A DNA stretch of 53,318 bases, from the IMG/VR virus record IMGVR_UViG_3300037602_000009, positions 1 through 53,318 of that record; one strand, given 5' to 3'. The DNA is from a virus (taxonomy: Duplodnaviria; Caudoviricetes). A program made the translations under genes and the position numbers. Under the pieces are notes generated by a model. The model did no database searches and was not told the DNA's origin. It worked only from the letters and a program-made list of their open reading frames with translations. This document shows positions 1 to 53,318 of this stretch, in pieces (the stretch's first letter is position 1; the number at the start of each line of letters is the position of its first letter).

Positions 1-127
1 CATGCTTTCCCGGGAGCAGGGTGCGACGATGGAGGAGCTGCTTGAGGCTCTGTCCGGCGGCTCCAAGCCCTGGAAGGAAGTCAGCGTCAAGTCCGGCATG
101 AATTGGGACATGAACAAGGTGAAGGGT
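1..127. repeat. Terminal direct repeat, copy 1 (contig circularisation overlap)
   Basis: Bases 1-127 are identical to 53192-53318. The repeat falls inside a coding sequence, and 127 is a common assembler k-mer size. Confidence 0.95.
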
Positions 128-232
128 TACGGCATCCGCACCACCAAGCGCGGCGATGACGACTGCTACCACCTGGTGCTCCCCGAGGGCCTGACTGCTC
201 CGGTTCCCCACACGGAAAAGAAGGGGGCCTGA
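2..232 (+). CDS. C-terminal part of the DUF3489-like winged-helix protein that starts at 52458 and crosses the contig junction
   Basis: In frame with the ORF from 52458 through the 127-bp overlap; MLSREQGATMEELLEAL...W motif. Confidence 0.85.
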   Translation: MLSREQGATMEELLEALSGGSKPWKEVSVKSGMNWDMNKVKGYGIRTTKRGDDDCYHLVLPEGLTAPVPHTEKKGA

Positions 233-256
233 GCCCCCTACCCTCCACCCCGAGAA

Positions 257-469
257 ATGGAGCACAAGATGTTTTACGCAGTTGCTATCCTCCCGACCAA
301 GGATGGTCAGGCCGTTCAGTACCTGGGGAGCTGGGGCCGCAGCAAATCTCATCGCCGGGAGCTGGCTCAGGAATATACTTGGGAGCGAGCTTGTCAGGTT
401 CGTGATGAGCTTCGCCGGCAACCCGGCCTGACCCCCGAGGGCCGTGAAAGCATTGTGGTGGTATCATGA
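257..469 (+). CDS. Hypothetical early protein (true start probably ATG 269)
   Basis: Follows the AGAAATGGAGCAC RBS motif; stop overlaps the next ATG (ATGA). Confidence 0.7.
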   Translation: MEHKMFYAVAILPTKDGQAVQYLGSWGRSKSHRRELAQEYTWERACQVRDELRRQPGLTPEGRESIVVVS

Positions 470-1059
470 CACGTGAAGAATGGCTCAAGAAGGCGGTGCG
501 CTCCATGCGCCCGCTCCTGCGCAAGGCGAACATCAAGATGCGTGCCAAGTGGCAGGTGTCCGTCTCCCTCGCCTCCAGCCGGACGGCTATTGGGCAATGC
601 TGGTATGAGGCCGCCAGCGCCTCCGGGAAAACCGCCAACATATTTGTCTGCCCCACGGTCGGGGACCCGGTTGAGGTCCTGGGCGTCCTGCTTCACGAGA
701 TGATCCACGCGGCCCTCCCCATGGGCGTTCATCACGGCCCCAAGTTCGCAAAGGCCTGTAAGCAGATCGGCCTGGAGGGGAAGCCCACTCACGCAACCCC
801 GGGACCAAAGCTCAAGGCGGAGCTTGCCCGGCTCGCCGCCTTCCTGGGCACCTATCCGCATGACGCTATGGTGGTGAGGTCCGGCGGCAAACAGGGAACC
901 AAGGGCGGCTATTGGCCGGTGTACGTCTCCCCGGCTGATGAGCGCTACCGCGTCCAGATCAGCGAGCGAGCCCTGAAGGAATACGGCCCGCCGATCTGCC
1001 CCATCACCGGCGACCAAATGACCCTCGCCACTGGCCGTGCGCCCAAGTGGCCCAACTGA
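466..1059 (+). CDS. SprT-like zinc metalloprotease
   Basis: VLLHEMIHA (HExxH) followed by HHGPKF. Confidence 0.8.
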   Translation: MTREEWLKKAVRSMRPLLRKANIKMRAKWQVSVSLASSRTAIGQCWYEAASASGKTANIFVCPTVGDPVEVLGVLLHEMIHAALPMGVHHGPKFAKACKQIGLEGKPTHATPGPKLKAELARLAAFLGTYPHDAMVVRSGGKQGTKGGYWPVYVSPADERYRVQISERALKEYGPPICPITGDQMTLATGRAPKWPN

Positions 1060-1072
1060 GAAAGAGAGCACC

Positions 1073-2281
1073 ATGATCATTTTCCAGAACAAAGGTCTCA
1101 TTGACCTCCGGGCCGTCAAGACGGTCGGGCTCAACGCAAAGCCCAAGACGGACAACCCCATCGGGGAGTTCGGCACAGGCCTCAAGCTCGCCATCGCCGT
1201 GATCCTTCGCAACAAGGGTCACGTCACGCTGTACCGGGGCAAGCAGCCCTATGTGTTCGGGGTCAAGGCCACCAAGTTCCGGGGCGAGGATGTTCAGCTC
1301 ATCACGATGAACGGCGAGGAGCTGGGCTTCACCCTGAACTACGGCAAGAATTGGAAGCCGTGGCAGGCCTTCCGGGAGCTGTACAGCAACATGCTGGATG
1401 AGCCCGAGGGCGTCTGCTCATACACCAAACTCATCGCCAACCCCAAACCCGGTTACACGACCATCGTGGTGGACGGATGCGAGTTTGATGAGCTGTACGA
1501 GAACCGGCGCAGCGTGTTCCTGGAGGGCGATCCACTGCTCAAGGTCCCGGGGCTGGAGGTCCACTTTGGCCAGTCCAAGGCCATCTATTACAACGGCATG
1601 CGCGCCATGGACCTGCCTCAGCCGTCCCTGTTCACCTACAATATCACGAGCCGGATGACCCTCACCGAGGATCGCACGTTCATGTATCCGCACATGGCCC
1701 CGTACTACACGGTGCGTGCGCTCGCCGCGTGCGACAACGGGGAGATCATCGCCAACGTCCTCACGGCGGACAAGGAGGCTTGGGAAAGCCGGTTTGAGTA
1801 CGATCTGGGCAAGGAGGCTCCGGTGTCGGGGACCTTCATGCGGGTCGCTGCCGACCTCAAGGCCCGTCGCCAGCCTATGGTCGCCGGGGCGTCCAAGCTG
1901 TTTGCTGAACGCGCCACCCAGACCTCCACCTATGGGATGGTGAGGACGCGGGACCCATCCCGCGTTGAGCTGGCTCACTATGAGCGAGCCCTGGAGCTGG
2001 TCCGCATGAAGCTCCCGAACGTTGACAACCTGCCCTGCGTCGTGGCGAATGACCCCGAGGTCAAGGAGGTCTATGCCAACCGGGAATTGATAGAGCTTGC
2101 CCCGGGCTGCGCTGAGCAGCCTGTGCTGGACCTCGCTGTGAAAATCGTCGTGGCCCTGTGTAACCGGGAAGCGGGCAAGGAGCTTACTGCCCAGGCCGTC
2201 GCCCGGATGTTCCTGCTGGGCTCATTTGAGCGCAAGCGGGAGGAGCCGCAGCCGTTCGCTGAGGCCGACATCCCATTCTGA
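1073..2281 (+). CDS. GHKL/HATPase-like (rIIA-like) ATP-binding protein
   Basis: IGEFGTGLKLA and WQAFRELYSNMLDE motifs; RBS motif AGAAAGAGAGCAC before ATG 1073; acidic ADIPF tail. Confidence 0.65.
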   Translation: MIIFQNKGLIDLRAVKTVGLNAKPKTDNPIGEFGTGLKLAIAVILRNKGHVTLYRGKQPYVFGVKATKFRGEDVQLITMNGEELGFTLNYGKNWKPWQAFRELYSNMLDEPEGVCSYTKLIANPKPGYTTIVVDGCEFDELYENRRSVFLEGDPLLKVPGLEVHFGQSKAIYYNGMRAMDLPQPSLFTYNITSRMTLTEDRTFMYPHMAPYYTVRALAACDNGEIIANVLTADKEAWESRFEYDLGKEAPVSGTFMRVAADLKARRQPMVAGASKLFAERATQTSTYGMVRTRDPSRVELAHYERALELVRMKLPNVDNLPCVVANDPEVKEVYANRELIELAPGCAEQPVLDLAVKIVVALCNREAGKELTAQAVARMFLLGSFERKREEPQPFAEADIPF

Positions 2282-2282
2282 C

Positions 2283-2311
2283 TAGACCCAGCCCGGTGCC
2301 CGGGTTAGCTT
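2283..2311 (+). promoter_or_regulatory. Putative sigma70 promoter
   Basis: TAGACC-17 bp-TAGCTT in the intergenic region upstream of 2361. Confidence 0.45.
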
Positions 2312-2360
2312 ACTCGGGCACATGGGATAGTCCCCGCGCAACTCTAACAGGAGGTTCACC

Positions 2361-2582
2361 ATGATCCGCCGCTACTTCTTTGGCTTTGTCAGCTTGTTTT
2401 CCATGCTCATCGCCACTGCCCTCATTGCCCTTCCGGTCCAGCTGACCGTTGACACTGTCCTCGCCCTCGCCACCGTCGCCGCCCTGATCACCGTCGCCGT
2501 CTCGCCGCCGGCACCTGTGCGCTCCTTCATGGAGCGGCTCCGCTCCCGCCCCGCCTATATCGGTGACGGCAGTACCATCTGA
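2361..2582 (+). CDS. Small membrane protein (2 TM)
   Basis: Strong RBS CAGGAGGT; two hydrophobic helices. Confidence 0.75.
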   Translation: MIRRYFFGFVSLFSMLIATALIALPVQLTVDTVLALATVAALITVAVSPPAPVRSFMERLRSRPAYIGDGSTI

Positions 2583-2604
2583 ATCAGCGCCTGCTGAATA
2601 ATGC

Positions 2605-2633
2605 CCTCAGCCCCGCCTAGTGTGGGGCTGAGG
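2605..2633 (+). terminator. Stem-loop after the membrane gene (terminator-like, no U-tract)
   Basis: CCTCAGCCCCGC-CTAGT-GTGGGGCTGAGG. Confidence 0.45.
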
Positions 2634-2653
2634 TGTCAGAAAAGGAGCACGAG

Positions 2654-3001
2654 ATGATTGAATGTACCCAAGCCGACATAGACCGCTTCATGAAGCACGT
2701 GGACATCCTGCCGTGCGGCTGCTGGTTCTGGATCGGCGCGACCTCCAAGGGGAAAGGCAACCGCAAGCCTTATGGGACCTTCTGGGTCAACCGCAAGGTG
2801 GGCCGGGTCCGGGCTCATCGCTTCGCCTGTGAGGTGATCGGCAAGAAGGGCGAGCTGCCCAAAGGGCATGACCGGGACCACACCTGCCGCTTCAGCCTCT
2901 GCGTCAACCCGGACTGTATTGAGTACGTGACCAAGGCGGTGAACCAAGAACGCAAGCACAGCGGCTTCAGCCGCTTTCAGGAGGATCGGCCCCATGCGTG
3001 A
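2654..3001 (+). CDS. HNH endonuclease (Zn-binding, homing-type)
   Basis: GCWFWIG...YG...RAHRF...DHTCRFSLCVNPDC motifs; AAGGAG RBS. Confidence 0.85.
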   Translation: MIECTQADIDRFMKHVDILPCGCWFWIGATSKGKGNRKPYGTFWVNRKVGRVRAHRFACEVIGKKGELPKGHDRDHTCRFSLCVNPDCIEYVTKAVNQERKHSGFSRFQEDRPHA

Positions 3002-3782
3002 TGTCGTGATCGTTGGCGGGGGTTTGTTCGGCTCCATCGCAGCCGCCGCCCTCCGGGATGCCGGCATGGATGTCTGCCTGATTGATGACGGTCGCCCCCG
3101 CTCGGGCTCCCGGGCCGCCGGTTGCCTGATGAAACCGTCCTGGCTCAGTAAGATGGGCAGGGACAACGTGGACGCCTCTTTCAGGCTCCTGGACAGGCTG
3201 TACGGCCTCCGCACAATCTCGCTCAAAGCCGGGCCACTTTCCGTCAATGCGGAATGGGTCAACCCCGATCTGGTTTTGCGGTCCCCGCGCCAGATGCGGA
3301 AGGTCACAGCAACGCTCCCGGGCCGGGTCTATTTCGGCACAGGTGAGGTGCTGGAGGCCAAGAAGGTCATTGTGGCTTGCGGAGCCTGGACCAAGGCCCT
3401 CATTCCCGGTTGCGACGTGACCGGCAAGATCGGGGTCAGCATACGGCTCAACGCTGCGCCCGAGGACAACCGGATCGATCCCTGGGCACCCTACAAGCAG
3501 CTGGTGCGCTTCTCCACAGGCGACTTCCATTGGGCCGGGGACGGGACCGCCATCATTGAGAAGAATTGGACCCTGGACAGGGAGCGGGCCTCACTGGACC
3601 GCATCATTGAGTTCGCCGGGGAAGGTCAGGCCCGGGTCGGCATCCGGCCCTATGTCTCGACCTCTGACCCGGCGGCCCTGGAGGAGGTCGCCCCCGGCCT
3701 CTGGAGCCTGACTGGTGGGGGCAAGAACGGGACGGCAGCCGCAGGCTGGGCCGCTTCCCGCCTGTTGGAGGCCTTAACATGA
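2994..3782 (+). CDS. FAD-dependent oxidoreductase (DAO-like), probable flavin-dependent lyase of thymidine hypermodification
   Basis: N-terminal DVVIVGGGLFG Rossmann motif, SRAAGCL, VIVACGAW, VGIRP and GGGKNG; adjacent to modification genes. Confidence 0.8.
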   Translation: MRDVVIVGGGLFGSIAAAALRDAGMDVCLIDDGRPRSGSRAAGCLMKPSWLSKMGRDNVDASFRLLDRLYGLRTISLKAGPLSVNAEWVNPDLVLRSPRQMRKVTATLPGRVYFGTGEVLEAKKVIVACGAWTKALIPGCDVTGKIGVSIRLNAAPEDNRIDPWAPYKQLVRFSTGDFHWAGDGTAIIEKNWTLDRERASLDRIIEFAGEGQARVGIRPYVSTSDPAALEEVAPGLWSLTGGGKNGTAAAGWAASRLLEALT

Positions 3783-4009
3783 AGGTGATATACAAGTGCC
3801 GTTGTATGGACGCTGAGCGCTCCATCGACGTCACGGCCCGGGTCCCCGAGGGGGACCTACAAGAATGGATGGAAGGCGTTGTCATCAACTGCGTCGCCTA
3901 TGACCACGCCGGTCACTATCCCAACTGTCAATCCACCCACATGGACTGGCTCAAGATACCCATGATTGATGAGGAGGCCCCAATTGGCGTCGATGTCACC
4001 CGCAACTGA
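3779..4009 (+). CDS. Small Cys/His-rich hypothetical protein
   Basis: Translationally coupled to the FAD gene; CRC...C...H..H...C pattern. Confidence 0.65.
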   Translation: MKVIYKCRCMDAERSIDVTARVPEGDLQEWMEGVVINCVAYDHAGHYPNCQSTHMDWLKIPMIDEEAPIGVDVTRN

Positions 4010-4793
4010 GACCAACGACCCTGTTGCCTGGGGTCGCCGTCTCATCGAAACCAACGACCATGACCCGCTGTATGCCGCCTTGGGCCAGTGGGATGTGAAA
4101 GGCTCCCGGCTCCGCCGGTTCATGCTCGCCTATTGGTGCTGTTACAGCGTCGGGGCGAGCTGGTGGTTGAGCCAACATTCCGGGACCCGGTTCTGGGAGC
4201 AGCTCACCATTGCCGCCCATAATGCCAAGCCGTCGCCGCTCGGGGGCCGTTGGCCCAGAGCGCACGAGCGTCGTCACTGGCGCGGCGATAAGTGCGTGAA
4301 CAGCGTGCTGTGGCTCGCAGATCGGTTCAAGCACCCCGAGGAGGCGGTGCTGTCCCTTGAGGCCGCCCGCTCCCTGGGCGACGTCAACCGGCTGATGGAC
4401 TGGCCTCAGTTTGGTCCGTGGATCGCCTTCAAGGCGGCTGACATGCTGGAGCGCGTCCTTGCCGTCCCGGTCGCCTTCCCCGAGGAAATTGTGACGCTCT
4501 ACAAGGACCCCAAGGAGGGGGCTGACATGGCCGCCCAAGTGATCGGCGGTCTATATGGTCCGCAGGAAGTGGTCCAACTCATGCTGGAAAGCTATTCTGA
4601 CATCATCGCCCCCGGCTTCAAGGGCTCGGGCCGGGTCTGTAACATCCAGGAAGTGGAGACGGTTCTGTGTAAGTGGAAGTCAGCCCGCAAGGGTCATTAC
4701 TTCATCGGCAAGGACACAGCCGACCACAGGGCTGAGCTGCTCGCTTGGGATGCTCAAGACCTTCTCGCTGTGTACCCAATCACCCCCGCTTGA
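3993..4793 (+). CDS. Amino acid:DNA transferase (aGPT-Pplase2 / ADDT family)
   Basis: LIETNDHDPLY, AYWCCYS, WPRAHERRHWRG, FGPWIAFKAADMLERV and EVETVLCKWKS motifs; cluster context. Confidence 0.8.
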   Translation: MSPATETNDPVAWGRRLIETNDHDPLYAALGQWDVKGSRLRRFMLAYWCCYSVGASWWLSQHSGTRFWEQLTIAAHNAKPSPLGGRWPRAHERRHWRGDKCVNSVLWLADRFKHPEEAVLSLEAARSLGDVNRLMDWPQFGPWIAFKAADMLERVLAVPVAFPEEIVTLYKDPKEGADMAAQVIGGLYGPQEVVQLMLESYSDIIAPGFKGSGRVCNIQEVETVLCKWKSARKGHYFIGKDTADHRAELLAWDAQDLLAVYPITPA

Positions 4794-4818
4794 CATCTAT
4801 CCCCGCCGGGGATAAGGT
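4790..4818 (+). promoter_or_regulatory. Putative sigma70 promoter containing palindromic operator TATCCCCGCCGGGGATA
   Basis: TTGACA-17 bp-TAAGGT; the palindrome spans the spacer. Confidence 0.7.
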
Positions 4819-4845
4819 GAACTGATCAGAAATGGAGCACGATCA

Positions 4846-5475
4846 ATGATCATAAACATCAGAGGCACCAACGGGTCTGGTAAGACCCACTTGGCTCGCC
4901 AGCTCATCGGGGCGGATGCGCACCCGGTTGATCTGGTCTGGTATGACGCACCCACCAAGAAGGTCCCCGACCGCAAGCTGTCCGTGGAGGGCTGGGGTCA
5001 GCCTGACGAGTTCTTTGCGGTCGGGTCCTACAAGCAGGGCTGCGGCGGCATGGACACCATCCCGAGCTTTGAGCTTCAGCAATCCGCCGTTCGGGTCGCT
5101 GCTGACTGGAAGCATGAAGGAGGCCGCCCCCTTGGCGGTCACGGCCCACGCCATGTCGTGTGCGAGGGCGTCCTGGCTTCCACCGTCTATGGAAGCTGGG
5201 GTGAGTTCTTTCGGGAGATGGAAGCGGCTCACCACAGCGTCATCGTGGCCTATCTGGACACCCCCCTGGAGCTGTGCCTTGAGCGCATCACCGCCCGTCA
5301 GATCGCCGCCAAGGGCGAGGCTCGGGAGATCAAGACCGATCTGGTGGCGAACAAGATCAAGGCGATTGAGGCGACCCGGGCGAGGTTCAAGGCCGCCGGC
5401 ATTCTCACCGTAACCCTTCGCCATGGCTCCGCCCTGAGCGACCTTCATGAGGCACTTGAATATGGCGCGCATTGA
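4846..5475 (+). CDS. P-loop nucleotide/DNA kinase of the 5-hmdU modification system
   Basis: INIRGTNGSGKT Walker A, GCGGMDTI, VVCEGVL and LDTPLELCLERI. Confidence 0.8.
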   Translation: MIINIRGTNGSGKTHLARQLIGADAHPVDLVWYDAPTKKVPDRKLSVEGWGQPDEFFAVGSYKQGCGGMDTIPSFELQQSAVRVAADWKHEGGRPLGGHGPRHVVCEGVLASTVYGSWGEFFREMEAAHHSVIVAYLDTPLELCLERITARQIAAKGEAREIKTDLVANKIKAIEATRARFKAAGILTVTLRHGSALSDLHEALEYGAH

Positions 5476-6454
5476 CGCTTCTCCGCTCTGGGCCTGGGCC
5501 AACGAGCGCCACGCCATCTACATCCGCAAGGAGCTTCGGGCCGGACGGTCGCCCGAGGAGCTTCATATTGCGGCGGACTGCGAGGACCTCCAGGACTGTG
5601 ACCCGGAGGGCTTCGCCATCAACGAGGTCGGGCCGTACACTGATGACCCGATCCTCCAGCAGTACCGCTTCTGTAACGTGTTCCGGGAGCTGGACCGGGT
5701 GACGGTCTGGGTTGAGGAGAACATCCGCAAGCCATTCAAGGATCACCCCGACCTGTGGTTGATGCTTGCCATCGCCCGTTACATCAACTGGCCCGACACC
5801 CTCAAGTTCTTGATTGAGAGCGGCTATTGCTGGCCCAATCAAGACTTCACACCCGAGGACCTGGGCCGTGCTCTGGACTATCGGAAGGCCCAGGGGGGCA
5901 AGCTCTACACCGGGGCGTACATGATCCGGGCTGAGAGCAATCCCAACGCTGAATGGTACAGCTGGACCAAGCAGCAGTACATTGCCCGCATCGTGATCGG
6001 TCGCCTGTGGGAGGATCGGGAGCAGTGGAGGGCGATGCTGGAGGACCAGCCCGAGGGCGGCCTGGAGTTGGAAGCCGTTTGGCAGCTGTTCCAGTCCCCG
6101 CGCTACATCGGCTGGGGGCCGTTCATGAGCTATCAGGTGGTGGTGGACCTCCGCTGGACCCATTACCTGCGCAACGCCCCGGACATCAACACGTGGGCGG
6201 CCCTCGGGCCGGGCTCCCGGCGCGGCCTCAACCGGCTCGCCGGGCGTGATCTGGACTTCAACCTCACTCAGGCTCAGGGCCTGGAGGAAATGCGCCAGAT
6301 TTGGGAGGAGCAGGACCAGTACCGCGCCCCCTGGGTCCCCCGCATCGACCTCAGCGACATCCAGAACTGTCTCTGTGAGACAGACAAGTATCTCCGGGTC
6401 AAGCTCGGGGAAGGCAAGCCCCGGGCTCAGTATGTCCCGGGCCGTGGTTATTGA
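5462..6454 (+). CDS. aGPT-Pplase1 / 5-hmdU DNA kinase helical-domain protein
   Basis: ERHAIYIRKE, YTDDPILQQYRFCNVFRELDRVT, GPFMSYQVVVDL, GPGSRRGLNRL and IQNCLCETDKY motifs. Confidence 0.85.
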   Translation: MARIDASPLWAWANERHAIYIRKELRAGRSPEELHIAADCEDLQDCDPEGFAINEVGPYTDDPILQQYRFCNVFRELDRVTVWVEENIRKPFKDHPDLWLMLAIARYINWPDTLKFLIESGYCWPNQDFTPEDLGRALDYRKAQGGKLYTGAYMIRAESNPNAEWYSWTKQQYIARIVIGRLWEDREQWRAMLEDQPEGGLELEAVWQLFQSPRYIGWGPFMSYQVVVDLRWTHYLRNAPDINTWAALGPGSRRGLNRLAGRDLDFNLTQAQGLEEMRQIWEEQDQYRAPWVPRIDLSDIQNCLCETDKYLRVKLGEGKPRAQYVPGRGY

Positions 6455-6469
6455 GAAAAGGAGAACGAC

Positions 6470-7099
6470 ATGGCCAGCACACGATTGACCAACAGCATAC
6501 GCGACAGCTTGCTCAAGAAGCTCCTTGAACGCGCCTTCAAGGCCCGTTGCGATGAGTTTCTGAAGCGGGCCGCCGCTTTCGCCGTCGCCGTCCACGCTGA
6601 TGTATTCGGCAAGGACCTGGAGAAGATGAACGCCCTGCCCAGGGGCTGGTTGCCGCAGGACGATGACATCATGGTCCGGTTTGGCGGGGACAACACCCGA
6701 CTGAGCTTCAAGGGCTCCCTGGGCTCTGGAGGCATCCCTGACGCCTTCCGGCGCTGCGGTTCCACCGGAGGTGACAGCGTGTACCTTCGCCTCACCGATA
6801 GCACTAAGGGCACCACGGCCAAGGTCTATAACGCCCGGGAGCCGCTCGCCTCTGAGTATGAGGGGCTCATCAATGAGCGCAAGGACCTATGTGATGAGAT
6901 TGAGCGCGCAGCTCGCACGGCCAAAGCCGCGATGGAAAGCTGCTCCACAATCGAAAAGCTCATCAAGGTCTGGCCCGAGGTGGAGGAGTTCGCCAAGGAG
7001 TTCTTGGTGGACGGTGAGCGCAAGGCTTTGCTCCCCGATGTCCCCCGGGCTCAGCTCAACAACCTACTTAATCTGCCGCCCGAGGAGAAAGCCGCATGA
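6470..7099 (+). CDS. Nmad5-like nucleotide-modification-associated protein
   Basis: RLTNSIRD N-terminus and TIEKLIKVWPE C-terminal motif; cluster context. Confidence 0.7.
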   Translation: MASTRLTNSIRDSLLKKLLERAFKARCDEFLKRAAAFAVAVHADVFGKDLEKMNALPRGWLPQDDDIMVRFGGDNTRLSFKGSLGSGGIPDAFRRCGSTGGDSVYLRLTDSTKGTTAKVYNAREPLASEYEGLINERKDLCDEIERAARTAKAAMESCSTIEKLIKVWPEVEEFAKEFLVDGERKALLPDVPRAQLNNLLNLPPEEKAA

Positions 7100-8196
7100 T
7101 CACGATTGAAGCACGCAACGTCAACGACGCCCTCTGGGCCGGGGGCTCTATGCTCCGCCAGATGGGCGTCCAGCGCGACAGCCGCAACGGGCCGGTGTTG
7201 GTTGCCCCGGCTCCAGTGTCAACGGTCTACATGAACCCGGTGGAGCGCGTCATGCTCCATCCCGGTCGGGACGCCAACCCATTCTTCCATCTGGTGGAAG
7301 CCCTGTGGATGCTCGCCGGTCGCAACGACCTCGCCACGCTGACTGAGTTCGTCAAGAACATGGCCAACTTTAGCGATGACGGCGGCAAGACACAGCCGGG
7401 GGCCTATGGCTTCCGCTGGCGCAAGCAATTCGACTATCGCCGGGGCCGGGAGCTGGATCAGCTCGCCTGGGCCATCAACCGGCTCAAGGCCGATCCCGAT
7501 GACCGCCGGGTGGTGATTCAGATGTGGGACCCGGCGGCGGACGCTTATGCCGCTGATCATGGGGGCAAGGACGTTCCCTGTAACCTCATCGCGCTGCCGT
7601 CGATTGGCACTGACGGGCGTTTGAACCTCACGGTGTACAACCGCTCAAATGATATGGTCTGGGGTGCCTACGGCGCAAACGCGGTGCATTTCTCCGTGCT
7701 CCAGGAGTATCTGGCCGCCATGATCGGGGTCCCCGTTGGGCAGTACTGGCAGGTTGCGAACAACTTCCATGCCTACCTGACCACGCTCGGGAAGGCCGGG
7801 GAGGAGCGGCCGTGGGGCCAGTCTCAGCTGGTCGGGACCGCTGGGCGCTTCCTCCCCGACCCCTATGTGTCCGGCAAGATCAAGCCCATGCCGATGTTCA
7901 CTGAAGGCCTCTCTCAGGAGGAGGTCCTTGACGACATTGAGATGTTCCTCAAGAACCCGGCCCGGGTCGGCATCCGGTCTGAGTTCCTGCGCAAGGTCGC
8001 CTGCCCGATGGTGATGGCTCACCGCGCCTTCAAGCGCTGGGGCGGCCTGGACGGCATCTCATCGGCTCGGGAGGTCCTGGACCAGATGCCCAAGGACAAC
8101 GACTGGAAGGCCGGGGCTGAGCTCTGGTTGAGCAACCGCGAGGCCAAGCTGCGCCGCGCACAGGACGATGGAGTGAGCCATGCTGCTGAAGATTAG
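7096..8196 (+). CDS. Thymidylate synthase-fold dUMP hydroxymethylase
   Basis: SRNG, RDANPFFHLVEALWMLAGRND, GAYGFRWR, DRRVVIQMWD, DVPCN (catalytic Cys) and NRSNDMVWGAYGANAVHFS. Confidence 0.88.
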   Translation: MITIEARNVNDALWAGGSMLRQMGVQRDSRNGPVLVAPAPVSTVYMNPVERVMLHPGRDANPFFHLVEALWMLAGRNDLATLTEFVKNMANFSDDGGKTQPGAYGFRWRKQFDYRRGRELDQLAWAINRLKADPDDRRVVIQMWDPAADAYAADHGGKDVPCNLIALPSIGTDGRLNLTVYNRSNDMVWGAYGANAVHFSVLQEYLAAMIGVPVGQYWQVANNFHAYLTTLGKAGEERPWGQSQLVGTAGRFLPDPYVSGKIKPMPMFTEGLSQEEVLDDIEMFLKNPARVGIRSEFLRKVACPMVMAHRAFKRWGGLDGISSAREVLDQMPKDNDWKAGAELWLSNREAKLRRAQDDGVSHAAED

Positions 8197-8353
8197 GATG
8201 GAGCTGCTGCCTGAAGATCGGCAGCCCAAGAACAGCTATCGCTACGGCTTCAAGAACGGCGATGCCGGGATTGAGTCCGTGTACATCAAGCGCTCTGTCT
8301 TCAAGGGCGCACCACCCAAGAACATCACGGTGAGTGTCGATGAAGCTGACTGA
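8180..8353 (+). CDS. Small hypothetical protein (57 aa, not in ORF track)
   Basis: ATG after GGAG; MLLKIRMELLPEDRQPKNSYRYGFKNGDAGIESVYIKRSVFKGAPPKNITVSVDEAD fills the gap and overlaps both neighbours. Confidence 0.7.
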   Translation: MLLKIRMELLPEDRQPKNSYRYGFKNGDAGIESVYIKRSVFKGAPPKNITVSVDEAD

Positions 8354-8861
8354 CCGCGTCATTGCCGTCCGGGAGGCCTCGCTTGTGGAGCGCTGTCACG
8401 TCCTCCCTCATGTCGGCAGCTACAACATTGGTTTTCACACCTACGGTGTGGCGACCCTCTGCCATCTCCTCTGGCCTGATCAGCCCCAGCTGGTCATCGC
8501 GGCGCTGTTTCACGACACGCCCGAGCGCTGGACCGGCGACGTGCCCAGCCAGGTCATCAAGGCCAACCCGGCGGTTGCCGGCACCCTTGCTCAGCTGGAC
8601 GGGGACATCACCGGAATGCTCAGCCTGCCGTGCGAACATCACCTGAATGACGTGGACTTCGCACGCTTCAAGGCTTGTGACCGCCTTGAGTTCTGGCTAT
8701 GGTGTCGGGACCAGCTCGCATTCGGCAACCAGATGATCCTCAACGCGATGGAAAGCATTGAGGACACGCTGGAAAGCGACAACAACACGCCTCCCGAGGT
8801 CCTGACGCTCTACATGGACCTCAAGGATGAGGGCTGGAAGCGACACAAGGAGTCAATCTGA
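8340..8861 (+). CDS. HD-domain phosphohydrolase (5'-deoxynucleotidase YfbR-like)
   Basis: VERCH, YNIGFHTYG, AALFHDTPERWTGDVPS and KACDRLE. Confidence 0.85.
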   Translation: MKLTDRVIAVREASLVERCHVLPHVGSYNIGFHTYGVATLCHLLWPDQPQLVIAALFHDTPERWTGDVPSQVIKANPAVAGTLAQLDGDITGMLSLPCEHHLNDVDFARFKACDRLEFWLWCRDQLAFGNQMILNAMESIEDTLESDNNTPPEVLTLYMDLKDEGWKRHKESI

Positions 8862-9244
8862 TGGATCAACACGTTGAACAGGTCGGGGGCGACCATTATC
8901 AGGCCCCATACCAGCACTGGGACTGGTGCGCTGAAACCGGGCTCGGGTATCTGGAGGGCAACGCCACAAAGTACCTTGCCCGGTTCCGCAAGAAGCAGGG
9001 CCGCCAGGACCTGGAGAAGGCCAGCAGCTACGTCCAGAAGCTCCTTGCCGTCCCCGGACTGGTGCCGGCCCGGGAGCGTCTGGGCTATAGCCCGGAACGT
9101 CTCGCTAAGTTCACCCGGTCGGCAGGACTGACGGGGCTTCCCGAGGCCCGGTTGATCGTGCTGATCGACAGCTGGCGCACCGACAACGACCTGCGTGAGG
9201 TCCTGTTGGGTATTCAGGAGCTGATCAGTGCGACACGAGGTTGA
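8861..9244 (+). CDS. DUF3310 / SaV-like protein (T7 gp1.7 nucleotide kinase-like)
   Basis: QVGGDHY...GYLEGNATKYLARFRKKQGRQDLEKASSY. Confidence 0.8.
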   Translation: MDQHVEQVGGDHYQAPYQHWDWCAETGLGYLEGNATKYLARFRKKQGRQDLEKASSYVQKLLAVPGLVPARERLGYSPERLAKFTRSAGLTGLPEARLIVLIDSWRTDNDLREVLLGIQELISATRG

Positions 9245-9458
9245 CACCATCATCGCTCAGATGGAGGGCGAGCGCGGCGTGACCCGCGCTCAGCTTCTCG
9301 CCCCCACCCGATCCTCGGCAAAGGTCGCTCAGGCCCGTCAGGAGGCCATGCGCCGGGTCAAGGCCCGGTTCCCGGAGGCCTCATGGTCTGAGATTGGTCG
9401 CCTGTTTGGGCGTGATCGCACGACTGTCCGCCACGCCTGCCTCAAGAAAGTTGACTGA
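9228..9458 (+). CDS. DnaA C-terminal (domain IV)-like helix-turn-helix protein
   Basis: GVTRAQLLAPTRS..VAQARQEAM...SWSEIGRLFGRDRTTVRHA. Confidence 0.75.
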   Translation: MRHEVDTIIAQMEGERGVTRAQLLAPTRSSAKVAQARQEAMRRVKARFPEASWSEIGRLFGRDRTTVRHACLKKVD

Positions 9459-11506
9459 TGTACGCACAGCTGCCCCTGTTTGAGCCTGAAAGCTCCTGGA
9501 CCCCGCCCCGGTTGTCGGACCTCCCGACCTCCTGGGGCTCGGGCCGGGTCGCCATCGACACTGAGAACCGGGATGAGCTGCTGACCAAACTTGGCCCAGG
9601 GGTCCGCCGGGGGGCCTACATTGCCGGCATCTCATTCGCCATTGAGGACGGCCCGAGCTTTTACCTGCCGATTAGGCACGGCGGGGGCGGCAACCTCCCG
9701 CCGGAGCAGGTCCTGGCCTATGTCCGGGACTGCGCCAAGCGCTTTGATGGCATCCTGGTCGGGGCCAACCTCGGGTATGACCTGGACTTCCTTGAGGAGG
9801 TCGGCATCACCTTCCCGAATGTGAAGTGGTTCCGCGACGTTCAGGTGGCTGACCCGCTCATCAACGAGCTTCACATGAGCTATTCGCTGGAGAGCATCAG
9901 CCAACGGTGGGGCATTCCAGGGAAGGATGAGACCCTGCTTCAAGAAGCCCTCGCCACCTACGGTTACAAGGGGGCCAAGTCCAAGGGCGGCATATGGGCG
10001 CTGCCCTCCAAATTCGTCGGGGCCTATGCTGAGCAGGACGCTCGCTTGCCCCTTTCGATCCTCCGCCGCCAAGAGCGTGAGATTGACGAGCAGGACCTGT
10101 GGAACGTCTACAACCTTGAGAGCCGCGTGCTGCCGGTTCTGGTCAAGATGCGCCGCCGGGGCGTTGCCGTCGATCAGGACCGGCTTGACAAGGTCGATGC
10201 CTGGGCCAGAGCTGAGCAGCAGAAGGCCGTGGACGCAACCAACGACGCCTTGCCGCCCGGCCTGCGCCTGACGTTCCACGATGTGAGCAACACCAACGTC
10301 CTCGCCCGGGTTCTCACTGGCCTCGGGATAGAGCTGCCCAAGACCCGCACCGGCAAGGACAGCGTGACCGCCGCCGTGTTGGACAAGATTGACCACCCGG
10401 TCGGTGACCATCTCCGCCGGGCTCGCAAGATGGTCACGCTGCGCTCCACATTCGTGGATAGCGTCCGTGAGCACCTCATCAACGGTCGCGCTCACTGTAC
10501 ATTCAACCAGCTCCGCCGTCAGAAGGATGATGAGAGCGGCGAGACTGAAGGCGCTGCCTTTGGGCGGCTGAGCTCAGCCAACTTCAATTTCCAGAACCAA
10601 CCAGCCCGCGACCCCGAGATTGGGCCTCTGTGGCGCTCCATCTATGTCCCGGACCACGACAAGCCCTGGGCCGCCCTTGACTATTCCCAGCAGGAGCCCA
10701 GGCAGGCCGTCAACTCAGCGATTGAGACCGGCCCGGACTTGATCGGGCAGGCCGCCTATGAGTCAGCGTGTGAGGCCGCCCGGCGCTATCGTGATGACCC
10801 CACGATGGACTTCCACGACATGATGACCCGCATGATCAACGGGGATGACTTCCTGGAGCGGGAGGGCGAGAAGGCCTTCAAGCAGAAGCGCAAATATGCC
10901 AAGAACATCTTTCTGGGCCTGTCCTACGGCATGGGCGGGGCGAAGCTGTGTCACGACCTCGGGCTGCCCTCTGTCTGGCGTCTGAGCTGGAAGGACGGCC
11001 GCAGCCGCCGGTTCCGGGACTACGACACAGCTGAGGAGGCTCACGCAAAGGCGGCTGACGGGCGCAAGGCAGGCTTTGACGTCCGGGTCTGGGAAGCCGC
11101 CGGGCCGGATGGACAGGCCCTCATCGACACATTCGACCGTCAGGTGCCATTCGTCCGCAAGATGGCGAACCATATGCAGGACGTGGCGAGCCGTCAGGGA
11201 TACATCCTGACCCTGGCCGGTCGCCGGTGCCGCTTCCCGCAGAAGGAAAGCGGTGAATATGATTGGCTTCACAAGGCCTTCAACCGCCGCATCCAGGGCG
11301 GATCGGCTGACCAGACCAAGATGGCGCTGGTTGAGATGGACGCCCAGGGGCTGTATGTCCAGCTTCAGGTCCACGATGAAATCGACGGTTCCATGACGCC
11401 CGAGGAGGCGAAGTTTGGGGCTGAGATCATGGAGAACGTGGTCAAGACCCACGTGCCATTTAAGGTCGATGTTGAGCTGGGCCCGAGCTGGGGTGAGTCA
11501 ATGTAA
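9458..11506 (+). CDS. polA: DNA polymerase family A with 3'-5' exonuclease
   Basis: AIDTE and NLGYD exonuclease motifs; GRLSS, LDYSQQEPR, RKYAKNIFLGLSYGMG, IQGGSAD and QVHDEI. Confidence 0.95.
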   Translation: MYAQLPLFEPESSWTPPRLSDLPTSWGSGRVAIDTENRDELLTKLGPGVRRGAYIAGISFAIEDGPSFYLPIRHGGGGNLPPEQVLAYVRDCAKRFDGILVGANLGYDLDFLEEVGITFPNVKWFRDVQVADPLINELHMSYSLESISQRWGIPGKDETLLQEALATYGYKGAKSKGGIWALPSKFVGAYAEQDARLPLSILRRQEREIDEQDLWNVYNLESRVLPVLVKMRRRGVAVDQDRLDKVDAWARAEQQKAVDATNDALPPGLRLTFHDVSNTNVLARVLTGLGIELPKTRTGKDSVTAAVLDKIDHPVGDHLRRARKMVTLRSTFVDSVREHLINGRAHCTFNQLRRQKDDESGETEGAAFGRLSSANFNFQNQPARDPEIGPLWRSIYVPDHDKPWAALDYSQQEPRQAVNSAIETGPDLIGQAAYESACEAARRYRDDPTMDFHDMMTRMINGDDFLEREGEKAFKQKRKYAKNIFLGLSYGMGGAKLCHDLGLPSVWRLSWKDGRSRRFRDYDTAEEAHAKAADGRKAGFDVRVWEAAGPDGQALIDTFDRQVPFVRKMANHMQDVASRQGYILTLAGRRCRFPQKESGEYDWLHKAFNRRIQGGSADQTKMALVEMDAQGLYVQLQVHDEIDGSMTPEEAKFGAEIMENVVKTHVPFKVDVELGPSWGESM

Positions 11507-11511
11507 CGAGC

Positions 11512-11540
11512 TTTCCCCGGGGCTGTCCCGGGGATAAGGT
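11512..11540 (+). promoter_or_regulatory. Putative sigma70 promoter with CGGGGATAA motif
   Basis: TTTCCC-17 bp-TAAGGT; imperfect inverted repeat TTTCCCCG...CGGGGATAA. Confidence 0.55.
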
Positions 11541-11562
11541 GGAGCCTCAGAAAGGGAGCACC

Positions 11563-11985
11563 ATGGATCACCGCCAATCCGCCAAGCGCATGTCGTTCAG
11601 ATCGCCGGACCCGTCCACCAAGGTCGGTTGCGTCATCGTTGATCACGCCCGGGGCTCCACCATCGGGGTCGGCTGGAATGACTTCCCCGCCGGGGCTCCT
11701 GATTGGTGGTGGAACGTCCGTGAGCGCAAGTATGCGGCGGTGGTTCATGCCGAGGTCGCGGCCCTCCTGAGCGCTGGAGATGAGGCCAAGGGGGCGTTGA
11801 TGTACGTCACTCACCATCCGTGCCGTGACTGCGCAAAGCACATCGCTTTTGCTGGGATCAAGACCGTGGTATGCCCCGAGGGGCCGTGGCGCGATGATCC
11901 TGAAATCTTGGCGTCAGTTACTGACGCTGCTAATCTGTTGAGGGCCTGCGGGGTCCAAGTCATCTATCAGGAGGATGTGGAATGA
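11563..11985 (+). CDS. dCMP deaminase
   Basis: SPDPSTKVGCVIV, GWND, VHAEVAAL and PCRDC zinc motifs. Confidence 0.92.
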   Translation: MDHRQSAKRMSFRSPDPSTKVGCVIVDHARGSTIGVGWNDFPAGAPDWWWNVRERKYAAVVHAEVAALLSAGDEAKGALMYVTHHPCRDCAKHIAFAGIKTVVCPEGPWRDDPEILASVTDAANLLRACGVQVIYQEDVE

Positions 11986-12353
11986 AGATGTTTCAGGCCT
12001 GGGTCCGCAAATGGGCCATCGACTGCTTTGGTCAGGAGGTCGCTGACAACAAGGCGGAGCGCAATCACCGCTTCATGGAGGAAGCCCTGGAGCTGTTCCA
12101 GAGCCTCGGGGGCACGTCGCAGGAAGCCACCATGCTGGTTGAGTACGTGTTCAACCGGCCCGTTGGTGAACCGTCTCAGGAGGTCGGGGGCGTCACCGTG
12201 ACCCTTGCCGCCCTCTGCGCAGCCAACAACATCGAGATGGGTGATTGCGCCTTCCACGAGCTGACCCGGATCACGTCTCCCGAGGTGGTGGAGAAGATCA
12301 GGCGCAAGCAGGCGACCAAGCCCGCGTCCTCGCCGCTCCCGGGGTCGGCATAA
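11982..12353 (+). CDS. MazG-like nucleotide pyrophosphohydrolase
   Basis: W..DCFG, ERNHRFMEEALEL and QEVGGVTVTLAAL all-alpha NTP-PPase pattern. Confidence 0.6.
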   Translation: MKMFQAWVRKWAIDCFGQEVADNKAERNHRFMEEALELFQSLGGTSQEATMLVEYVFNRPVGEPSQEVGGVTVTLAALCAANNIEMGDCAFHELTRITSPEVVEKIRRKQATKPASSPLPGSA

Positions 12354-12760
12354 TGCCGTCTGAATCACAGATGTGGCAGGCCCTCCGGCCTCACATGGAA
12401 GCGGTCAAGCTGGACCCGGTGCGGGTGGAGAACCCCGCCTTGCCCGGGACCCCGGATGTCAACTACATTGAGGGCTGGCTGGAGCTGAAACACGCTGACC
12501 AGTGGCCTGCTCGGGGCGGCCCGCTCCGGCTGAAGCACCCCCCGACCCCTGAGCAGAAGGTGTTTCTGTTCCGGCGATGGATGGCAGACGGCGCGGCCCA
12601 TCTCCTCCTCCGTGTTGGGCAGGAGTGGTTTCTGTTTCCCGGGTACGTGGTGCGGAGCGTCTGGGCAGATGCGCCTACACAAGACGACATCCGCAATAAC
12701 TCAATCACCTTCAAGCGACCGGCTGAGGTCGCCAAATATCTAGCAGAGTTCAAGCGATGA
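12353..12760 (+). CDS. PD-(D/E)xK nuclease (VRR-NUC / Holliday junction resolvase-like)
   Basis: ESQMW...RVEN...GTPDV...WLELK...PEQKVF; TAATG coupled start at 12353. Confidence 0.8.
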   Translation: MPSESQMWQALRPHMEAVKLDPVRVENPALPGTPDVNYIEGWLELKHADQWPARGGPLRLKHPPTPEQKVFLFRRWMADGAAHLLLRVGQEWFLFPGYVVRSVWADAPTQDDIRNNSITFKRPAEVAKYLAEFKR

Positions 12761-15129
12761 CTATCAAAGGGGATACATCAGAGGCCATTCAGTTTCTTCA
12801 GGCCTGGGCTCCTGAAGACAACTGGCAGCTGACGGCTATAGTGCCTGACGGCAAGATCATCACGACCACATTTGTGCCGGGGCCGGATCGTAACAAAGCC
12901 GTGAGGGCTTGGATTGACGACCGGCAAGGCCGTGAGAACATGTATTTCACGGTCAACCCCGTCCTGCGTCCGATGAACATCAAGCCCAAGAAGGCTGACA
13001 TGCGCGGCATGGCAGCCCTTCACGTGGACATCGACCCTCGCCCAGGGGAGGAGATGGAGGCCGAACGCAACCGTGCCTTGAAGCTCCTCCGGGAGTTCAA
13101 GCCAGCCCCGACCGTCATCATTGACTCAGGCGGCGGCTTTCAGGGCTTCTGGCTGCTTGATGAGGAGCAGCGCACGGACGGCAGCGAGGATCGGGCCGCT
13201 GAGCTGGAAGCCTACAACCTCCAGATTGAGGTGCTGATGCAGGCTGATGCCTGTCACAACATCGACCGCATCATGCGCCTTCCCGGCACGGTCAACGTCC
13301 CGAACGCCAAGAAGCGTAAGAAGGGCCGTGAGGCCGCCCTTGCGACCGTGGTTGAGGCGGACTGGTCCCGCGTCTATCCCCTGAAGTCCTTCACGCCTGC
13401 GGCCCGCGTTCAGAGCCCGGGAGCCGGGGGCGGCCCCGAGGTCAAGATCAGCGGCAACCTCGCCGCCGTGGACCTGGACACCCTCCCGGCCAAGGTGACG
13501 GATCGGGTCAAGGCCCTCATCGTCAACGGCGATGACCCGGACGATCCAACCAAGTTCGGGAGCCGGAGCGAGGCTCTGTGGCACGTGCTCTGCGAGCTGG
13601 TGCGCTCGGGCTGCTCTGATGACCAGATAGCTGCGATCATTCTTGACCCTGACTACGCGATCAGCGGGCACGTCCTGGACCAGCCCCGGCCTCAGCAGTA
13701 TGCGGCGCGGCAAATCCAGCGAGCCAAAGAGGACGCGATTGACCCCTGGCTCAGGAAGCTCAATGAGGAGCACGCTGTCATTGAGGACATCGGCGGCAAG
13801 TGCCGCGTCGTGTCGGAAGTCTTTGACCCGGCCCTGAAGCGCCCCCGCCTGTCCCGTCAGTCCTTTGACGACTTCCGCAACCGATACATGCATATCAGCG
13901 TGACCATCGGGACGGACAAGGACGGCAATGACGTGAAGATGCCCCTGGGCAAGTGGTGGCTTCAGAACGCCAACCGCCGTCAGTACCGCACGATTGTCTT
14001 TGCCCCGGGCAAGGAGGTCAGTGACAGCTACAACTTGTGGCAGGGCTTTGCCTGCGAGGCCCGCCCCGGCGATTGCTCGCTGCTCACCAAGCACATTCAC
14101 GAGAACGTCTGCCGTGGGAACGCTGAGCACAGCGAGTACATCATCAACTGGATGGCTCGGGCCGTCCAGCAGCCGGATAGCCCTGGGCAGGTCGCTCTGG
14201 TCCTCCGGGGCCGCATGGGTACTGGTAAGGGCGTGGTGTTCAAGCACTTCGGGTCGCTGTGGGGCCGGCACTATCTCCATGTGTCCGATCCCAAGCACCT
14301 TGTCGGCTCCTTCAATGCTCACTTGCGCGATTGCGTGGTGCTGTTCGCTGATGAGGCCTTCTATGCGGGGGACAAGAAGCACGAAAGCATCATGAAAACT
14401 CTGGTCACTGAAGAGATGATCATGACGGAGGCCAAGGGCGTCGATGCCGAGGCCGCCCCGAACTATGTTCACCTTGGGATGGCCTCCAACGACAATTGGG
14501 TGGTCCCTGCCGGGGCTGATGAACGCCGCTATTGCCTGATTGACGTGGGCGACAACCAGATGCAGAATGGCGCATACTTCGCTGCCATCCAGAAGCAGAT
14601 GGACAACGGGGGCCGTGAGGCCTTCCTTCACCTGCTGATGACCCGCGACCTGAGCAATTTTGACGTCCGCAAGTTCCCCAAGACGGAAGCCCTTCAGGAA
14701 CAGAAGGTGTTGTCCATGTCGCCCGAGGAGCAGTGGTGGTTTGAGAAGCTCAACGAGGGCAATCTGGTCGGGGAGGGCTGGGCCGCAGAAGTGCCCAAGG
14801 CAGACCTCCAGCGGGACTACATCGCATATTGCGAACGGCAGAAGATCAACCGCCGCGTGAGCCCGACTGCCCTGGGCAAGTTCCTCAAGCGCGTCCTCCC
14901 GGGCATCTATCCTCAGACGTTCCAGCGCATGGCTGAAGTGTCCTACATGGACCGCTTTGGGGGTGAGAGTTACAGGAAGGTCAAGGCCTGGTTCTATGGC
15001 TTCCCAGACCTCGCTCAGTCCCGGGCTCACTTTGATGAGAGGTTCGGCGGCCCGTATCAGTGGCCGAACGTGGAGGAGTGGCAGCAGGAGGACATTTCAG
15101 GGGAGGATGGCCGTGACCCGCCGTTCTGA
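12757..15129 (+). CDS. Primase-helicase (RepB-like AEP primase + DUF5906/SF3 helicase)
   Basis: LHVDID, IDSGGGFQGFW and DRIMRLPGTVN primase motifs; GRMGTGKG Walker A, LFADEA and ASN helicase motifs. Confidence 0.88.
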   Translation: MTIKGDTSEAIQFLQAWAPEDNWQLTAIVPDGKIITTTFVPGPDRNKAVRAWIDDRQGRENMYFTVNPVLRPMNIKPKKADMRGMAALHVDIDPRPGEEMEAERNRALKLLREFKPAPTVIIDSGGGFQGFWLLDEEQRTDGSEDRAAELEAYNLQIEVLMQADACHNIDRIMRLPGTVNVPNAKKRKKGREAALATVVEADWSRVYPLKSFTPAARVQSPGAGGGPEVKISGNLAAVDLDTLPAKVTDRVKALIVNGDDPDDPTKFGSRSEALWHVLCELVRSGCSDDQIAAIILDPDYAISGHVLDQPRPQQYAARQIQRAKEDAIDPWLRKLNEEHAVIEDIGGKCRVVSEVFDPALKRPRLSRQSFDDFRNRYMHISVTIGTDKDGNDVKMPLGKWWLQNANRRQYRTIVFAPGKEVSDSYNLWQGFACEARPGDCSLLTKHIHENVCRGNAEHSEYIINWMARAVQQPDSPGQVALVLRGRMGTGKGVVFKHFGSLWGRHYLHVSDPKHLVGSFNAHLRDCVVLFADEAFYAGDKKHESIMKTLVTEEMIMTEAKGVDAEAAPNYVHLGMASNDNWVVPAGADERRYCLIDVGDNQMQNGAYFAAIQKQMDNGGREAFLHLLMTRDLSNFDVRKFPKTEALQEQKVLSMSPEEQWWFEKLNEGNLVGEGWAAEVPKADLQRDYIAYCERQKINRRVSPTALGKFLKRVLPGIYPQTFQRMAEVSYMDRFGGESYRKVKAWFYGFPDLAQSRAHFDERFGGPYQWPNVEEWQQEDISGEDGRDPPF

Positions 15130-15361
15130 TCGGACCTGCCCCGACATCGTGGAGGAGGAGCTTGAGGCAGCCGGGGCTTCATACCGGCTGGTCATCAACA
15201 AACACTACAAGTATTGGGTCCTGGTGGAGGGAAAGGGGCACCTGTATGTGTGCTCCGGGACCGCCGGGGCCAACGGACGGTCGATGAAGAACACCCGAGC
15301 GGGGATAAGACGCTTGCTGAAACAGCTCGGGCTGATTGCCGTGAAATGCGAGCGGGGATAA
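15107..15361 (+). CDS. Hypothetical protein, possible HicA-like fold
   Basis: GGGGAGG RBS; KHYK...SGT...RSMKNTRAGIRR pattern. Confidence 0.6.
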   Translation: MAVTRRSDRTCPDIVEEELEAAGASYRLVINKHYKYWVLVEGKGHLYVCSGTAGANGRSMKNTRAGIRRLLKQLGLIAVKCERG

Positions 15362-15364
15362 ACT
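15336..15364 (+). promoter_or_regulatory. Putative sigma70 promoter with CGGGGATAA motif
   Basis: TTGCCG-17 bp-TAAACT; a second CGGGGATAA at 15300. Confidence 0.55.
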
Positions 15365-15388
15365 GTGATGCTAGAAAAGGAGCATGAG

Positions 15389-16156
15389 ATGACCAAACCA
15401 CCCTACACCCTCAATGACGCAAACCTGTTGGCCGATGAGCTCAACATGGTGATGATGAGCCTGCCGACCTTCCGCATTCAAAGCGTCGGGACGCGCATCA
15501 GCATTGAGCACGCCCCCGGCCACTACTTTGACCACGGCCTGGACTGCGTTGCCGAGTTCCACCAGGCATTTGACTGCTACGTGGCCAAGGAGCCCGGCCT
15601 GCCGGCGATGACGACCGAAAGCGCCAAGATGCTCGACAAGTATCAGTTGGGGGCTGCGCAATGGGGCGAATATCTCAAGGAAATGGCCGCGATTGCCAAG
15701 GCGAACGGCGATGAGGGCGGAGCCCTGCTGCTGATCCGCCTTCAGCTGTGTCAGGAGGAGCTTGCCGAGCTGGCTGAGGCGTTGATCCATCGTGACATCG
15801 TCGGCTGCTTGGACGCCCTCACCGATATGACCTATGTGGCCGATGGGACCTATCACACCCTTGGCCTCGGGCACTACAAGGCCGCCGCCACGGCGGAGGT
15901 TCACGCCTCCAACATGAGCAAGCTCGGGGAGGACGGCAAGCCGATCATCTCAGACGCGGGCCGGGTGGTGAAGGGTCCGAACTACCGCAAGCCCGACCTC
16001 GCCGCTGTTCTGGGCATCCGCCCCGAGGTCCCGGGTGAAGACACGGTGGTGGCTCACGGCGAGCCTATCCGTACCAATCACCGGGAGCCGAGCGAGTTCG
16101 GGGACGGCGCGACCGTGATCAACAAGCTCTATGAGGAACGCAAGACCAATGGCTGA
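15389..16156 (+). CDS. NTP pyrophosphohydrolase (PRA-PH/MazG superfamily)
   Basis: VAEFHQAF, RLQLCQEELAEL, LDALTDMTYV, EVHASNMSKL and GRVVKGPNYRKPDL. Confidence 0.85.
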   Translation: MTKPPYTLNDANLLADELNMVMMSLPTFRIQSVGTRISIEHAPGHYFDHGLDCVAEFHQAFDCYVAKEPGLPAMTTESAKMLDKYQLGAAQWGEYLKEMAAIAKANGDEGGALLLIRLQLCQEELAELAEALIHRDIVGCLDALTDMTYVADGTYHTLGLGHYKAAATAEVHASNMSKLGEDGKPIISDAGRVVKGPNYRKPDLAAVLGIRPEVPGEDTVVAHGEPIRTNHREPSEFGDGATVINKLYEERKTNG

Positions 16157-17198
16157 CCATTTCATGATTGACCTGGAGACGCTCAGCACGGCAGCTGATG
16201 CGGCAATCCTCCAGATCGGCATTCAGGCCTTTGACCCTCGGGGTGACGGCATCGACCCTGCCCAGGGGCTCATCATCCACGTCTCCGGCGAGGCCTCGCT
16301 CAACGCCGGGCTCAGGATGGACTGGCAGACGATACAGTGGTGGCTGAGCCTGGACGATAACGCCCGCGCCGGGATGGTTGCCAAGCAGGCGGACGCCCTG
16401 CTGCTCAGCGAGGCCCTAGCGGAGCTGGTCAAGTTCGGTCAATCGCACGGCGGCTGGTCCTGGGCCAAGGTCTGGAGCAACGGCGCGGCCTTTGACATCC
16501 CGATCCTTGAGACGGCCTTCAGGCGGTGCCGCCGGGACATCCCCTGGGCTTACAACAACGTCTTGGACGTGCGGACCATGAAGTGGCTCGCCCCGGACGT
16601 GCCCCGGGTAACGCCGGACGTGGCTCATGACGCCTTGAGCGATGCTCAGGCTCAGGCGGTGTATGTCCAGAGGTGCTACAAGGCGATTAAACCTGCGCCG
16701 GTTGCGGTTGATATGGGGAAGCCCACCACGTTCTTTGTCTTGAACGGCCTTGTGGATGGTGAGGAGGGCGTCACGGCAACTCCCGCCGGATCGGGGGTTG
16801 ACCCTGTAATGTCTGACGGCTGGTATGTGCTGGCTGACGGCGACCCGGATGGAAAGGGACCCTTTGCGAGCCGGGATGAGGCCTTGAGGAGCGTGAAGGG
16901 GGCTCCCGCAGGGGAGGAGGAACCGCAGGAGCCCCGTGCTGCAGCAACAGAAACGATAGTTGAGGCCGGGGAGGAGGACAAGACGGAAGCTCTTGCTGCG
17001 CTTTGGGATCAGCTCCGGGGCCTGGACTGGTGGTACATGATGAGCGAGGACCCCGGCGTGTACAAGCGTGGGTCAACCGCAGAGGCAGAGGCCCGGATAG
17101 CTGCTAACAAGCTCGGGGAGGCTGGCAAGGCCTTGTATGCGGCTTGGGAGGAGCATGTCAAGCGCGGTGGGCCGGAGGTCCCGCGCCCCGGCGCATAA
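16149..17198 (+). CDS. 3'-5' exonuclease (DEDDh, DUF5051/Exo VIII-like) with C-terminal extension
   Basis: FMIDLETL, ILQIG, WSNGAAFDIPIL, DVRT and HDALSDA. Confidence 0.85.
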   Translation: MADHFMIDLETLSTAADAAILQIGIQAFDPRGDGIDPAQGLIIHVSGEASLNAGLRMDWQTIQWWLSLDDNARAGMVAKQADALLLSEALAELVKFGQSHGGWSWAKVWSNGAAFDIPILETAFRRCRRDIPWAYNNVLDVRTMKWLAPDVPRVTPDVAHDALSDAQAQAVYVQRCYKAIKPAPVAVDMGKPTTFFVLNGLVDGEEGVTATPAGSGVDPVMSDGWYVLADGDPDGKGPFASRDEALRSVKGAPAGEEEPQEPRAAATETIVEAGEEDKTEALAALWDQLRGLDWWYMMSEDPGVYKRGSTAEAEARIAANKLGEAGKALYAAWEEHVKRGGPEVPRPGA

Positions 17199-17216
17199 AA
17201 AGTTGCGCTGATGGTA

Positions 17217-17260
17217 TTGACTCCAGCGGGGATAAGCCTTATGTTGAGGTTATCCCCGCT
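17217..17260 (+). promoter_or_regulatory. Putative sigma70 promoter flanked by inverted CAGCGGGGATAA / TTATCCCCGCTG boxes
   Basis: TTGACT-17 bp-TATGTT with a perfect 12-bp inverted repeat around the -10. Confidence 0.7.
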
Positions 17261-17286
17261 GTGGGTTTGAGAAATGGAGCACCACG

Positions 17287-17547
17287 ATGAACAAAGATCG
17301 CCGCAAAGCCCTGACCGCCCTCGCTGAGCAGTTCCGCGCCCTGTCTGGGCAGCTTGAGGACCTCAAGAGCGAACTGGAGACGCTCCGTGATGAGGAGCAG
17401 GAATATTACGACAACATGCCTGAGAGCTTCCAGAACGGCGACAAGGGCGAGGCCGCACAGGCCGCCGTCTCCGCTATGGAGGAAGCCCTGGACGCCATCC
17501 CCGACCTCAACGAGGTTGCGGATCAGATCGACACCGCTGCGGAGTGA
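17287..17547 (+). CDS. Conserved acidic coiled-coil phage protein
   Basis: MNKDRRKAL...EEQEYYDNMPESFQNGDKGE; extended RBS motif. Confidence 0.85.
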   Translation: MNKDRRKALTALAEQFRALSGQLEDLKSELETLRDEEQEYYDNMPESFQNGDKGEAAQAAVSAMEEALDAIPDLNEVADQIDTAAE

Positions 17548-17741
17548 TTGACATGTTCCAGATCATATTTACATTCGTGATAATCTCCACCTACCCGGCT
17601 ATTACATCAGCGAGCCCTGCGGGGCTCCTGTATACCAGCGAGCAAAGCTGCCGGGAGGCCGGGGAGGCTTTCGTGGAAGCCTATGAGGCTGAAGGCTATG
17701 GTGAAGTGAGCTTTGCCTGTGTGGAGGGATTGGCGCGATGA
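17544..17741 (+). CDS. Hypothetical secreted/membrane protein
   Basis: Hydrophobic N-terminus; Y.SEQSC...C; coupled overlaps. Confidence 0.6.
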   Translation: MIDMFQIIFTFVIISTYPAITSASPAGLLYTSEQSCREAGEAFVEAYEAEGYGEVSFACVEGLAR

Positions 17742-17893
17742 TTGACCTGCTAAAGGCCCAAAGATACAGTTCAGCCGGTTTGGCGCATAGCGCCGCCGAT
17801 ACCGTGAGCGAGGCGACCGGCGAGGCCTGGGTGACAAAGTTCAGCCCTCAACGCCTAGGCGACCGGACCCCATTTGTGATTGTGAGGAAGTGA
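17738..17893 (+). CDS. Small hypothetical protein (51 aa, not in ORF track)
   Basis: ATGA overlap with the upstream gene and overlap with the downstream start; fills the gap. Confidence 0.5.
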   Translation: MIDLLKAQRYSSAGLAHSAADTVSEATGEAWVTKFSPQRLGDRTPFVIVRK

Positions 17894-18111
17894 TGGACAA
17901 GGCATTCGTTGGAACCCTGAAGGATGGGACGGGCCGCCGGTTCTTTGCCGTGGAGCGCAACGGACGGCAAATGCCCCTCCTGGACGGGAAAGGTGAGGTG
18001 GAGTTCTGGGACCCTTACAACTACGGTTCCAAGAACGCGGCTGAGGCTTCATTCAGCCGCGTTCTTCAGGTAATGGATAAGCCTGAGACATTGAAGGTGG
18101 TGAACCCATGA
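17890..18111 (+). CDS. Hypothetical protein
   Basis: GAGG RBS; coupled in the operon. Confidence 0.7.
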   Translation: MMDKAFVGTLKDGTGRRFFAVERNGRQMPLLDGKGEVEFWDPYNYGSKNAAEASFSRVLQVMDKPETLKVVNP

Positions 18112-18251
18112 GCAAATCCCTTGGTTGGCTCGCCCTCGGGGCGGCAGTGGTTCTGGTCCTCTGGATTATGGCCGCAGATCATTCACAGTCGATGGAGCGC
18201 TGCCAAGCGGTGGCGAGCTTCGACACTTGTCATAAGGCGCTGAACCCATGA
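18108..18251 (+). CDS. Small membrane protein (47 aa, not in ORF track)
   Basis: MSKSLGWLALGAAVVLVLWIMAADHSQSMERCQAVASFDTCHKALNP; ATGA overlaps on both sides. Confidence 0.65.
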   Translation: MSKSLGWLALGAAVVLVLWIMAADHSQSMERCQAVASFDTCHKALNP

Positions 18252-19123
18252 TTTTCAAAGAGGAACTGGTTGTTCAATTGTTCTCAGATGCCCGAGAACG
18301 GTACAACATAAAACTGAAGCGGGATCGGGGAGAAATCAAGCCCTGGACAGATCACCCGTTCATGAGCGTCTATCATATGTGCAATGTCTTCCGGGACGAT
18401 GACGCAGTGAGTCAATACATTATGCGGGGCCTCTTGCCCCGAAATCAGGGCCAGGAGTGGTGGTTGGTTGTACTCGCCCGGCTGATCAATAATGAGGAAA
18501 GCCTGAAGCGGTTAGACCTAAATCGCATTGATCTATCAGAAATATTACTCAACACTTCAGCCTACAAGCTCAATACGCCCCTGGGCCTCAACAACCGACA
18601 AGGTATCCTGGAGTTGGTCGAAAAGGCCAGGAAGCGAAATTGGCCAGTTGAGACGTCTTTGTGTGGAGCTTGGCAATCTCTTTGCTCTATAGGTCTTTCA
18701 GCGTTCATAGCGTACCAGGCTGCGCATGACCTGAAGGGCTCTGACCTGCCGGCAGTACCAGAGGATGCCGACACCTGGACCTTCATGGGCATCGGCGCTG
18801 AGAGGGGCGCTTTGCGCCTCCGGGGCCACAACCTGGTGGAGTGGTATCGGGCCCAAGGCTTCAAGAAGCAAGAGGACGGGACCCGGGCGGACGGGCTTCC
18901 AGGCGGAGCCAGAATCAAAAAAGCTCTGAGAGAGTTGGAGGGTTCTGAAGATTGGGCCCTGAAAGCAGCTATTGAGGTATTGAAACTTTCCAAGGAGCCA
19001 GATTTGTGGCCATCAAATTGGCCCGCCTGGCATCTTGGGGAAGCGGAGCACATGTTGTGCGAGTTTGATAAACTGGAACGCTGGCGTCAGATCGGACCAG
19101 CGGGAGCAAGGAGATTTAGATGA
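18248..19123 (+). CDS. Second, divergent aGPT-Pplase1 / HMUDK-helical-domain protein
   Basis: ERYNIKLKR..G..KPWTDHP...CNVFRDDD, AFIAYQAAHDL, GIGAERG and EHMLCEFDK match the paralog at 5462; AT-rich. Confidence 0.8.
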   Translation: MIFKEELVVQLFSDARERYNIKLKRDRGEIKPWTDHPFMSVYHMCNVFRDDDAVSQYIMRGLLPRNQGQEWWLVVLARLINNEESLKRLDLNRIDLSEILLNTSAYKLNTPLGLNNRQGILELVEKARKRNWPVETSLCGAWQSLCSIGLSAFIAYQAAHDLKGSDLPAVPEDADTWTFMGIGAERGALRLRGHNLVEWYRAQGFKKQEDGTRADGLPGGARIKKALRELEGSEDWALKAAIEVLKLSKEPDLWPSNWPAWHLGEAEHMLCEFDKLERWRQIGPAGARRFR

Positions 19124-19320
19124 CCGTCAAGCATGAATTGAGGAGCTGTCCTGTATGCGGGACGCTCACCACCGTCAAGGTGCGCCGCCCCAATCACGTC
19201 CTTCACGCCGTGCTGAGCGTGATCACGTTTGGTTTCTGGCTCCCGATCTGGGCGCTGGCCGGACTTGAGAGCCTGTTCCACCGTGGACGGGTGAAGTGCC
19301 CCCGGGGGTGCTCACGATGA
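19120..19320 (+). CDS. Small Zn-ribbon membrane protein
   Basis: CPVC...NHVLHAVLSVITFGFWLPIW...CPRGC. Confidence 0.7.
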   Translation: MTVKHELRSCPVCGTLTTVKVRRPNHVLHAVLSVITFGFWLPIWALAGLESLFHRGRVKCPRGCSR

Positions 19321-19613
19321 CCCGTTATGAAGTTGGAACGGACGGGCCGCCGGTCGGGGATTGGCGGCACTGTACATATCGGGGACCTGATAAGACGCTG
19401 AAGGGCAAAGGAGCCCTGGTGTCGACAAACGCACGCAACCAAACGGTTGTCCAGTTTGATGACGTCACAACCGGATATGGCGGAGGCTGGCACTTGTTTG
19501 ACGGTGACGTCTGGGAGCCGGACCAGGATCACGAACCTCAATTTTCTGTGTCGCAAGATGGAGGGCCAATGCACGCTCATCTTCTCGGCAAAGCCAAGCT
19601 GGACAACTACTGA
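19317..19613 (+). CDS. Hypothetical protein
   Basis: ATGA-coupled ORF in the operon. Confidence 0.65.
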   Translation: MTRYEVGTDGPPVGDWRHCTYRGPDKTLKGKGALVSTNARNQTVVQFDDVTTGYGGGWHLFDGDVWEPDQDHEPQFSVSQDGGPMHAHLLGKAKLDNY

Positions 19614-19843
19614 TGAAGAACCCCCGATATGTTGCCGCTGGGCTCCGGGGGTCGGCTAGGGGCTTCCAGAACTATAGCCGGGCGAACTACCAGGACCTGG
19701 GGCCGATCATGCTACGGCTCAGCGAGGGGCCGCTAGAGCCCTGGGTCAGGGAATGGGCCATCCATCTTCAGAATGAGCAGCGGAAGTCCAGCAGGAAGGC
19801 TCGGGCTCAGCTGTTTCGACTGCTGAGGCTTCAACGTGGTTGA
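19613..19843 (+). CDS. Hypothetical protein
   Basis: TGATG-coupled ORF. Confidence 0.55.
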   Translation: MKNPRYVAAGLRGSARGFQNYSRANYQDLGPIMLRLSEGPLEPWVREWAIHLQNEQRKSSRKARAQLFRLLRLQRG

Positions 19844-20015
19844 GACGCCCTGCGTGAAGGTGTGCCGCTTGGAGGATGGGGTGTGTATCGGGTGCCGCCG
19901 TACCCTCCAGGAGATTGCTGAATGGAAACGCATGACCCCTGAAGAGCGGGCCAAGATTATGGAGAGATTGGATGGGTTCAATCGTCCTGCTGGGGGTCGC
20001 CCCGGCGACGCATAA
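19836..20015 (+). CDS. DUF1289-like Cys-rich (putative Fe-S) protein (59 aa, not in ORF track)
   Basis: TPCVKVCRLEDGVCIGCRRTLQEIAEWKRMTPEERAKI. Confidence 0.8.
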   Translation: MVETPCVKVCRLEDGVCIGCRRTLQEIAEWKRMTPEERAKIMERLDGFNRPAGGRPGDA

Positions 20016-20166
20016 CGACATCTTAACTAGGATCGAAAAGCTGGGTCCGATCTATCGCCGGGACTTCTTGACGTATCGCCGGGATGTGGGAACAATCATC
20101 GTGTTCGGTGAAGTTGGGTTGGTAATTGAGAGACAAGAGCCCGGGAAAGTTGTTGAGCCTTCTTAG
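19972..20166 (+). CDS. Hypothetical protein
   Basis: GGAGAG RBS; last ORF before the non-coding element. Confidence 0.5.
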   Translation: MGSIVLLGVAPATHNDILTRIEKLGPIYRRDFLTYRRDVGTIIVFGEVGLVIERQEPGKVVEPS

Positions 20167-20202
20167 GTTCGGGGCGTGATTTTCGGCCCGGAAGTCGAGA
20201 AC

Positions 20203-20426
20203 GTTAAGACGTAGTTAAGACGCCCAAAGCACAGGGGCGTCAGGCCATTCTTAACGTTCTTAGGTTTCTCGGGTCACTTTATATTCGCCGGTGTAACGTC
20301 ACTTTCATATACCCCTATTTGAAAGTTAAGAAACATAAGTAAGTTAAGATTCAGGTGAGAAATCAACGGGTTGCTGATCTTAACTTCAGGGGTCGGGTAG
20401 GGTGCTAAGTTAAGAAACCAGTTCCC
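20203..20426. repeat. Duplicated AT-rich non-coding element, copy 1 (TTAAG box array; putative origin)
   Basis: 56-bp core 20284-20339 matches 45394-45449 at 55/56 positions; flanking GTTAAGA/TCTTAAC boxes lie at the same offset (25,110). Confidence 0.9.
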
Positions 20427-20428
20427 GG

Positions 20429-20457
20429 TTGCCCCGGCCTGCCCTTGGGCATATAAT
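20429..20457 (+). promoter_or_regulatory. Putative promoter of the packaging/structural operon
   Basis: TTGCCC-17 bp-TATAAT upstream of terS. Confidence 0.6.
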
Positions 20458-20491
20458 CCCCGCCACGATCAATCCGTGGAGGGAATGACCT

Positions 20492-21004
20492 GTGTCGCAG
20501 TTCGGCCTGGGCAATCAGTTTTGGAAACAGCGCAGCCGGCACGGTGTCAAGCCGGTCTTTCCCGAGGGGCCGGAAGGCGCGGATATGCTCCGCCAGGCCT
20601 GTGAGGACTATTTCCAGTGGTGTGATGACAACCCCCTGTATGAGGAGAAGGCCTTCAGCTTTGAGGGTATGGTCACCACCCACGACAGCCCTAAGCTCCG
20701 GGCATACACCCTCAACGGCCTGACCCTCTTCATCGACGTATCGGACCAGACGTGGATCAACTGGCGCAATAGTCGGGCTGATTTACTTGAGGTCATTACA
20801 TGGGCTGAAAAGGTCATCAAGGATCAGAAGTTTGTTGCTGCGGCAGCGGGCCTCCTGAACGCCAACATCATCAGCCGCGACCTTGGACTTGCCGACAAGA
20901 CTGAGCTCACCGGCCCCGGTGGCGGGCCGGTTCAGACCATCACCGGGGAGATGACCCCGGCTGAGGCGGCGGACCTCTATGCGCAGACCCGGGAGGCGAA
21001 GTGA
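20492..21004 (+). CDS. terS: Terminase small subunit (P22 gp3-like)
   Basis: GNQFWKQRSRHG, YFQWCDDNPL, RAYTLNGL and AAAGLLNANIISRDLGLADK. Confidence 0.9.
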   Translation: MSQFGLGNQFWKQRSRHGVKPVFPEGPEGADMLRQACEDYFQWCDDNPLYEEKAFSFEGMVTTHDSPKLRAYTLNGLTLFIDVSDQTWINWRNSRADLLEVITWAEKVIKDQKFVAAAAGLLNANIISRDLGLADKTELTGPGGGPVQTITGEMTPAEAADLYAQTREAK

Positions 21005-22698
21005 ACGCACACGCCCCGATCACGGCTGAGGCCCCGAGCTGGCCCCCGGATTATGTCCGCCTGTTCCAGTGGCGTCAGCGTCAGCTCATCCTGTTCCGCA
21101 CCAAGCCCGAGATGCTTGCGGCGGCCAAGCTGTACTACAAGGACCACCCAGTTGAGTTCATTGAAGACTGGGTGGACACATACGATCCTCGCAATGCAGG
21201 CGTCCCGGGCAAGATCACCAGGATGCCCTTTGTCATGTTCCCGAGGCAGCGTGAGCTGACCTTGTTCTTGTACGCCTGCCTTGAGGGCGAGGCGGACGGC
21301 CTCATTGAGAAGTGCCGTGACGCCGGGGCCACGTGGCTATCGGTCGCCGTGTCGGTCCACCTCTGGCTGTTCTGGGACGGCATCTCCATCGGCTGGGGCT
21401 CCCGCAAGGAGCAGCTGGTGGACAAGCTCGGGGATATGGACAGCATCTTTGAAAAGATCAGGGCCGTGATCAGGGGCTTGCCGCCCGAGTTCCTCCCCGC
21501 CGGGTTCAGCGAGAAGGATCACATGACCTACATGCGGGTGCTCAACCCCGCGTCTCAGGCTTCCATCACCGGCGAGGCAGGCAACAACATCGGTCGCGGC
21601 GGTCGCAAGCGCATCTATTTCAAGGATGAAAGCGCCCACTATGAGCGCCCGGACCTGATTGAGGCTGCTCTGGGCGACAACACCCGCGTCCAGATCGACA
21701 TTTCATCAGTCAACGGCACAGGCAACGTGTTCCACCGTCGCCGGGAGAACGGCGTGGAGTGGGAGCCCGGCAAGCCGGTGGTCAAGGGAAAGGCCAACGT
21801 GTTTGTGTTCGATTGGCGACACCACCCGGAAAAGACGCTTGAGTGGTACAACGAGCGCCGCCAAAAGGCTGAGGATGAGGGCCTGCTCCACATCTTCGCC
21901 CAAGAGGTGGACCGCGACTACAGCAGCTCAGTGGAAGGTCGCATCATTCCCAAGGAGTGGATACAGGCCGCCGTCGATGCTCATGTCAAGCTCCAGTTCC
22001 TGGATGAGGGCAAGTGGGTTGCGGGCCTGGACGTGGCTGATGGAGGCGGGGACCGCAACGCCCTCGCCCAGCGCCGGGGCGTCGTGCTCAAGAAGGTTGA
22101 GGCCTGGGGTGCGGTTGACACAGGCGTGACGGCTCGCCGCGCTATCCAGAAGCTGACACGCCCCAACGAGACGGCCCTGATGTATGACTGCATCGGGGTC
22201 GGGGCAGGCGTCAAGAGCGAGTTCAACCGGCTCCGGGGCCTGGAGGAAAGCGGCGAGGTTGACACCACCAAGACCAAGTGGCCGCCCGGCCTGCGGGTGG
22301 AGCCCTGGAATGCTGGTCTGCCTCCTCTGTTCCCAGAGAAGCGGCTGATCAAGGGCGACAAGTCCAGCCCCCTGATCAAGGACCACTATCTGAACATCAA
22401 GGCCCAGGCTTGGTGGGAGCTGCGAGCCCGGTTCTGGAAAACCTTCCGTGCCATCACGGAGGGCATCGACTACGACACTGATGACCTCATCTCCATCGAC
22501 AGCTCGGGGTTCAAGACTGAGGACTTGGCCAAGCTCATTGATGAGCTGGCACAGGCCACTTCCTCTCTGAGCCCCGGTCGGCTAAAGTTGATGGTGGACA
22601 AGACCCCCGAGGGGACGCGCTCCCCGAACATGGCTGACGCGGTGGTGATGGCCTACTGGCCTGTCATGAGCCGGTACACCCTGGAGAATGTTGGATGA
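21001..22698 (+). CDS. terL: Terminase large subunit
   Basis: FPRQ, EKCRDAGATW, GRGGR, FKDESAH, ISSVNG, GLDVADGGGD and SPNMADA. Confidence 0.93.
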   Translation: MNAHAPITAEAPSWPPDYVRLFQWRQRQLILFRTKPEMLAAAKLYYKDHPVEFIEDWVDTYDPRNAGVPGKITRMPFVMFPRQRELTLFLYACLEGEADGLIEKCRDAGATWLSVAVSVHLWLFWDGISIGWGSRKEQLVDKLGDMDSIFEKIRAVIRGLPPEFLPAGFSEKDHMTYMRVLNPASQASITGEAGNNIGRGGRKRIYFKDESAHYERPDLIEAALGDNTRVQIDISSVNGTGNVFHRRRENGVEWEPGKPVVKGKANVFVFDWRHHPEKTLEWYNERRQKAEDEGLLHIFAQEVDRDYSSSVEGRIIPKEWIQAAVDAHVKLQFLDEGKWVAGLDVADGGGDRNALAQRRGVVLKKVEAWGAVDTGVTARRAIQKLTRPNETALMYDCIGVGAGVKSEFNRLRGLEESGEVDTTKTKWPPGLRVEPWNAGLPPLFPEKRLIKGDKSSPLIKDHYLNIKAQAWWELRARFWKTFRAITEGIDYDTDDLISIDSSGFKTEDLAKLIDELAQATSSLSPGRLKLMVDKTPEGTRSPNMADAVVMAYWPVMSRYTLENVG

Positions 22699-24536
22699 CC
22701 GATTTGATGACCACTGACAGCCTGCGCTCCCTGATCACCGGCCTGGGCGACCCGCTTCTGGACAAGTCCGCCTCTGTGGTCTATGGTCACCACGTCCTCA
22801 GCGACCTCCAGCTGATGAACGCCTATCGCAACACATGGTTGGCCAAGAAGATTGTCAACATCCCGGCCCTTGACGCCCTGCGCAAGTGGCGTGAGTGGCA
22901 GGCCGATCAGGGTCAGATCACGCTGATTGAGGGTGAGGAGAAGCGCCTGGGCCTCCAGCAGAAGGTACTCCAGTGCAAGACCCTCGCCAGGCTCTGGGGT
23001 GGAGCGGTCATCTACATCGGTGACGGCGGTGACGCCCAGGAGCCGTGGGAGCCTGAGAGCATCCAGAAGGGCGGCCTGAAGTATCTCACGGTGATGAGCC
23101 GCCGGGAGATGATCGCAGGCGAGCTGGAGCTGGACCCGACCCTTGAGACATACGGTTGGCCCAAGACCTATCAGGTGGCCAACTCTGTGGAGTTCTTGGA
23201 CATCCACCCGAGCCGGATTGTCGTTCAGATCGGTGACGCACACCCGGACCCCTGGAACACCATGACCAATGTCGGATGGGGTGACAGCGTCCTCCAGTCC
23301 GTGTGGACCTCCATCACGAATGCCGACAGCACGGCGGCCAACATCGCCAGCCTGGTGTTTGAGGCCAACGTGGATGTGTACAAAATCCCGGACCTGATGG
23401 AGCATCTGTCCAGCGCTGCCTATCGGGGCAAGCTCATCGACAAGTTCACGCTCGCCAACATCGGCAAGAGCGTGTCCAAGGCCCTCCTCACCGACAGCGA
23501 TGAGGAATATGAGCGCAAGCAGATCGCCTTCACCGGCCTCCCGGACGTGCTTCAGCAGTTCTTGATCCTGGTCTCCGGCGCGGCGGACATCCCGCTGACG
23601 CGCCTGCTTGGGCAGTCCCCCTCCGGGCTGAACAGCACCGGCGAACACGACATGAAGAACTATTATGACCGTGTTGCCTCCATGCAGACCCTGGAGATTG
23701 GCCCAGCACTCCACAAGCTGGATGAAGCCCTGATCCGCTCCGCTCTGGGCGACCGTCCGGCTGAGATTTTCTACAAGTGGGCTCCCCTGGAGCAGATGAG
23801 CGAGAAGGAATTGGCTGAGATCGGCAAGATGAACGCTGAGACAGCCAACATCCTCGCCGGCACCGGCCTCTTCATGCAGGAGGAGCTGCGTGAGGTTGTC
23901 GGCAACCAGTTTGTTGAGGATGGGTTCTATCCAGGCCTTGGCGACCTGCTCAAGAAGAATGGTGAACAGCTGCCCGAGTTTGACCTTGAGCGCCGTGCGA
24001 CGGAAGCCGGGGTCAAGGCACTTGAGGCCGGTCCTCAGCCCGAGGAGCCCGGCGTGACCGGCGACGCAGCCCCGCGCCCCCTGTACCTGCGCCGCGACGT
24101 CAAGAACGCGGCTGACATCATCAAGTGGTACAAGGACCAGGGCGTGCCCGAGGTCTATGCGCCTGAGAGCATGCACGTCACTATTGTGTACAGCAAGAAG
24201 CCGATGGACTGGATGGCGATGGGCCAGCCTTGGGATGCGACCCTTGAAATCCCCGAGGGCGGCCCGCGCATCAGTGAGCGCTTCGGGGACATGGGTGACG
24301 TCCTTGTCCTGCTGTTCGCCTCCAACGAGCTTCAGTGGCGGCACGGCCTGGCCAAGGAGCTGGGCGCAAGCAGCGACTTCCCCGAGTATCAGCCGCACAT
24401 CTCCATCAGCCTGCGTGCGAGCGAGATTGACCTGGTCAACGTCAAGCCGTGGACCGGCCCAATCATCCTCGGGCCGGAGGTCTATGAGGAGATTGACGAC
24501 GCGGGTGACTGGCGTGAGAAGGTCGCCACTGAATGA
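22695..24536 (+). CDS. Portal protein (DUF1073 type) fused to C-terminal Acb1-like 2H phosphoesterase
   Basis: Portal motifs WLAKKIVNIPA, ARLWGG, IHPSR, WGDSVLQ and AADIPLTRLLGQSPSGLNSTGE; C-terminal ~160 aa with HVT and HIS 2H motifs. Confidence 0.9.
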   Translation: MTDLMTTDSLRSLITGLGDPLLDKSASVVYGHHVLSDLQLMNAYRNTWLAKKIVNIPALDALRKWREWQADQGQITLIEGEEKRLGLQQKVLQCKTLARLWGGAVIYIGDGGDAQEPWEPESIQKGGLKYLTVMSRREMIAGELELDPTLETYGWPKTYQVANSVEFLDIHPSRIVVQIGDAHPDPWNTMTNVGWGDSVLQSVWTSITNADSTAANIASLVFEANVDVYKIPDLMEHLSSAAYRGKLIDKFTLANIGKSVSKALLTDSDEEYERKQIAFTGLPDVLQQFLILVSGAADIPLTRLLGQSPSGLNSTGEHDMKNYYDRVASMQTLEIGPALHKLDEALIRSALGDRPAEIFYKWAPLEQMSEKELAEIGKMNAETANILAGTGLFMQEELREVVGNQFVEDGFYPGLGDLLKKNGEQLPEFDLERRATEAGVKALEAGPQPEEPGVTGDAAPRPLYLRRDVKNAADIIKWYKDQGVPEVYAPESMHVTIVYSKKPMDWMAMGQPWDATLEIPEGGPRISERFGDMGDVLVLLFASNELQWRHGLAKELGASSDFPEYQPHISISLRASEIDLVNVKPWTGPIILGPEVYEEIDDAGDWREKVATE

Positions 24537-25318
24537 AGTACGATCTGGCAGCCATGGTGAAGAACCGGCGGCCCGGGACGGCGGCTCAGTTGCCCGTCAT
24601 CCCGGTCCCCCTGGGCCTTGAGCGCTCATACCTCGCCCAGCTCCGCCGGATTGAACACGAGGTCGCCCGGGGCATCCGGGAGATCATCCTGCCCGCCTAT
24701 GTCAGCAAGCTGACCACGGACGCAGATGAGTCATCCATGTCCGCCCTCCGGCTGCTGGTCGGGGCGATGGTGCGGGCCGTCTCGGGACAGGTCTCACAGC
24801 TCATGGCCCTTGAGGGGGCGAACCATACCAAGAAGTGGATGACCAACGCCCGGCGAGCGTTCGGCATCAACCTCGCCTCTGTGATCCTTGAGAATGATCT
24901 TGAGGGCTTCATGGAGGCCGTGAGCTTGCGCAATGCCTCCCTCATTCAGGGCTTTGCTGACGACATCCTCAAGCGTGTCGCCACACAGACGGCAACAAGC
25001 CTTATTGCCGGTGAGTCAGCTGCCACGCTACAGGCGAAGCTGAAGCGCCAACTTGAGATCAGTGACGCCCGAGCCTGGCTCATCGCCCGGGACCAGACGG
25101 CCAAGCTCACTGCCGATCTGAACCGCAAGCGTCATGAGGACGCAGGCATTGACAGCTACATCTGGCGCACGAGCCAGGATGAGCGGGTGCGGCCTCGCCA
25201 TGCTGCGCTGGAGGGGAAGCGCTACAAGTACGGCGAGCCCACCGGCGCGGAGGAGGGTCTGCCCCCTGGGCAACCCATCCAGTGTCGATGCGTCGCCCAA
25301 GCAATCGTGGAGTTCTGA
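24533..25318 (+). CDS. Head morphogenesis / minor head protein (SPP1 gp7, Mu gpF)
   Basis: RAWLIARDQTAKL, YIWRTSQDERVRPRH and PGQPIQCRC. Confidence 0.92.
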   Translation: MKYDLAAMVKNRRPGTAAQLPVIPVPLGLERSYLAQLRRIEHEVARGIREIILPAYVSKLTTDADESSMSALRLLVGAMVRAVSGQVSQLMALEGANHTKKWMTNARRAFGINLASVILENDLEGFMEAVSLRNASLIQGFADDILKRVATQTATSLIAGESAATLQAKLKRQLEISDARAWLIARDQTAKLTADLNRKRHEDAGIDSYIWRTSQDERVRPRHAALEGKRYKYGEPTGAEEGLPPGQPIQCRCVAQAIVEF

Positions 25319-25498
25319 ATGTCATGTCGTTGCGCTGAGAGGCGAGCAGCAATTGTTGGGGCTGTGAAGCAACCAACCACAGTCTTGACGGCTGCCAGAT
25401 TTGTCGCTAAAACGGGAGCCCAAGACGTTGCCACCGTGACCGCTGAGGGAACAAGGCGTGTTATGGACTTCCTCCAGAGAAGGGGGCTGAGGAGCTGA
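25319..25498 (+). CDS. Small hypothetical protein (59 aa, not in ORF track)
   Basis: MSCRCAERRAAIVG...; exactly fills the gap and is TGATG-coupled to the next gene. Confidence 0.55.
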   Translation: MSCRCAERRAAIVGAVKQPTTVLTAARFVAKTGAQDVATVTAEGTRRVMDFLQRRGLRS

Positions 25499-26667
25499 TG
25501 CAGTTCACCGATGCAGTAACGATCAAGGGCACACGTCTCCGTGACGATGGTTATCTTGTCGTGGACGCTCGGGTGGCTCGCACCGGCATCCAGCGCTATC
25601 TTGGCAGTGAAGTGGGTCGCCCGGACCTCGCCGTGGTCGATGTGTACCGGCCCGAGGCTGAAGTGTTCAGCGCCGATGCCATGGCATCCTTTGCCCACCG
25701 TCCCGTCACCGACGATCACCCCAAGGGGGCTGTGACTGCTGACAACTGGAAACAGCTGTCAGTCGGCCAGACCGATGGTGAGATCAAGCGTGATGGCGAC
25801 TTCCTCCGCATCCCCCTCATGGTGGCCGATGCCGCGACCATTCAGAAGGTTCAGGCTGGAAAGCGTGAACTGAGCGCAGGATACACCTGCGACCTGAAGT
25901 GGGAGCCCGGCACCACCCCGGACGGCCTCAAGTATGATGCTGTCCAGACCAACATCCGCGCCAACCACGTGGCAATCGTCACGCGGGGCCGCGCCGGTTC
26001 AGATGTTCGCATTGGCGACGATGCTGACAAGTGGGGCACCGCCCCGATCACCACCGCGCACGACAAGGAGACTTCCATGACCACGCGCAATGTTATGGTG
26101 GATGGGCTTTCGGTTGAAACTACCGATGCTGGTGCCCAGGCCATCACCAAGCTGCTCGCAGACCGCAAGACCCTTGAGGACAAGCTCCGTGAGCAGGACC
26201 AGGAAAACGACAAGAAGCTCAAGGCCAAGGACGCTGAAGTCAGCGCCATCCAGGCCAAGCTGGACGATGCCCTGGGCAAGGTCCTCACCCCGGATGCCGT
26301 CTCCAAGCTGGTGGCTGACCGTGTTGCCCTGGAAGCGACGGCGGCCAAGATCACCCCGGACGTGAAGGCCACCGGCCTGTCCGATGCGGCCCTGAAGCAG
26401 GCCGTGGTCAAGGCGAAGCTCGGGGACAAGCTCCCGGCTGAGCGTCTCGCTGATCAGGCGTACATCGACGCCCGGTTTGACATCCTCGCTGAAGATGCCG
26501 GCAAGACGCAGGACACCTTCCGTCAGGCCCGCATGGGCGACGGTCGCCCGGCGGCCCCGGGCTCCGCTCCGCTCAATATGAGCGATGCTCAGCGCGTTCG
26601 CCAGCAGGCCTTTGATGACCTGCTCCACTTCGATCAGACTGGTGCCGAGCGCCAGGCTGCCAACTGA
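25498..26667 (+). CDS. DUF2213 prohead protease / scaffold
   Basis: ARTGIQRY, VYRPEAEVF, PVTDDHP, RELSAGY and NHVAIVTRGRAG; coiled-coil C-terminus. Confidence 0.88.
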   Translation: MQFTDAVTIKGTRLRDDGYLVVDARVARTGIQRYLGSEVGRPDLAVVDVYRPEAEVFSADAMASFAHRPVTDDHPKGAVTADNWKQLSVGQTDGEIKRDGDFLRIPLMVADAATIQKVQAGKRELSAGYTCDLKWEPGTTPDGLKYDAVQTNIRANHVAIVTRGRAGSDVRIGDDADKWGTAPITTAHDKETSMTTRNVMVDGLSVETTDAGAQAITKLLADRKTLEDKLREQDQENDKKLKAKDAEVSAIQAKLDDALGKVLTPDAVSKLVADRVALEATAAKITPDVKATGLSDAALKQAVVKAKLGDKLPAERLADQAYIDARFDILAEDAGKTQDTFRQARMGDGRPAAPGSAPLNMSDAQRVRQQAFDDLLHFDQTGAERQAAN

Positions 26668-26677
26668 GGGCTGACCG

Positions 26678-27130
26678 ATGCCGTACAGCGAGAACTACGC
26701 AACTGATCCCGAGGTCGCGCAGGAAGGTCAGGTTGCTGACACCTCCCCGGCCACGATCCTATCCCGCACCGTCGATGCTGAAATTGGCTTCGGCAAGGCC
26801 GTTCAGAAGGGTGCCAAGCAGCACTCTGTGAAGGCTGCTGTTGACGCCGTTCACGGCATCACCGTGCGGTCGCAGGCAACCGGCGCACGCGCCGCTTCGC
26901 CCGATGTCTACCCGGCCAACGACACGGCTGCCATCATCACCCAGGGTCCGATCTGGGTCAAGGTGGACAGCACGGTTGCGGAAGGAGATGACGTCACCGT
27001 CACCGTCGCCACCGGCCTGTTCGGCACCAAGGCAGTTGCTGCCGGGGTCATCGCCGTCCCGGGTGCGGTGTTCGACACCGGGGCCGCCGCAAACGGCCTC
27101 GCCCGCATCCGCATCAACCTGCCGCAGTAA
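26678..27130 (+). CDS. Head decoration / cement protein
   Basis: Position between protease and MCP; IGFGKAV, G.IWV and beta-rich sequence. Confidence 0.75.
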   Translation: MPYSENYATDPEVAQEGQVADTSPATILSRTVDAEIGFGKAVQKGAKQHSVKAAVDAVHGITVRSQATGARAASPDVYPANDTAAIITQGPIWVKVDSTVAEGDDVTVTVATGLFGTKAVAAGVIAVPGAVFDTGAAANGLARIRINLPQ

Positions 27131-27142
27131 GGACCGCAGACG

Positions 27143-28087
27143 ATGAACAACAACCAGCTCATGGTCGGTGATGCGATGCAGGCGAACCTCGGGTTCGTTG
27201 AGTCGCAGACCGCATACGTGGAGGCCGGTGTCTATCGCACCCGCTTCCCCGCCATCCGTTACCCTGGCCTGATCCCGGTGGATTACTCCGCCCCCGAGTG
27301 GATCAAGACCATCACTTACTACAGCATGGACATCTCGGGCCGTGCTGACTGGATCGGGGACCGCGCAAGCGACATCCCGGTTGTCGGCACCCGTCTGGCG
27401 CAGGATGAAACTGCCATCCAGATGGCCGGCATTGGGTATGACTATGGCCTTGAAGAGGTCAACCAGGCCCTCATGCTCGGCATGAACCTGCCCGGCGAGA
27501 AGGCCGCTGCTGCGCGCCTGATCTATGAGCGCACCGTGGACAACATCGCCTTCACCGGCGACACCGAGAAGGGCTGGAAGGGGCTGTACAACAACACCTC
27601 TGTGACGGCTATCGCGGCGACCAACGGTGACTGGGACCTCGGCACGACCACTGAGGATCAAATCCTTGCTGACGTGAACGAGCTTCTGGGCGGTGTCTAC
27701 ACGGCCACCAATGAAATCGCCATGGCGGACACGCTTCTGCTGCCGAGCCTCAAGCTCCAGAAGATCGCGTCCACCCGCCTGGGCGACGGCAACGGTGCCC
27801 TGACCATCCTCCAGTTCCTCCAGCAGGCCAACGTCTACACGGCGGAAACGGGCAACCCGCTCCGCATTCGTGGCGCACGCGGCCTGAATACGGCAGGCGC
27901 TGGTGGTACGGCCCGCATGGTCGCATACCGCAACAGCCCGGAAGTGCTCAAGATGCACATCCCGATGCGCCACCGCTTCCTGCCGGTCCAGATCGTCGGC
28001 CTGACCTACAAGGTCCCCGGCATCTTCCGTCTGGGCCCCCTGGACATCCGCCTTCCCAAGGAAGTGCGCTACAGCGACGGCATCTGA
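27143..28087 (+). CDS. Major capsid protein (DUF2184 type)
   Basis: LIPVD, YDYGLEE, DNIAFTGD...GLYN and RMVAY...HIPM motifs. Confidence 0.9.
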   Translation: MNNNQLMVGDAMQANLGFVESQTAYVEAGVYRTRFPAIRYPGLIPVDYSAPEWIKTITYYSMDISGRADWIGDRASDIPVVGTRLAQDETAIQMAGIGYDYGLEEVNQALMLGMNLPGEKAAAARLIYERTVDNIAFTGDTEKGWKGLYNNTSVTAIAATNGDWDLGTTTEDQILADVNELLGGVYTATNEIAMADTLLLPSLKLQKIASTRLGDGNGALTILQFLQQANVYTAETGNPLRIRGARGLNTAGAGGTARMVAYRNSPEVLKMHIPMRHRFLPVQIVGLTYKVPGIFRLGPLDIRLPKEVRYSDGI

Positions 28088-28112
28088 TCGGTTACTGTAT
28101 AGTGCGAACCTC

Positions 28113-28138
28113 GCCCCGGCTCCTCTGGACGCCGGGGC
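28113..28138 (+). terminator. Stem-loop after the major capsid gene
   Basis: GCCCCGGC...GCCGGGGC inverted repeat; no clear U-tract. Confidence 0.4.
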
Positions 28139-28180
28139 TGAGGCATCAGAAAGACCCCAACCCCTCAATGGAGGAATGAA

Positions 28181-28615
28181 ATGACCAAGGTGACTAACAA
28201 CCATGAAGGCCTCCTCAACGTGGCCGGTGTGGACGTTCGCCCGGGTGCCACCGTTGAGGTGGACACTGCAAAGTTCAAGAAGTGGGCCAACGGCGGCGCT
28301 GCCAAGCAGTGGCTTGCAGCTGGTGTGATTGCGTCCGATACCAAGGTGGATACCAAGGCCAAGGACACCAACACTGATCCTCAGACCGAACGCCAGAAGC
28401 TGGAAGCCCAGGCTGCCGGCCTCGGCATCGCCTTCGATGCTGAAACGTCCGATGAGGACCTGACCAACGCCATCTCTGAAGCCCAGGAAGCGGCCCAGAC
28501 GGCGGAACGCGACACCCTCCTCAAGAAGGCCCGCGACCTCGGGCTGAACCCGAATGCCAACACCGGCACGGAAAAGCTCAAGAAGATGATCGCTGACAAG
28601 AAGGCTCAGCAGTAA
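28181..28615 (+). CDS. Hypothetical virion-associated protein (HeH/LEM-like repeats)
   Basis: GGAGG RBS; two L..LG....N/T...L repeats. Confidence 0.7.
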   Translation: MTKVTNNHEGLLNVAGVDVRPGATVEVDTAKFKKWANGGAAKQWLAAGVIASDTKVDTKAKDTNTDPQTERQKLEAQAAGLGIAFDAETSDEDLTNAISEAQEAAQTAERDTLLKKARDLGLNPNANTGTEKLKKMIADKKAQQ

Positions 28616-28618
28616 GCT

Positions 28619-29026
28619 ATGGTTGCGACGCCCTCGGCAGCAGACGTCAAGGCACGTTACCCGGAGTTCACCGGGGTCAGCGATGCCTTGATCACGTCTG
28701 TGATTGCCGAGGCGTCCCCCATGGTGGACGATGAATGGCATGAGCCGGACCAGAAGCCCGCAATCATGGCATTCACCGCTCACCTATTGGCCATGGAAGG
28801 CTATCCCGCCCGCGCCTCGCTCCCGGCAGGCTCGCCCCTTCCCGCGTCGGCTGGTCGTGAGATCGTCATGCGCAAGGTCGGTGACGTCACCACTCAATAT
28901 GCCCAAGCCTCCAGCGGTGCGGAAAGCGCCTCCACTGGGCTCCTGGGCTCCCTCGCCCTCACCGTGTATGGTCGCCGGTTCGCTCAACTCCTGAAGTTGA
29001 ACGCCCCCGCCATCGGGCTGGTGTAA
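28619..29026 (+). CDS. Head-tail adaptor (DUF4054)
   Basis: KARYPEF, TAHLL, KVGDV...Y and TVYGRRF. Confidence 0.85.
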   Translation: MVATPSAADVKARYPEFTGVSDALITSVIAEASPMVDDEWHEPDQKPAIMAFTAHLLAMEGYPARASLPAGSPLPASAGREIVMRKVGDVTTQYAQASSGAESASTGLLGSLALTVYGRRFAQLLKLNAPAIGLV

Positions 29027-29027
29027 T

Positions 29028-29486
29028 TTGGCAGGCCGGGTCATCCGGCGGCAGCACATCAAGCTGCCCAAGGCCATCACCGGACCTCGCCAGGTCAAGG
29101 TCGGCTTCCCCCGAGGCAAGACGGATGGGGGCGTGATTGATCGCGCCATCTGGAACCACTACGGCACCCGGGGCGGAGCTTCCGGCGGCGGCTGGGGCGG
29201 CCCGATCCCGGCGCGACCCTTCCTGCTCAACGCCATCCGCAAGAACCGGCGCAAGTATCTTGAAGCCATGAAGACAGCCGGGGCCAAGATATTGCGCGGT
29301 GAGGCGACCCTTGAGCAGACTATGAACAAGCTCGGGGCTCTGGCTCAGGGAGACATCCAGGAGGAGATCACCAACCTGCGGACGCCTCCCAATAGCCCGA
29401 CCACGATTGCCATGAAGGGGTCCGACAATCCCCTCATCGACACAGGTGAAATGCGCTCCAAGGTGACGTGGGAGGTCAAGCGGTGA
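29028..29486 (+). CDS. Neck / tail completion protein
   Basis: VKVGF, IPARPFL, PPNSPTTIAMKGSDNPLIDTGEM. Confidence 0.85.
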   Translation: MAGRVIRRQHIKLPKAITGPRQVKVGFPRGKTDGGVIDRAIWNHYGTRGGASGGGWGGPIPARPFLLNAIRKNRRKYLEAMKTAGAKILRGEATLEQTMNKLGALAQGDIQEEITNLRTPPNSPTTIAMKGSDNPLIDTGEMRSKVTWEVKR

Positions 29487-29815
29487 CGGATGTAGCAGAA
29501 GCGATTGACGCAGAGGCCGTCCCGGTCATTCTTCGCACCCGGTCTGCGGGTACGTATGACGAGCGGGGCAACGGCGTGCCCGGAGCTGAGCAGGAGCAGC
29601 CTATGATGGCCGCTATCCAGCCGGTGTCTGGGCGTCTGCTCCAGGACCTGCCCGAGGGCCTCCGCAGTGAGGTTTCCTATGCCGGTTGGTCCCGGACCAT
29701 GGTTGCCGAGGGATATGAAATCATCTATGGTGGCTCAACTTATCGGGTCGCCCATGTCTGGCCGCGTCCCATGGATGGATTTAACAAGTTCGTGCTGAAG
29801 AGGGCTGAGGGTTGA
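29483..29815 (+). CDS. Head-closure / neck protein
   Basis: G.Y...G, AAIQP, LQDLPEG. Confidence 0.75.
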   Translation: MTDVAEAIDAEAVPVILRTRSAGTYDERGNGVPGAEQEQPMMAAIQPVSGRLLQDLPEGLRSEVSYAGWSRTMVAEGYEIIYGGSTYRVAHVWPRPMDGFNKFVLKRAEG

Positions 29816-30297
29816 CCAACGAGGAGGTACATGAAGAGCTGATTGTTTGGCTCGCTGGCCTTCTTGACCTCAAGGTCATCAAGGACCGTCAGGGCGTTGA
29901 GCGCCCGGCCCTCCCTTATGGCATGGTGGACCTCGCCAACTGGCGCAACCTCCATGAGCACGTTGATGACATCCGCTTCTCCGGGACGGACGTGGTGACA
30001 GCCACCCCCGATCTGGAGATTGAGTGGGTTTTCTTGTTCTTTGTATACGGTGCCCAGGGAGAGAACCTTGTGCGCCGCCTTCAATCGGCGGTACACTTGG
30101 CCCAGCTCCAGGAGCCCTTGCGCCCGCGCCTCACGATCCATGAGGTGTCGAGCGCCAATAGCATTCCTGAGCTTGTGGGCGAAAAGTGGGAGCCCCGGTC
30201 TCAGGTGAACATCGTCGTGCGCGGCAAGTCCAGCGATGGCTTCATTGTTGACGTCATTGAGGAGCACGACTTCACTCTCACAGGAGAAAGGGCCTGA
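29812..30297 (+). CDS. Tail terminator / neck protein
   Basis: Q..ERPALPY, WEPR; position before the sheath gene. Confidence 0.7.
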   Translation: MTNEEVHEELIVWLAGLLDLKVIKDRQGVERPALPYGMVDLANWRNLHEHVDDIRFSGTDVVTATPDLEIEWVFLFFVYGAQGENLVRRLQSAVHLAQLQEPLRPRLTIHEVSSANSIPELVGEKWEPRSQVNIVVRGKSSDGFIVDVIEEHDFTLTGERA

Positions 30298-30299
30298 AC

Positions 30300-31454
30300 A
30301 TGGCAAAGCTCCCCTACAGCCGGGTTGTGAATGTCAGCGTGTCGCGCAATGACAACTTCCCCACCCGCCGTGGTTTCGGCACTCAGCTGATCCTCACGCA
30401 CACTGCGGTCGCAGGCAAGGTGGACGCGACCCACCGAACCAAGCTGTATGCCTCCCTTCAGGAGGTCGCGGCGGACTATCCGGCGGGCACTTCCGTGTAC
30501 GCGGCGGCCCTGTCCGCCTTCTCGCAGAACCCCCGGCCCGTCCGCCTCAAGGTCGGCTTTGTCGCCACCCCGGCTGGTGCCGACGCAGCTGCCAAGAAGG
30601 CTGATTTCATCACCGGCCTGGACGCGCTGCTTGACAGCGACCAGAGCTGGTACATGCTCACGCTTGACTCCGCTCTGCGTGATCAGCCGTATCTGGACGG
30701 CCTGGTGGAATGGGTGGAAGCCCAGCCCAAGGTCGCTATGCTCGACAGCAATGACGTCAAGCTCCAGGACCCGGACGACACCACCAACATCGCGGCCCGT
30801 CACAAGGGCACGGTGGAGCGCACGGCTGTGTTCTATCACACGGACGCCAGCGAGTATCTCGCCGCCTCCATGGCCGCGTACATGTCCACCCGCGTCTTTG
30901 ACGACGCTGACAGCGCCTACACCCTGAAGTTCAAGAAGGCCCCCGGCATCAACAACGTTGACATCGGTTCCGCCGCCGTGACCGCCGTGACTGGTTTCGT
31001 GGAGGGTATTGGGCAGACTGAGGATCAGGGTCACTGCGCCAACACCCTCATCGACATCGGTGAGCAGAATTTCCTGGTTGAAGGGTCGATGCTCACCCAG
31101 AACGTGTTCGTGGATGAAATCCACGCCACTGACTGGATCATCGCCCGCACCGAGGAGGAAGCGCTGGCGATGTTCCTCAACAACGCCCGCATCCCCTTCA
31201 CCGATCAGGGCATGCAGCAGCTCGCTTCCATCCCGCGCAACATCATAGCCCAGGCGACCCGGGCCGGTATCGTCGCCCGGGACCTGAACCCCGAAACGGG
31301 CGAATATGAGCCGGCATTCACCATCACGGTGCCGTCCGTGTTCGACGTTCCCGAGGCCCAGCGCAAGGCGCGCATCGCCCCGGCCATCGCCGTCCGGTTC
31401 CGTTATGCTGGTGCGGTCCACTACACCACCATCAACTACACGATGACCTTCTAA
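30300..31454 (+). CDS. Tail sheath protein (DUF3383)
   Basis: SRVVNVSV, FSQNPRP, TLKFKK, FVDEIHATDW, RIPFTDQG and YAGAVH. Confidence 0.9.
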   Translation: MAKLPYSRVVNVSVSRNDNFPTRRGFGTQLILTHTAVAGKVDATHRTKLYASLQEVAADYPAGTSVYAAALSAFSQNPRPVRLKVGFVATPAGADAAAKKADFITGLDALLDSDQSWYMLTLDSALRDQPYLDGLVEWVEAQPKVAMLDSNDVKLQDPDDTTNIAARHKGTVERTAVFYHTDASEYLAASMAAYMSTRVFDDADSAYTLKFKKAPGINNVDIGSAAVTAVTGFVEGIGQTEDQGHCANTLIDIGEQNFLVEGSMLTQNVFVDEIHATDWIIARTEEEALAMFLNNARIPFTDQGMQQLASIPRNIIAQATRAGIVARDLNPETGEYEPAFTITVPSVFDVPEAQRKARIAPAIAVRFRYAGAVHYTTINYTMTF

Positions 31455-31465
31455 GGAGCTGAGCC

Positions 31466-31891
31466 ATGACCATTGCTTACTCTATGCTCAATGTCACGGC
31501 GACCCTGGACGGTCGCCGCGTCGTTGGGCTTATGGACGGGGACAACGCAATCCAGGTTTCCCCCGGCGCAGATGTCGGTACAATGCTGATCGGCGCGGAC
31601 GGCACGCCGCTGTTCAGTCAGTCGGCAGACCGCTCCGCAACCATCACGCTGCGCCTCAAGCCCAACAGCCCGACCCACCGTCAGCTTGTTGAGAAGTGGC
31701 GAGCCCAGCGTGCTGGCATCCTCCGTGGCTTCCCCTTCGACATCATCGACAGCGGGAGCAACGAGGGCGGCAACGGCACGGACTGCTTCATTCAGACCGC
31801 GCCAGACGACACCAAGGGCACCAACGCCACCGTCCGTGAATGGACGCTGGTCACCGGGAACTGGACCCCGAACGTGCCCGACCTGAACTGA
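31466..31891 (+). CDS. Tail tube protein (DUF3277-like)
   Basis: GADG, ITLRLKPNSP and REW motifs; follows the sheath gene. Confidence 0.85.
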   Translation: MTIAYSMLNVTATLDGRRVVGLMDGDNAIQVSPGADVGTMLIGADGTPLFSQSADRSATITLRLKPNSPTHRQLVEKWRAQRAGILRGFPFDIIDSGSNEGGNGTDCFIQTAPDDTKGTNATVREWTLVTGNWTPNVPDLN

Positions 31892-31904
31892 GCGAGGAGA
31901 CGCT

Positions 31905-32351
31905 ATGGCTGAGAAAAAGATTGGTGGCAGGACGTTCCGTGTAGGTCACGTCCTCGCCACAGACGCAATCAAGCTCCAGGTGCGCTTGATGAAGATTGTA
32001 GGCGGGGCCGTGGATCGGCTGCCCGTCATTCTTGCTGGGATGGGCAAGAAGGGCGAAGCAGACCCGGCGGCCAAGGAAGCGTCCAACGCTGCCGCCATCG
32101 CCGCGCTTGCGGACATCTTCAACAAGGCCAACCCGGATGAGGTTGCCAAGCTGATCTCAGACATCGTGTCTATCGCACAGCTCAATACCCCGAGCGGGGC
32201 CTGGGAGCACGTGGACATCGACCAGGAGTTCACCGGCCAGCACATGAAGGACCTGTTCCCTGTGGTCGCATTCGTGCTCCAGGAGGTGCTGGGGGATTTT
32301 TTCGGCGGAGCCCTGGCCAGTGGAAGCCTAAAGAAGGTGCTGGGGTCCTAA
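31905..32351 (+). CDS. Tail assembly chaperone
   Basis: Between tube and tape measure; ends GDFF at slippery GGATTTTTTC. Confidence 0.8.
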   Translation: MAEKKIGGRTFRVGHVLATDAIKLQVRLMKIVGGAVDRLPVILAGMGKKGEADPAAKEASNAAAIAALADIFNKANPDEVAKLISDIVSIAQLNTPSGAWEHVDIDQEFTGQHMKDLFPVVAFVLQEVLGDFFGGALASGSLKKVLGS

Positions 32352-32557
32352 AGCAAGATGAGGTCCGGCGGATCGCGCCGAACCTCAACTTTTTCCTGTG
32401 GCGGCCCATTATATCTGAGCCGCAGATGTATACTCAGCGTGACCTTAGAGAGTGGGTCACCATCGCTGATGTTCTTGACGCCCATGAGGCCCTAGACCTC
32501 AAGGCGGCTGAGTCAGAGAAGGTGAAAGAGGCCCGCAAACCAAATGGCAATCGCTGA
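32297..32557 (+). CDS. -1 frameshift extension of the tail chaperone (gpGT-like)
   Basis: T TTT TTC at 32297-32303; the -1 frame is open to TGA 32557 and reads ...FLWRPII...YTQRDLREWVTIADVLDAHEALD... Confidence 0.8.
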   Translation, partial: FFRRSPGQWKPKEGAGVLKQDEVRRIAPNLNFFLWRPIISEPQMYTQRDLREWVTIADVLDAHEALDLKAAESEKVKEARKPNGNR

Positions 32558-34457
32558 CGAACTCATTGCCCTACTTGGGTTTGAACTGACCGGCGAGGAC
32601 GCGGCCAAGCGCTATGAGGGCACTCTCAAGCGCTTGGAGCGGACTGCCGAGCGCGTTGGCGCGGCTATCGGTACAGCCATCAAGGTCGGGGCCGCCGCCG
32701 GGGCCGCCGCTCTCACCCTCCTGACCCGTTCGGTCATCAGCACTAGTGCTGAATTTGAGAAGTATCAGGCGACCCTTGAGACGATTGAGGGCAGCGCTGA
32801 GAAGGCGCGTGAGTCGCTGGACTGGATTGCCGAGTTCGCCAAGACCACCCCTTATGACGTTGCCCAGGTCACTGAGGCGTTCATCAAGCTCAAGGCATAC
32901 GGCATCGACCCGATTGCGGACGATACGCTGCGCACCCTTGGTGATACGGCCTCCGCTATGGGCAAGGACCTGAATCAGGCCGTTGAGGCACTCGCTGATG
33001 CTCAGACGGGCGAATTTGAGCGCCTCAAGGAGTTTGGCATCAGGGCCAAGCAGCAGGGCGATGAAGTCACCTTCAGCTGGACCAAGAACGGCGAGGAGCT
33101 GACTGAGACTGTCAAGAAGAATGCCACTGAAATCCGGGCATTCCTGCTTGAGACCATGGGCGACCGCTTCACCGGCGCGATGGACCGTCAGAGCCGGACG
33201 TGGAACGGCATGGTGTCCAACCTCGGGGACACGTGGACCGGCTTTCAGCGCCGGATCGGTGAGGCTGGCTTCTTTGAAAAGATCAGCCAGCGCCTAAGCA
33301 GCCTGCTGGACACGATTGAGCGCCTGGACAGCGAAGGTCGCCTTGATGAGTGGGCGACTGCCATCAGCAACACGCTCACTTGGTTCGCAGACATCTTCTG
33401 GGCCGTGGGCACCCGCATTGCTGAAGTCTCAGGCTTCATCATTGACAACTTCGACACCCTGAAGCCCATCGTCATCGGTCTGGGCATTGCGCTCGGGGCG
33501 CTTCTGGTCTGGGCATTCCCTGTCATCAGCGCCTTCATCGCCATCGGGCTCGCCGTTGACGACCTCATTGCCTATCTTCAGGGCGGTGAAAGCGTCATCG
33601 GCTCCTTCATCGAGTGGTGTAAGCAGCTCCCTGAGACGCTCATGGAGGCCGCCGGGGCCTTCGGGACGTGGCTGAGCAACATTGATTGGGGCAAGCTCGG
33701 CAACGACGCGGGCCGCCTGCTCATTGACGCCCTCGCCCTCGCCATCATCACCTATTGGACCACTGTCACCGACATCAGCCGGGCCGTCCTTGACGCCTTC
33801 ACCAATATTGATTGGGGCGCTGTACTCAACGCCATCATCGCTGGTTTCCAGGCCTACATCGACCTGTTCTATGGCTTCTGGGAAGGGGTCGGCACGCGCA
33901 TTGCGGAGCTGGTCAAGGAGTGGTTCAACATCGACCTGGTGGCCATCGGTGCGAAGATGGCCCAGGACATTCTCACCGGCCTCCAGACCCTGGGCGCTGC
34001 TATCCAGGAGTGGTTCAACAGTCTGTTCCAGGAGCCTCAGTGGCTCAAGGACGCCAAGGCCTTCCTCGGGATGGGCCCAGACACCGGCCCGGGAGCCGTC
34101 GCCGCAGAGGTCCAGTCCGGCGGCCAGCCGACGCCTGACCCGGACTTCCAGACCCCGACCTTGGATGACGAGGCCTGGGACTACAAGATGGAGCTTCAGC
34201 GCCAGGAGTGGGAGACCATGTTGAACAACGCCGGGGAGAACATCGCCAAGCTCGCCCCTGACACGGCTGTGGACGCTACCATCACGGATGCCCGGACGGA
34301 TGCCCGCGCCTTCCCGTTGACCAACAACGTGACCGTCAACCAGACTGTGACGCAGGCGACCAATGCCCCCACGGCCGCCGCTAACGCAACCGGCCAGGCT
34401 GTTCAGGGAGCCGTGGCCAACCAGCGCTCGCAGATTGAAACGGAGCCCTCATTCTGA
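32544..34457 (+). CDS. Tape measure protein
   Basis: IADELIALLGF N-terminus; tape_meas motif FAKTTPYDVAQV...GEFERLKEFGI; W/F-spaced repeats. Confidence 0.9.
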   Translation: MAIADELIALLGFELTGEDAAKRYEGTLKRLERTAERVGAAIGTAIKVGAAAGAAALTLLTRSVISTSAEFEKYQATLETIEGSAEKARESLDWIAEFAKTTPYDVAQVTEAFIKLKAYGIDPIADDTLRTLGDTASAMGKDLNQAVEALADAQTGEFERLKEFGIRAKQQGDEVTFSWTKNGEELTETVKKNATEIRAFLLETMGDRFTGAMDRQSRTWNGMVSNLGDTWTGFQRRIGEAGFFEKISQRLSSLLDTIERLDSEGRLDEWATAISNTLTWFADIFWAVGTRIAEVSGFIIDNFDTLKPIVIGLGIALGALLVWAFPVISAFIAIGLAVDDLIAYLQGGESVIGSFIEWCKQLPETLMEAAGAFGTWLSNIDWGKLGNDAGRLLIDALALAIITYWTTVTDISRAVLDAFTNIDWGAVLNAIIAGFQAYIDLFYGFWEGVGTRIAELVKEWFNIDLVAIGAKMAQDILTGLQTLGAAIQEWFNSLFQEPQWLKDAKAFLGMGPDTGPGAVAAEVQSGGQPTPDPDFQTPTLDDEAWDYKMELQRQEWETMLNNAGENIAKLAPDTAVDATITDARTDARAFPLTNNVTVNQTVTQATNAPTAAANATGQAVQGAVANQRSQIETEPSF

Positions 34458-35020
34458 TGACCGTCATTGCTTTCTCCCGCGCCATCGGCCCCGTTCCCAT
34501 CAACTGTATCCTGAGCGAGAAGCACAGCTCAGAGGTTGAGATCACCGGCAACCCCATCGAGACGGGTGCCGAGGTCAATGACCATGCCTACATCAAGCCC
34601 AAGCAGGTTGTCTTGGAGATTGCCGACCGCAACGCGGCCCTGATGTACAATATCCTTGTGCGCTTCCAGGAAAGCCGGGTGCCGTTCTATCTGGTCACCG
34701 GCCTGTCTGTCTACAAGGATATGCTCATTCAGGCGATTGACGCGACCCGGGACAAGACGCACTCCACGATCCTTCATGCTACGGTCACTTGCCGGCAGGT
34801 GATTATCGTCTCCACAGGTTCGGCCCCAGCGGAGGGCGGAGCGCAGCCCTCGGGCAATCCTGGTGGCGCGAATAGCAGGGGCGCGGCTCGCCCGAGCGCT
34901 GAGGCCGCGAATAACCCGACCACGGCCAACCGGACGGCCTCCACCGTCCAGGCCGGTGACAACCCGACCAACGCAGTACCGGCTGAGCGCACTCAGTCGC
35001 TTCTGAGCAGGATGTTCTGA
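34457..35020 (+). CDS. Baseplate / tube initiator (Dit-like)
   Basis: SEKH...ITGNPIETGAEVNDHAY.KP and TGLSVYKDMLI. Confidence 0.8.
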   Translation: MTVIAFSRAIGPVPINCILSEKHSSEVEITGNPIETGAEVNDHAYIKPKQVVLEIADRNAALMYNILVRFQESRVPFYLVTGLSVYKDMLIQAIDATRDKTHSTILHATVTCRQVIIVSTGSAPAEGGAQPSGNPGGANSRGAARPSAEAANNPTTANRTASTVQAGDNPTNAVPAERTQSLLSRMF

Positions 35021-35343
35021 TGATTGAATTTCGCATCCTTGACGAGCCCCGGCAGAAGTTCAGCGTGTTGCTGAACCGTCGCCGCGTGACCTTTGAACTG
35101 TGGTACAGCCTGACCACTGATCGGTGGTCCATGGACCTCGCCATTGACGGGGCTCCGGTCATTCATGGTCGCCGGATCGTGATGGGCGTGGACCTCCTCG
35201 CCCCCTTCAATCTCGGCATCGGCATCGTGTTCGCCTTTCCCGAGGTCGCCGGAGCCGTCCCGGATCGCAACGCCTTGCCCCTGGGCACGGTGAGGATGTA
35301 TCATACCACGCAGGAGGAAGTTGATGCGGCAGTGGCTGCGTAA
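35020..35343 (+). CDS. Baseplate plug/wedge small protein
   Basis: QKFSVLL, WSMDL and G.RIVMGVDLL. Confidence 0.75.
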   Translation: MIEFRILDEPRQKFSVLLNRRRVTFELWYSLTTDRWSMDLAIDGAPVIHGRRIVMGVDLLAPFNLGIGIVFAFPEVAGAVPDRNALPLGTVRMYHTTQEEVDAAVAA

Positions 35344-36205
35344 AGCCCGGGTCACGTTCCCCGGCGGCTTCACAGTCAACCCGAGCAATCGGGTGGAGAC
35401 GCATGAGCTGCGCGTTCAGTTTGACGTCTCCCGGGGCATCTCTGGCTCCCCGAACACCTTCAGCATCAAGCTCTACAACTTGAGCCCAGATCACCGGAAC
35501 GCCTTGGGCCGGGAGCTGGAGACAGTTCAGCTTGAGGCAGGCTACATCCCGCCCGAGGGAGGCGGCAACCTGGGCATCATCGCCAAGGGCCGCATCCGCG
35601 ACTTCCAACACGACCGATCTGGGCCGGACATCATCACGACCGTGAGCTGTGGCGACGGTGATGCCGCATATCGCCGGGCGACGATCAGCAAGACCATTCC
35701 CAAGGGCACCCCCATCCCGGACGTGGTGGAGGAGCTGTACAAAGAGATGGAAAAGCAGGGCATCAGCAAGGGCGAGTGGAAGTTTCCTGATGACGTCCGC
35801 ACGCTCAAGCGGCCCTACAGCATGTGCGGCGGCTGTACCCGGGAGATGGACACACTTGGTCGCGGCAACGGCTTCTATTGGTCCATTCAAAATGAGGTTC
35901 TTGAGATCATACCCGGTGACGGCTATCTTGAGGGCATGATCCTCATCAGTCCTCAGACGGGTATGGTGGGGACCCCGACCATCACCGACAACGGGGTGAA
36001 GGTCAAGGCCCTCCTGAACCCGGACGCCCGGCCCAACCGGCAGGTCAAGGTTGAAAGCGAGGTCCTCCAGATGAACGCCCAGGGGGACACCTACCGCATC
36101 AGTCAGGTGGACTTCTCCGGCGACAATCAGGAGGGGGAGTTTGTCATGAATATCACAGGCGAGGCCCTGAGTGGGGGCAAGGTCGATGAGGGGGTGAAGA
36201 AGTGA
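35321..36205 (+). CDS. Baseplate hub protein
   Basis: RQWLRK, IKLYNLS, LEAGY, WSIQN and TGMVGTP. Confidence 0.8.
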   Translation: MMRQWLRKARVTFPGGFTVNPSNRVETHELRVQFDVSRGISGSPNTFSIKLYNLSPDHRNALGRELETVQLEAGYIPPEGGGNLGIIAKGRIRDFQHDRSGPDIITTVSCGDGDAAYRRATISKTIPKGTPIPDVVEELYKEMEKQGISKGEWKFPDDVRTLKRPYSMCGGCTREMDTLGRGNGFYWSIQNEVLEIIPGDGYLEGMILISPQTGMVGTPTITDNGVKVKALLNPDARPNRQVKVESEVLQMNAQGDTYRISQVDFSGDNQEGEFVMNITGEALSGGKVDEGVKK

Positions 36206-36867
36206 GCCTGGGCTATCGCGGAAAGACCACCAACGCAGGGCGCGAAAACGTCGCCGCTCAGGCTCAATCTGAGCGTGAGAGCATGTGGGGTGAGATCACC
36301 GGCACCATCGTCTCATTCGACCCGGCGACCCAGACGGCATCCATTCAGCCGGACTACAAGCCGCGCCACAACGGTGAGCCTGTGGACATGCCCGAGCTTG
36401 CCGAGGTCCCGGTGCGCTTCACCCGCGCCGGGGGCTTCATCATCACCACCCCCGTCAAGGCCGGTGACAAGGTCACGCTCCGCCCTCAGATGAGGTCCAG
36501 CGAGGAGTTTCACACCGGAGGCGACTACACGCCGGTGGGGGACGCCAGGAGCTTCAACCTGTCCGACATGGAGGCCTTTCTGGACGGTGGTGAGGCCTTG
36601 ACCGATCCTATCAGCAACTTCAACTCCAGCAACATGGAGATCAGGACGGCTGACGGCTCATTCAAGATTGAAATGAGCGAGGATGGCAAGTTCAGGATCG
36701 TGGGGTCAGAGGGCAACTGGTTTGACCTCCTCACGCAGGTTGTTGAGCTGCTCGCAGCCGACACCCTCAACATCAAGTACGGCTCCTCAGCCGGGACGGG
36801 TCATGCTCTGGAAAAGCAGGCTCAGTACGCTGAGATTGCCGGCAAACTGAGGAGCATGGCGCTATGA
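36202..36867 (+). CDS. Baseplate spike (gp138/gpV-like)
   Basis: GTIVSFD, PELAEVPV..RAGGF.IT.PVKAGD and R.FNLSD. Confidence 0.8.
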   Translation: MSLGYRGKTTNAGRENVAAQAQSERESMWGEITGTIVSFDPATQTASIQPDYKPRHNGEPVDMPELAEVPVRFTRAGGFIITTPVKAGDKVTLRPQMRSSEEFHTGGDYTPVGDARSFNLSDMEAFLDGGEALTDPISNFNSSNMEIRTADGSFKIEMSEDGKFRIVGSEGNWFDLLTQVVELLAADTLNIKYGSSAGTGHALEKQAQYAEIAGKLRSMAL

Positions 36868-37241
36868 CCATTTCACGCGTTGGCCTCGCCCTTCGCCGCG
36901 ACGGCTCCGCCCCGGCGGACCTGTTCCTTGACGACGCCGGCAACCTCGCCTTGGTTCACGACGCTGAGGCCGTAGGGCAGCACGCTCGGCAGCGCCTGAT
37001 GACCTATGAGGGCGAGTGGTTCCTAGACCGCACTGCCGGGGTCCCCTGGGTCCGGGACATCCTCGGGCACCAGTATGACCCGGTGCTGGCGGAGGCCGTC
37101 TTGAAGGCGGAGATACTAGACACGGATGGTGTAACCGAGATAAACTCATTCAGCGTCCGGTTTGACATGGAAGTCCGGGGGCTCAGCGCCTACAATATTG
37201 AGGTGCTGACCGAATATGACCAGGAGGCGCAAGTTTCATGA
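36864..37241 (+). CDS. Baseplate wedge (gp25/gp46-like)
   Basis: RL..Y.GEWFLD...GVPW; ILDTDGV. Confidence 0.8.
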   Translation: MTISRVGLALRRDGSAPADLFLDDAGNLALVHDAEAVGQHARQRLMTYEGEWFLDRTAGVPWVRDILGHQYDPVLAEAVLKAEILDTDGVTEINSFSVRFDMEVRGLSAYNIEVLTEYDQEAQVS

Positions 37242-38119
37242 GCAACTACGGTATTCAGCCCACCGGATATGTCCGCAAGCCCATCAGCGTGATCCTCGCT
37301 GAGCTTGAGGCGGCTATGGCCACCGAGTTCGGGCCAGGCGTCATTCAGACCCCGCAGAGCCCTCTTGGGCAGTTGAACGGCTTGATGGCCGATCTGATTG
37401 CCGAGGTCGATGAGCGCAACCTGGACTTGTATCAGTCTTATGACCCCGATCAGGCGGAAGGCTTCCGGCTGGACACGCTCGCCCGGCTCCGGCTGATCTA
37501 TCGTGAGGGCCAGACCGATCTTCAGCTGCGTCAAGCCATCACCAACGCTGGCCAGGGCCGCATCGACATCCAGGACCTCGCCCGAGCCCTCACGAGCGTC
37601 CCCGGCGTGACCTATGCGCAGGTGTTTGTCAATGAGTCCGGCGAAGTGTCGAGCGAGGAGCTTGAGCGCGGATTTGTGGCCGCAGTCGTGATCGGCGGAG
37701 ATGATGAGGACATCGCCCGGGTCATGCGCCGCTACATCGTCCCCGGCGTGAACACCTATGGTAACACCTATGTGACATCCAACGTGGACGGCTTCTGCCG
37801 GTCACTGTCAATCGTCCGGCCCTCTGAGGTCCCGGTTGACGTTGAGATTGTCGTGCGCCTATCCCGCGACCGATCCAACTGTCCTCCACCTTCCGCCCTC
37901 GCAGTCAAGAATGTCCTGGAGGCAGGTTGGATGGCCCAGAGGGTCAACGGCAAGGACGTGAACGCATACACGCTCCGCACCATCATTGAGGGCGCGTTCA
38001 GCAACGTGGAGCTGGTGTCCTTCACGGCTTCCCGAGACGGGGCAGACCTCCTCCCGGCTGACGTCAATGTCGGCTTCATGGAGATTGCGTCCCTCAATGT
38101 GGAGGTGATCGCGCTGTGA
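37238..38119 (+). CDS. Baseplate J-like protein
   Basis: YGIQPTGY, SPLGQLNG, DPDQAEG..LD, VPGV and V.GGDDEDIA. Confidence 0.85.
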   Translation: MSNYGIQPTGYVRKPISVILAELEAAMATEFGPGVIQTPQSPLGQLNGLMADLIAEVDERNLDLYQSYDPDQAEGFRLDTLARLRLIYREGQTDLQLRQAITNAGQGRIDIQDLARALTSVPGVTYAQVFVNESGEVSSEELERGFVAAVVIGGDDEDIARVMRRYIVPGVNTYGNTYVTSNVDGFCRSLSIVRPSEVPVDVEIVVRLSRDRSNCPPPSALAVKNVLEAGWMAQRVNGKDVNAYTLRTIIEGAFSNVELVSFTASRDGADLLPADVNVGFMEIASLNVEVIAL

Positions 38120-39045
38120 CCTGTCCCACGACTGAAGAGCTTGTTGAGGAGCGCATCAATCGCATCCTGACGCAGTACCGGGAAAGCCCCAAGCTGCTTC
38201 ACCTCCTGCGCACGTACCTCGGGGCCGTCGCCCAGACCGCTCTTCAGGTGTGCGACCTCCCGGAGCGTTTCGACCTCAACACCGCTGTAGGTGACCAACT
38301 CACCCTGATTGGCAAGCGCCTGGGATGGCCCCGGTGCCATTGCGTCTGCGACATCAGCCCGGTGTTCGGGTTTGAGTGTGCGGATGAGATCAGCCTTCGG
38401 CCCATCGTCGGCTTCAACTGCGACGACACCTATGGCGGCGTGTCCTCCTGGGCTGAGTGCGCCTCGGGCATCTCTGAGATTTGCCTCAACGATGATGAGA
38501 TTTATCGCAAGTTCCTCCAGGTTCGCGTGTATCAACACACGGCCCGGTTTGACCTCGCCTCGCTTGAGGAAGCCCTGCGCATCTTCTTTGGTCCAACCGC
38601 CTATGTACTGTATTCGGGTCAGGGCCGCGTGGTTGTGAGCCCTGGGCGGGACCTCACCGATCAGGAAATATTGCTGCTACAACTTTACCCCCGCGTGATG
38701 CCGCTCGCCCTGGGCGTTGAGGTGCGGTTCCATTTTGGTGAGCAGCGCGTGTTTGGGTTCGGTGAGGGTTGGGGTGGCTTCTCTGAGGAGTCAGAAGCCT
38801 TGACGCAGGCCGGGCTCGGGTTCCAGCGCACCGGCAAGGTTTTTGGCTTCTGTGACGATTGGGGCGGCTTCTGCGAGGATTGGAAGCCGGATGGTTTGCC
38901 GATTGTCACCGAACAGGGTAAAGTGCTGATGACCGAAAACAACGAGCCGATCCTGACCGGCCCGCTGACTGAGGACGCCAACTGGATGTGTCGGGTGAGC
39001 GCTCCCTGGATGTGTGAAATTGACGTTCAACCCTATAGCTGCTGA
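38116..39045 (+). CDS. DUF2612-like baseplate wedge protein, Cys-rich
   Basis: ILTQYRESPKL, FDLNTAVGDQL..IG and LNDDEIYR. Confidence 0.8.
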   Translation: MTCPTTEELVEERINRILTQYRESPKLLHLLRTYLGAVAQTALQVCDLPERFDLNTAVGDQLTLIGKRLGWPRCHCVCDISPVFGFECADEISLRPIVGFNCDDTYGGVSSWAECASGISEICLNDDEIYRKFLQVRVYQHTARFDLASLEEALRIFFGPTAYVLYSGQGRVVVSPGRDLTDQEILLLQLYPRVMPLALGVEVRFHFGEQRVFGFGEGWGGFSEESEALTQAGLGFQRTGKVFGFCDDWGGFCEDWKPDGLPIVTEQGKVLMTENNEPILTGPLTEDANWMCRVSAPWMCEIDVQPYSC

Positions 39046-39053
39046 GATGACCC

Positions 39054-40028
39054 ATGGCAAATTTTGAGACACCTTTCGCCCTCACCGGCCCCCGTCGCAA
39101 CCCAACCGTTGACGAGCGCGCAAACGGCTTCCCCTGCGGCCCGGCGGATCAGCTCCTGTTCAACGGCTTGTTCCACCGGATTGAGTCAGAGCTTGGCGCT
39201 CTGATCGCATTCGCGGGCCTGTCTGGATCGGACACCGACTTCACGCAAGTGCGGCAGGCCATCCAGGCCATGATCGCATCCGCGACCGGCGACGGCGACA
39301 CTGAGCAGTTCCTGCTGCTTGATCAGGCTCGGGCTCGCCTTCCCTTCTTTCCTCAGTGGCAGACGCCCGAGGGCACTGTCAACGTGACCTCGCCCGCCAA
39401 CGGCGTGATCCGGCTCCCGGGCAACCTCACTCTGCTTCACCGGGGCATCTTCTTGGTCACGACTGCCCAGACGGACTTCAACACGGCGGCCTCCAAGACC
39501 TATCACTTGCGTTGGAGCCTTGCCAACGGCTTCCAGCTCAAGGACCTCGCTGACGCGGCCTACAACCCCGGCTTTGTGAGCGAGCTTGACACCAAGTTCG
39601 ACAGCACCTATGATGACATGCTTATCGCTCGGGTGGTGACCAACGCTGGTAACGTGCCGACGATCACCAACTTGGTCAATAAGGCCACGATGATTGACAA
39701 CGGCCTGGTGTCCAAGACGATGACCCGCACCCCGTCCACGGCTGGCGGTGGCAACTTCGCCATCCAGTTTGACAACATCGTCTTCAATTGGGCTCGCACG
39801 CCCAAGTTCACCGCCGTCATCCAGCGCACCGGGCTCGGGGGCGTCATGCCGGCTATCCCGGAGGACCCGGCTGTGATCCTGAACGGTTCCACTGCTGATA
39901 ACAGCGGCACTGTGTTCGGCGTGACCAACCGCTACGGCCTACAGGCTGCTGCGTCGATGGACATGAACGCCCCGGCCACGCCCATCACGCTCGGGTTCCA
40001 GCTCAGCTACACGGCCATCGCCGTCTAA
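39054..40028 (+). CDS. Tail fibre protein
   Basis: N-terminal GFPCGPA...FNGL baseplate-attachment region; position. Confidence 0.7.
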   Translation: MANFETPFALTGPRRNPTVDERANGFPCGPADQLLFNGLFHRIESELGALIAFAGLSGSDTDFTQVRQAIQAMIASATGDGDTEQFLLLDQARARLPFFPQWQTPEGTVNVTSPANGVIRLPGNLTLLHRGIFLVTTAQTDFNTAASKTYHLRWSLANGFQLKDLADAAYNPGFVSELDTKFDSTYDDMLIARVVTNAGNVPTITNLVNKATMIDNGLVSKTMTRTPSTAGGGNFAIQFDNIVFNWARTPKFTAVIQRTGLGGVMPAIPEDPAVILNGSTADNSGTVFGVTNRYGLQAAASMDMNAPATPITLGFQLSYTAIAV

Positions 40029-40038
40029 GGAGGTCCGC

Positions 40039-41358
40039 ATGGCCGACTATTTTGAGGAAGGCATCCGAATTGATGAGCTTGGCCCGGAGGTCCTCCCCTC
40101 CCTGAGCCACATCATCGCGGCCATGAAGGACGGCTCCACCGTCCAGCTCACCGTGGAACAGCTCCTGGACTTGTTCCTGCTGTATCCCGAGTTCATCGCC
40201 AAGGCTGAAGACAGCGACGTTGCCGACCTTCAAACCTCGCTCACCAATCTGATCAACGCGACCCGGGACAACCTGCGCCACCGGGTCAAGGTCCGTGCCG
40301 CCACGACCGGCAACGTGGCGATTGCGACGGCGCTCAACCCCGGCGACACCGTTGATGGGGTGGCGTTGGCAAGTGGCGATTGGGTCCTGGTCCGGGCTCA
40401 GACCGATCAGGCTCAGAACGGCATCTACATGGTGGACACCGTCCCGGCCCGCGTCCCCGAGTACATGACCTACAACGACCATCCGGCGGCCCAGATCGTC
40501 GTCAGCGAGGGGACTGTAAACGCAGGCTCCTTGTGGCAGTGTATCTCCACCGCAGGCGGCACCCTCGGGACCACCTCAATCATCTTTGTCGCCCCGGCGG
40601 CGGCATCCCCGACCAAGACCGCGCCTGTCAGCGCGGATCGGTTCTGGATTTGGGATAGCGTAGCAGGCCTGATGAAGGGCCTGCCCCTGGGCAACTTGGG
40701 CCGGGCCGCCAAGATCAAAATCACCACTTTCACGGCCTCCGGGACCTGGACGCCTGACAGCAAGATGATCTTTGCCATCTTGGAGGCTCAGGGAGCCGGG
40801 GGTGGCGGGGCTGGCGTATCAGGCGGCGGCACCACTTATTGGGTTGGTGGGGGCGGCGGCTCTGGAGCTTACTCCCGCAAGGTGGTGTTAAAAGCCGATA
40901 CCTCGGCAACTCACAATGTGACGGTTGGTAACGGTGGTGGTGGCGGCACCGGCACTGGAAACGGAAGCGCGGGCGGGGCAACTTCTATCGGTACTCTTTG
41001 CGGAGCTGCCGGTGGAGGTGGCGGCACATCTGGAAACAGCGGTGCTCAGCCTTCGGGCGGAGCCGGTGGTTCAAAGGCGAGCGGAACCGGCGATTTTGTC
41101 ATGGCCGGCAACCCTGGCGATAGTGGGGTGTACGGGGGGACGGCTCCTACAAACGGCGGTGGCGGGGGTTCTCCGGTTCTTGGTTCGGGTGGTAGGGCCG
41201 TCATGGCAACCTCCTCAGCAGGCAGTACGTCTCCGGGTAACAACGGCGATCAAGGCGGCGGTGGCTCGGGCGCTGCTTCCTGGAACACAACCTCAACTGC
41301 TACCGGCGGCAGCGGCGGCAACGGCATCGCCGTCATCACTGAATTCCTTTCGGAGTGA
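40039..41358 (+). CDS. Tail fibre / receptor-binding protein with glycine-rich C-terminal domain
   Basis: VRAATTGN...DGVAL..GD.VLV..Q....NGIY; FTASGTWTP...GAGGGG...GGNGIAVITE. Confidence 0.8.
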   Translation: MADYFEEGIRIDELGPEVLPSLSHIIAAMKDGSTVQLTVEQLLDLFLLYPEFIAKAEDSDVADLQTSLTNLINATRDNLRHRVKVRAATTGNVAIATALNPGDTVDGVALASGDWVLVRAQTDQAQNGIYMVDTVPARVPEYMTYNDHPAAQIVVSEGTVNAGSLWQCISTAGGTLGTTSIIFVAPAAASPTKTAPVSADRFWIWDSVAGLMKGLPLGNLGRAAKIKITTFTASGTWTPDSKMIFAILEAQGAGGGGAGVSGGGTTYWVGGGGGSGAYSRKVVLKADTSATHNVTVGNGGGGGTGTGNGSAGGATSIGTLCGAAGGGGGTSGNSGAQPSGGAGGSKASGTGDFVMAGNPGDSGVYGGTAPTNGGGGGSPVLGSGGRAVMATSSAGSTSPGNNGDQGGGGSGAASWNTTSTATGGSGGNGIAVITEFLSE

Positions 41359-41361
41359 ACC

Positions 41362-41850
41362 ATGTCTGACAAGATTTACGTCAAGATTGAGGGCGGCGTG
41401 GTTGTTGACAGGTCGCTGTTCTCCAAGGCTATGCCTGCGGACTGGCCTGAGCGGGAGAAGTACCTGCTCAACAACGAGGCTCAGATCGGATGGACGTATG
41501 ACGGCAACACGTTTTCGCCTCCGGCTGACACGACACCCCCGCTCCCGCCGTCGCCTGCTCAGCCCTTCCTCTGGGCAGCAGTGGCTCTCTGTGTTGCTGA
41601 TGGGGCTCTGACAACCATCGAGTTGGCCGCACGCCTCCAGGGTGCTATCTATGACGAGGGCTGGCTCATGGTCTTGTTCTCAGAACCCCAAGAGGCGGCT
41701 GACTACCTGGTATTTGCCCAGACAGACGTTCCGGCTAAGATTGAGCAGTTCAAGGATGGCGGCTCATTTGAGCTGGTGTTCACTGACCCGGCGACCGGCG
41801 ACCCCGTTGAGCCGGGTCGCATTGACCTCCAGATACTCAAGGTGCGTTGA
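41362..41850 (+). CDS. Tail fibre assembly-associated protein
   Basis: YVKIEGGVVV...AQIGWTYDGNTFSPP. Confidence 0.65.
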   Translation: MSDKIYVKIEGGVVVDRSLFSKAMPADWPEREKYLLNNEAQIGWTYDGNTFSPPADTTPPLPPSPAQPFLWAAVALCVADGALTTIELAARLQGAIYDEGWLMVLFSEPQEAADYLVFAQTDVPAKIEQFKDGGSFELVFTDPATGDPVEPGRIDLQILKVR

Positions 41851-41853
41851 AGG

Positions 41854-42126
41854 ATGACTGAAATGAAGCTCCTCTGCATGGTGAAGAAGCGCGGCGTGGA
41901 AACCTTCGGGGTCATCCTCACCGCAAGCAACACCGATCATGCCACGTTCGTCAAGAACGCGGTGGGCGTCGGCAAGCCATATCTGCTGTTTGAATCACTC
42001 CCGGACGGCAACCCGACCGGCGCTGTGTTCGATGGCGCTCCAATCGTCAACAATGACCCGGCGGTCAATCAGACCGACATCGACGCGATGCTGGCCAACC
42101 CGCCGTGGGACAACCTGATTTACTGA
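41854..42126 (+). CDS. Hypothetical protein
   Basis: ORF with phage-like codon usage in the operon. Confidence 0.65.
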   Translation: MTEMKLLCMVKKRGVETFGVILTASNTDHATFVKNAVGVGKPYLLFESLPDGNPTGAVFDGAPIVNNDPAVNQTDIDAMLANPPWDNLIY

Positions 42127-42133
42127 GGCGCGA

Positions 42134-42586
42134 ATGATCACGTCCTCCCTGGAGTTCTATCGCAACCCCTCCATCCCCCTGGGCTTCCCCATGGGCGGTC
42201 CCTCATCTTGGGCTGGTGATAAGCGCGGCGGGTGGAATTATCCCGGCACGGCGCTCAGCGCCTCCTCCATCCGGTGGTTTGGTCTGGAGGACCCCGACCG
42301 GCTTGAGTATGCTCGTTGGGTTCTGGTCTGGAACCCCAACAATCCGTCCGGCGGGGTCTATGTGGGAGCCCGTCTGGTGTTGGCTGACAGCGGTCCAGCC
42401 AACCTGGACCAGATCGGCATGATCAGCGCCAACGCCGGCAATTCTCCGGTTGTTGGTTCCTGCGACATCACGGCCTTCCTCAAGGCTGCTGCTGACAAGC
42501 AGATCATTCAGCAGACCCAGGGTGACAGCATCGCCCGAGGTCCGCTGATCTATGCCTCAAGCATCGACCTGAAGTGGAGAGAATGA
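42134..42586 (+). CDS. Hypothetical (beta-rich) protein
   Basis: GAGG RBS; in the operon. Confidence 0.65.
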   Translation: MITSSLEFYRNPSIPLGFPMGGPSSWAGDKRGGWNYPGTALSASSIRWFGLEDPDRLEYARWVLVWNPNNPSGGVYVGARLVLADSGPANLDQIGMISANAGNSPVVGSCDITAFLKAAADKQIIQQTQGDSIARGPLIYASSIDLKWRE

Positions 42587-43404
42587 TGGAACCCCGGGAC
42601 ATCCAGCGACTGCTCAAGGCCTCCGGCTATTACGGCGGGGGCCTTGATGGCGACTTCGGACCCAAGAGCCTGGAGGCCGTCCGCAAGGTTCTTGAGCGGA
42701 ACAAGCCCGAGGCCCTGAAGTGGTCGGCCAAGCGCCAGCGTGTCGCGGCGGCCCAGATCATCCTCAAGGCTGCTGGATACGAGCCTGGGAACATCGACGG
42801 CTATTGGCTCAAGGGCGGCACGACCCATGAAGCCTTCAACGCCTGGGACCACTATGTCACGACCGGCAAGGCTGAGGTCATCCCGGGTCGCTCCACTGAG
42901 GAGGTGTTCAAGCCCTCCGCTCAGGGCGTTAAGAAGTGGCCAAAGCAGTCCGGGGTCCCGGCATTCTTCGGCAAGGCCGGGGGTCCCCAGTGTACCGCCG
43001 GCAAGGCTCAGCTCCCATTCGCCTTCCGCATCGCCTGGAACAAGAGCCAGAAGGTGAAGCAGTTCAGCTGCCACGAGCTGGTGGCGGACGCTTTCACCAG
43101 CATCTTCGCTGAGACCGCCAAGCACTATGGCGAAAAGCGCATGGTTGCGCTCGGGCTGGACCTGTTTGGCGGCTGCTTCAACGACCGGGCCATGCGCGGC
43201 GGCACGGCAAAGTCAATGCACGCTTGGGGCATCGCCTATGACGGCGACCCGGAGCGCAATCAGCTGCGTTGGGGCAAGGATCGGGCGGAGTTTGCCAAGC
43301 CCGCTTATGATGCCTTCTGGGCTATCGTTGAGGCTCACGGCGGAGTATCTTTGGGACGCGCTCGCAACTATGACTGGATGCATTTCCAGTTCGCCACGCT
43401 CTGA
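42583..43404 (+). CDS. Endolysin: peptidoglycan-binding domains + M15 peptidase
   Basis: IQRLLKASGY...DGDFGPKS; GYEPGNIDG; R..RGG..KSMHAWGIAYD...DWMHFQ. Confidence 0.9.
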   Translation: MMEPRDIQRLLKASGYYGGGLDGDFGPKSLEAVRKVLERNKPEALKWSAKRQRVAAAQIILKAAGYEPGNIDGYWLKGGTTHEAFNAWDHYVTTGKAEVIPGRSTEEVFKPSAQGVKKWPKQSGVPAFFGKAGGPQCTAGKAQLPFAFRIAWNKSQKVKQFSCHELVADAFTSIFAETAKHYGEKRMVALGLDLFGGCFNDRAMRGGTAKSMHAWGIAYDGDPERNQLRWGKDRAEFAKPAYDAFWAIVEAHGGVSLGRARNYDWMHFQFATL

Positions 43405-43418
43405 AAAGGAGAATCATC

Positions 43419-43886
43419 GTGAAGACATTCCTGTTGGCCGTCGCGGCCTTCCTGTTCCTCGCCCTCCCCGCCTGGGCCCAGGACACCACCGTCAACCTCG
43501 GGGAGCTTCTGGACCCCTGGCTACAGCTCCTGCTTGCCTTTGCCGCTCTGGTCATTCCCGCTCTTGGAGCCTGGGCCGCCGCTGAGCTTCGCCGCCGCAC
43601 TGGCATCGCCCTTCAGCAGGCTCACATGACCACGTTCCAGCAGGCTCTGACCAATGCCGCCGGTCTGGTGATCCACAAGGCCAAGGACGCCGCCGGGAAC
43701 GTCAATATTGACGTCAAGAACCCCCTGATCAAGGAGGCCATCTTGTACGTCAACAGCTCTGCCCCGGATGCCGTGGCCTATTTTGGCCTGACGCCCGAGG
43801 CCATCGCAGAGAAGATCGCCGCCAAGCTCGGGGTGGTTCAGACCCCGGCCCCGACCGTGACCAACATCACCGGCCCGGCGGCATGA
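43419..43886 (+). CDS. Holin-like membrane protein
   Basis: Follows the endolysin; two hydrophobic segments; YVNSSAPDAVAYFGL. Confidence 0.6.
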   Translation: MKTFLLAVAAFLFLALPAWAQDTTVNLGELLDPWLQLLLAFAALVIPALGAWAAAELRRRTGIALQQAHMTTFQQALTNAAGLVIHKAKDAAGNVNIDVKNPLIKEAILYVNSSAPDAVAYFGLTPEAIAEKIAAKLGVVQTPAPTVTNITGPAA

Positions 43887-44089
43887 ACTGGCTTGCCGGC
43901 CTTCAACTGCTCTTGAAGCTCGCCGCGTATTTTGCGCGGCGAGCCGATAAGCTGGAAATTGAAAGGAACCTGATCAATGAGCTCAAGCTCCTTCAAGGCG
44001 AACGGGTTGAAGCTGCTGCTGTTGCTCGGGATGACGTCCTGTCTGGGCGGGTGCCTGAGCCTGAACACGACCCGTACAAGCGCGATTGA
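43883..44089 (+). CDS. Putative inner-membrane spanin (Rz-like)
   Basis: N-terminal hydrophobic helix plus coiled coil; overlaps the lipoprotein gene. Confidence 0.6.
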   Translation: MNWLAGLQLLLKLAAYFARRADKLEIERNLINELKLLQGERVEAAAVARDDVLSGRVPEPEHDPYKRD

Positions 44090-44219
44090 GGCTGACAAGG
44101 CCATAGCTGCGCAGGTCTGCCGCGTCTGGCTTCCCACGACTTACTCCAGTCGCGACACTGAAGAGACGCGGCTGGGCAACCGTGCCAACAACGCGGCCCG
44201 GGACGCTTACTGTGGCTGA
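43977..44219 (+). CDS. Putative outer-membrane lipoprotein spanin (Rz1-like; start probably TTG 44007)
   Basis: LLLLLGMTSCLGGC lipobox; VC..W.P.TYS..DT.ET...N..RDAYC. Confidence 0.7.
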   Translation: MSSSSFKANGLKLLLLLGMTSCLGGCLSLNTTRTSAIEADKAIAAQVCRVWLPTTYSSRDTEETRLGNRANNAARDAYCG

Positions 44220-44433
44220 TCTTGTTCGGCTGCTTGAAGCGGGAAAACTGGAATATTACATCATCCTGGGCCAGCTCCTTGGATGGTTGTGGACCGTCAA
44301 GCAGTGGCGGTCTGCTGAAAAGGATCGGGTGGAGGACCTGAAAACCATGGTTGGACTTGCCACTGAGGTCAAGAACAACGTGGCCACTCTGGTAGAGCTG
44401 GTGAAGGAAAGCTCGCCCCGGAGGTCTAGATGA
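44212..44433 (+). CDS. Single-TM membrane protein
   Basis: YYIILGQLLGWLWTV followed by a coiled coil; coupled to the spanin gene. Confidence 0.6.
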   Translation: MADLVRLLEAGKLEYYIILGQLLGWLWTVKQWRSAEKDRVEDLKTMVGLATEVKNNVATLVELVKESSPRRSR

Positions 44434-44603
44434 AAATGCCTGATTGGATCAAGCAATTCTTGCCGCCTCCCAAAGCGACCAAGGAGGAGGCACGTCACCT
44501 CCGACATGAGCTCAAGAACAGCATACAGGCTATTCAGGGAGGCAATCGCATTCTCCAGTCCATGTCTGGAGTCATCGAGCTGAACAGACGGAACCCCCGA
44601 TGA
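44430..44603 (+). CDS. Small hypothetical protein (57 aa, not in ORF track)
   Basis: GGAGG RBS; ATGA overlaps on both sides. Confidence 0.6.
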   Translation: MKMPDWIKQFLPPPKATKEEARHLRHELKNSIQAIQGGNRILQSMSGVIELNRRNPR

Positions 44604-45286
44604 AACTCATGCCCAATAAGCTCCTCTTTACTGTGACCGTGATGCTCGGGGCCTATTGGTCCTTGGGCTGGTATGTCCCCGGCCTTTGGTTGAGCACCAC
44701 CCTCGCAATCTTCAGCGTGCTGGTGGGCCTCGCCATCGTGGTCAAATATTTCAGGGGCGTGTACCGCGTCCTGATCAAGGGAGCCCGATCTGAGGATGAG
44801 GACGGCGCGCACCTTGCTGCCCTGGGCATTCCGGCCATCGCCGCTTCCGTGGTGTACGGCGGCATGTTCACTCTGGCCTGGAACCTCGCCGGGCAACCCC
44901 CCGACTGGCTGGGCACGCCTGCGTCCAATTTCTCCAGGCTCCTCCTGGTCCTGGGCTGTGTCGCGTTCTACTTCACCCCGGACATCCAGAGGCAGCAACT
45001 CAAGCTGTCCAGCGTGGTCTGGCTTGTCGTTATTATGACCACTGCGGTCCTGAGCGCCTTCATTCTCGGGCTCTATGTGAGCAACGACCGTCTGATTGAC
45101 GTCAACCGCATTCGCCCAATCAACTATCCAGCCTGTCCCGAGGATCGGCCTTATTGGGTGGCGTCCAGCTCGGGTTATTTCCACTTTGCGGAGACCAGCC
45201 CCTGGGCTCCCAAGATCATCCCCCGGCGCTGCTTCACCTCGCCCGAGGAGGCAGTTGCTGCCGGATATGTTGCTGCGCCGTCTTAA
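44600..45286 (+). CDS. Multi-TM membrane protein with C-terminal Ada-metal-binding-like motif
   Basis: About 5-6 hydrophobic helices; YWVASSSGYFH...CFTSPEEAVAAGY. Confidence 0.7.
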   Translation: MKLMPNKLLFTVTVMLGAYWSLGWYVPGLWLSTTLAIFSVLVGLAIVVKYFRGVYRVLIKGARSEDEDGAHLAALGIPAIAASVVYGGMFTLAWNLAGQPPDWLGTPASNFSRLLLVLGCVAFYFTPDIQRQQLKLSSVVWLVVIMTTAVLSAFILGLYVSNDRLIDVNRIRPINYPACPEDRPYWVASSSGYFHFAETSPWAPKIIPRRCFTSPEEAVAAGYVAAPS

Positions 45287-45321
45287 CTTCAGATCGGCCC
45301 GAAGTGAAGAAAGTCGTTCCC

Positions 45322-45536
45322 TAGTTAAGACGCGGAAAGCCCAGGCAGGGCAGCAGGGGAACGGCTTTCTTAGGGTTCTCGGGGCACTTTCGGTTCGCCG
45401 GTGTAACGTCATTTTCATATACCCCTATTTGAAAGTTAAGAAACATAAGCGAGTTAAGAAACGGCTGCGCCTAGCAGAGCTTATGCGTCTTAACTTCGCT
45501 GGGTCCCGAGGGTGTGAAGTTAAGAACCCCGTTCCC
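45322..45536. repeat. Duplicated AT-rich non-coding element, copy 2
   Basis: Gap-free colinear match to 20212-20426 (offset 25,110); an extra TCTTAACTT box at 45281. Confidence 0.9.
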
Positions 45537-45555
45537 CCGCATCACGCCTCTGGGC

Positions 45556-45584
45556 TTTCGCGCCCGCGCCCGGTCGGCTAGTCT
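45556..45584 (+). promoter_or_regulatory. Putative sigma70 promoter
   Basis: TTTCGC-17 bp-TAGTCT directly before the AGAAATGGAGCAC RBS. Confidence 0.4.
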
Positions 45585-45607
45585 GGGCCTGAGAAATGGA
45601 GCACCGC

Positions 45608-47080
45608 ATGTACGTCCCACACACAGAACCTTTTCAGCATCAGGCTGAGCTGTTTGACCGGACCAAGGGCATGGAGAACTATGCCCTGTTCTGGGAGCAG
45701 GGCTGCGGCAAGACCAAGCCCACCATCGACACAATGGCGCACCTCTGGACTGAGGGTGAGATTGACGGGGCCGTTGTGGTCGCGCCCAACGGCGTTCACC
45801 GCAACTGGATCACTGACGAGCTGCCCACCCACCTCCCGCCCGAGCTTCAGGAGCGGATGAGGGCGCATGCCTACCACCCCGACACCCCCGGCGTGAAGTA
45901 TCGTCAGGAGGAGGTCCGGGAGACGATTGAGCACCGCGACTTCGCCCTGCTGGCCATCAGCTATGAGGCCTGGCAGACCGACATGGGCAAGAAGGCCGTG
46001 TGGAAGATGATGCGCAAGCGCAAGGTGCTATGCGCTCTGGACGAAAGCCACCGCGTCAAGACGCCCAGCGCCAAGTCCACCCGTTCGATCCTCGCCGGGG
46101 GCAAGCACGCGCCATATCGCCGCATCCTGTCCGGCACGCCGGTCCCGAATGGTCCGTTTGACATCTACAGTCAGGTGGCCTTCCTTGACCCGGACTTCTG
46201 GAGGCGTGAGCTGGACATCGACACCTTCACGGCCTTCAAGTCCTACTTTGGCGTGTGGGACACCGGCTATCGGTGGGACGGCAAGAAGCAGGTTGAATAC
46301 CCGATCCTGAGCTGCTACAACAACCTTGAGGAGCTGTACCGCTCGCTGAAGCTCATCAGCAGCCGCGTGACCAAGGATGACGTGCTGGACCTCCCCGAGA
46401 AGCTGTTCAGCAAGCGCTACTATGAGATGACCCCCGCTCAGCGCCGCATCTATCAGGAGCTGGAGGAGGAGTTCATGGCCTTCCTGGACAGCGGCGAGGT
46501 TGTGGCCGCCCCACTCGCCATTGTCCGGCTCCTCCGCATGCAGCAGGTCCTGTGCGGCTATGTCCCGGTGGAGGCCGGTCAGGAGCCTGTGGAGCTGATC
46601 GACCGGGCGAACAACCCGCGTCTCAAGGCCCACAAGGAGGTCATTGAGGACACCCCGGGCAAGGCCATCACGTGGGCCGTCTGGACACGCGACATCGACA
46701 TGGTGATGGATAGCCTGATCAAGCAGGGGCGCAAGCCCGTCCGCTATGACGGCACCTGCTCATCCGATCAGCTCCAGCGGGCCAAGGATGAGTTCAAGAA
46801 GGGCGATGCCACGGACTTTGTGGCCAACCTCGCGATGAGCGAGGGCTTGACTCTCAATGAGGCCAAGACTACCATCTATTTCAACAATAACTACAACCTG
46901 CGCATGCGCCTTCAGAGTGAGGACCGCAACCACCGCATCGGTCAGGATGACCATGTGACCTACTATGACCTGGTGTGCCCCGGGACCCGCGATGAGAACG
47001 CCATCGCCGCCCTAGTCAAGAAGCTGGAAGTGGCGCAGGTCATCCTCGGGGACAAGGCCAAGAATTGGATTGAATCATGA
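45608..47080 (+). CDS. SNF2-family (DEAD/H-like) helicase
   Basis: PFQHQ, EQGCGKT, LDESH, LSGTP, EGLTL and QSEDRNHRIGQ. Confidence 0.92.
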   Translation: MYVPHTEPFQHQAELFDRTKGMENYALFWEQGCGKTKPTIDTMAHLWTEGEIDGAVVVAPNGVHRNWITDELPTHLPPELQERMRAHAYHPDTPGVKYRQEEVRETIEHRDFALLAISYEAWQTDMGKKAVWKMMRKRKVLCALDESHRVKTPSAKSTRSILAGGKHAPYRRILSGTPVPNGPFDIYSQVAFLDPDFWRRELDIDTFTAFKSYFGVWDTGYRWDGKKQVEYPILSCYNNLEELYRSLKLISSRVTKDDVLDLPEKLFSKRYYEMTPAQRRIYQELEEEFMAFLDSGEVVAAPLAIVRLLRMQQVLCGYVPVEAGQEPVELIDRANNPRLKAHKEVIEDTPGKAITWAVWTRDIDMVMDSLIKQGRKPVRYDGTCSSDQLQRAKDEFKKGDATDFVANLAMSEGLTLNEAKTTIYFNNNYNLRMRLQSEDRNHRIGQDDHVTYYDLVCPGTRDENAIAALVKKLEVAQVILGDKAKNWIES

Positions 47081-47439
47081 CCGTCTATGTTGTTCAGGAT
47101 CACCGCAGATACGACAAGGACACAGGCGAGTATGTCAGTGTCCACGACCTCACCCCGGCGGAGGAGTTCGGCACGCTGAAGTACCTCCTCAGCCCGACCG
47201 CTGCCCCCTGGGCAACTGAGTCCATCATCAACGACCTCTGGGACGGTCTGGAGGGATTTGGCGATGACGACTATTTGCTGATGGTCGGCAACCCGGTCCT
47301 GTGTGGGCTCGCCACCGCCGTCGCCTGTGACGTCAATGACGGTCGCATCCGCTTCCTCCAGTGGAATGGCCGGGAACGCCGTTACACCGCTGTTGAGGCT
47401 CAAGTGTTCGACGTTGCGAACGCCCCCGCCCGGGGATAA
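47077..47439 (+). CDS. Conserved hypothetical protein
   Basis: VYVVQ...DLTPAEEFG...DDYLLMVGNP...LQW..RERRY. Confidence 0.8.
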   Translation: MTVYVVQDHRRYDKDTGEYVSVHDLTPAEEFGTLKYLLSPTAAPWATESIINDLWDGLEGFGDDDYLLMVGNPVLCGLATAVACDVNDGRIRFLQWNGRERRYTAVEAQVFDVANAPARG

Positions 47440-47442
47440 TCT
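47414..47442 (+). promoter_or_regulatory. Putative sigma70 promoter with CGGGGATAA motif
   Basis: TTGCGA-17 bp-TAATCT. Confidence 0.55.
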
Positions 47443-47468
47443 CTCACTGTAGAAAAGGAGCACCACTG

Positions 47469-48011
47469 ATGACTGGATATGAACAACTCGCCCAGCAGCC
47501 CCTCGGGGACAACATCCTCGCCCAGATCGCATCGACGGCCCGGGACATCCTGGACGCCCAGGAGGCAGTCCGCCTCGCTGAGGAAGCCCTGAAGGACGCC
47601 CAGGGGCGTCTCAAGGCCCTTCAGGAGGACGTCATGCCTGAGCTGATGAGCGTTGCGGGTCAGGAGGAACTGACCACCATCGACGGCCTCAAGGTGTCGA
47701 TCAAGGAGCTGGTGCGCGGCCAGCCGTCCAAGGACAATGAGCGTGAAGCCTTCAAGTGGCTCCGTGAGTCCGGCAACGGCGGCATCATCAAGAGCGAGGT
47801 CATTGCCGACCTCGGGAAGGCCGATCAGGAGGCCGTCCAGAAGGCCCTGGAGACGATCACCGCCGCCGGTCTGAAGGCGAAGGCCAAGCAGGGCGTCCAC
47901 TGGCAGACCCTTGGGGCTCTGGTCCGGGAGAAGCTCGCCAAGGGCGAAGTCGTGCCGCTTGACCTTCTGGGCGTCCATATGTGGAAGCAGGCTGAAGTCA
48001 AGCCCAAGTAG
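47469..48011 (+). CDS. Conserved replication-region protein
   Basis: MPELM...DG.KV...EAFKWLRESGNGGIIK...VHWQTL. Confidence 0.8.
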   Translation: MTGYEQLAQQPLGDNILAQIASTARDILDAQEAVRLAEEALKDAQGRLKALQEDVMPELMSVAGQEELTTIDGLKVSIKELVRGQPSKDNEREAFKWLRESGNGGIIKSEVIADLGKADQEAVQKALETITAAGLKAKAKQGVHWQTLGALVREKLAKGEVVPLDLLGVHMWKQAEVKPK

Positions 48012-48129
48012 TGGTCCCTGACCACTTCAGTTCCCGTCACCTGGGTTAGTGGTGAGAGGTTCATCTGCTGGATGAAAAGGGCGATGAGCCGGTGCCCAGA
48101 AACCGCCTCAATTTGAAGGAGACAACCAG

Positions 48130-48999
48130 ATGGTTGCCAAGAAGGAAACTGCCGGCACTGATGTTGCCGTGAAGGAACAGGCCGGGCTTCCGGCTGAGTT
48201 CGCGGGCCTGGAAGAGTACGCAGGCCAGGGGCTTGACGAGCTTGACAGCTCTGATCGCTCTGTACCGTTTATCAAGGTGCTGGAGAAGAACAGCCCCGAG
48301 ATTGAAACGGTCGCCGGTGCCAAGCCGGGTATGTTCATCAACACCGCCACCCAGCAGCTGTATGACAGCATCCGCTTTGTGCCGGCAACTCGTGAACATC
48401 TCTATGTCGAATGGGTCCCGGTGGACAACGGCGGCGGCCTGGTCGCTTCCTACGGTCTGACTGAGGCCATCTCGCAGTGGGCCAAGACCCAGCGCGGCAA
48501 GATCAAGCTGCGCAACGGCAACGACCTTGTTGAAACCTTCTATCTGTACGGCATCGTGATGCCCGAGGAAGGCGACGATGAGGCGGACCCGTACCCGGCG
48601 GTGATCAGCTTCACCTCCACCCGCATCCGTGCCTACAAGTCCATCGTGAACCGTTCCGACAGCATCATGCTGCGCAACGCTCAGGGCCGCAAGTTCAAGG
48701 CTCCGTGGTTCTGCCACGTCTGGCGTCTGACCTCTGAAAAGAAGGTCGATGGCAACCAGTCCTGGTACATCTACAAGGCCGAATTTGACGGTGCGAGCGC
48801 TGAAGCCGTCCGCCTGCCGGCTGACCACGAGGTTGTCCAGATGGGCGCTGAGATGGTCCGCATGAAGCAGTCCGGCGAGCTGAAGGTGAACGCTGAGGCG
48901 GCGGCTGGTGAACAGCCCGACCTCCCCGAGCGTGACACCGGCGGCGGTCAGCCCAACACCGGCGGCTACAAGCCGGATGCTGATGACCCGCCGTTCTGA
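48130..48999 (+). CDS. Putative single-stranded DNA-binding protein
   Basis: PFIKVL..NSPE, YVEW.P, aromatic-rich body and acidic DADDPPF tail; replication context. Confidence 0.65.
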   Translation: MVAKKETAGTDVAVKEQAGLPAEFAGLEEYAGQGLDELDSSDRSVPFIKVLEKNSPEIETVAGAKPGMFINTATQQLYDSIRFVPATREHLYVEWVPVDNGGGLVASYGLTEAISQWAKTQRGKIKLRNGNDLVETFYLYGIVMPEEGDDEADPYPAVISFTSTRIRAYKSIVNRSDSIMLRNAQGRKFKAPWFCHVWRLTSEKKVDGNQSWYIYKAEFDGASAEAVRLPADHEVVQMGAEMVRMKQSGELKVNAEAAAGEQPDLPERDTGGGQPNTGGYKPDADDPPF

Positions 49000-49026
49000 G
49001 GTCTGACCGCCCCTGAAGGTCAAACA

Positions 49027-49056
49027 GCCCCCGGGTCCCTGCTCCGGCCCGGGGGC
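49027..49056 (+). terminator. GC-rich stem-loop after the SSB-like gene
   Basis: GCCCCCGGG...CCCGGGGGC inverted repeat; no U-tract. Confidence 0.4.
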
Positions 49057-49069
49057 ACCTGTCTCAGAA

Positions 49070-50362
49070 ATGGAGAATCAAGTGCCTGAATGGTCCCCCC
49101 AACAAGACAAGGCCTTGCTCAAGGTCAGCCGGTGGCTTGAGAACCCGGGCGAACAGCAGCTGTTCCGCCTGTTTGGTTTCGCCGGGACCGGCAAGACAAC
49201 GTTGGCCAAGTACCTTGCCGAGGGCGTGAGCGGCTCTGTGCTGTTCGCCGCCTTCACCGGGAAGGCCGCCAGCGTGCTCCGGGCGAATGGAGCCCCGAAC
49301 GCCCAAACACTTCACTCGCTGATCTACAACCCCAAAGAGAAGTCCCGGCAGCGCCTCAACGACCTGAAGGCGGAGCTTGAGGACGTTCGCATGATGATCC
49401 ATGAGGAGCGTGCCGAGGCCGCCCCGGACATCCAGGCCGGTTACGATTGGAAGCCGCCCCAGCGCCTGACCGATCGGGTACAGGCCCTGGAGGGCGAGAT
49501 CAGGGCTGAGGAAAAGAACGCCAAGCGCCCAGACTTCAGCCTGAACCTTGAGAGCAACCTGCGTGATGCCTCGCTGCTGGTGGTGGACGAATGCTCCATG
49601 GTCGATGAAGACATGGCGATGGACATTCTGAGCTTCAAGGTCCCTGTCCTGGTCCTGGGCGACCCTGCCCAGCTCCCGCCGGTCAAGGGCACAGGCTTCT
49701 TCACTGACGCAACCCCGGACATCATGCTGACTGAGATACATCGACAGGCCCGGGACAATCCAATCATCGACCTCGCAACGCGGGTGCGCAACGGTGAGCG
49801 TTTGAGCCAGGGGTCATACGGTGAGTCAGCGGTCATCGGTCGCGCCACTCCTGAGCTGGCCCTTGCCAGCGACCAGGTGCTGGTTGGTCTGAATAAGACC
49901 CGGGTGTCAACCAACCGCCGTATGCGGGAGCTGAAGGGTTACACCGGCTCACCCTTCCCCCTTGAAGGGGAGAAGCTGGTTTGCCTCCGCAACGACAAGG
50001 ATCACGGCCTGCTCAACGGCACCCTCCACATGAGTTTGACGGACAGCGAGCTGTTGGGCGGATACGTGAACCTGCGGATCAGGCCCGAGGATCAACCGGG
50101 GGCAGAGCCTCTGCTCATCCCGGCCCACCCTGAGCATTTCGACGGCGACCCGGAGCAGATCGGTTATTGGGATCGGCGCAACGCTCAGGAGTTTACCTTT
50201 GGATACGCCCTCACCACTCACAAGTCTCAGGGCTCGCAGTGGGGCCGCGTCCTCATCATTGATGAGAGCGGGGCTTTCCGGGACCCGGGGACCCGTCAGA
50301 AGTGGCTGTACACAGCTATCACTCGCGCCCAGGACGTTGTGACGATTGTCGGCGGGAACTGA
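49070..50362 (+). CDS. RecD/Dda-like SF1 helicase
   Basis: GFAGTGKT, AFTGKAA, TLHSLIY, VDECSMV, GDPAQLPPV, EIHRQ, YALTTHKSQGS and YTAITRA. Confidence 0.92.
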   Translation: MENQVPEWSPQQDKALLKVSRWLENPGEQQLFRLFGFAGTGKTTLAKYLAEGVSGSVLFAAFTGKAASVLRANGAPNAQTLHSLIYNPKEKSRQRLNDLKAELEDVRMMIHEERAEAAPDIQAGYDWKPPQRLTDRVQALEGEIRAEEKNAKRPDFSLNLESNLRDASLLVVDECSMVDEDMAMDILSFKVPVLVLGDPAQLPPVKGTGFFTDATPDIMLTEIHRQARDNPIIDLATRVRNGERLSQGSYGESAVIGRATPELALASDQVLVGLNKTRVSTNRRMRELKGYTGSPFPLEGEKLVCLRNDKDHGLLNGTLHMSLTDSELLGGYVNLRIRPEDQPGAEPLLIPAHPEHFDGDPEQIGYWDRRNAQEFTFGYALTTHKSQGSQWGRVLIIDESGAFRDPGTRQKWLYTAITRAQDVVTIVGGN

Positions 50363-50591
50363 GATTGAAAAGGCTCACAAGGCGACGGCTCGGGCTTGCG
50401 GCCTCCTGGTGACCCTCATCGTCAAAAAGCGCATCAGCAGGGAGTTCCTTGAAGGTGCGCTTGAGCTCTTGGAGGAGGCTGTGGCCACCATCAAGGGAGT
50501 GTTGACCGCCTATCCCGGCGGGAGTAAAGTGGGGGTCTTGACCCCAGAAAGTTCAGGAGAAGACAATGGGACCACAGACGCGCGTGGGTGA
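50346..50591 (+). CDS. Hypothetical protein
   Basis: Fills the gap between helicase and RNR; TTG start, weak support. Confidence 0.4.
   Translation: MSAGTEIEKAHKATARACGLLVTLIVKKRISREFLEGALELLEEAVATIKGVLTAYPGGSKVGVLTPESSGEDNGTTDARG
50502..50530 (+). promoter_or_regulatory. Putative sigma70 promoter for RNR
   Basis: TTGACC-17 bp-TAAAGT, with a degenerate TATCCCGGCGGGAG box in the spacer. Confidence 0.6.
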
Positions 50592-52338
50592 TTACTTTCA
50601 CGCAATGAAGTACCGGGGCGACGGCGAGGACTTCCGGGAGGCGGTGAACCGCTTCAGCAGCGCCATGAAGGACAGTGACGAGCACTTCCACCAATTCCGC
50701 GACATCTCACTGGACATGCGTTTCATGCCCGCCGGTCGCGTCCAGTCCGCCATGGGCTCCATCCGCGCCACGACCCCGTACAACTGCTATGTGTCCGGGA
50801 CCATTGAGGACAGCTTTGTCGACGGCGAAGGGAACATCATGCAGCGGGCCACCGAGGCAGCGGCAACCATGAGAATGGGCGGTGGCATCGGGTATGACTT
50901 CAGCACCATCCGGCCCAGGGGGACGCTCATCCGCAAGCTCCAGTCTCACGCCTCCGGCCCCGTCTCCTTCATGGAGATTTATGACGCCATCTGCCGCTGC
51001 GTCGCTTCCTCTGGGCACCGCCGGGGCGCTCAAATGGGCGTCCTCCGGGTCGATCACCCGGACATTGAAGAGTTCCTCCACGCCAAGCAGAACACGGACA
51101 AGCTGACCGGGTTCAACATCTCCATCGCCGTCACTGACGAGTTCATGGAAGCGGCCATGACGGGCCGCACGTTCCATCTCCGGTGGGGCGGCGAGGTCTA
51201 CAAGGAAGTGGACGCGGCGGCCCTGTGGGAGAGCATCATGCGCTCCACGTGGGATTGGGCCGAGCCCGGCGTGTTGTTCATCGACACGATCAACAACATG
51301 AACAATCTGTGGTATTGCGAGACGCTCGCCGCCACCAACCCCTGCGGTGAACAGCCCTTGCCGCCGTTCGGGGCCTGCCTCCTGGGCTCCTTCAACTTGG
51401 TCAAGTACGTCAAGAAGGTCACAGGTCCCCGGGAAGTGATTCCAGGCAAGGCTCTAGGCTCCCTCTGGAGCTTCGATTGGGACCAGCTCAAGGCTGACAT
51501 CCCGCACGTGGTCCGTGCGATGGACAACGTGGTGGACCGCGCCCGCTATCCGCTCCCCCAGCAGGAGGCGGAGGCCAAGAACAAGCGCCGCATGGGCCTC
51601 GGGATGACCGGCGTGGCGAACGCTCTGGAGGCCCTGGGCTTCCCCTACGGCTCACCCGGTTATCTGGAGTTCCAGAGCAAGGTTGAGGAGCTGATCGCCG
51701 TGGAAACCTACCGTGCGAGCGCTGAGCTGGCCGGTGAAAAGGGGGCGTTCCCGCTCTATGACGAGCGCTACCTTGATGGCCGGTTCATCAAGCAGCTCCC
51801 CGATGACGTCCAGGCTCTCATCCGCAAGAACGGCATTCGCAACTCCCACCTCACCTCCATCGCCCCGACCGGAACCATCAGCCTGTGCGCTGACAACGTC
51901 AGCTCCGGCATCGAGCCGGTGTTTGACTACGTCACCGCCCGTCCGGTCAACACCCCCGGCGGCCAGGAGCTGGTTGAGGTGGAGGACTATGGCGTGGCCA
52001 ACTTCGGGGTCAAGGGTCGCCGCGCCAGCGAGGTCACGGCTCAGGAGCACGTTGGCGTCCTCTGCGTCTCGCAGAAGTGGGTTGACAGCTCCGTGTCCAA
52101 GACCTGTAACATGGACGGGTCTATGCCCTGGGCAGACTTCAAGGGCCTGTATCAGTCGGCTTGGGAAGGTGGGGCCAAGGGCTGTACCACGTTCAATCAG
52201 GACGGCAAGCGCATGGCGCTTCTGACTGGCAAGTCCGACAAGCCCAAGGAGGAGGACGGCGGCACCAACTCATACGCTGAGCCGGTTGCCACCTCCTGTA
52301 CCATCGACCCGGAGACGGGCCGCAGGGAATGTGCCTGA
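50566..52338 (+). CDS. nrdJ: Ribonucleotide reductase, class II (adenosylcobalamin-dependent)
   Basis: FMPAGR, NCYV, GGGIGYDFS, RRGAQM, ATNPCGEQPL, IAPTGTIS and C-terminal C..C pair; no small subunit in the genome. Confidence 0.88.
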   Translation: MGPQTRVGDYFHAMKYRGDGEDFREAVNRFSSAMKDSDEHFHQFRDISLDMRFMPAGRVQSAMGSIRATTPYNCYVSGTIEDSFVDGEGNIMQRATEAAATMRMGGGIGYDFSTIRPRGTLIRKLQSHASGPVSFMEIYDAICRCVASSGHRRGAQMGVLRVDHPDIEEFLHAKQNTDKLTGFNISIAVTDEFMEAAMTGRTFHLRWGGEVYKEVDAAALWESIMRSTWDWAEPGVLFIDTINNMNNLWYCETLAATNPCGEQPLPPFGACLLGSFNLVKYVKKVTGPREVIPGKALGSLWSFDWDQLKADIPHVVRAMDNVVDRARYPLPQQEAEAKNKRRMGLGMTGVANALEALGFPYGSPGYLEFQSKVEELIAVETYRASAELAGEKGAFPLYDERYLDGRFIKQLPDDVQALIRKNGIRNSHLTSIAPTGTISLCADNVSSGIEPVFDYVTARPVNTPGGQELVEVEDYGVANFGVKGRRASEVTAQEHVGVLCVSQKWVDSSVSKTCNMDGSMPWADFKGLYQSAWEGGAKGCTTFNQDGKRMALLTGKSDKPKEEDGGTNSYAEPVATSCTIDPETGRRECA

Positions 52339-52351
52339 TCTAAACAATTTT

Positions 52352-52391
52352 GGGGGTCGGTGAAAAAAGTTTCACTGACCCCCTTTACTTT
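52352..52391 (+). terminator. Intrinsic terminator after RNR
   Basis: GGGGGTCGGTGAAA-AAAG-TTTCACTGACCCCC followed by TTTACTTT. Confidence 0.75.
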
Positions 52392-52425
52392 GGGAGCGAA
52401 CGCAATTACCTTGATGTTATCCCCG
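52384..52425 (+). promoter_or_regulatory. Putative promoter with downstream TTATCCCCG operator
   Basis: TTTACT-17 bp-TACCTT, then TTATCCCCG at 52417-52425. Confidence 0.55.
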
Positions 52426-52457
52426 GTTGATGCGGGGCTGAGAAATGGAGCACCACG

Positions 52458-53318
52458 ATGACCACCACCTTCGACCTCACCGCAAATGAACTCAAGGCCG
52501 CCCTGGTCCTGGTCCGCGAATGCCTGAACGGTATGGGTGGTCAGCGCCCATCCGATCTGGATAACGACCCCTACACCTGGTGCGATGCTCAGACCCTCAT
52601 CAATGCGGGCTGGTCCAAGGAGGCGGCTGCCGGCACCTACGGCTCGCTGGCTGAAAAGGGCTTCATCTTCCTGGACCGTGAAGGGGACACCGTGTCCACC
52701 GCCGGTTATCAGTTCATCGACACCATCTGGGACGCCCAGACCGAAACCAAGGAGACTGAAATGACTGTTGTTCTCGTTGACATCGCCAACCTCAAGGTTG
52801 AGTTCCACGCCGATCCCGCTGCCGCTCAGGCCAAAGCCGACAAGCAGGACCTGATCTATGTCGGCAAGCCCGAGGACCTTGGGGAAGCCCTCACCGGCCC
52901 CCAGATGGTCGCCCTGTACAACGCAACCGCTGCTGAGCTGAACACCGGCCTCGCCCCCGTCACCCGCTTCGCCACCAAGGAAGCTGCTGTCAAGCGCACG
53001 ATGGCGAACCTCACCGACCTCTGGGAGCTGCGCCGCACGATGGAGAAGGCCCAGGCCAAGCCGGAGAAGGCCGCCCCGAAGGCCAAGCCCGCGACCGGCA
53101 CCGCCCCTCGCCGGGGGACCGGCATCAACCTCGCCCCGATGAAGAAGGCCTATGCCTGCCGCGCCGGTTCCAAGCAGGCTATCCTGGTGGACATGCTTTC
53201 CCGGGAGCAGGGTGCGACGATGGAGGAGCTGCTTGAGGCTCTGTCCGGCGGCTCCAAGCCCTGGAAGGAAGTCAGCGTCAAGTCCGGCATGAATTGGGAC
53301 ATGAACAAGGTGAAGGGT
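52458..53318 (+). CDS. Two-part early protein with C-terminal DUF3489-like winged helix (continues at 2-232; 321 aa in total)
   Basis: Open frame from ATG 52458 through the overlap to TGA 232; GSKQAILVDMLSREQGATMEEL; in-frame internal ATG 52761 with AAGGAG. Confidence 0.8.
   Translation, partial: MTTTFDLTANELKAALVLVRECLNGMGGQRPSDLDNDPYTWCDAQTLINAGWSKEAAAGTYGSLAEKGFIFLDREGDTVSTAGYQFIDTIWDAQTETKETEMTVVLVDIANLKVEFHADPAAAQAKADKQDLIYVGKPEDLGEALTGPQMVALYNATAAELNTGLAPVTRFATKEAAVKRTMANLTDLWELRRTMEKAQAKPEKAAPKAKPATGTAPRRGTGINLAPMKKAYACRAGSKQAILVDMLSREQGATMEELLEALSGGSKPWKEVSVKSGMNWDMNKVKG
53192..53318. repeat. Terminal direct repeat, copy 2 (assembly overlap)
   Basis: Identical to 1-127. Confidence 0.95.

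Follow-up and report, generated by a model that had tools for sequence, protein, structure and literature searches.

A phage gene cluster predicted to stop a PaMx11-type thymidine hypermodification pathway at 5-aminomethyl-2'-deoxyuridine

Thymidine hypermodification in phages

In Pseudomonas phage PaMx11, genes gp46 to gp53 are associated with the base 5-AcNmdU (Lee 2021, Wen 2024). They encode a glycine:DNA transferase (gp46), an N-alpha-glycinylthymidine oxidase (NGTO, gp47), an acetyltransferase (gp48), a 5-hmdU DNA kinase (5-HMUDK, gp49), an aGPT-Pplase1 protein (gp50), a thymidylate synthase (TS)-like enzyme (gp51), an HD protein (gp52) and a DUF3310 protein (gp53). The PaMx11 enzymes have been reconstituted; according to Lee 2021, PaMx11 virion DNA was never analysed, and gp47 alone converted N-alpha-GlyT DNA to a 257-u nucleoside that was assigned as 5-NmdU. 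The same study proposes for gp47 the chemistry of MnmC, in which a glycine adduct on C5-methyl-uracil is cleaved oxidatively so that an aminomethyl group is left. MnmC acts on tRNA, where its FAD domain converts cmnm5U to nm5U and its SAM domain then methylates the product.

A complete genome with a hypermodification block

The window analysed here, the whole stretch of 53,318 bp (IMGVR_UViG_3300037602_000009), is the complete genome of a Pam3-like myovirus; as the initial annotation had claimed, completeness is borne out by the direct terminal repeats (127 nt) of this IMG/VR virus record and by its rating of 100% complete. Each gene named in that annotation was recovered with Pfam in its place on the + strand. 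Homologues of the PaMx11 pathway genes lie within positions 2994 to 9244, all on the + strand, with genes for a DNA polymerase (PolA) and a dCMP deaminase downstream. Cluster genes abut or overlap, the widest gap inside the block is 52 nt and all ORFs are intact. The features discussed below are as follows.

2633–3001, + strand: HNH homing-type endonuclease (PHROG endonuclease families, E 3.9e-19; weak Pfam HNH_3 match)
2994–3782, + strand: FAD-dependent N-alpha-glycinylthymidine oxidase/lyase, NGTO homologue (Pfam FAD Rossmann; DAO, E 2.1e-13)
3779–4009, + strand: Cys/His-rich 76-aa ORFan, occupying the slot that directly precedes the transferase
3966–4793, + strand: amino acid:DNA transferase (aGPT-Pplase2, ADDT; PF18724, E 1.6e-18, 67.8 bits against a cut-off of 26.2)
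4846–5475, + strand: P-loop 5-hmdU DNA kinase, 5-HMUDK (PF18748, E 2.9e-8, 33.9 bits against a cut-off of 27)
5447–6454, + strand: HMUDK_hel/aGPT-Pplase1, long Pam3 type (PF18723, E 4.3e-47)
6470–7099, + strand: Nmad5, putative accessory protein (PF18757, E 7.3e-25)
7096–8196, + strand: thymidylate-synthase family protein (PF00303, E 2.2e-22, covering only profile positions 57–215 of 266)
8180–8353, + strand: conserved small ORF, 57 aa
8334–8861, + strand: HD-domain YfbR-like 5'-deoxynucleotidase (PF12917, E 9.4e-9)
8861–9244, + strand: DUF3310 protein (PF11753, E 1.7e-7)
9458–11506, + strand: family A DNA polymerase, PolA (PF00476)
11539–11985, + strand: dCMP deaminase (PF00383, E 7.2e-19; phrog_174, E 3.8e-41)
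15365–16156, + strand: MazG-like nucleotide pyrophosphohydrolase (PF01503, E 2.5e-6; phrog_671, E 2.2e-30)
18248–19123, + strand: second, divergent aGPT-Pplase1 of the short PaMx11-gp50 type (PF18723, E 7.2e-22, 78.5 bits against a cut-off of 25)

The last of these HMUDK_hel/aGPT-Pplase1 genes had been overlooked by the initial annotation. It lies in a lower-GC island and is the third gene of the aGPT-Pplase superfamily in the window.

We compared the window with five relatives: two IMG/VR genomes (G001 and G002), the cultured Rhizobium phage RHph_TM26 (MN988465.1), RHph_I65 and Pam3. The HNH endonuclease ORF, which flanks a variable tailoring slot, has copies of 69–79% identity in all five, and the long aGPT-Pplase1 is 62–71% identical in all five; its M6 counterpart, gp55, was dispensable in vitro. 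PolA is 70–83% identical in the relatives. The 57-aa ORF, which matches no Pfam or PHROG family, is 55–75% identical in G001, G002, RHph_TM26 and RHph_I65. These four genomes lack Nmad5, the position of which matches that in the M6/SN1 and Pam3 clusters. Sequence identity to PaMx11 proteins is 32% for the kinase (gp49, E 2.7e-16), 48% for the thymidylate-synthase family protein (gp51; also phrog_5131, E 9.8e-118), 37% for the HD protein (gp52; NCBIfam 5'-deoxynucleotidase, E 1.5e-8, below the cut-off) and 30% for the DUF3310 protein (gp53; its PHROG families are labelled nucleotide kinase). On cluster orthology, the thymidylate-synthase family protein is a putative dUMP hydroxymethylase rather than a methylase.

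Predicted glycine transferase and flavin oxidase

The transferase, which likely starts at the ATG at 3993, matches PDB entries 8z2m (PaMx11 PUGT) at E 4e-53 and 25qc at E 4e-47, and keeps 11 of 12 PUGT residues, C247, E243 and T244 among them. All six glycine-pocket residues of the YuA reference (D24, E96, K159, K248, Y257 and D262) are also kept. An alignment of 30 transferases linked to the oxidase shows no variation at the position of Y257 and at least 90% conservation at that of K248, the two determinants for the glycine carboxylate. In Li 2026, a diamine transferase came to use glycine once the K248 and Y257 equivalents were introduced, and transferases of the same family take varied donors. 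We predict that the window enzyme acts as a glycine:5-PmdU transferase. The same pocket residues are kept in Pam3 and RHph_I65; they point to a glycine donor and not to the final product.

The oxidase matches 8z2o (PaMx11 gp47) at E 2.1e-63 with 42–44% identity to gp47, and the only two PDB sequences that match it at E 1e-3 or better are both NGTO. An FAD-binding Rossmann region occupies its N terminus (DAO, Pyr_redox_2 and FAD_binding at residues 3–50, with GxGxxG in the alignment). Seven of the nine named NGTO residues are kept (W51, Y180, Q182, R210, R242, Y244 and K268), and the changes F52L and K202I remove two DNA-contact positions; the protein also has two loop deletions relative to gp47. 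The kept residues include the complete base cage (W51, Y180, Q182 and K268), the phosphate contact Y244 and R242, which Wen 2024 proposes as the ligand of the glycine carboxylate. The MnmC FAD domain gives a weak NCBIfam match at the Rossmann motif (E 9.4e-4, 18.3 bits against a cut-off of 174) and, unlike MnmC, the window oxidase is predicted to act on DNA and carries no methyltransferase domain. In one metagenomic locus (L028), a SAM methyltransferase lies directly upstream of the oxidase.

Search for partner enzymes

No GNAT, PLP or radical-SAM (rSAM) family was matched by Pfam in either of two scanned sets of 19 and 146 ORFs (165 in all), which were picked from 424 start-to-stop ORFs of at least 40 aa (mainly + strand ORFs of at least 60 aa and − strand ORFs of at least 90 aa). 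Six-frame searches of the genome with PF00583, PF04055 and PF00291 gave no matches for each profile; as a positive control, PF00583 recovered PaMx11 gp48 at E 2.6e-16. With tblastn, gp48 reached a best E of 0.8 in the window, and the Pam3 PLP, Pam3 rSAM and RHph_I65 rSAM proteins found nothing. All 725 six-frame stop-to-stop ORFs were also searched with custom profiles made from 9 cluster-linked GNATs, 10 amidoligase-like proteins and 11 low-molecular-weight (LMW) phosphatases, and with single methyltransferase and PanD queries; the strongest match, with the GNAT profile, reached E 0.053 on a non-coding-strand ORF. Within the reach of these searches, the initial statement that the genome has no GNAT, PLP or rSAM gene stands; profile methods are blind to an acyl- or alkyltransferase of unknown fold, many window ORFs belong to no family and AlphaFold2 (AF2) folding covered two proteins. 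The genome has no recognisable partner enzyme, and the flavin oxidase is predicted to be its sole recognised tailoring enzyme.

Elsewhere the oxidase usually has a partner. Among 37 metagenomic phage loci that carry it, 8 have a GNAT and 16 have an amidoligase-like ORF, an LMW phosphatase or both; a PanD-like decarboxylase, an rSAM enzyme, a TET/JBP oxygenase and a SAM methyltransferase each occur in a single locus. In the window, whole-genome profile searches found none of the kinds of tailoring enzyme that sit next to NGTO in other loci. In loci L005, L006, L037 and L027/L032, the oxidase likewise has no recognisable partner.

The same arrangement recurs among the relatives. RHph_TM26, G001 and G002 belong to the same lineage, have the oxidase as their only tailoring enzyme and have no PF00583 match; their oxidases are 69–71% and their transferases 63–72% identical to those of the window. 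In RHph_TM26, a PNK-like P-loop protein sits between oxidase and transferase and, unlike the window, these three genomes lack Nmad5, the HD hydrolase and a second aGPT-Pplase1. In the RHph_TM26 record, the oxidase carries no annotation beyond 'FAD dependent oxidoreductase protein', and most of the adjacent genes are labelled hypothetical or generic. The four oxidases form one clade (support 100/100) on a long stem of 1.31 changes per column, and among 76 window ORFs the oxidase alone has a counterpart in each of the three oxidase-type relatives but none in Pam3 or RHph_I65. Because three relatives share it, their oxidases form one clade and only the oxidase co-varies, the oxidase-only state is, as judged from these genomes, stable and not a recent loss.

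Predicted pathway and end product

From these genes we infer every chemical step of the pathway as well as its end product. The dCMP deaminase would supply dUMP, from which the TS-like enzyme would make 5-hmdUMP. Competing nucleotides would be lowered by the HD hydrolase, which probably clears dTMP/dUMP, and by the MazG-like protein, a candidate dTTP/dUTP-clearing enzyme if it resembles in role the dTTPase/dUTPase of Li 2026. The phage PolA, which would have to accept 5-hmdUTP, would insert 5-hmdU into DNA, where the P-loop kinase and its helical aGPT-Pplase1 partner would phosphorylate the 5-hydroxymethyl group to give 5-PmdU. The alpha-amine of glycine would then replace the phosphate through the transferase, yielding N-alpha-GlyT, and the flavin enzyme would oxidise the N–C-alpha bond, release glyoxylate and leave 5-aminomethyl-2'-deoxyuridine (5-NmdU). 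Because the genome encodes neither an acetyltransferase nor any other recognisable enzyme for further tailoring, we predict that the mature modification is this cationic base with its free aminomethyl group, present at part of the T positions, and that it guards the DNA against host nucleases.

We therefore favour, by a modest measure, a working pathway of the PaMx11 kind that stops one step early and leaves 5-aminomethyl-dU alongside ordinary T, and not 5-hmdU; the unacetylated base is predicted to be the most economical product. The modified bases of M6 (5-NedU) and ViI (5-NeOmdU), as named in Lee 2021, likewise end in a free primary amine. Lee 2018 describes the virion DNA of M6 and ViI as A, G, C, T and one fifth nucleoside that replaces ~30–40% of T, with no residual 5-hmdU, so that T plus 5-NmdU is, by analogy, more likely here than 5-hmdU plus 5-NmdU. 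Of the mixture first suggested, 5-hmdU plus unacetylated 5-NmdU, the aminomethyl base is retained, as expected of a PaMx11-type pathway cut after the flavin step, and the 5-hmdU is set aside. Its novelty would lie in being a natural end product, since PaMx11 gp47 is already known to make the same base in vitro. If the prediction is correct, 5-aminomethyl-uracil, so far only a test-tube intermediate, would be a natural mature DNA base.

It is possible, though unlikely, that 5-NmdU is itself only an intermediate and that its amine is derivatised further by an unrecognised phage protein or a host enzyme. The usual presence of a partner in the 37 loci is consistent with such a step, and phage candidates would include the second aGPT-Pplase1, the 76-aa ORFan, Nmad5 and any other ORF that belongs to no family; Nmad5 and aGPT-Pplase1 have no established activity in the portions of the literature that deal with them. 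The second aGPT-Pplase1 keeps the family-invariant R, D, N, Y, G and C-E-x-x-K columns in a 29-sequence alignment, was not found in any of the five relatives and is at best 25–29% identical to proteins of isolate phages. Its AF2 model (pLDDT 87) is closest to PaMx11 PUGT (8z2m, Z 9.6), and hhalign (E 4.3e-4, probability 34%) places its conserved Cys opposite the catalytic Cys of the transferase. This base-flipping fold, the shared Cys and the absence from five close relatives make it the first candidate if proteins that lack an assigned activity were to add an undescribed group to 5-NmdU or 5-PmdU, giving one or two new bases, a reading that we hold to be decidedly improbable. Against any further step, no candidate co-varies with the oxidase: only the window has the second paralogue and the ORFan, while Nmad5 occurs in clusters of the M6/Pam3 type and is missing from the other three genomes with an oxidase alone. 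The AF2 model of Nmad5 (pLDDT 82.7) is a long helical hairpin with a small beta domain, for which Foldseek gave no match at E ≤1e-3 and the best VIA Z is 5.3; no match to an enzyme-like fold emerged. The ORFan has no match in Pfam, PHROG or NCBIfam, and 5.8 billion proteins contain a single cluster that matches it, of 76 aa and 97% identity; the same slot holds a different 75–76-aa ORF in L005 and RHph_I65, these two being mutually homologous, and is empty in L006. The loci with an unpartnered oxidase also argue against such a step. The earlier suggestion of a different end product from unknown proteins finds no evidence in the single-cluster ORFan, in Nmad5 or in the co-variation, which singles out the oxidase.

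The flavin enzyme might also have drifted in substrate or reaction, or be inefficient, such that the DNA carries mainly N-alpha-glycinylthymidine, an adduct with a different amino acid or some oxidised derivative. The long clade stem, the two changed residues among nine, the loop deletions, the modest identity to gp47 and the varied donors reported for the transferase family in Li 2026 are compatible with drift. We nevertheless consider it quite unlikely, given the intact base cage, Y244 and R242, the complete glycine pocket of the transferase and PDB matches that are NGTO only. Decay, in which the acetyltransferase was lost and the rest is partly non-functional, leaving DNA that is unmodified or has 5-hmdU only, would fit the smaller number of genes than in PaMx11 and the variable presence of the HD and Nmad5 genes among relatives; intact, tightly packed ORFs, conserved catalytic residues and an oxidase-only layout that persists in four genomes diverged to ~70% protein identity make it highly improbable.

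Comparison with known systems

Pseudanabaena phage Pam3, which has virion genes in common with the window, and Pseudomonas phage M6, of the 5-NedU type, share the core found here: transferase, kinase, aGPT-Pplase1, Nmad5, TS-like enzyme and HD protein. In both phages the tailoring slot is taken by a PLP enzyme together with a radical-SAM enzyme; that of the window holds neither of these and has the flavin enzyme instead. With PaMx11, the window shares homologues of gp46, gp47 and gp49 to gp53, as well as PolA and dCMP deaminase genes downstream, although protein identities are only 30–48%. The gp48 acetyltransferase has no counterpart anywhere in the window genome, Nmad5 and the ORFan are added, and the oxidase precedes the transferase, in contrast to the reverse order in PaMx11. 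PaMx11 is a siphovirus of the Mesyanzhinovviridae, whereas the window phage has the virion of a Pam3-like myovirus. As predicted from its genes, the system of the window differs from that of PaMx11 by the early end of its pathway.

Genome and modification cluster

The record is that of a complete virus (53,318 bp; direct terminal repeat, 127 nt), as the initial annotation had stated, with a G+C content of approximately 62% and nearly all genes on the + strand. Virion genes fall into Pam3/E217-type myovirus families (Pam3_gp18, Phage_cement and Pam3 gp32–34-like in Pfam). Pfam also confirmed every gene that had been named in the predicted thymidine hypermodification cluster (2994–9244), plus the downstream PolA and dCMP deaminase. 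The genes of the cluster overlap or abut (biggest gap, 52 nt). The following genes bear most directly on the predicted base.

2994–3782: flavin-dependent oxidase, homologue of PaMx11 gp47 (NGTO)
3966–4793, +: amino acid:DNA transferase, homologue of PaMx11 gp46 (PUGT); likely start, ATG at 3993
6470–7099, +: Nmad5
18248–19123, +: second aGPT-Pplase1 (HMUDK_hel) gene, overlooked in the initial annotation (Pfam E = 7.2e-22)

No isolate phage is close to the block at the DNA level (megablast, query cover ≤9%). By protein, the nearest isolate is Rhizobium phage RHph_TM26 (71% for the oxidase and 63.5% for the transferase); the transferase scores 61.6% against RHph_I65 and RHph_I72 and 59.6% against Pseudanabaena phage Pam3, and the proteins shared with PaMx11 score 38–48%.

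Oxidase and transferase

At E ≤ 1e-3, a sequence search of the PDB matched the oxidase to only two distinct sequences, both of them PaMx11 gp47 (E = 2.1e-63). Wen et al. 2024 name nine residues of this enzyme (W51, F52, Y180, Q182, K202, R210, R242, Y244 and K268), with R242 as the proposed ligand of the glycine carboxylate. In our alignment seven of the nine are kept, including the base cage and R242; the changes are F52 to L and K202 to I. A maximum-likelihood tree of 32 oxidase homologues places the window protein in a clade with RHph_TM26 and two IMG/VR loci, L005 and L006 (support 100/100). The stem of this clade is long (1.31), and its sister group, with weak support (88/83), is the acetyltransferase type of PaMx11 and Epa5. 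The label ‘no partner’ requires at least three changes across the tree.

In the PDB, the transferase matches PaMx11 gp46 at E = 4e-53 (8z2m) and another amino acid:DNA transferase at E = 4e-47 (25qc). Of the 12 residues that Wen et al. 2024 name for gp46, 11 are conserved, among them C247 (the nucleophile) and E243 and T244 (metal ligands). In the YuA enzyme, according to Li et al. 2026, the glycine carboxylate is held by K248 and Y257, which turn a diamine transferase into a glycine transferase when put into it. All six pocket residues mapped on M6 gp51 are kept in the window transferase (D24, E96, K159, K248, Y257 and D262), which points to glycine as the predicted donor. Among 30 oxidase-adjacent transferases, the equivalent of Y257 is invariant and that of K248 is conserved in at least 90%. 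Because Pam3 and RHph_I65 keep the same six-residue pocket, it is uninformative about the steps that follow glycine transfer.

Search for a further tailoring enzyme

The initial annotation recognized no GNAT, PLP or radical-SAM gene and called for a profile search of the ORFs, which bore it out. None of these enzymes was detected by Pfam in 165 window ORFs (19 + 146), picked from 424 start-to-stop ORFs of ≥40 amino acids and mainly comprising those of ≥60 amino acids on the + strand and ≥90 on the − strand. When the entire record was searched in six frames, PF00583, PF04055 and PF00291 had no match; as a positive control, the PF00583 search detects PaMx11 gp48, the acetyltransferase, at E = 2.6e-16. 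By tblastn, gp48 reached at best E = 0.8 in the window, and the PLP and radical-SAM enzymes of Pam3 and the radical-SAM enzyme of RHph_I65 found nothing there.

We also built custom profiles from 9 GNATs, 10 amidoligase-like proteins and 11 low-molecular-weight (LMW) phosphatases that adjoin the oxidase elsewhere, and used one methyltransferase and one PanD as single phmmer queries. All were run, with filters switched off, on the complete set of 725 six-frame stop-to-stop ORFs of ≥40 amino acids. The GNAT profile found no acetyltransferase, its best result being an ORF on the non-coding strand (E = 0.053). Together with the Pfam, six-frame PF00583 and gp48 tblastn searches, this leads us to reject a cryptic acetyltransferase at the profile level. 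We likewise reject the other partners of NGTO, as the amidoligase-like, LMW phosphatase, SAM methyltransferase and PanD queries gave no match better than E = 0.44 in these ORFs. PHROGs and NCBIfam revealed no further enzyme in the window.

Three proteins in or beside the cluster were weighed as pathway members. The 76-amino-acid Cys protein has a single match, a 97%-identical cluster, among 5.8 billion proteins; a search of 38 viral loci and 4 phage loci turned up no homologue. The same slot holds a different small ORF in L005 and RHph_I65 (homologous to each other and not to that of the window) and none in L006; we therefore set this ORFan aside. Nmad5 occupies the same position in M6 (gp56), SN1 and Pam3, and is missing from three other oxidase-only genomes (those with the oxidase and no recognizable further tailoring enzyme). 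In its AlphaFold2 model (30 sequences, pLDDT 82.7), a small β domain accompanies a long antiparallel helical hairpin; for this protein the PDB gave no match by sequence and none by Foldseek at E ≤ 1e-3, VIA-align (wide) gave generic helical hairpins only (Z ≤ 5.3) and the ESM Atlas no informative neighbour. Other enzymes explain the M6-type base. In one paper, mutations in nmad5 are linked with escape from the Tmn defence. On its distribution and the lack of an enzyme-like structural match, we reject Nmad5 as the missing tailoring enzyme; neither it nor the 76-amino-acid ORFan looks like a replacement for the acetyltransferase. The third candidate, a 414-amino-acid protein (1037–2281), is represented by homologues in 74 other phage records, that of YuA being gp29 (23.1–24.0 kb of its record); apart from one ‘HATPase’ label, their annotations carry no enzymatic function, and we judge the protein unrelated to the pathway.

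A swappable cassette upstream of the transferase

Members of the window phage's lineage carry interchangeable cassettes in the slot upstream of the transferase.

Contents of the cassette upstream of the transferase
Window: HNH, oxidase, unrelated 76-amino-acid ORFan
RHph_TM26: oxidase, PNK-like protein
RHph_I65: 469-amino-acid radical-SAM protein, PNK-like P-loop protein, 75-amino-acid ORF
Pam3: PLP enzyme, HNH, radical-SAM enzyme

We compared 76 window ORFs with the five closest genomes in full: RHph_TM26, Pam3, RHph_I65 and two IMG/VR genomes, G001 and G002. Of these ORFs, the oxidase alone occurs in G001, G002 and RHph_TM26 (the three oxidase-type genomes) and is missing from both Pam3 and RHph_I65; no second gene among the 76 travels with it across these genomes. 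PF00583 has no match in RHph_TM26, G001 (96% complete) or G002 (98% complete).

In both Rhizobium phages a PNK-like P-loop protein of 162–163 amino acids, absent from the window, sits between the tailoring gene and the transferase, whichever the tailoring enzyme (1228–1719 of locus L002, RHph_TM26; 1834–2322 of locus L004, RHph_I65). RHph_I65 has a radical-SAM enzyme and no PLP enzyme within the 12-kb stretch examined.

Partners of the oxidase in other phages

An alignment-based scan of IMG/VR yielded 38 oxidase loci, or 37 after removal of L042, which was unconfirmed by tblastn; the near-duplicates are L011/L012, L021/L022, L023/L025, L033/L034 and L040/L041. We listed 208 neighbouring ORFs and sent 149 to Pfam, leaving out those of seven other acetyltransferase-bearing loci and four near-duplicate loci and two peripheral ORFs.

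Genes found by the oxidase in IMG/VR loci
gp48-like GNAT (8): L008 (PaMx11 itself), L010, L013, L017, L023, L025, L026, L038
Weak GNAT match, E = 2.9e-4 (1): L029
Amidoligase-like ORF and/or LMW phosphatase (16): 12 scanned loci and 4 near-duplicates of scanned loci
PanD-like decarboxylase (1): L007
Radical-SAM enzyme (1): L015
SAM methyltransferase, directly upstream (1): L028
TET/JBP oxygenase (1): L036
No recognizable partner (5): L005, L006, L037 (record only 45% complete), L027, L032 (cut at contig end)
Undecidable (3): L031, L035, L039

The lyase, as the oxidase may also be called, is thus a hub, with at least six different partner sets adjoining it in phage contigs, and 5-aminomethyl-dU (5-NmdU) is therefore probably the point from which routes to several undescribed bases diverge. 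In all 12 scanned loci of the largest group, a protein of the LMW phosphotyrosine-phosphatase/ArsC family adjoins the oxidase homologue (L009, L011, L014, L016, L018, L019, L020, L021, L024, L030, L033 and L040). Most also have an ORF of 300–440 amino acids, with a weak Amidoligase_2 match in four loci, and the module probably serves to acylate 5-NmdU; the association with amidoligases is mentioned, in general terms, by Lee 2021. In L028, the methyltransferase (6423–6992) and the oxidase form an MnmC-like pairing that would predict 5-methylaminomethyl-dU. In L007, a 73-kb viral contig, the PanD-type aspartate decarboxylase (7838–8203, E = 1.5e-37) directly follows the oxidase homologue.

A second aGPT-Pplase1 gene and other loci

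The second aGPT-Pplase1 gene lies in a stretch of lower G+C (approximately 17.5–20.4 kb; 0.565–0.584 versus about 0.62) packed with small, family-less ORFs; an ORF beside it (19120–19320) has a zinc-ribbon-like pattern and a membrane segment. The protein belongs to the short type represented by PaMx11 gp50 and has the motifs that are invariant in the family. No second copy occurs in the five close relatives, identity to isolate-phage proteins is 25–29% at best, and a pattern scan of IMG/VR found no close relative. The PDB gave nothing relevant by sequence and Foldseek no match at E ≤ 1e-3. By VIA-align alone, its model (pLDDT 87) is closest to PUGT (8z2m; Z 9.6, r.m.s.d. 4.6 Å, 206 residues), followed by a queuine salvage enzyme and helix-hairpin-helix DNA glycosylases; this Z is moderate for a helical protein, and the top 23 VIA-align rows are all base-flipping enzymes of one fold. 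In a profile comparison (E = 4.3e-4, probability 34%), its conserved Cys aligns with the catalytic Cys of the transferase. M6 gp55, of the same family, is reported to be dispensable for formation of the glycine adduct N-α-GlyT in vitro.

Just upstream of the cluster, a block at 466–2582 (+) encodes an SprT-like protein, the 414-amino-acid protein (phrog_8203) and a 73-amino-acid hydrophobic ORF, and has no counterpart in the five close relatives. The first ORF of the window (2–232) encodes the C-terminal portion of an approximately 320-amino-acid protein that spans the junction of the 127-nt repeat (52.5 kb to 232) and matches phrog_7790 (E = 2e-21); L005 has an ORF of similar size (328 amino acids) with a DUF3489 domain a short way upstream of its cluster. 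The portal protein (22695–24536, +) carries Phage_portal_3 at residues 39–385 and, at its C terminus, an Acb1 anti-CBASS phosphodiesterase domain (residues 462–606, E = 2.6e-34); aligned lengths among relatives vary from 423 to 624 for its 613 residues.

Predicted base

The most likely mechanism, each chemical step of which we infer, ends at 5-NmdU. The dCMP deaminase would supply dUMP for conversion to 5-hmdUMP, and 5-hmdU would be incorporated into DNA. There it would be phosphorylated to 5-PmdU, converted to N-α-GlyT and cleaved to 5-NmdU as the final base. Lee 2021 reports that gp47 alone yields, in vitro, a 257-u nucleoside assigned as 5-NmdU, which gp48 then converts to one of 299 u, and gives 315 u for N-α-GlyT; since the window has no equivalent of gp48, the 257-u base should remain.

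The initial annotation proposed a mixture of 5-hmdU and 5-NmdU, or else a different end product of one of the unknown proteins. Virion DNA of M6 and ViI consists, according to Lee 2018, of T and one fifth nucleoside that replaces about 30–40% of T, and by this analogy T with 5-NmdU, rather than 5-hmdU with 5-NmdU, would be expected in the window phage. The observations that the initial annotation made on the genes and the missing enzymes stand; its interpretation is supported in part, and not for the residual 5-hmdU.

If this prediction is correct, 5-aminomethyluracil would be a natural DNA base, beyond a mere reaction intermediate, and the flavin lyase alone would suffice as the terminal tailoring step. 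The prediction is directly testable, as RHph_TM26 is a cultured member of the oxidase-only clade. The cassettes of RHph_TM26, RHph_I65 and Pam3, which occupy one slot, offer a natural near-isogenic series with which a cassette could be linked to its base and to restriction evasion.

Relation to known systems

In a full-text literature search, the spelling ‘5-NmdU’ occurred only in Lee 2021 and Wen 2024; PMC11550810, on phage-related pyrimidine nucleotides, contains two other spellings of the aminomethyl base. We found no description of 5-NmdU as the mature base of a phage in this literature, which leaves out most subscription papers, and none of an oxidase-only cluster in the same texts, which do not extend to Figure 2 or the supplementary data of Lee 2021, where one may be depicted. 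The genome note of Rhodococcus phage Tonitrus describes a five-gene TET-type system but names no product. In general terms, Lee et al. 2021 describe a combinatorial diversity of clusters that includes flavin oxidoreductases, amidoligases and TET/JBP enzymes. As the general modularity of such clusters was thereby already described, the advance is incremental: the oxidase-only end state is a predictable yet unreported variant of a known pathway, common to at least four genomes.

What the first reader, a model, noticed from the sequence alone, without database searches (positions are those of the whole stretch)
22695..24536. Portal protein fused to an Acb1-like anti-CBASS phosphoesterase, with two possible release routes
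Seen: the DUF1073-type portal ends at about aa 450. After a Pro/Glu linker come ~160 aa carrying two 2H motifs (MHVTIVYS, His at 24174; QPHISIS, His at 24396) plus LVL...L..RH...GA..DFPEYQPH. Also seen at the junction: an in-frame GTG (24054) 6 nt after GAGGAG, and the sequence VTGD-AA. Known: T4 Acb1 is a ~150-aa 2H phosphoesterase that degrades cyclic oligonucleotide signals of CBASS, and CBASS can be triggered by late virion-assembly events. Inference: the counter-defence enzyme is tied to head assembly. It could be made stand-alone from the internal start, or carried on the portal ring and clipped off in the prohead, possibly for delivery with the DNA. Similar fusions probably exist in databases; the release and delivery mechanism is the open part.
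Basis: partly seen in the sequence, partly recalled or inferred. Interest (0 to 1): 0.85.

Follow-up and report, generated by a model that had tools for sequence, protein, structure and literature searches.

The report
Phage portal protein carrying Acb1 enzyme
This uncultured phage makes its head-portal protein with an intact copy of Acb1, the enzyme phages use to destroy bacterial CBASS alarm nucleotides, tethered to the end that faces the capsid interior; the fusion is real, but it is common and was already described in print.

Summary
ORF 22695..24536 (+) encodes 613 aa: a PF06381 portal (E 1.4e-101), a disordered acidic/Pro linker (aa 425-457), and a PF23474 Acb1 domain (E 2.6e-34) with both catalytic His motifs. 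Eight of nine functional residues mapped from T4 Acb1 are kept.

The architecture is not new. 119 of the 120 best database homologues have it, and NCBI names some "anti-CBASS protein Acb1 family protein". The solved Pam3 portal (PDB 8hds) has the same domain in its sequence. Iyer et al. (2017, 2022) described 2H-portal/MuF fusions and proposed head packaging and injection. This scan has also reported it before on other DNA.

New here:
- The GAGGAG-GTG internal start is not conserved: 8 of 58 fused relatives have any SD+start near the junction, against 7.25 expected by chance.
- No split form was seen in 80 loci. The module is absent in 12 of the 80, which needs at least 7 changes on the tree.
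- The Pam3 virion model covers 442 of 621 residues, so the domain is not modelled there.
- The neighbouring DUF2213 gene looks like an assemblin-type protease-scaffold.
- The same Acb1 subfamily is also fused to other portal families and to prohead proteases.

Clipping and delivery remain untested. This is a new member of a known kind.

The parts
22695..24536 (+). Portal-Acb1 fusion gene, 613 aa, stop included
22809..23849 (+). Portal core (aa 39-385), PF06381 Phage_portal_3 / TIGR01555
   Evidence: E 1.4e-101.. Foldseek to Pam3 portal 8hds_A: E 2.2e-39, 61% identity over 433 columns.
23850..23966 (+). C-terminal crown/barrel helices of the portal (aa 386-424), the part that faces the capsid interior
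   Evidence: AF2 helices H395-409 and H415-422. The Pam3 paper orders the parts barrel, crown, wing, stem, clip from inside to outside. The Pa193 paper describes a C-terminal barrel.
23967..24065 (+). Disordered acidic/Pro/Ala linker (aa 425-457)
   Evidence: pLDDT below 50. In 88 homologues that could be anchored, the linker is 21-88 aa (median 40.5), with E 15%, A 14%, D 8% and P 8%.
24042..24056 (+). GAGGAG, 6-nt spacer, in-frame GTG (V454): SD-like start signal, judged to be chance
24066..24533 (+). Acb1-type 2H phosphodiesterase domain (aa 458-613; Pfam match aa 462-606)
   Evidence: 7t26 by sequence: E 1.5e-10. 7t26 by fold: TM 0.78, rmsd 3.1. pLDDT 83-91.
24174..24182 (+). First catalytic motif H494-V-T496, equivalent to T4 Acb1 H44/T46
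   Evidence: H and T are present in all 42 aligned fused domains. At least 90% conserved in A1.
24396..24404 (+). Second catalytic motif H568-I-S570, equivalent to T4 Acb1 H113/T115
   Evidence: H in 42 of 42; the third position is S in 29 and T in 13.
24486..24533 (+). C-terminal lid region with E598 and W606 (equivalent to T4 E141 and W147); the C-terminus is free
   Evidence: The role of the lid comes from Hobbs 2022, section 6.
20492..22698 (+). Small terminase (20492-21004) and large terminase (21001-22698), directly upstream
24533..25318 (+). MuF-like minor head protein; its start overlaps the portal stop
   Evidence: PF04233, E 1.7e-18
25498..26667 (+). DUF2213 protein: probable assemblin-like prohead protease (aa 15-174) fused to a helical scaffold
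   Evidence: PF09979. phrog_530 'head maturation protease', E 3e-106. Invariant H74, S126, H157. Top Foldseek hits are herpesvirus assemblins and T4 gp21, but weak (E 2e-3 to 1e-2). Pa193 gp24 scaffolding protein, E 2e-15.
26678..28087 (+). Cement protein (26678-27130) and major capsid protein (27143-28087), in the same order as Pam3 gp6 and gp7

Best explanation
The gene makes one polypeptide. It consists of a Pam3-type portal, a flexible linker of about 33 aa, and a catalytically intact Acb1-type phosphodiesterase for cyclic di- and trinucleotides.

**Shown**
- Both domains are present in one frame.
- The catalytic and most ligand-contact residues are conserved.
- The architecture is widespread.
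- The module is accessory: it is repeatedly absent in relatives and never split off as its own gene.

**Follows from established portal topology**
- The portal's C-terminus (crown/barrel) points into the capsid.
- Every assembled head therefore carries 12 tethered enzyme domains at the inner mouth of the portal channel.
- The enzyme's N-terminus is tethered, and its C-terminal substrate lid is free.

**Inferred**
- The enzyme degrades CBASS-type cyclic oligonucleotide signals.
- It is made with the late head genes, so the whole pool (free, ring-assembled and procapsid-bound portal) can act in the producing cell at the time when structural proteins trigger CBASS.
- The fusion exists mainly to load the enzyme into the head as cargo, as Iyer et al. 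proposed for 2H-portal/MuF fusions.

**Speculative**
- The enzyme is released from the portal by the neighbouring assemblin-like protease and leaves the capsid with the DNA.

An internal translation start is not part of the mechanism.
For: **Domain identity**
- Pfam, PHROG and NCBIfam matches.
- Sequence and fold match to FBB1 Acb1, PDB 7t26/7t27.

**Functional residues mapped from T4 Acb1**
- Y12 to Y464, H44 to H494, T46 to T496, F107 to F562, H113 to H568, T115 to S570, E141 to E598, W147 to W606.
- The roles of these residues come from Hobbs 2022, section 6.
- An HxT motif is present in 88 of 88 anchored homologues, and the second H[IV][ST] motif in 85 of 88.

**The fusion is the rule**
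- 119 of the 120 best hits carry both Pfam domains.
- 68 of 80 distinct loci are fused, 12 are unfused and 0 are split.
- 110 of the 150 nearest 50%-identity representatives have portal homology N-terminal to the domain.

**The module is accessory**
- A relative with 82% identity ends cleanly in the linker, with no acb1 gene nearby.
- On the portal tree the fused/unfused label needs at least 7 changes.

**Inward-facing C-terminus**
- Pam3 and Pa193 papers.

**Cargo reading**
- Of the 42 non-standard representatives given to Pfam, all 42 have Acb1 and 18 have Phage_portal_3.
- Others carry different head-interior partners: Portal_Mu (5), Phage_portal (1), Peptidase_S78_2 (4), DUF2213 (2).
- Some carry effector-type domains: ADP-ribosyltransferase (7+1), NUDIX (3), Zeta toxin (2).
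- P0104 is portal + Acb1 + ADP-ribosyltransferase.

**Prior proposal in print**
- PMC5512222 and PMC9503650.
Against: - No biochemical or genetic test exists for any portal-fused Acb1 in the papers I could search.
- T4 W74, one of four base-stacking residues, aligns to E528. F530 is nearby, so this may be an alignment shift.
- The portal stays with the capsid, so delivery needs a cleavage that nothing here demonstrates.
- The conserved D-A-x-P motif at the junction also occurs, or is approximated, in N-terminally extended non-portal forms. It is absent from one stand-alone form. It may therefore belong to the domain rather than be a protease site.
- Twelve copies per cell is a small dose.
- The protease assignment of DUF2213 rests on weak fold matches, none at E <= 0.001. 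Pam3 and Pa193 annotate the homologue only as scaffold.
- Fusion could be a by-product of tight gene packing (overlapping stop/start) in the head operon.
Confidence: 0.65

Rival explanations
1. The enzyme acts only in the producing cell. It matters only as a late-expressed cytoplasmic pool of portal-Acb1. Encapsidation of 12 copies is incidental, and nothing is released or delivered.
For: - CBASS signalling is generally triggered late, and late co-expression gives far more copies than the 12 in a virion (general knowledge, not tested here).
- No cleavage is shown.
- The junction motif is explainable as part of the domain.
- Gene overlap (ATGA) in this operon makes accidental fusions easy.
Against: - Co-expression does not need a covalent link, yet none of 68 fused lineages has reverted to two genes.
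- The same Acb1 subfamily is fused independently to three portal families and two prohead-protease families, often alongside ADP-ribosyltransferase, NUDIX or Zeta-toxin domains. This pattern points to the head interior as the selected location.
Confidence: 0.3
2. A stand-alone Acb1 of about 17 kDa is translated from the internal GTG at 24054, using the GAGGAG as its ribosome-binding site.
For: A good SD-like hexamer with 6-nt spacing and an in-frame GTG lie at the very start of the domain. One other relative, L002, also has an SD+GTG two codons before the junction.
Against: - Of 58 fused relatives analysed, 30 have no in-frame ATG/GTG/TTG in the 28 codons around the junction.
- 8 of 58 have an SD+start there, against 7.25 expected from the background rate of 146 sites in 32,700 codons. 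Ten further fused loci were not analysed because my junction pattern missed them.
- The nearest relative, L001 (86% identity), has none.
- V454 is not conserved.
- GAGGAG simply encodes Glu-Glu in an acidic linker.
- The same ORF has three other in-frame SD-like+start sites, at aa 226, 228 and 484.
Confidence: 0.05
3. The 2H domain is not an anti-CBASS enzyme. It is an RNA-end-processing or RNase-type 2H enzyme (2',3'-cyclic phosphodiesterase, tRNA repair, or Usb1-like), as PHROG's label 'RNA ligase' and part of Iyer et al. 2017 suggest.
For: phrog_755 is labelled RNA ligase. Iyer 2017 considered an RNase role for portal/MuF-fused 2H domains. The T4 W74 equivalent is not aromatic in the alignment.
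Against: - phrog_755 is the family of T4 57B itself, which is the characterised Acb1.
- The Pfam Acb1 score is 122.7 bits, against 11.7 bits for the 2'-5' RNA ligase family.
- The adenine-contacting Glu, the lid Trp and three of the four stacking residues of Acb1 are kept.
- No RNA ligase gene was seen in the window's larger ORFs. Not every ORF was scanned.
Confidence: 0.08

Closest known systems
Acb1 (phage T4 gene 57B; Erwinia phage FBB1 Acb1, PDB 7t26/7t27; Pfam PF23474; Hobbs et al. 2022, PMC9117128)
   Same: 2H fold, HxT/HxS tetrad, Tyr/Phe/Trp stacking residues, adenine-contacting Glu and a C-terminal lid.
   Different: Here it is not a free 152-aa protein but the C-terminal domain of the portal, with about 27-35% identity to T4/FBB1. 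The T4 W74 position is Glu in the alignment. Activity is untested.
Portal gp3 of cyanophage Pam3 (PDB 8hds; Yang et al. 2023, PMC9942802)
   Same: Same two-domain protein (621 aa; C-terminal domain E 4e-54; portal part 61% identical by Foldseek). Same gene order: TerS, TerL, portal, MuF-like, DUF2213, cement, MCP.
   Different: The host is a cyanobacterium. The paper passages I read do not mention the Acb1-like domain. The deposited model has 442 of 621 residues, so the domain was not built.
2H phosphoesterase fusions to portal or MuF in phage 'polyvalent'/head-packaged effector proteins (Iyer et al. 2017, PMC5512222; Iyer et al. 2022, PMC9503650)
   Same: The same architecture and the same proposed meaning: packaged into the head and injected to counter nucleotide-based immune signalling.
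   Different: Those papers are comparative and predictive only. This window is one more instance, with a single cargo domain.
Capsid-internal, ejected anti-defence or takeover proteins (T4 IPI* and Alt; P1 DarA/DarB)
   Same: Enzymes or inhibitors loaded into the head during assembly. In T4, acb1 lies next to ipI, and ADP-ribosyltransferase domains ride on the same portals in relatives.
   Different: Those proteins are free in the head after protease processing or scaffold-mediated loading, and their ejection is documented (recalled knowledge). Here the cargo is covalently joined to the portal and release is unproven.

Membership tests
Acb1 (PF23474) | Sequence match to the family model above its curated threshold | tested here: met
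   118.5 bits (whole protein) and 122.7 bits (domain alone) against a cutoff of 27.
Acb1 (PF23474) | 2H phosphoesterase fold resembling the solved Acb1 | tested here: met
   Foldseek to 7t26: E 2.5e-9, TM (target) 0.78, rmsd 3.1 over 147 columns. 7t26 and 7t27 are the only 2H entries among the listed hits.
Acb1 (PF23474) | Catalytic HxT/HxT tetrad (T4 H44, T46, H113, T115) | tested here: met
   H494, T496, H568, S570. H, T and H are present in all 42 aligned domains; the last position is S in 29 and T in 13.
Acb1 (PF23474) | Base-stacking aromatics (T4 Y12, W74, F107, W147) and the adenine-contacting E141 | tested here: inconclusive
   Y464, F562, W606 and E598 align. W74 aligns to E528, with F530 two residues on.
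Acb1 (PF23474) | Cleaves 3'3'-cGAMP, cUA and cA3, and rescues phage from CBASS | not testable with these tools
   Needs enzyme assays and plaque assays.
Phage portal, PF06381 / TIGR01555 (Pam3 gp3 type) | Family match, portal fold, and a position after the large terminase | tested here: met
   E 1.4e-101. 258 bits against a cutoff of 196. 8hds_A E 2.2e-39. Gene order.
Head-packaged effector fusions (Iyer et al. 2017/2022) | Effector domain covalently joined to portal, MuF or another head-interior protein in the head gene module; homologues carry further effector domains | tested here: met
   Partners among the 42 representatives given to Pfam: Phage_portal_3 (18), Portal_Mu (5), Phage_portal (1), Peptidase_S78_2 (4), DUF2213 (2), ADP-ribosyltransferase (7+1), NUDIX (3), Zeta toxin (2).
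Head-packaged effector fusions (Iyer et al. 2017/2022) | Physical presence in the virion and injection into the host | not testable with these tools
   The only indirect data point is that the domain is in the sequence of the Pam3 virion portal but not in its model.
Assemblin-like prohead serine protease (for the neighbouring DUF2213 gene) | Assemblin/gp21 fold with a conserved His-Ser-His set | tested here: inconclusive
   The top Foldseek hits are herpesvirus proteases and T4 gp21, but with E 2e-3 to 1e-2 and TM 0.27-0.43. H74, S126 and H157 are invariant in 44 sequences. The comparison with the herpesvirus triad is recalled, not tested.

The most novel reading that the evidence does not exclude
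The assemblin-like DUF2213 protease clips the portal linker at or near the conserved D457-A458-A-P junction inside the prohead. This frees 12 folded Acb1 molecules that sit at the inner mouth of the portal, like ejection proteins. They leave with the DNA and degrade CBASS signals in the next host before any phage gene is expressed. The same route would serve the ADP-ribosyltransferase, NUDIX and Zeta-toxin domains that ride on related portals.
Probability: 0.25. Interest if true: 0.65.

Novelty: new member of a known kind. Interest (0 to 1): 0.3.

Why it matters
If portal-tethered Acb1 is really carried in the head and released, it would be the first demonstrated case of a phage pre-loading a signal-degrading enzyme against cyclic-nucleotide immunity. 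The portal's inward-facing C-terminus would then be shown to be a general cargo hook.

As it stands, the window adds one more clean example. It belongs to a complete 53-kb genome, syntenic with the structurally solved phage Pam3, in a class predicted in 2017/2022 and never tested at the bench.

The useful by-products are practical:
- The internal-start route can be dropped.
- A natural domain-less relative marks where to truncate.
- Pam3, the Rhizobium RHph phages and Pseudomonas phiPSA1 are cultivable systems in which cleavage and delivery can be tested.

Tried and rejected
- **Internal start at 24054.** Rejected as a family feature.
- **'VTGD-AA' as a conserved cleavage site.** Only D-A-x-P-R is conserved. 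A similar motif occurs in proteins without a portal part: P0126, P0128, P0129 and Edwardsiella ZHS_4. The stand-alone RcXuper protein starts directly at the first strand. The motif cannot be assigned to a protease site.
- **Split forms.** I looked for a portal followed by a separate acb1 gene in 80 distinct loci and found none. A search for near-length (88-280 aa) close relatives gave only 7 proteins, several of them on very short contigs and probably fragments.
- **The 'prohead protease' label on the Edwardsiella phage hit (H94).** It turned out to be a 199-aa stand-alone Acb1-like protein beside the portal genes, not a protease fusion.
- **Literature on the fusion.** The terms acb1 + portal + cbass (17 papers hold them, 14 were listed; I read passages of 7), acb1 + fused + portal protein (2 papers) and portal protein + C-terminal domain + LigT + phage (0 papers) gave no description of the fusion. 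It was found only after a lead from earlier scan notes.
- **DUF2213 literature.** The search gave nothing on function.
- **A Pfam census of all 150 representatives at once.** It exceeded the size limit. It was done on 42 of the 50 non-standard ones; 8 short proteins were left out.
- **Supplements.** They may hold peptide coverage of the portal's C-terminal domain, or list a portal partner.


Full report
**What is there**

The window is a complete uncultured virus record of 53,318 bp with direct terminal repeats and 61.6% G+C. ORF 22695..24536 on the + strand encodes 613 aa. Pfam finds a Phage_portal_3 domain at aa 39-385 (E 1.4e-101) and an Acb1 domain at aa 462-606 (E 2.6e-34, 118.5 bits against a cutoff of 27). 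The 2'-5' RNA ligase family reaches only 11.7 bits.

The PHROG portal family phrog_146 matches aa 5-607 over 564 of its 587 profile positions. The C-terminal domain is therefore part of that family's profile. TIGR01555 is met.

These are the His codons at 24174 and 24396, and GAGGAG at 24042-24047 followed six bases later by GTG at 24054.

**Context**

The gene sits in a head module with this order:
- small terminase
- large terminase
- portal-Acb1
- MuF-like minor head protein
- DUF2213 protein
- cement protein
- major capsid protein
- neck, sheath and tape-measure genes

The head-gene order matches that of cyanophage Pam3.

**Structure**

An AlphaFold2 model built on 106 homologues has a mean pLDDT of 78.6. 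It gives a confident portal, a low-confidence linker at aa 425-457, and a confident α/β domain from R461 to about aa 610.

Foldseek places the portal part on the Pam3 portal 8hds_A (E 2.2e-39, 61% identity over 433 columns). It places the C-terminal domain on FBB1 Acb1, 7t26 (E 2.5e-9, TM 0.78, rmsd 3.1 Å over 147 columns). No other 2H enzyme appears among the listed hits.

By sequence, the Pam3 portal chain (621 residues) matches the window's domain at its residues 465-620 with E 4e-54. The deposited Pam3 chain has only 442 modelled residues. The domain was therefore not built in the virion map, either because it is mobile or because it is no longer attached. [quoted passage not shown]

**Is it an Acb1?**

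I took T4 gene 57B from a T4 record. Its residues Y12, H44, T46, W74, F107, H113, T115, E141 and W147 carry the numbering used by Hobbs et al.. In a MAFFT alignment with 42 fused domains they map as follows:

| T4 Acb1 | Window |
|---|---|
| Y12 | Y464 |
| H44 | H494 |
| T46 | T496 |
| W74 | E528 |
| F107 | F562 |
| H113 | H568 |
| T115 | S570 |
| E141 | E598 |
| W147 | W606 |

Eight of nine are kept or conservatively replaced. The W74 position is Glu, with a nearly invariant Phe two residues later.

Among 88 homologues that could be anchored by my patterns (33 of 121 could not), HxT is present in 88 and the second His motif in 85. The tether is at the enzyme's N-terminus, so the C-terminal lid that closes over the substrate is free.

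**How common, and is it in print?**

- Of 2,557 database proteins with E <= 1e-10, 119 of the 120 best listed carry both Pfam domains. NCBI names several prophage copies (Shinella, Roseibium, Rhizobium) "anti-CBASS protein Acb1 family protein".
- In cultivated phages, 40 records match the domain at E <= 1e-8. The first 32 rows listed lie under a gene annotated as portal or head protein, or under an unnamed gene, in Rhizobium, Sinorhizobium, Aminobacter, Pseudomonas syringae, Synechococcus and Pseudanabaena phages.
- In a library of 1.84 billion 50%-identity representatives, 2,007 match at E <= 0.001 and 1,368 at E <= 1e-10.
- Of the 150 best representatives, 110 have portal homology in front of the domain: 75 full length, 18 with a further C-terminal extension, and 17 apparent fragments.

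My first literature searches did not find the fusion described. Hobbs 2022 contains neither "portal" nor "fused". Doherty et al. 2025 list other partner domains for 13 of 75 viral 2H enzymes.

Earlier notes of this scan pointed to two papers, which I then read in passages:
- Iyer et al. [quoted passage not shown] They suggest these domains could degrade nucleotides of nucleotide-activated defence systems.
- Iyer et al. [quoted passage not shown]

The architecture and the delivery idea are therefore published. The scan has also reported the same thing at least eight times on other DNA.

**Release route 1: internal start**

I collected 80 distinct loci, including the window. Of these, 68 are fused and 12 are unfused.

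For 58 of the fused loci I examined the 28 codons ending just past the conserved junction Asp. Ten fused loci were dropped because my junction pattern missed them. The results:
- 30 of 58 have no in-frame ATG, GTG or TTG there.
- 8 of 58 have one preceded by an SD-like tetramer.
- The background rate in the same ORFs is 146 such sites in 32,700 codons, which predicts 7.25.
- Only the window and L002 have an SD+start within five codons of the junction.
- The closest relative, L001 (86% identity), has none.

The window's own ORF has four in-frame SD-like+start sites, at aa 226, 228, 454 and 484. V454 is not conserved. The GAGGAG encodes the Glu-Glu of an acidic linker. I conclude that the internal start is a chance feature.

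**Fused, lost, never split**

None of the 12 unfused loci has a separate acb1 ORF within the 3-4 kb fetched on each side. One of them, L009, is 82% identical to the window's portal. It ends in the linker (…ENPEPKAKLNEV), and its stop overlaps the MuF start.

A quick IQ-TREE tree was built on the portal part: 77 rows, with 3 N-terminally incomplete rows left out. The fused/unfused label needs at least 7 changes, 6 of them forced by well-supported branches. Unfused rows sit singly inside fused clades. The root is not inferred, so gain and loss cannot formally be told apart. The simplest reading is repeated loss of a dispensable module.

**Release route 2: clipping**

The DUF2213 protein two genes downstream is labelled head maturation protease by PHROGs (E 3e-106). 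Its model has a β-rich N-domain (aa 12-161), a disordered stretch (aa 175-193) and a long helical C-terminal part.

Its best structural matches are herpesvirus assemblin proteases and T4 gp21, but they are weak: E 2e-3 to 1e-2, with none at 0.001. H74, S126 and H157 are invariant in 44 sequences. This recalls the His-Ser-His set of assemblins; that comparison is from memory.

By sequence profile it matches Pa193 gp24, a putative scaffolding protein found in mature virions. The authors of that work could not tell whether gp24 is cleaved. A protease is thus plausibly present in the prohead, but no cleavage of the portal is shown.

The junction motif D-A-x-P-R-x-L-Y is at least 90% conserved, while the linkers before it are unalignable. 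Similar motifs occur in N-terminally extended proteins without a portal, and one stand-alone form lacks it. It may therefore be part of the domain rather than a protease site.

**Why a cargo reading is still the best fit**

I scanned 42 of the 50 non-standard representatives with Pfam; 8 short ones were left out. All 42 have Acb1 and 18 have Phage_portal_3. Others have different partners that all belong to the head interior:
- Portal_Mu (5)
- Phage_portal (1)
- the XkdF-type prohead protease Peptidase_S78_2 (4)
- DUF2213 (2)

Several carry additional domains of the kind seen in injected phage proteins: ADP-ribosyltransferase (7, plus 1 ART), NUDIX (3) and Zeta toxin (2).

P0104 is portal + Acb1 + ADP-ribosyltransferase. 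Independent joining to several unrelated head-interior proteins, together with the absence of reversion to two genes, argues that location inside the head is what selection maintains. This is the argument of Iyer et al.; I add counts, not a test.

**Verdict**

The family assignment is sound. The internal-start route is not supported. The clipping and delivery route is open, and I give it about 0.25. The finding is a clean new member of a known, published but experimentally untested class.

Noticed in passing
window 5447-6454, 18248-19123, 7096-8196: Two proteins with the 5-hmdU DNA kinase helical domain (PF18723; E 4e-47 and 7e-22) and a thymidylate-synthase-like protein (PF00303; E 2e-22). 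Together they suggest a thymidine hypermodification pathway, which would be a second anti-defence layer in the same phage.
   Followed up: no
L009 (IMG/VR contig of 53,128 bp), 3001-4356: A close relative (82% identical portal) lacks the Acb1 module cleanly. Its portal ends in the linker, and its stop overlaps the MuF start. A 154-aa ORF, not a terminase, lies just upstream.
   Followed up: partly
P0104 (817 aa), P0148 (1172 aa) and 16 other representatives: Portals that carry Acb1 plus a further C-terminal domain: ADP-ribosyltransferase, Zeta-toxin-like kinase, NUDIX or ChaB.
   Followed up: partly
P0164, P0189, P0196 (1603-1792 aa): Very large proteins with the same Acb1 subfamily domain at their extreme N-terminus. 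Their remaining domains were not resolved individually.
   Followed up: no
window 25498-26667, aa 173-183 of the DUF2213 protein: The disordered hinge between the protease-like and scaffold parts begins with invariant G173 and D174, followed by a majority 'xAxxWGxAP'. It is loosely reminiscent of the D-A-A-P at the portal-Acb1 junction. This may be coincidence.
   Followed up: no
L097 (Edwardsiella phage vB_EpM_ZHS), 2116-2715: The gene annotated 'prohead protease' is a 199-aa stand-alone Acb1-like protein lying between the terminase and the portal genes. The annotation looks wrong.
   Followed up: partly
P0060 (668 aa): A fused relative with a linker insert of about 55 aa rich in A/L/T (…LALNGAQVTSMQQLVQAVAEGTMPLETAKAVISAAFPALTETEISAI…). 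It looks like a small folded helical module rather than a disordered spacer.
   Followed up: no
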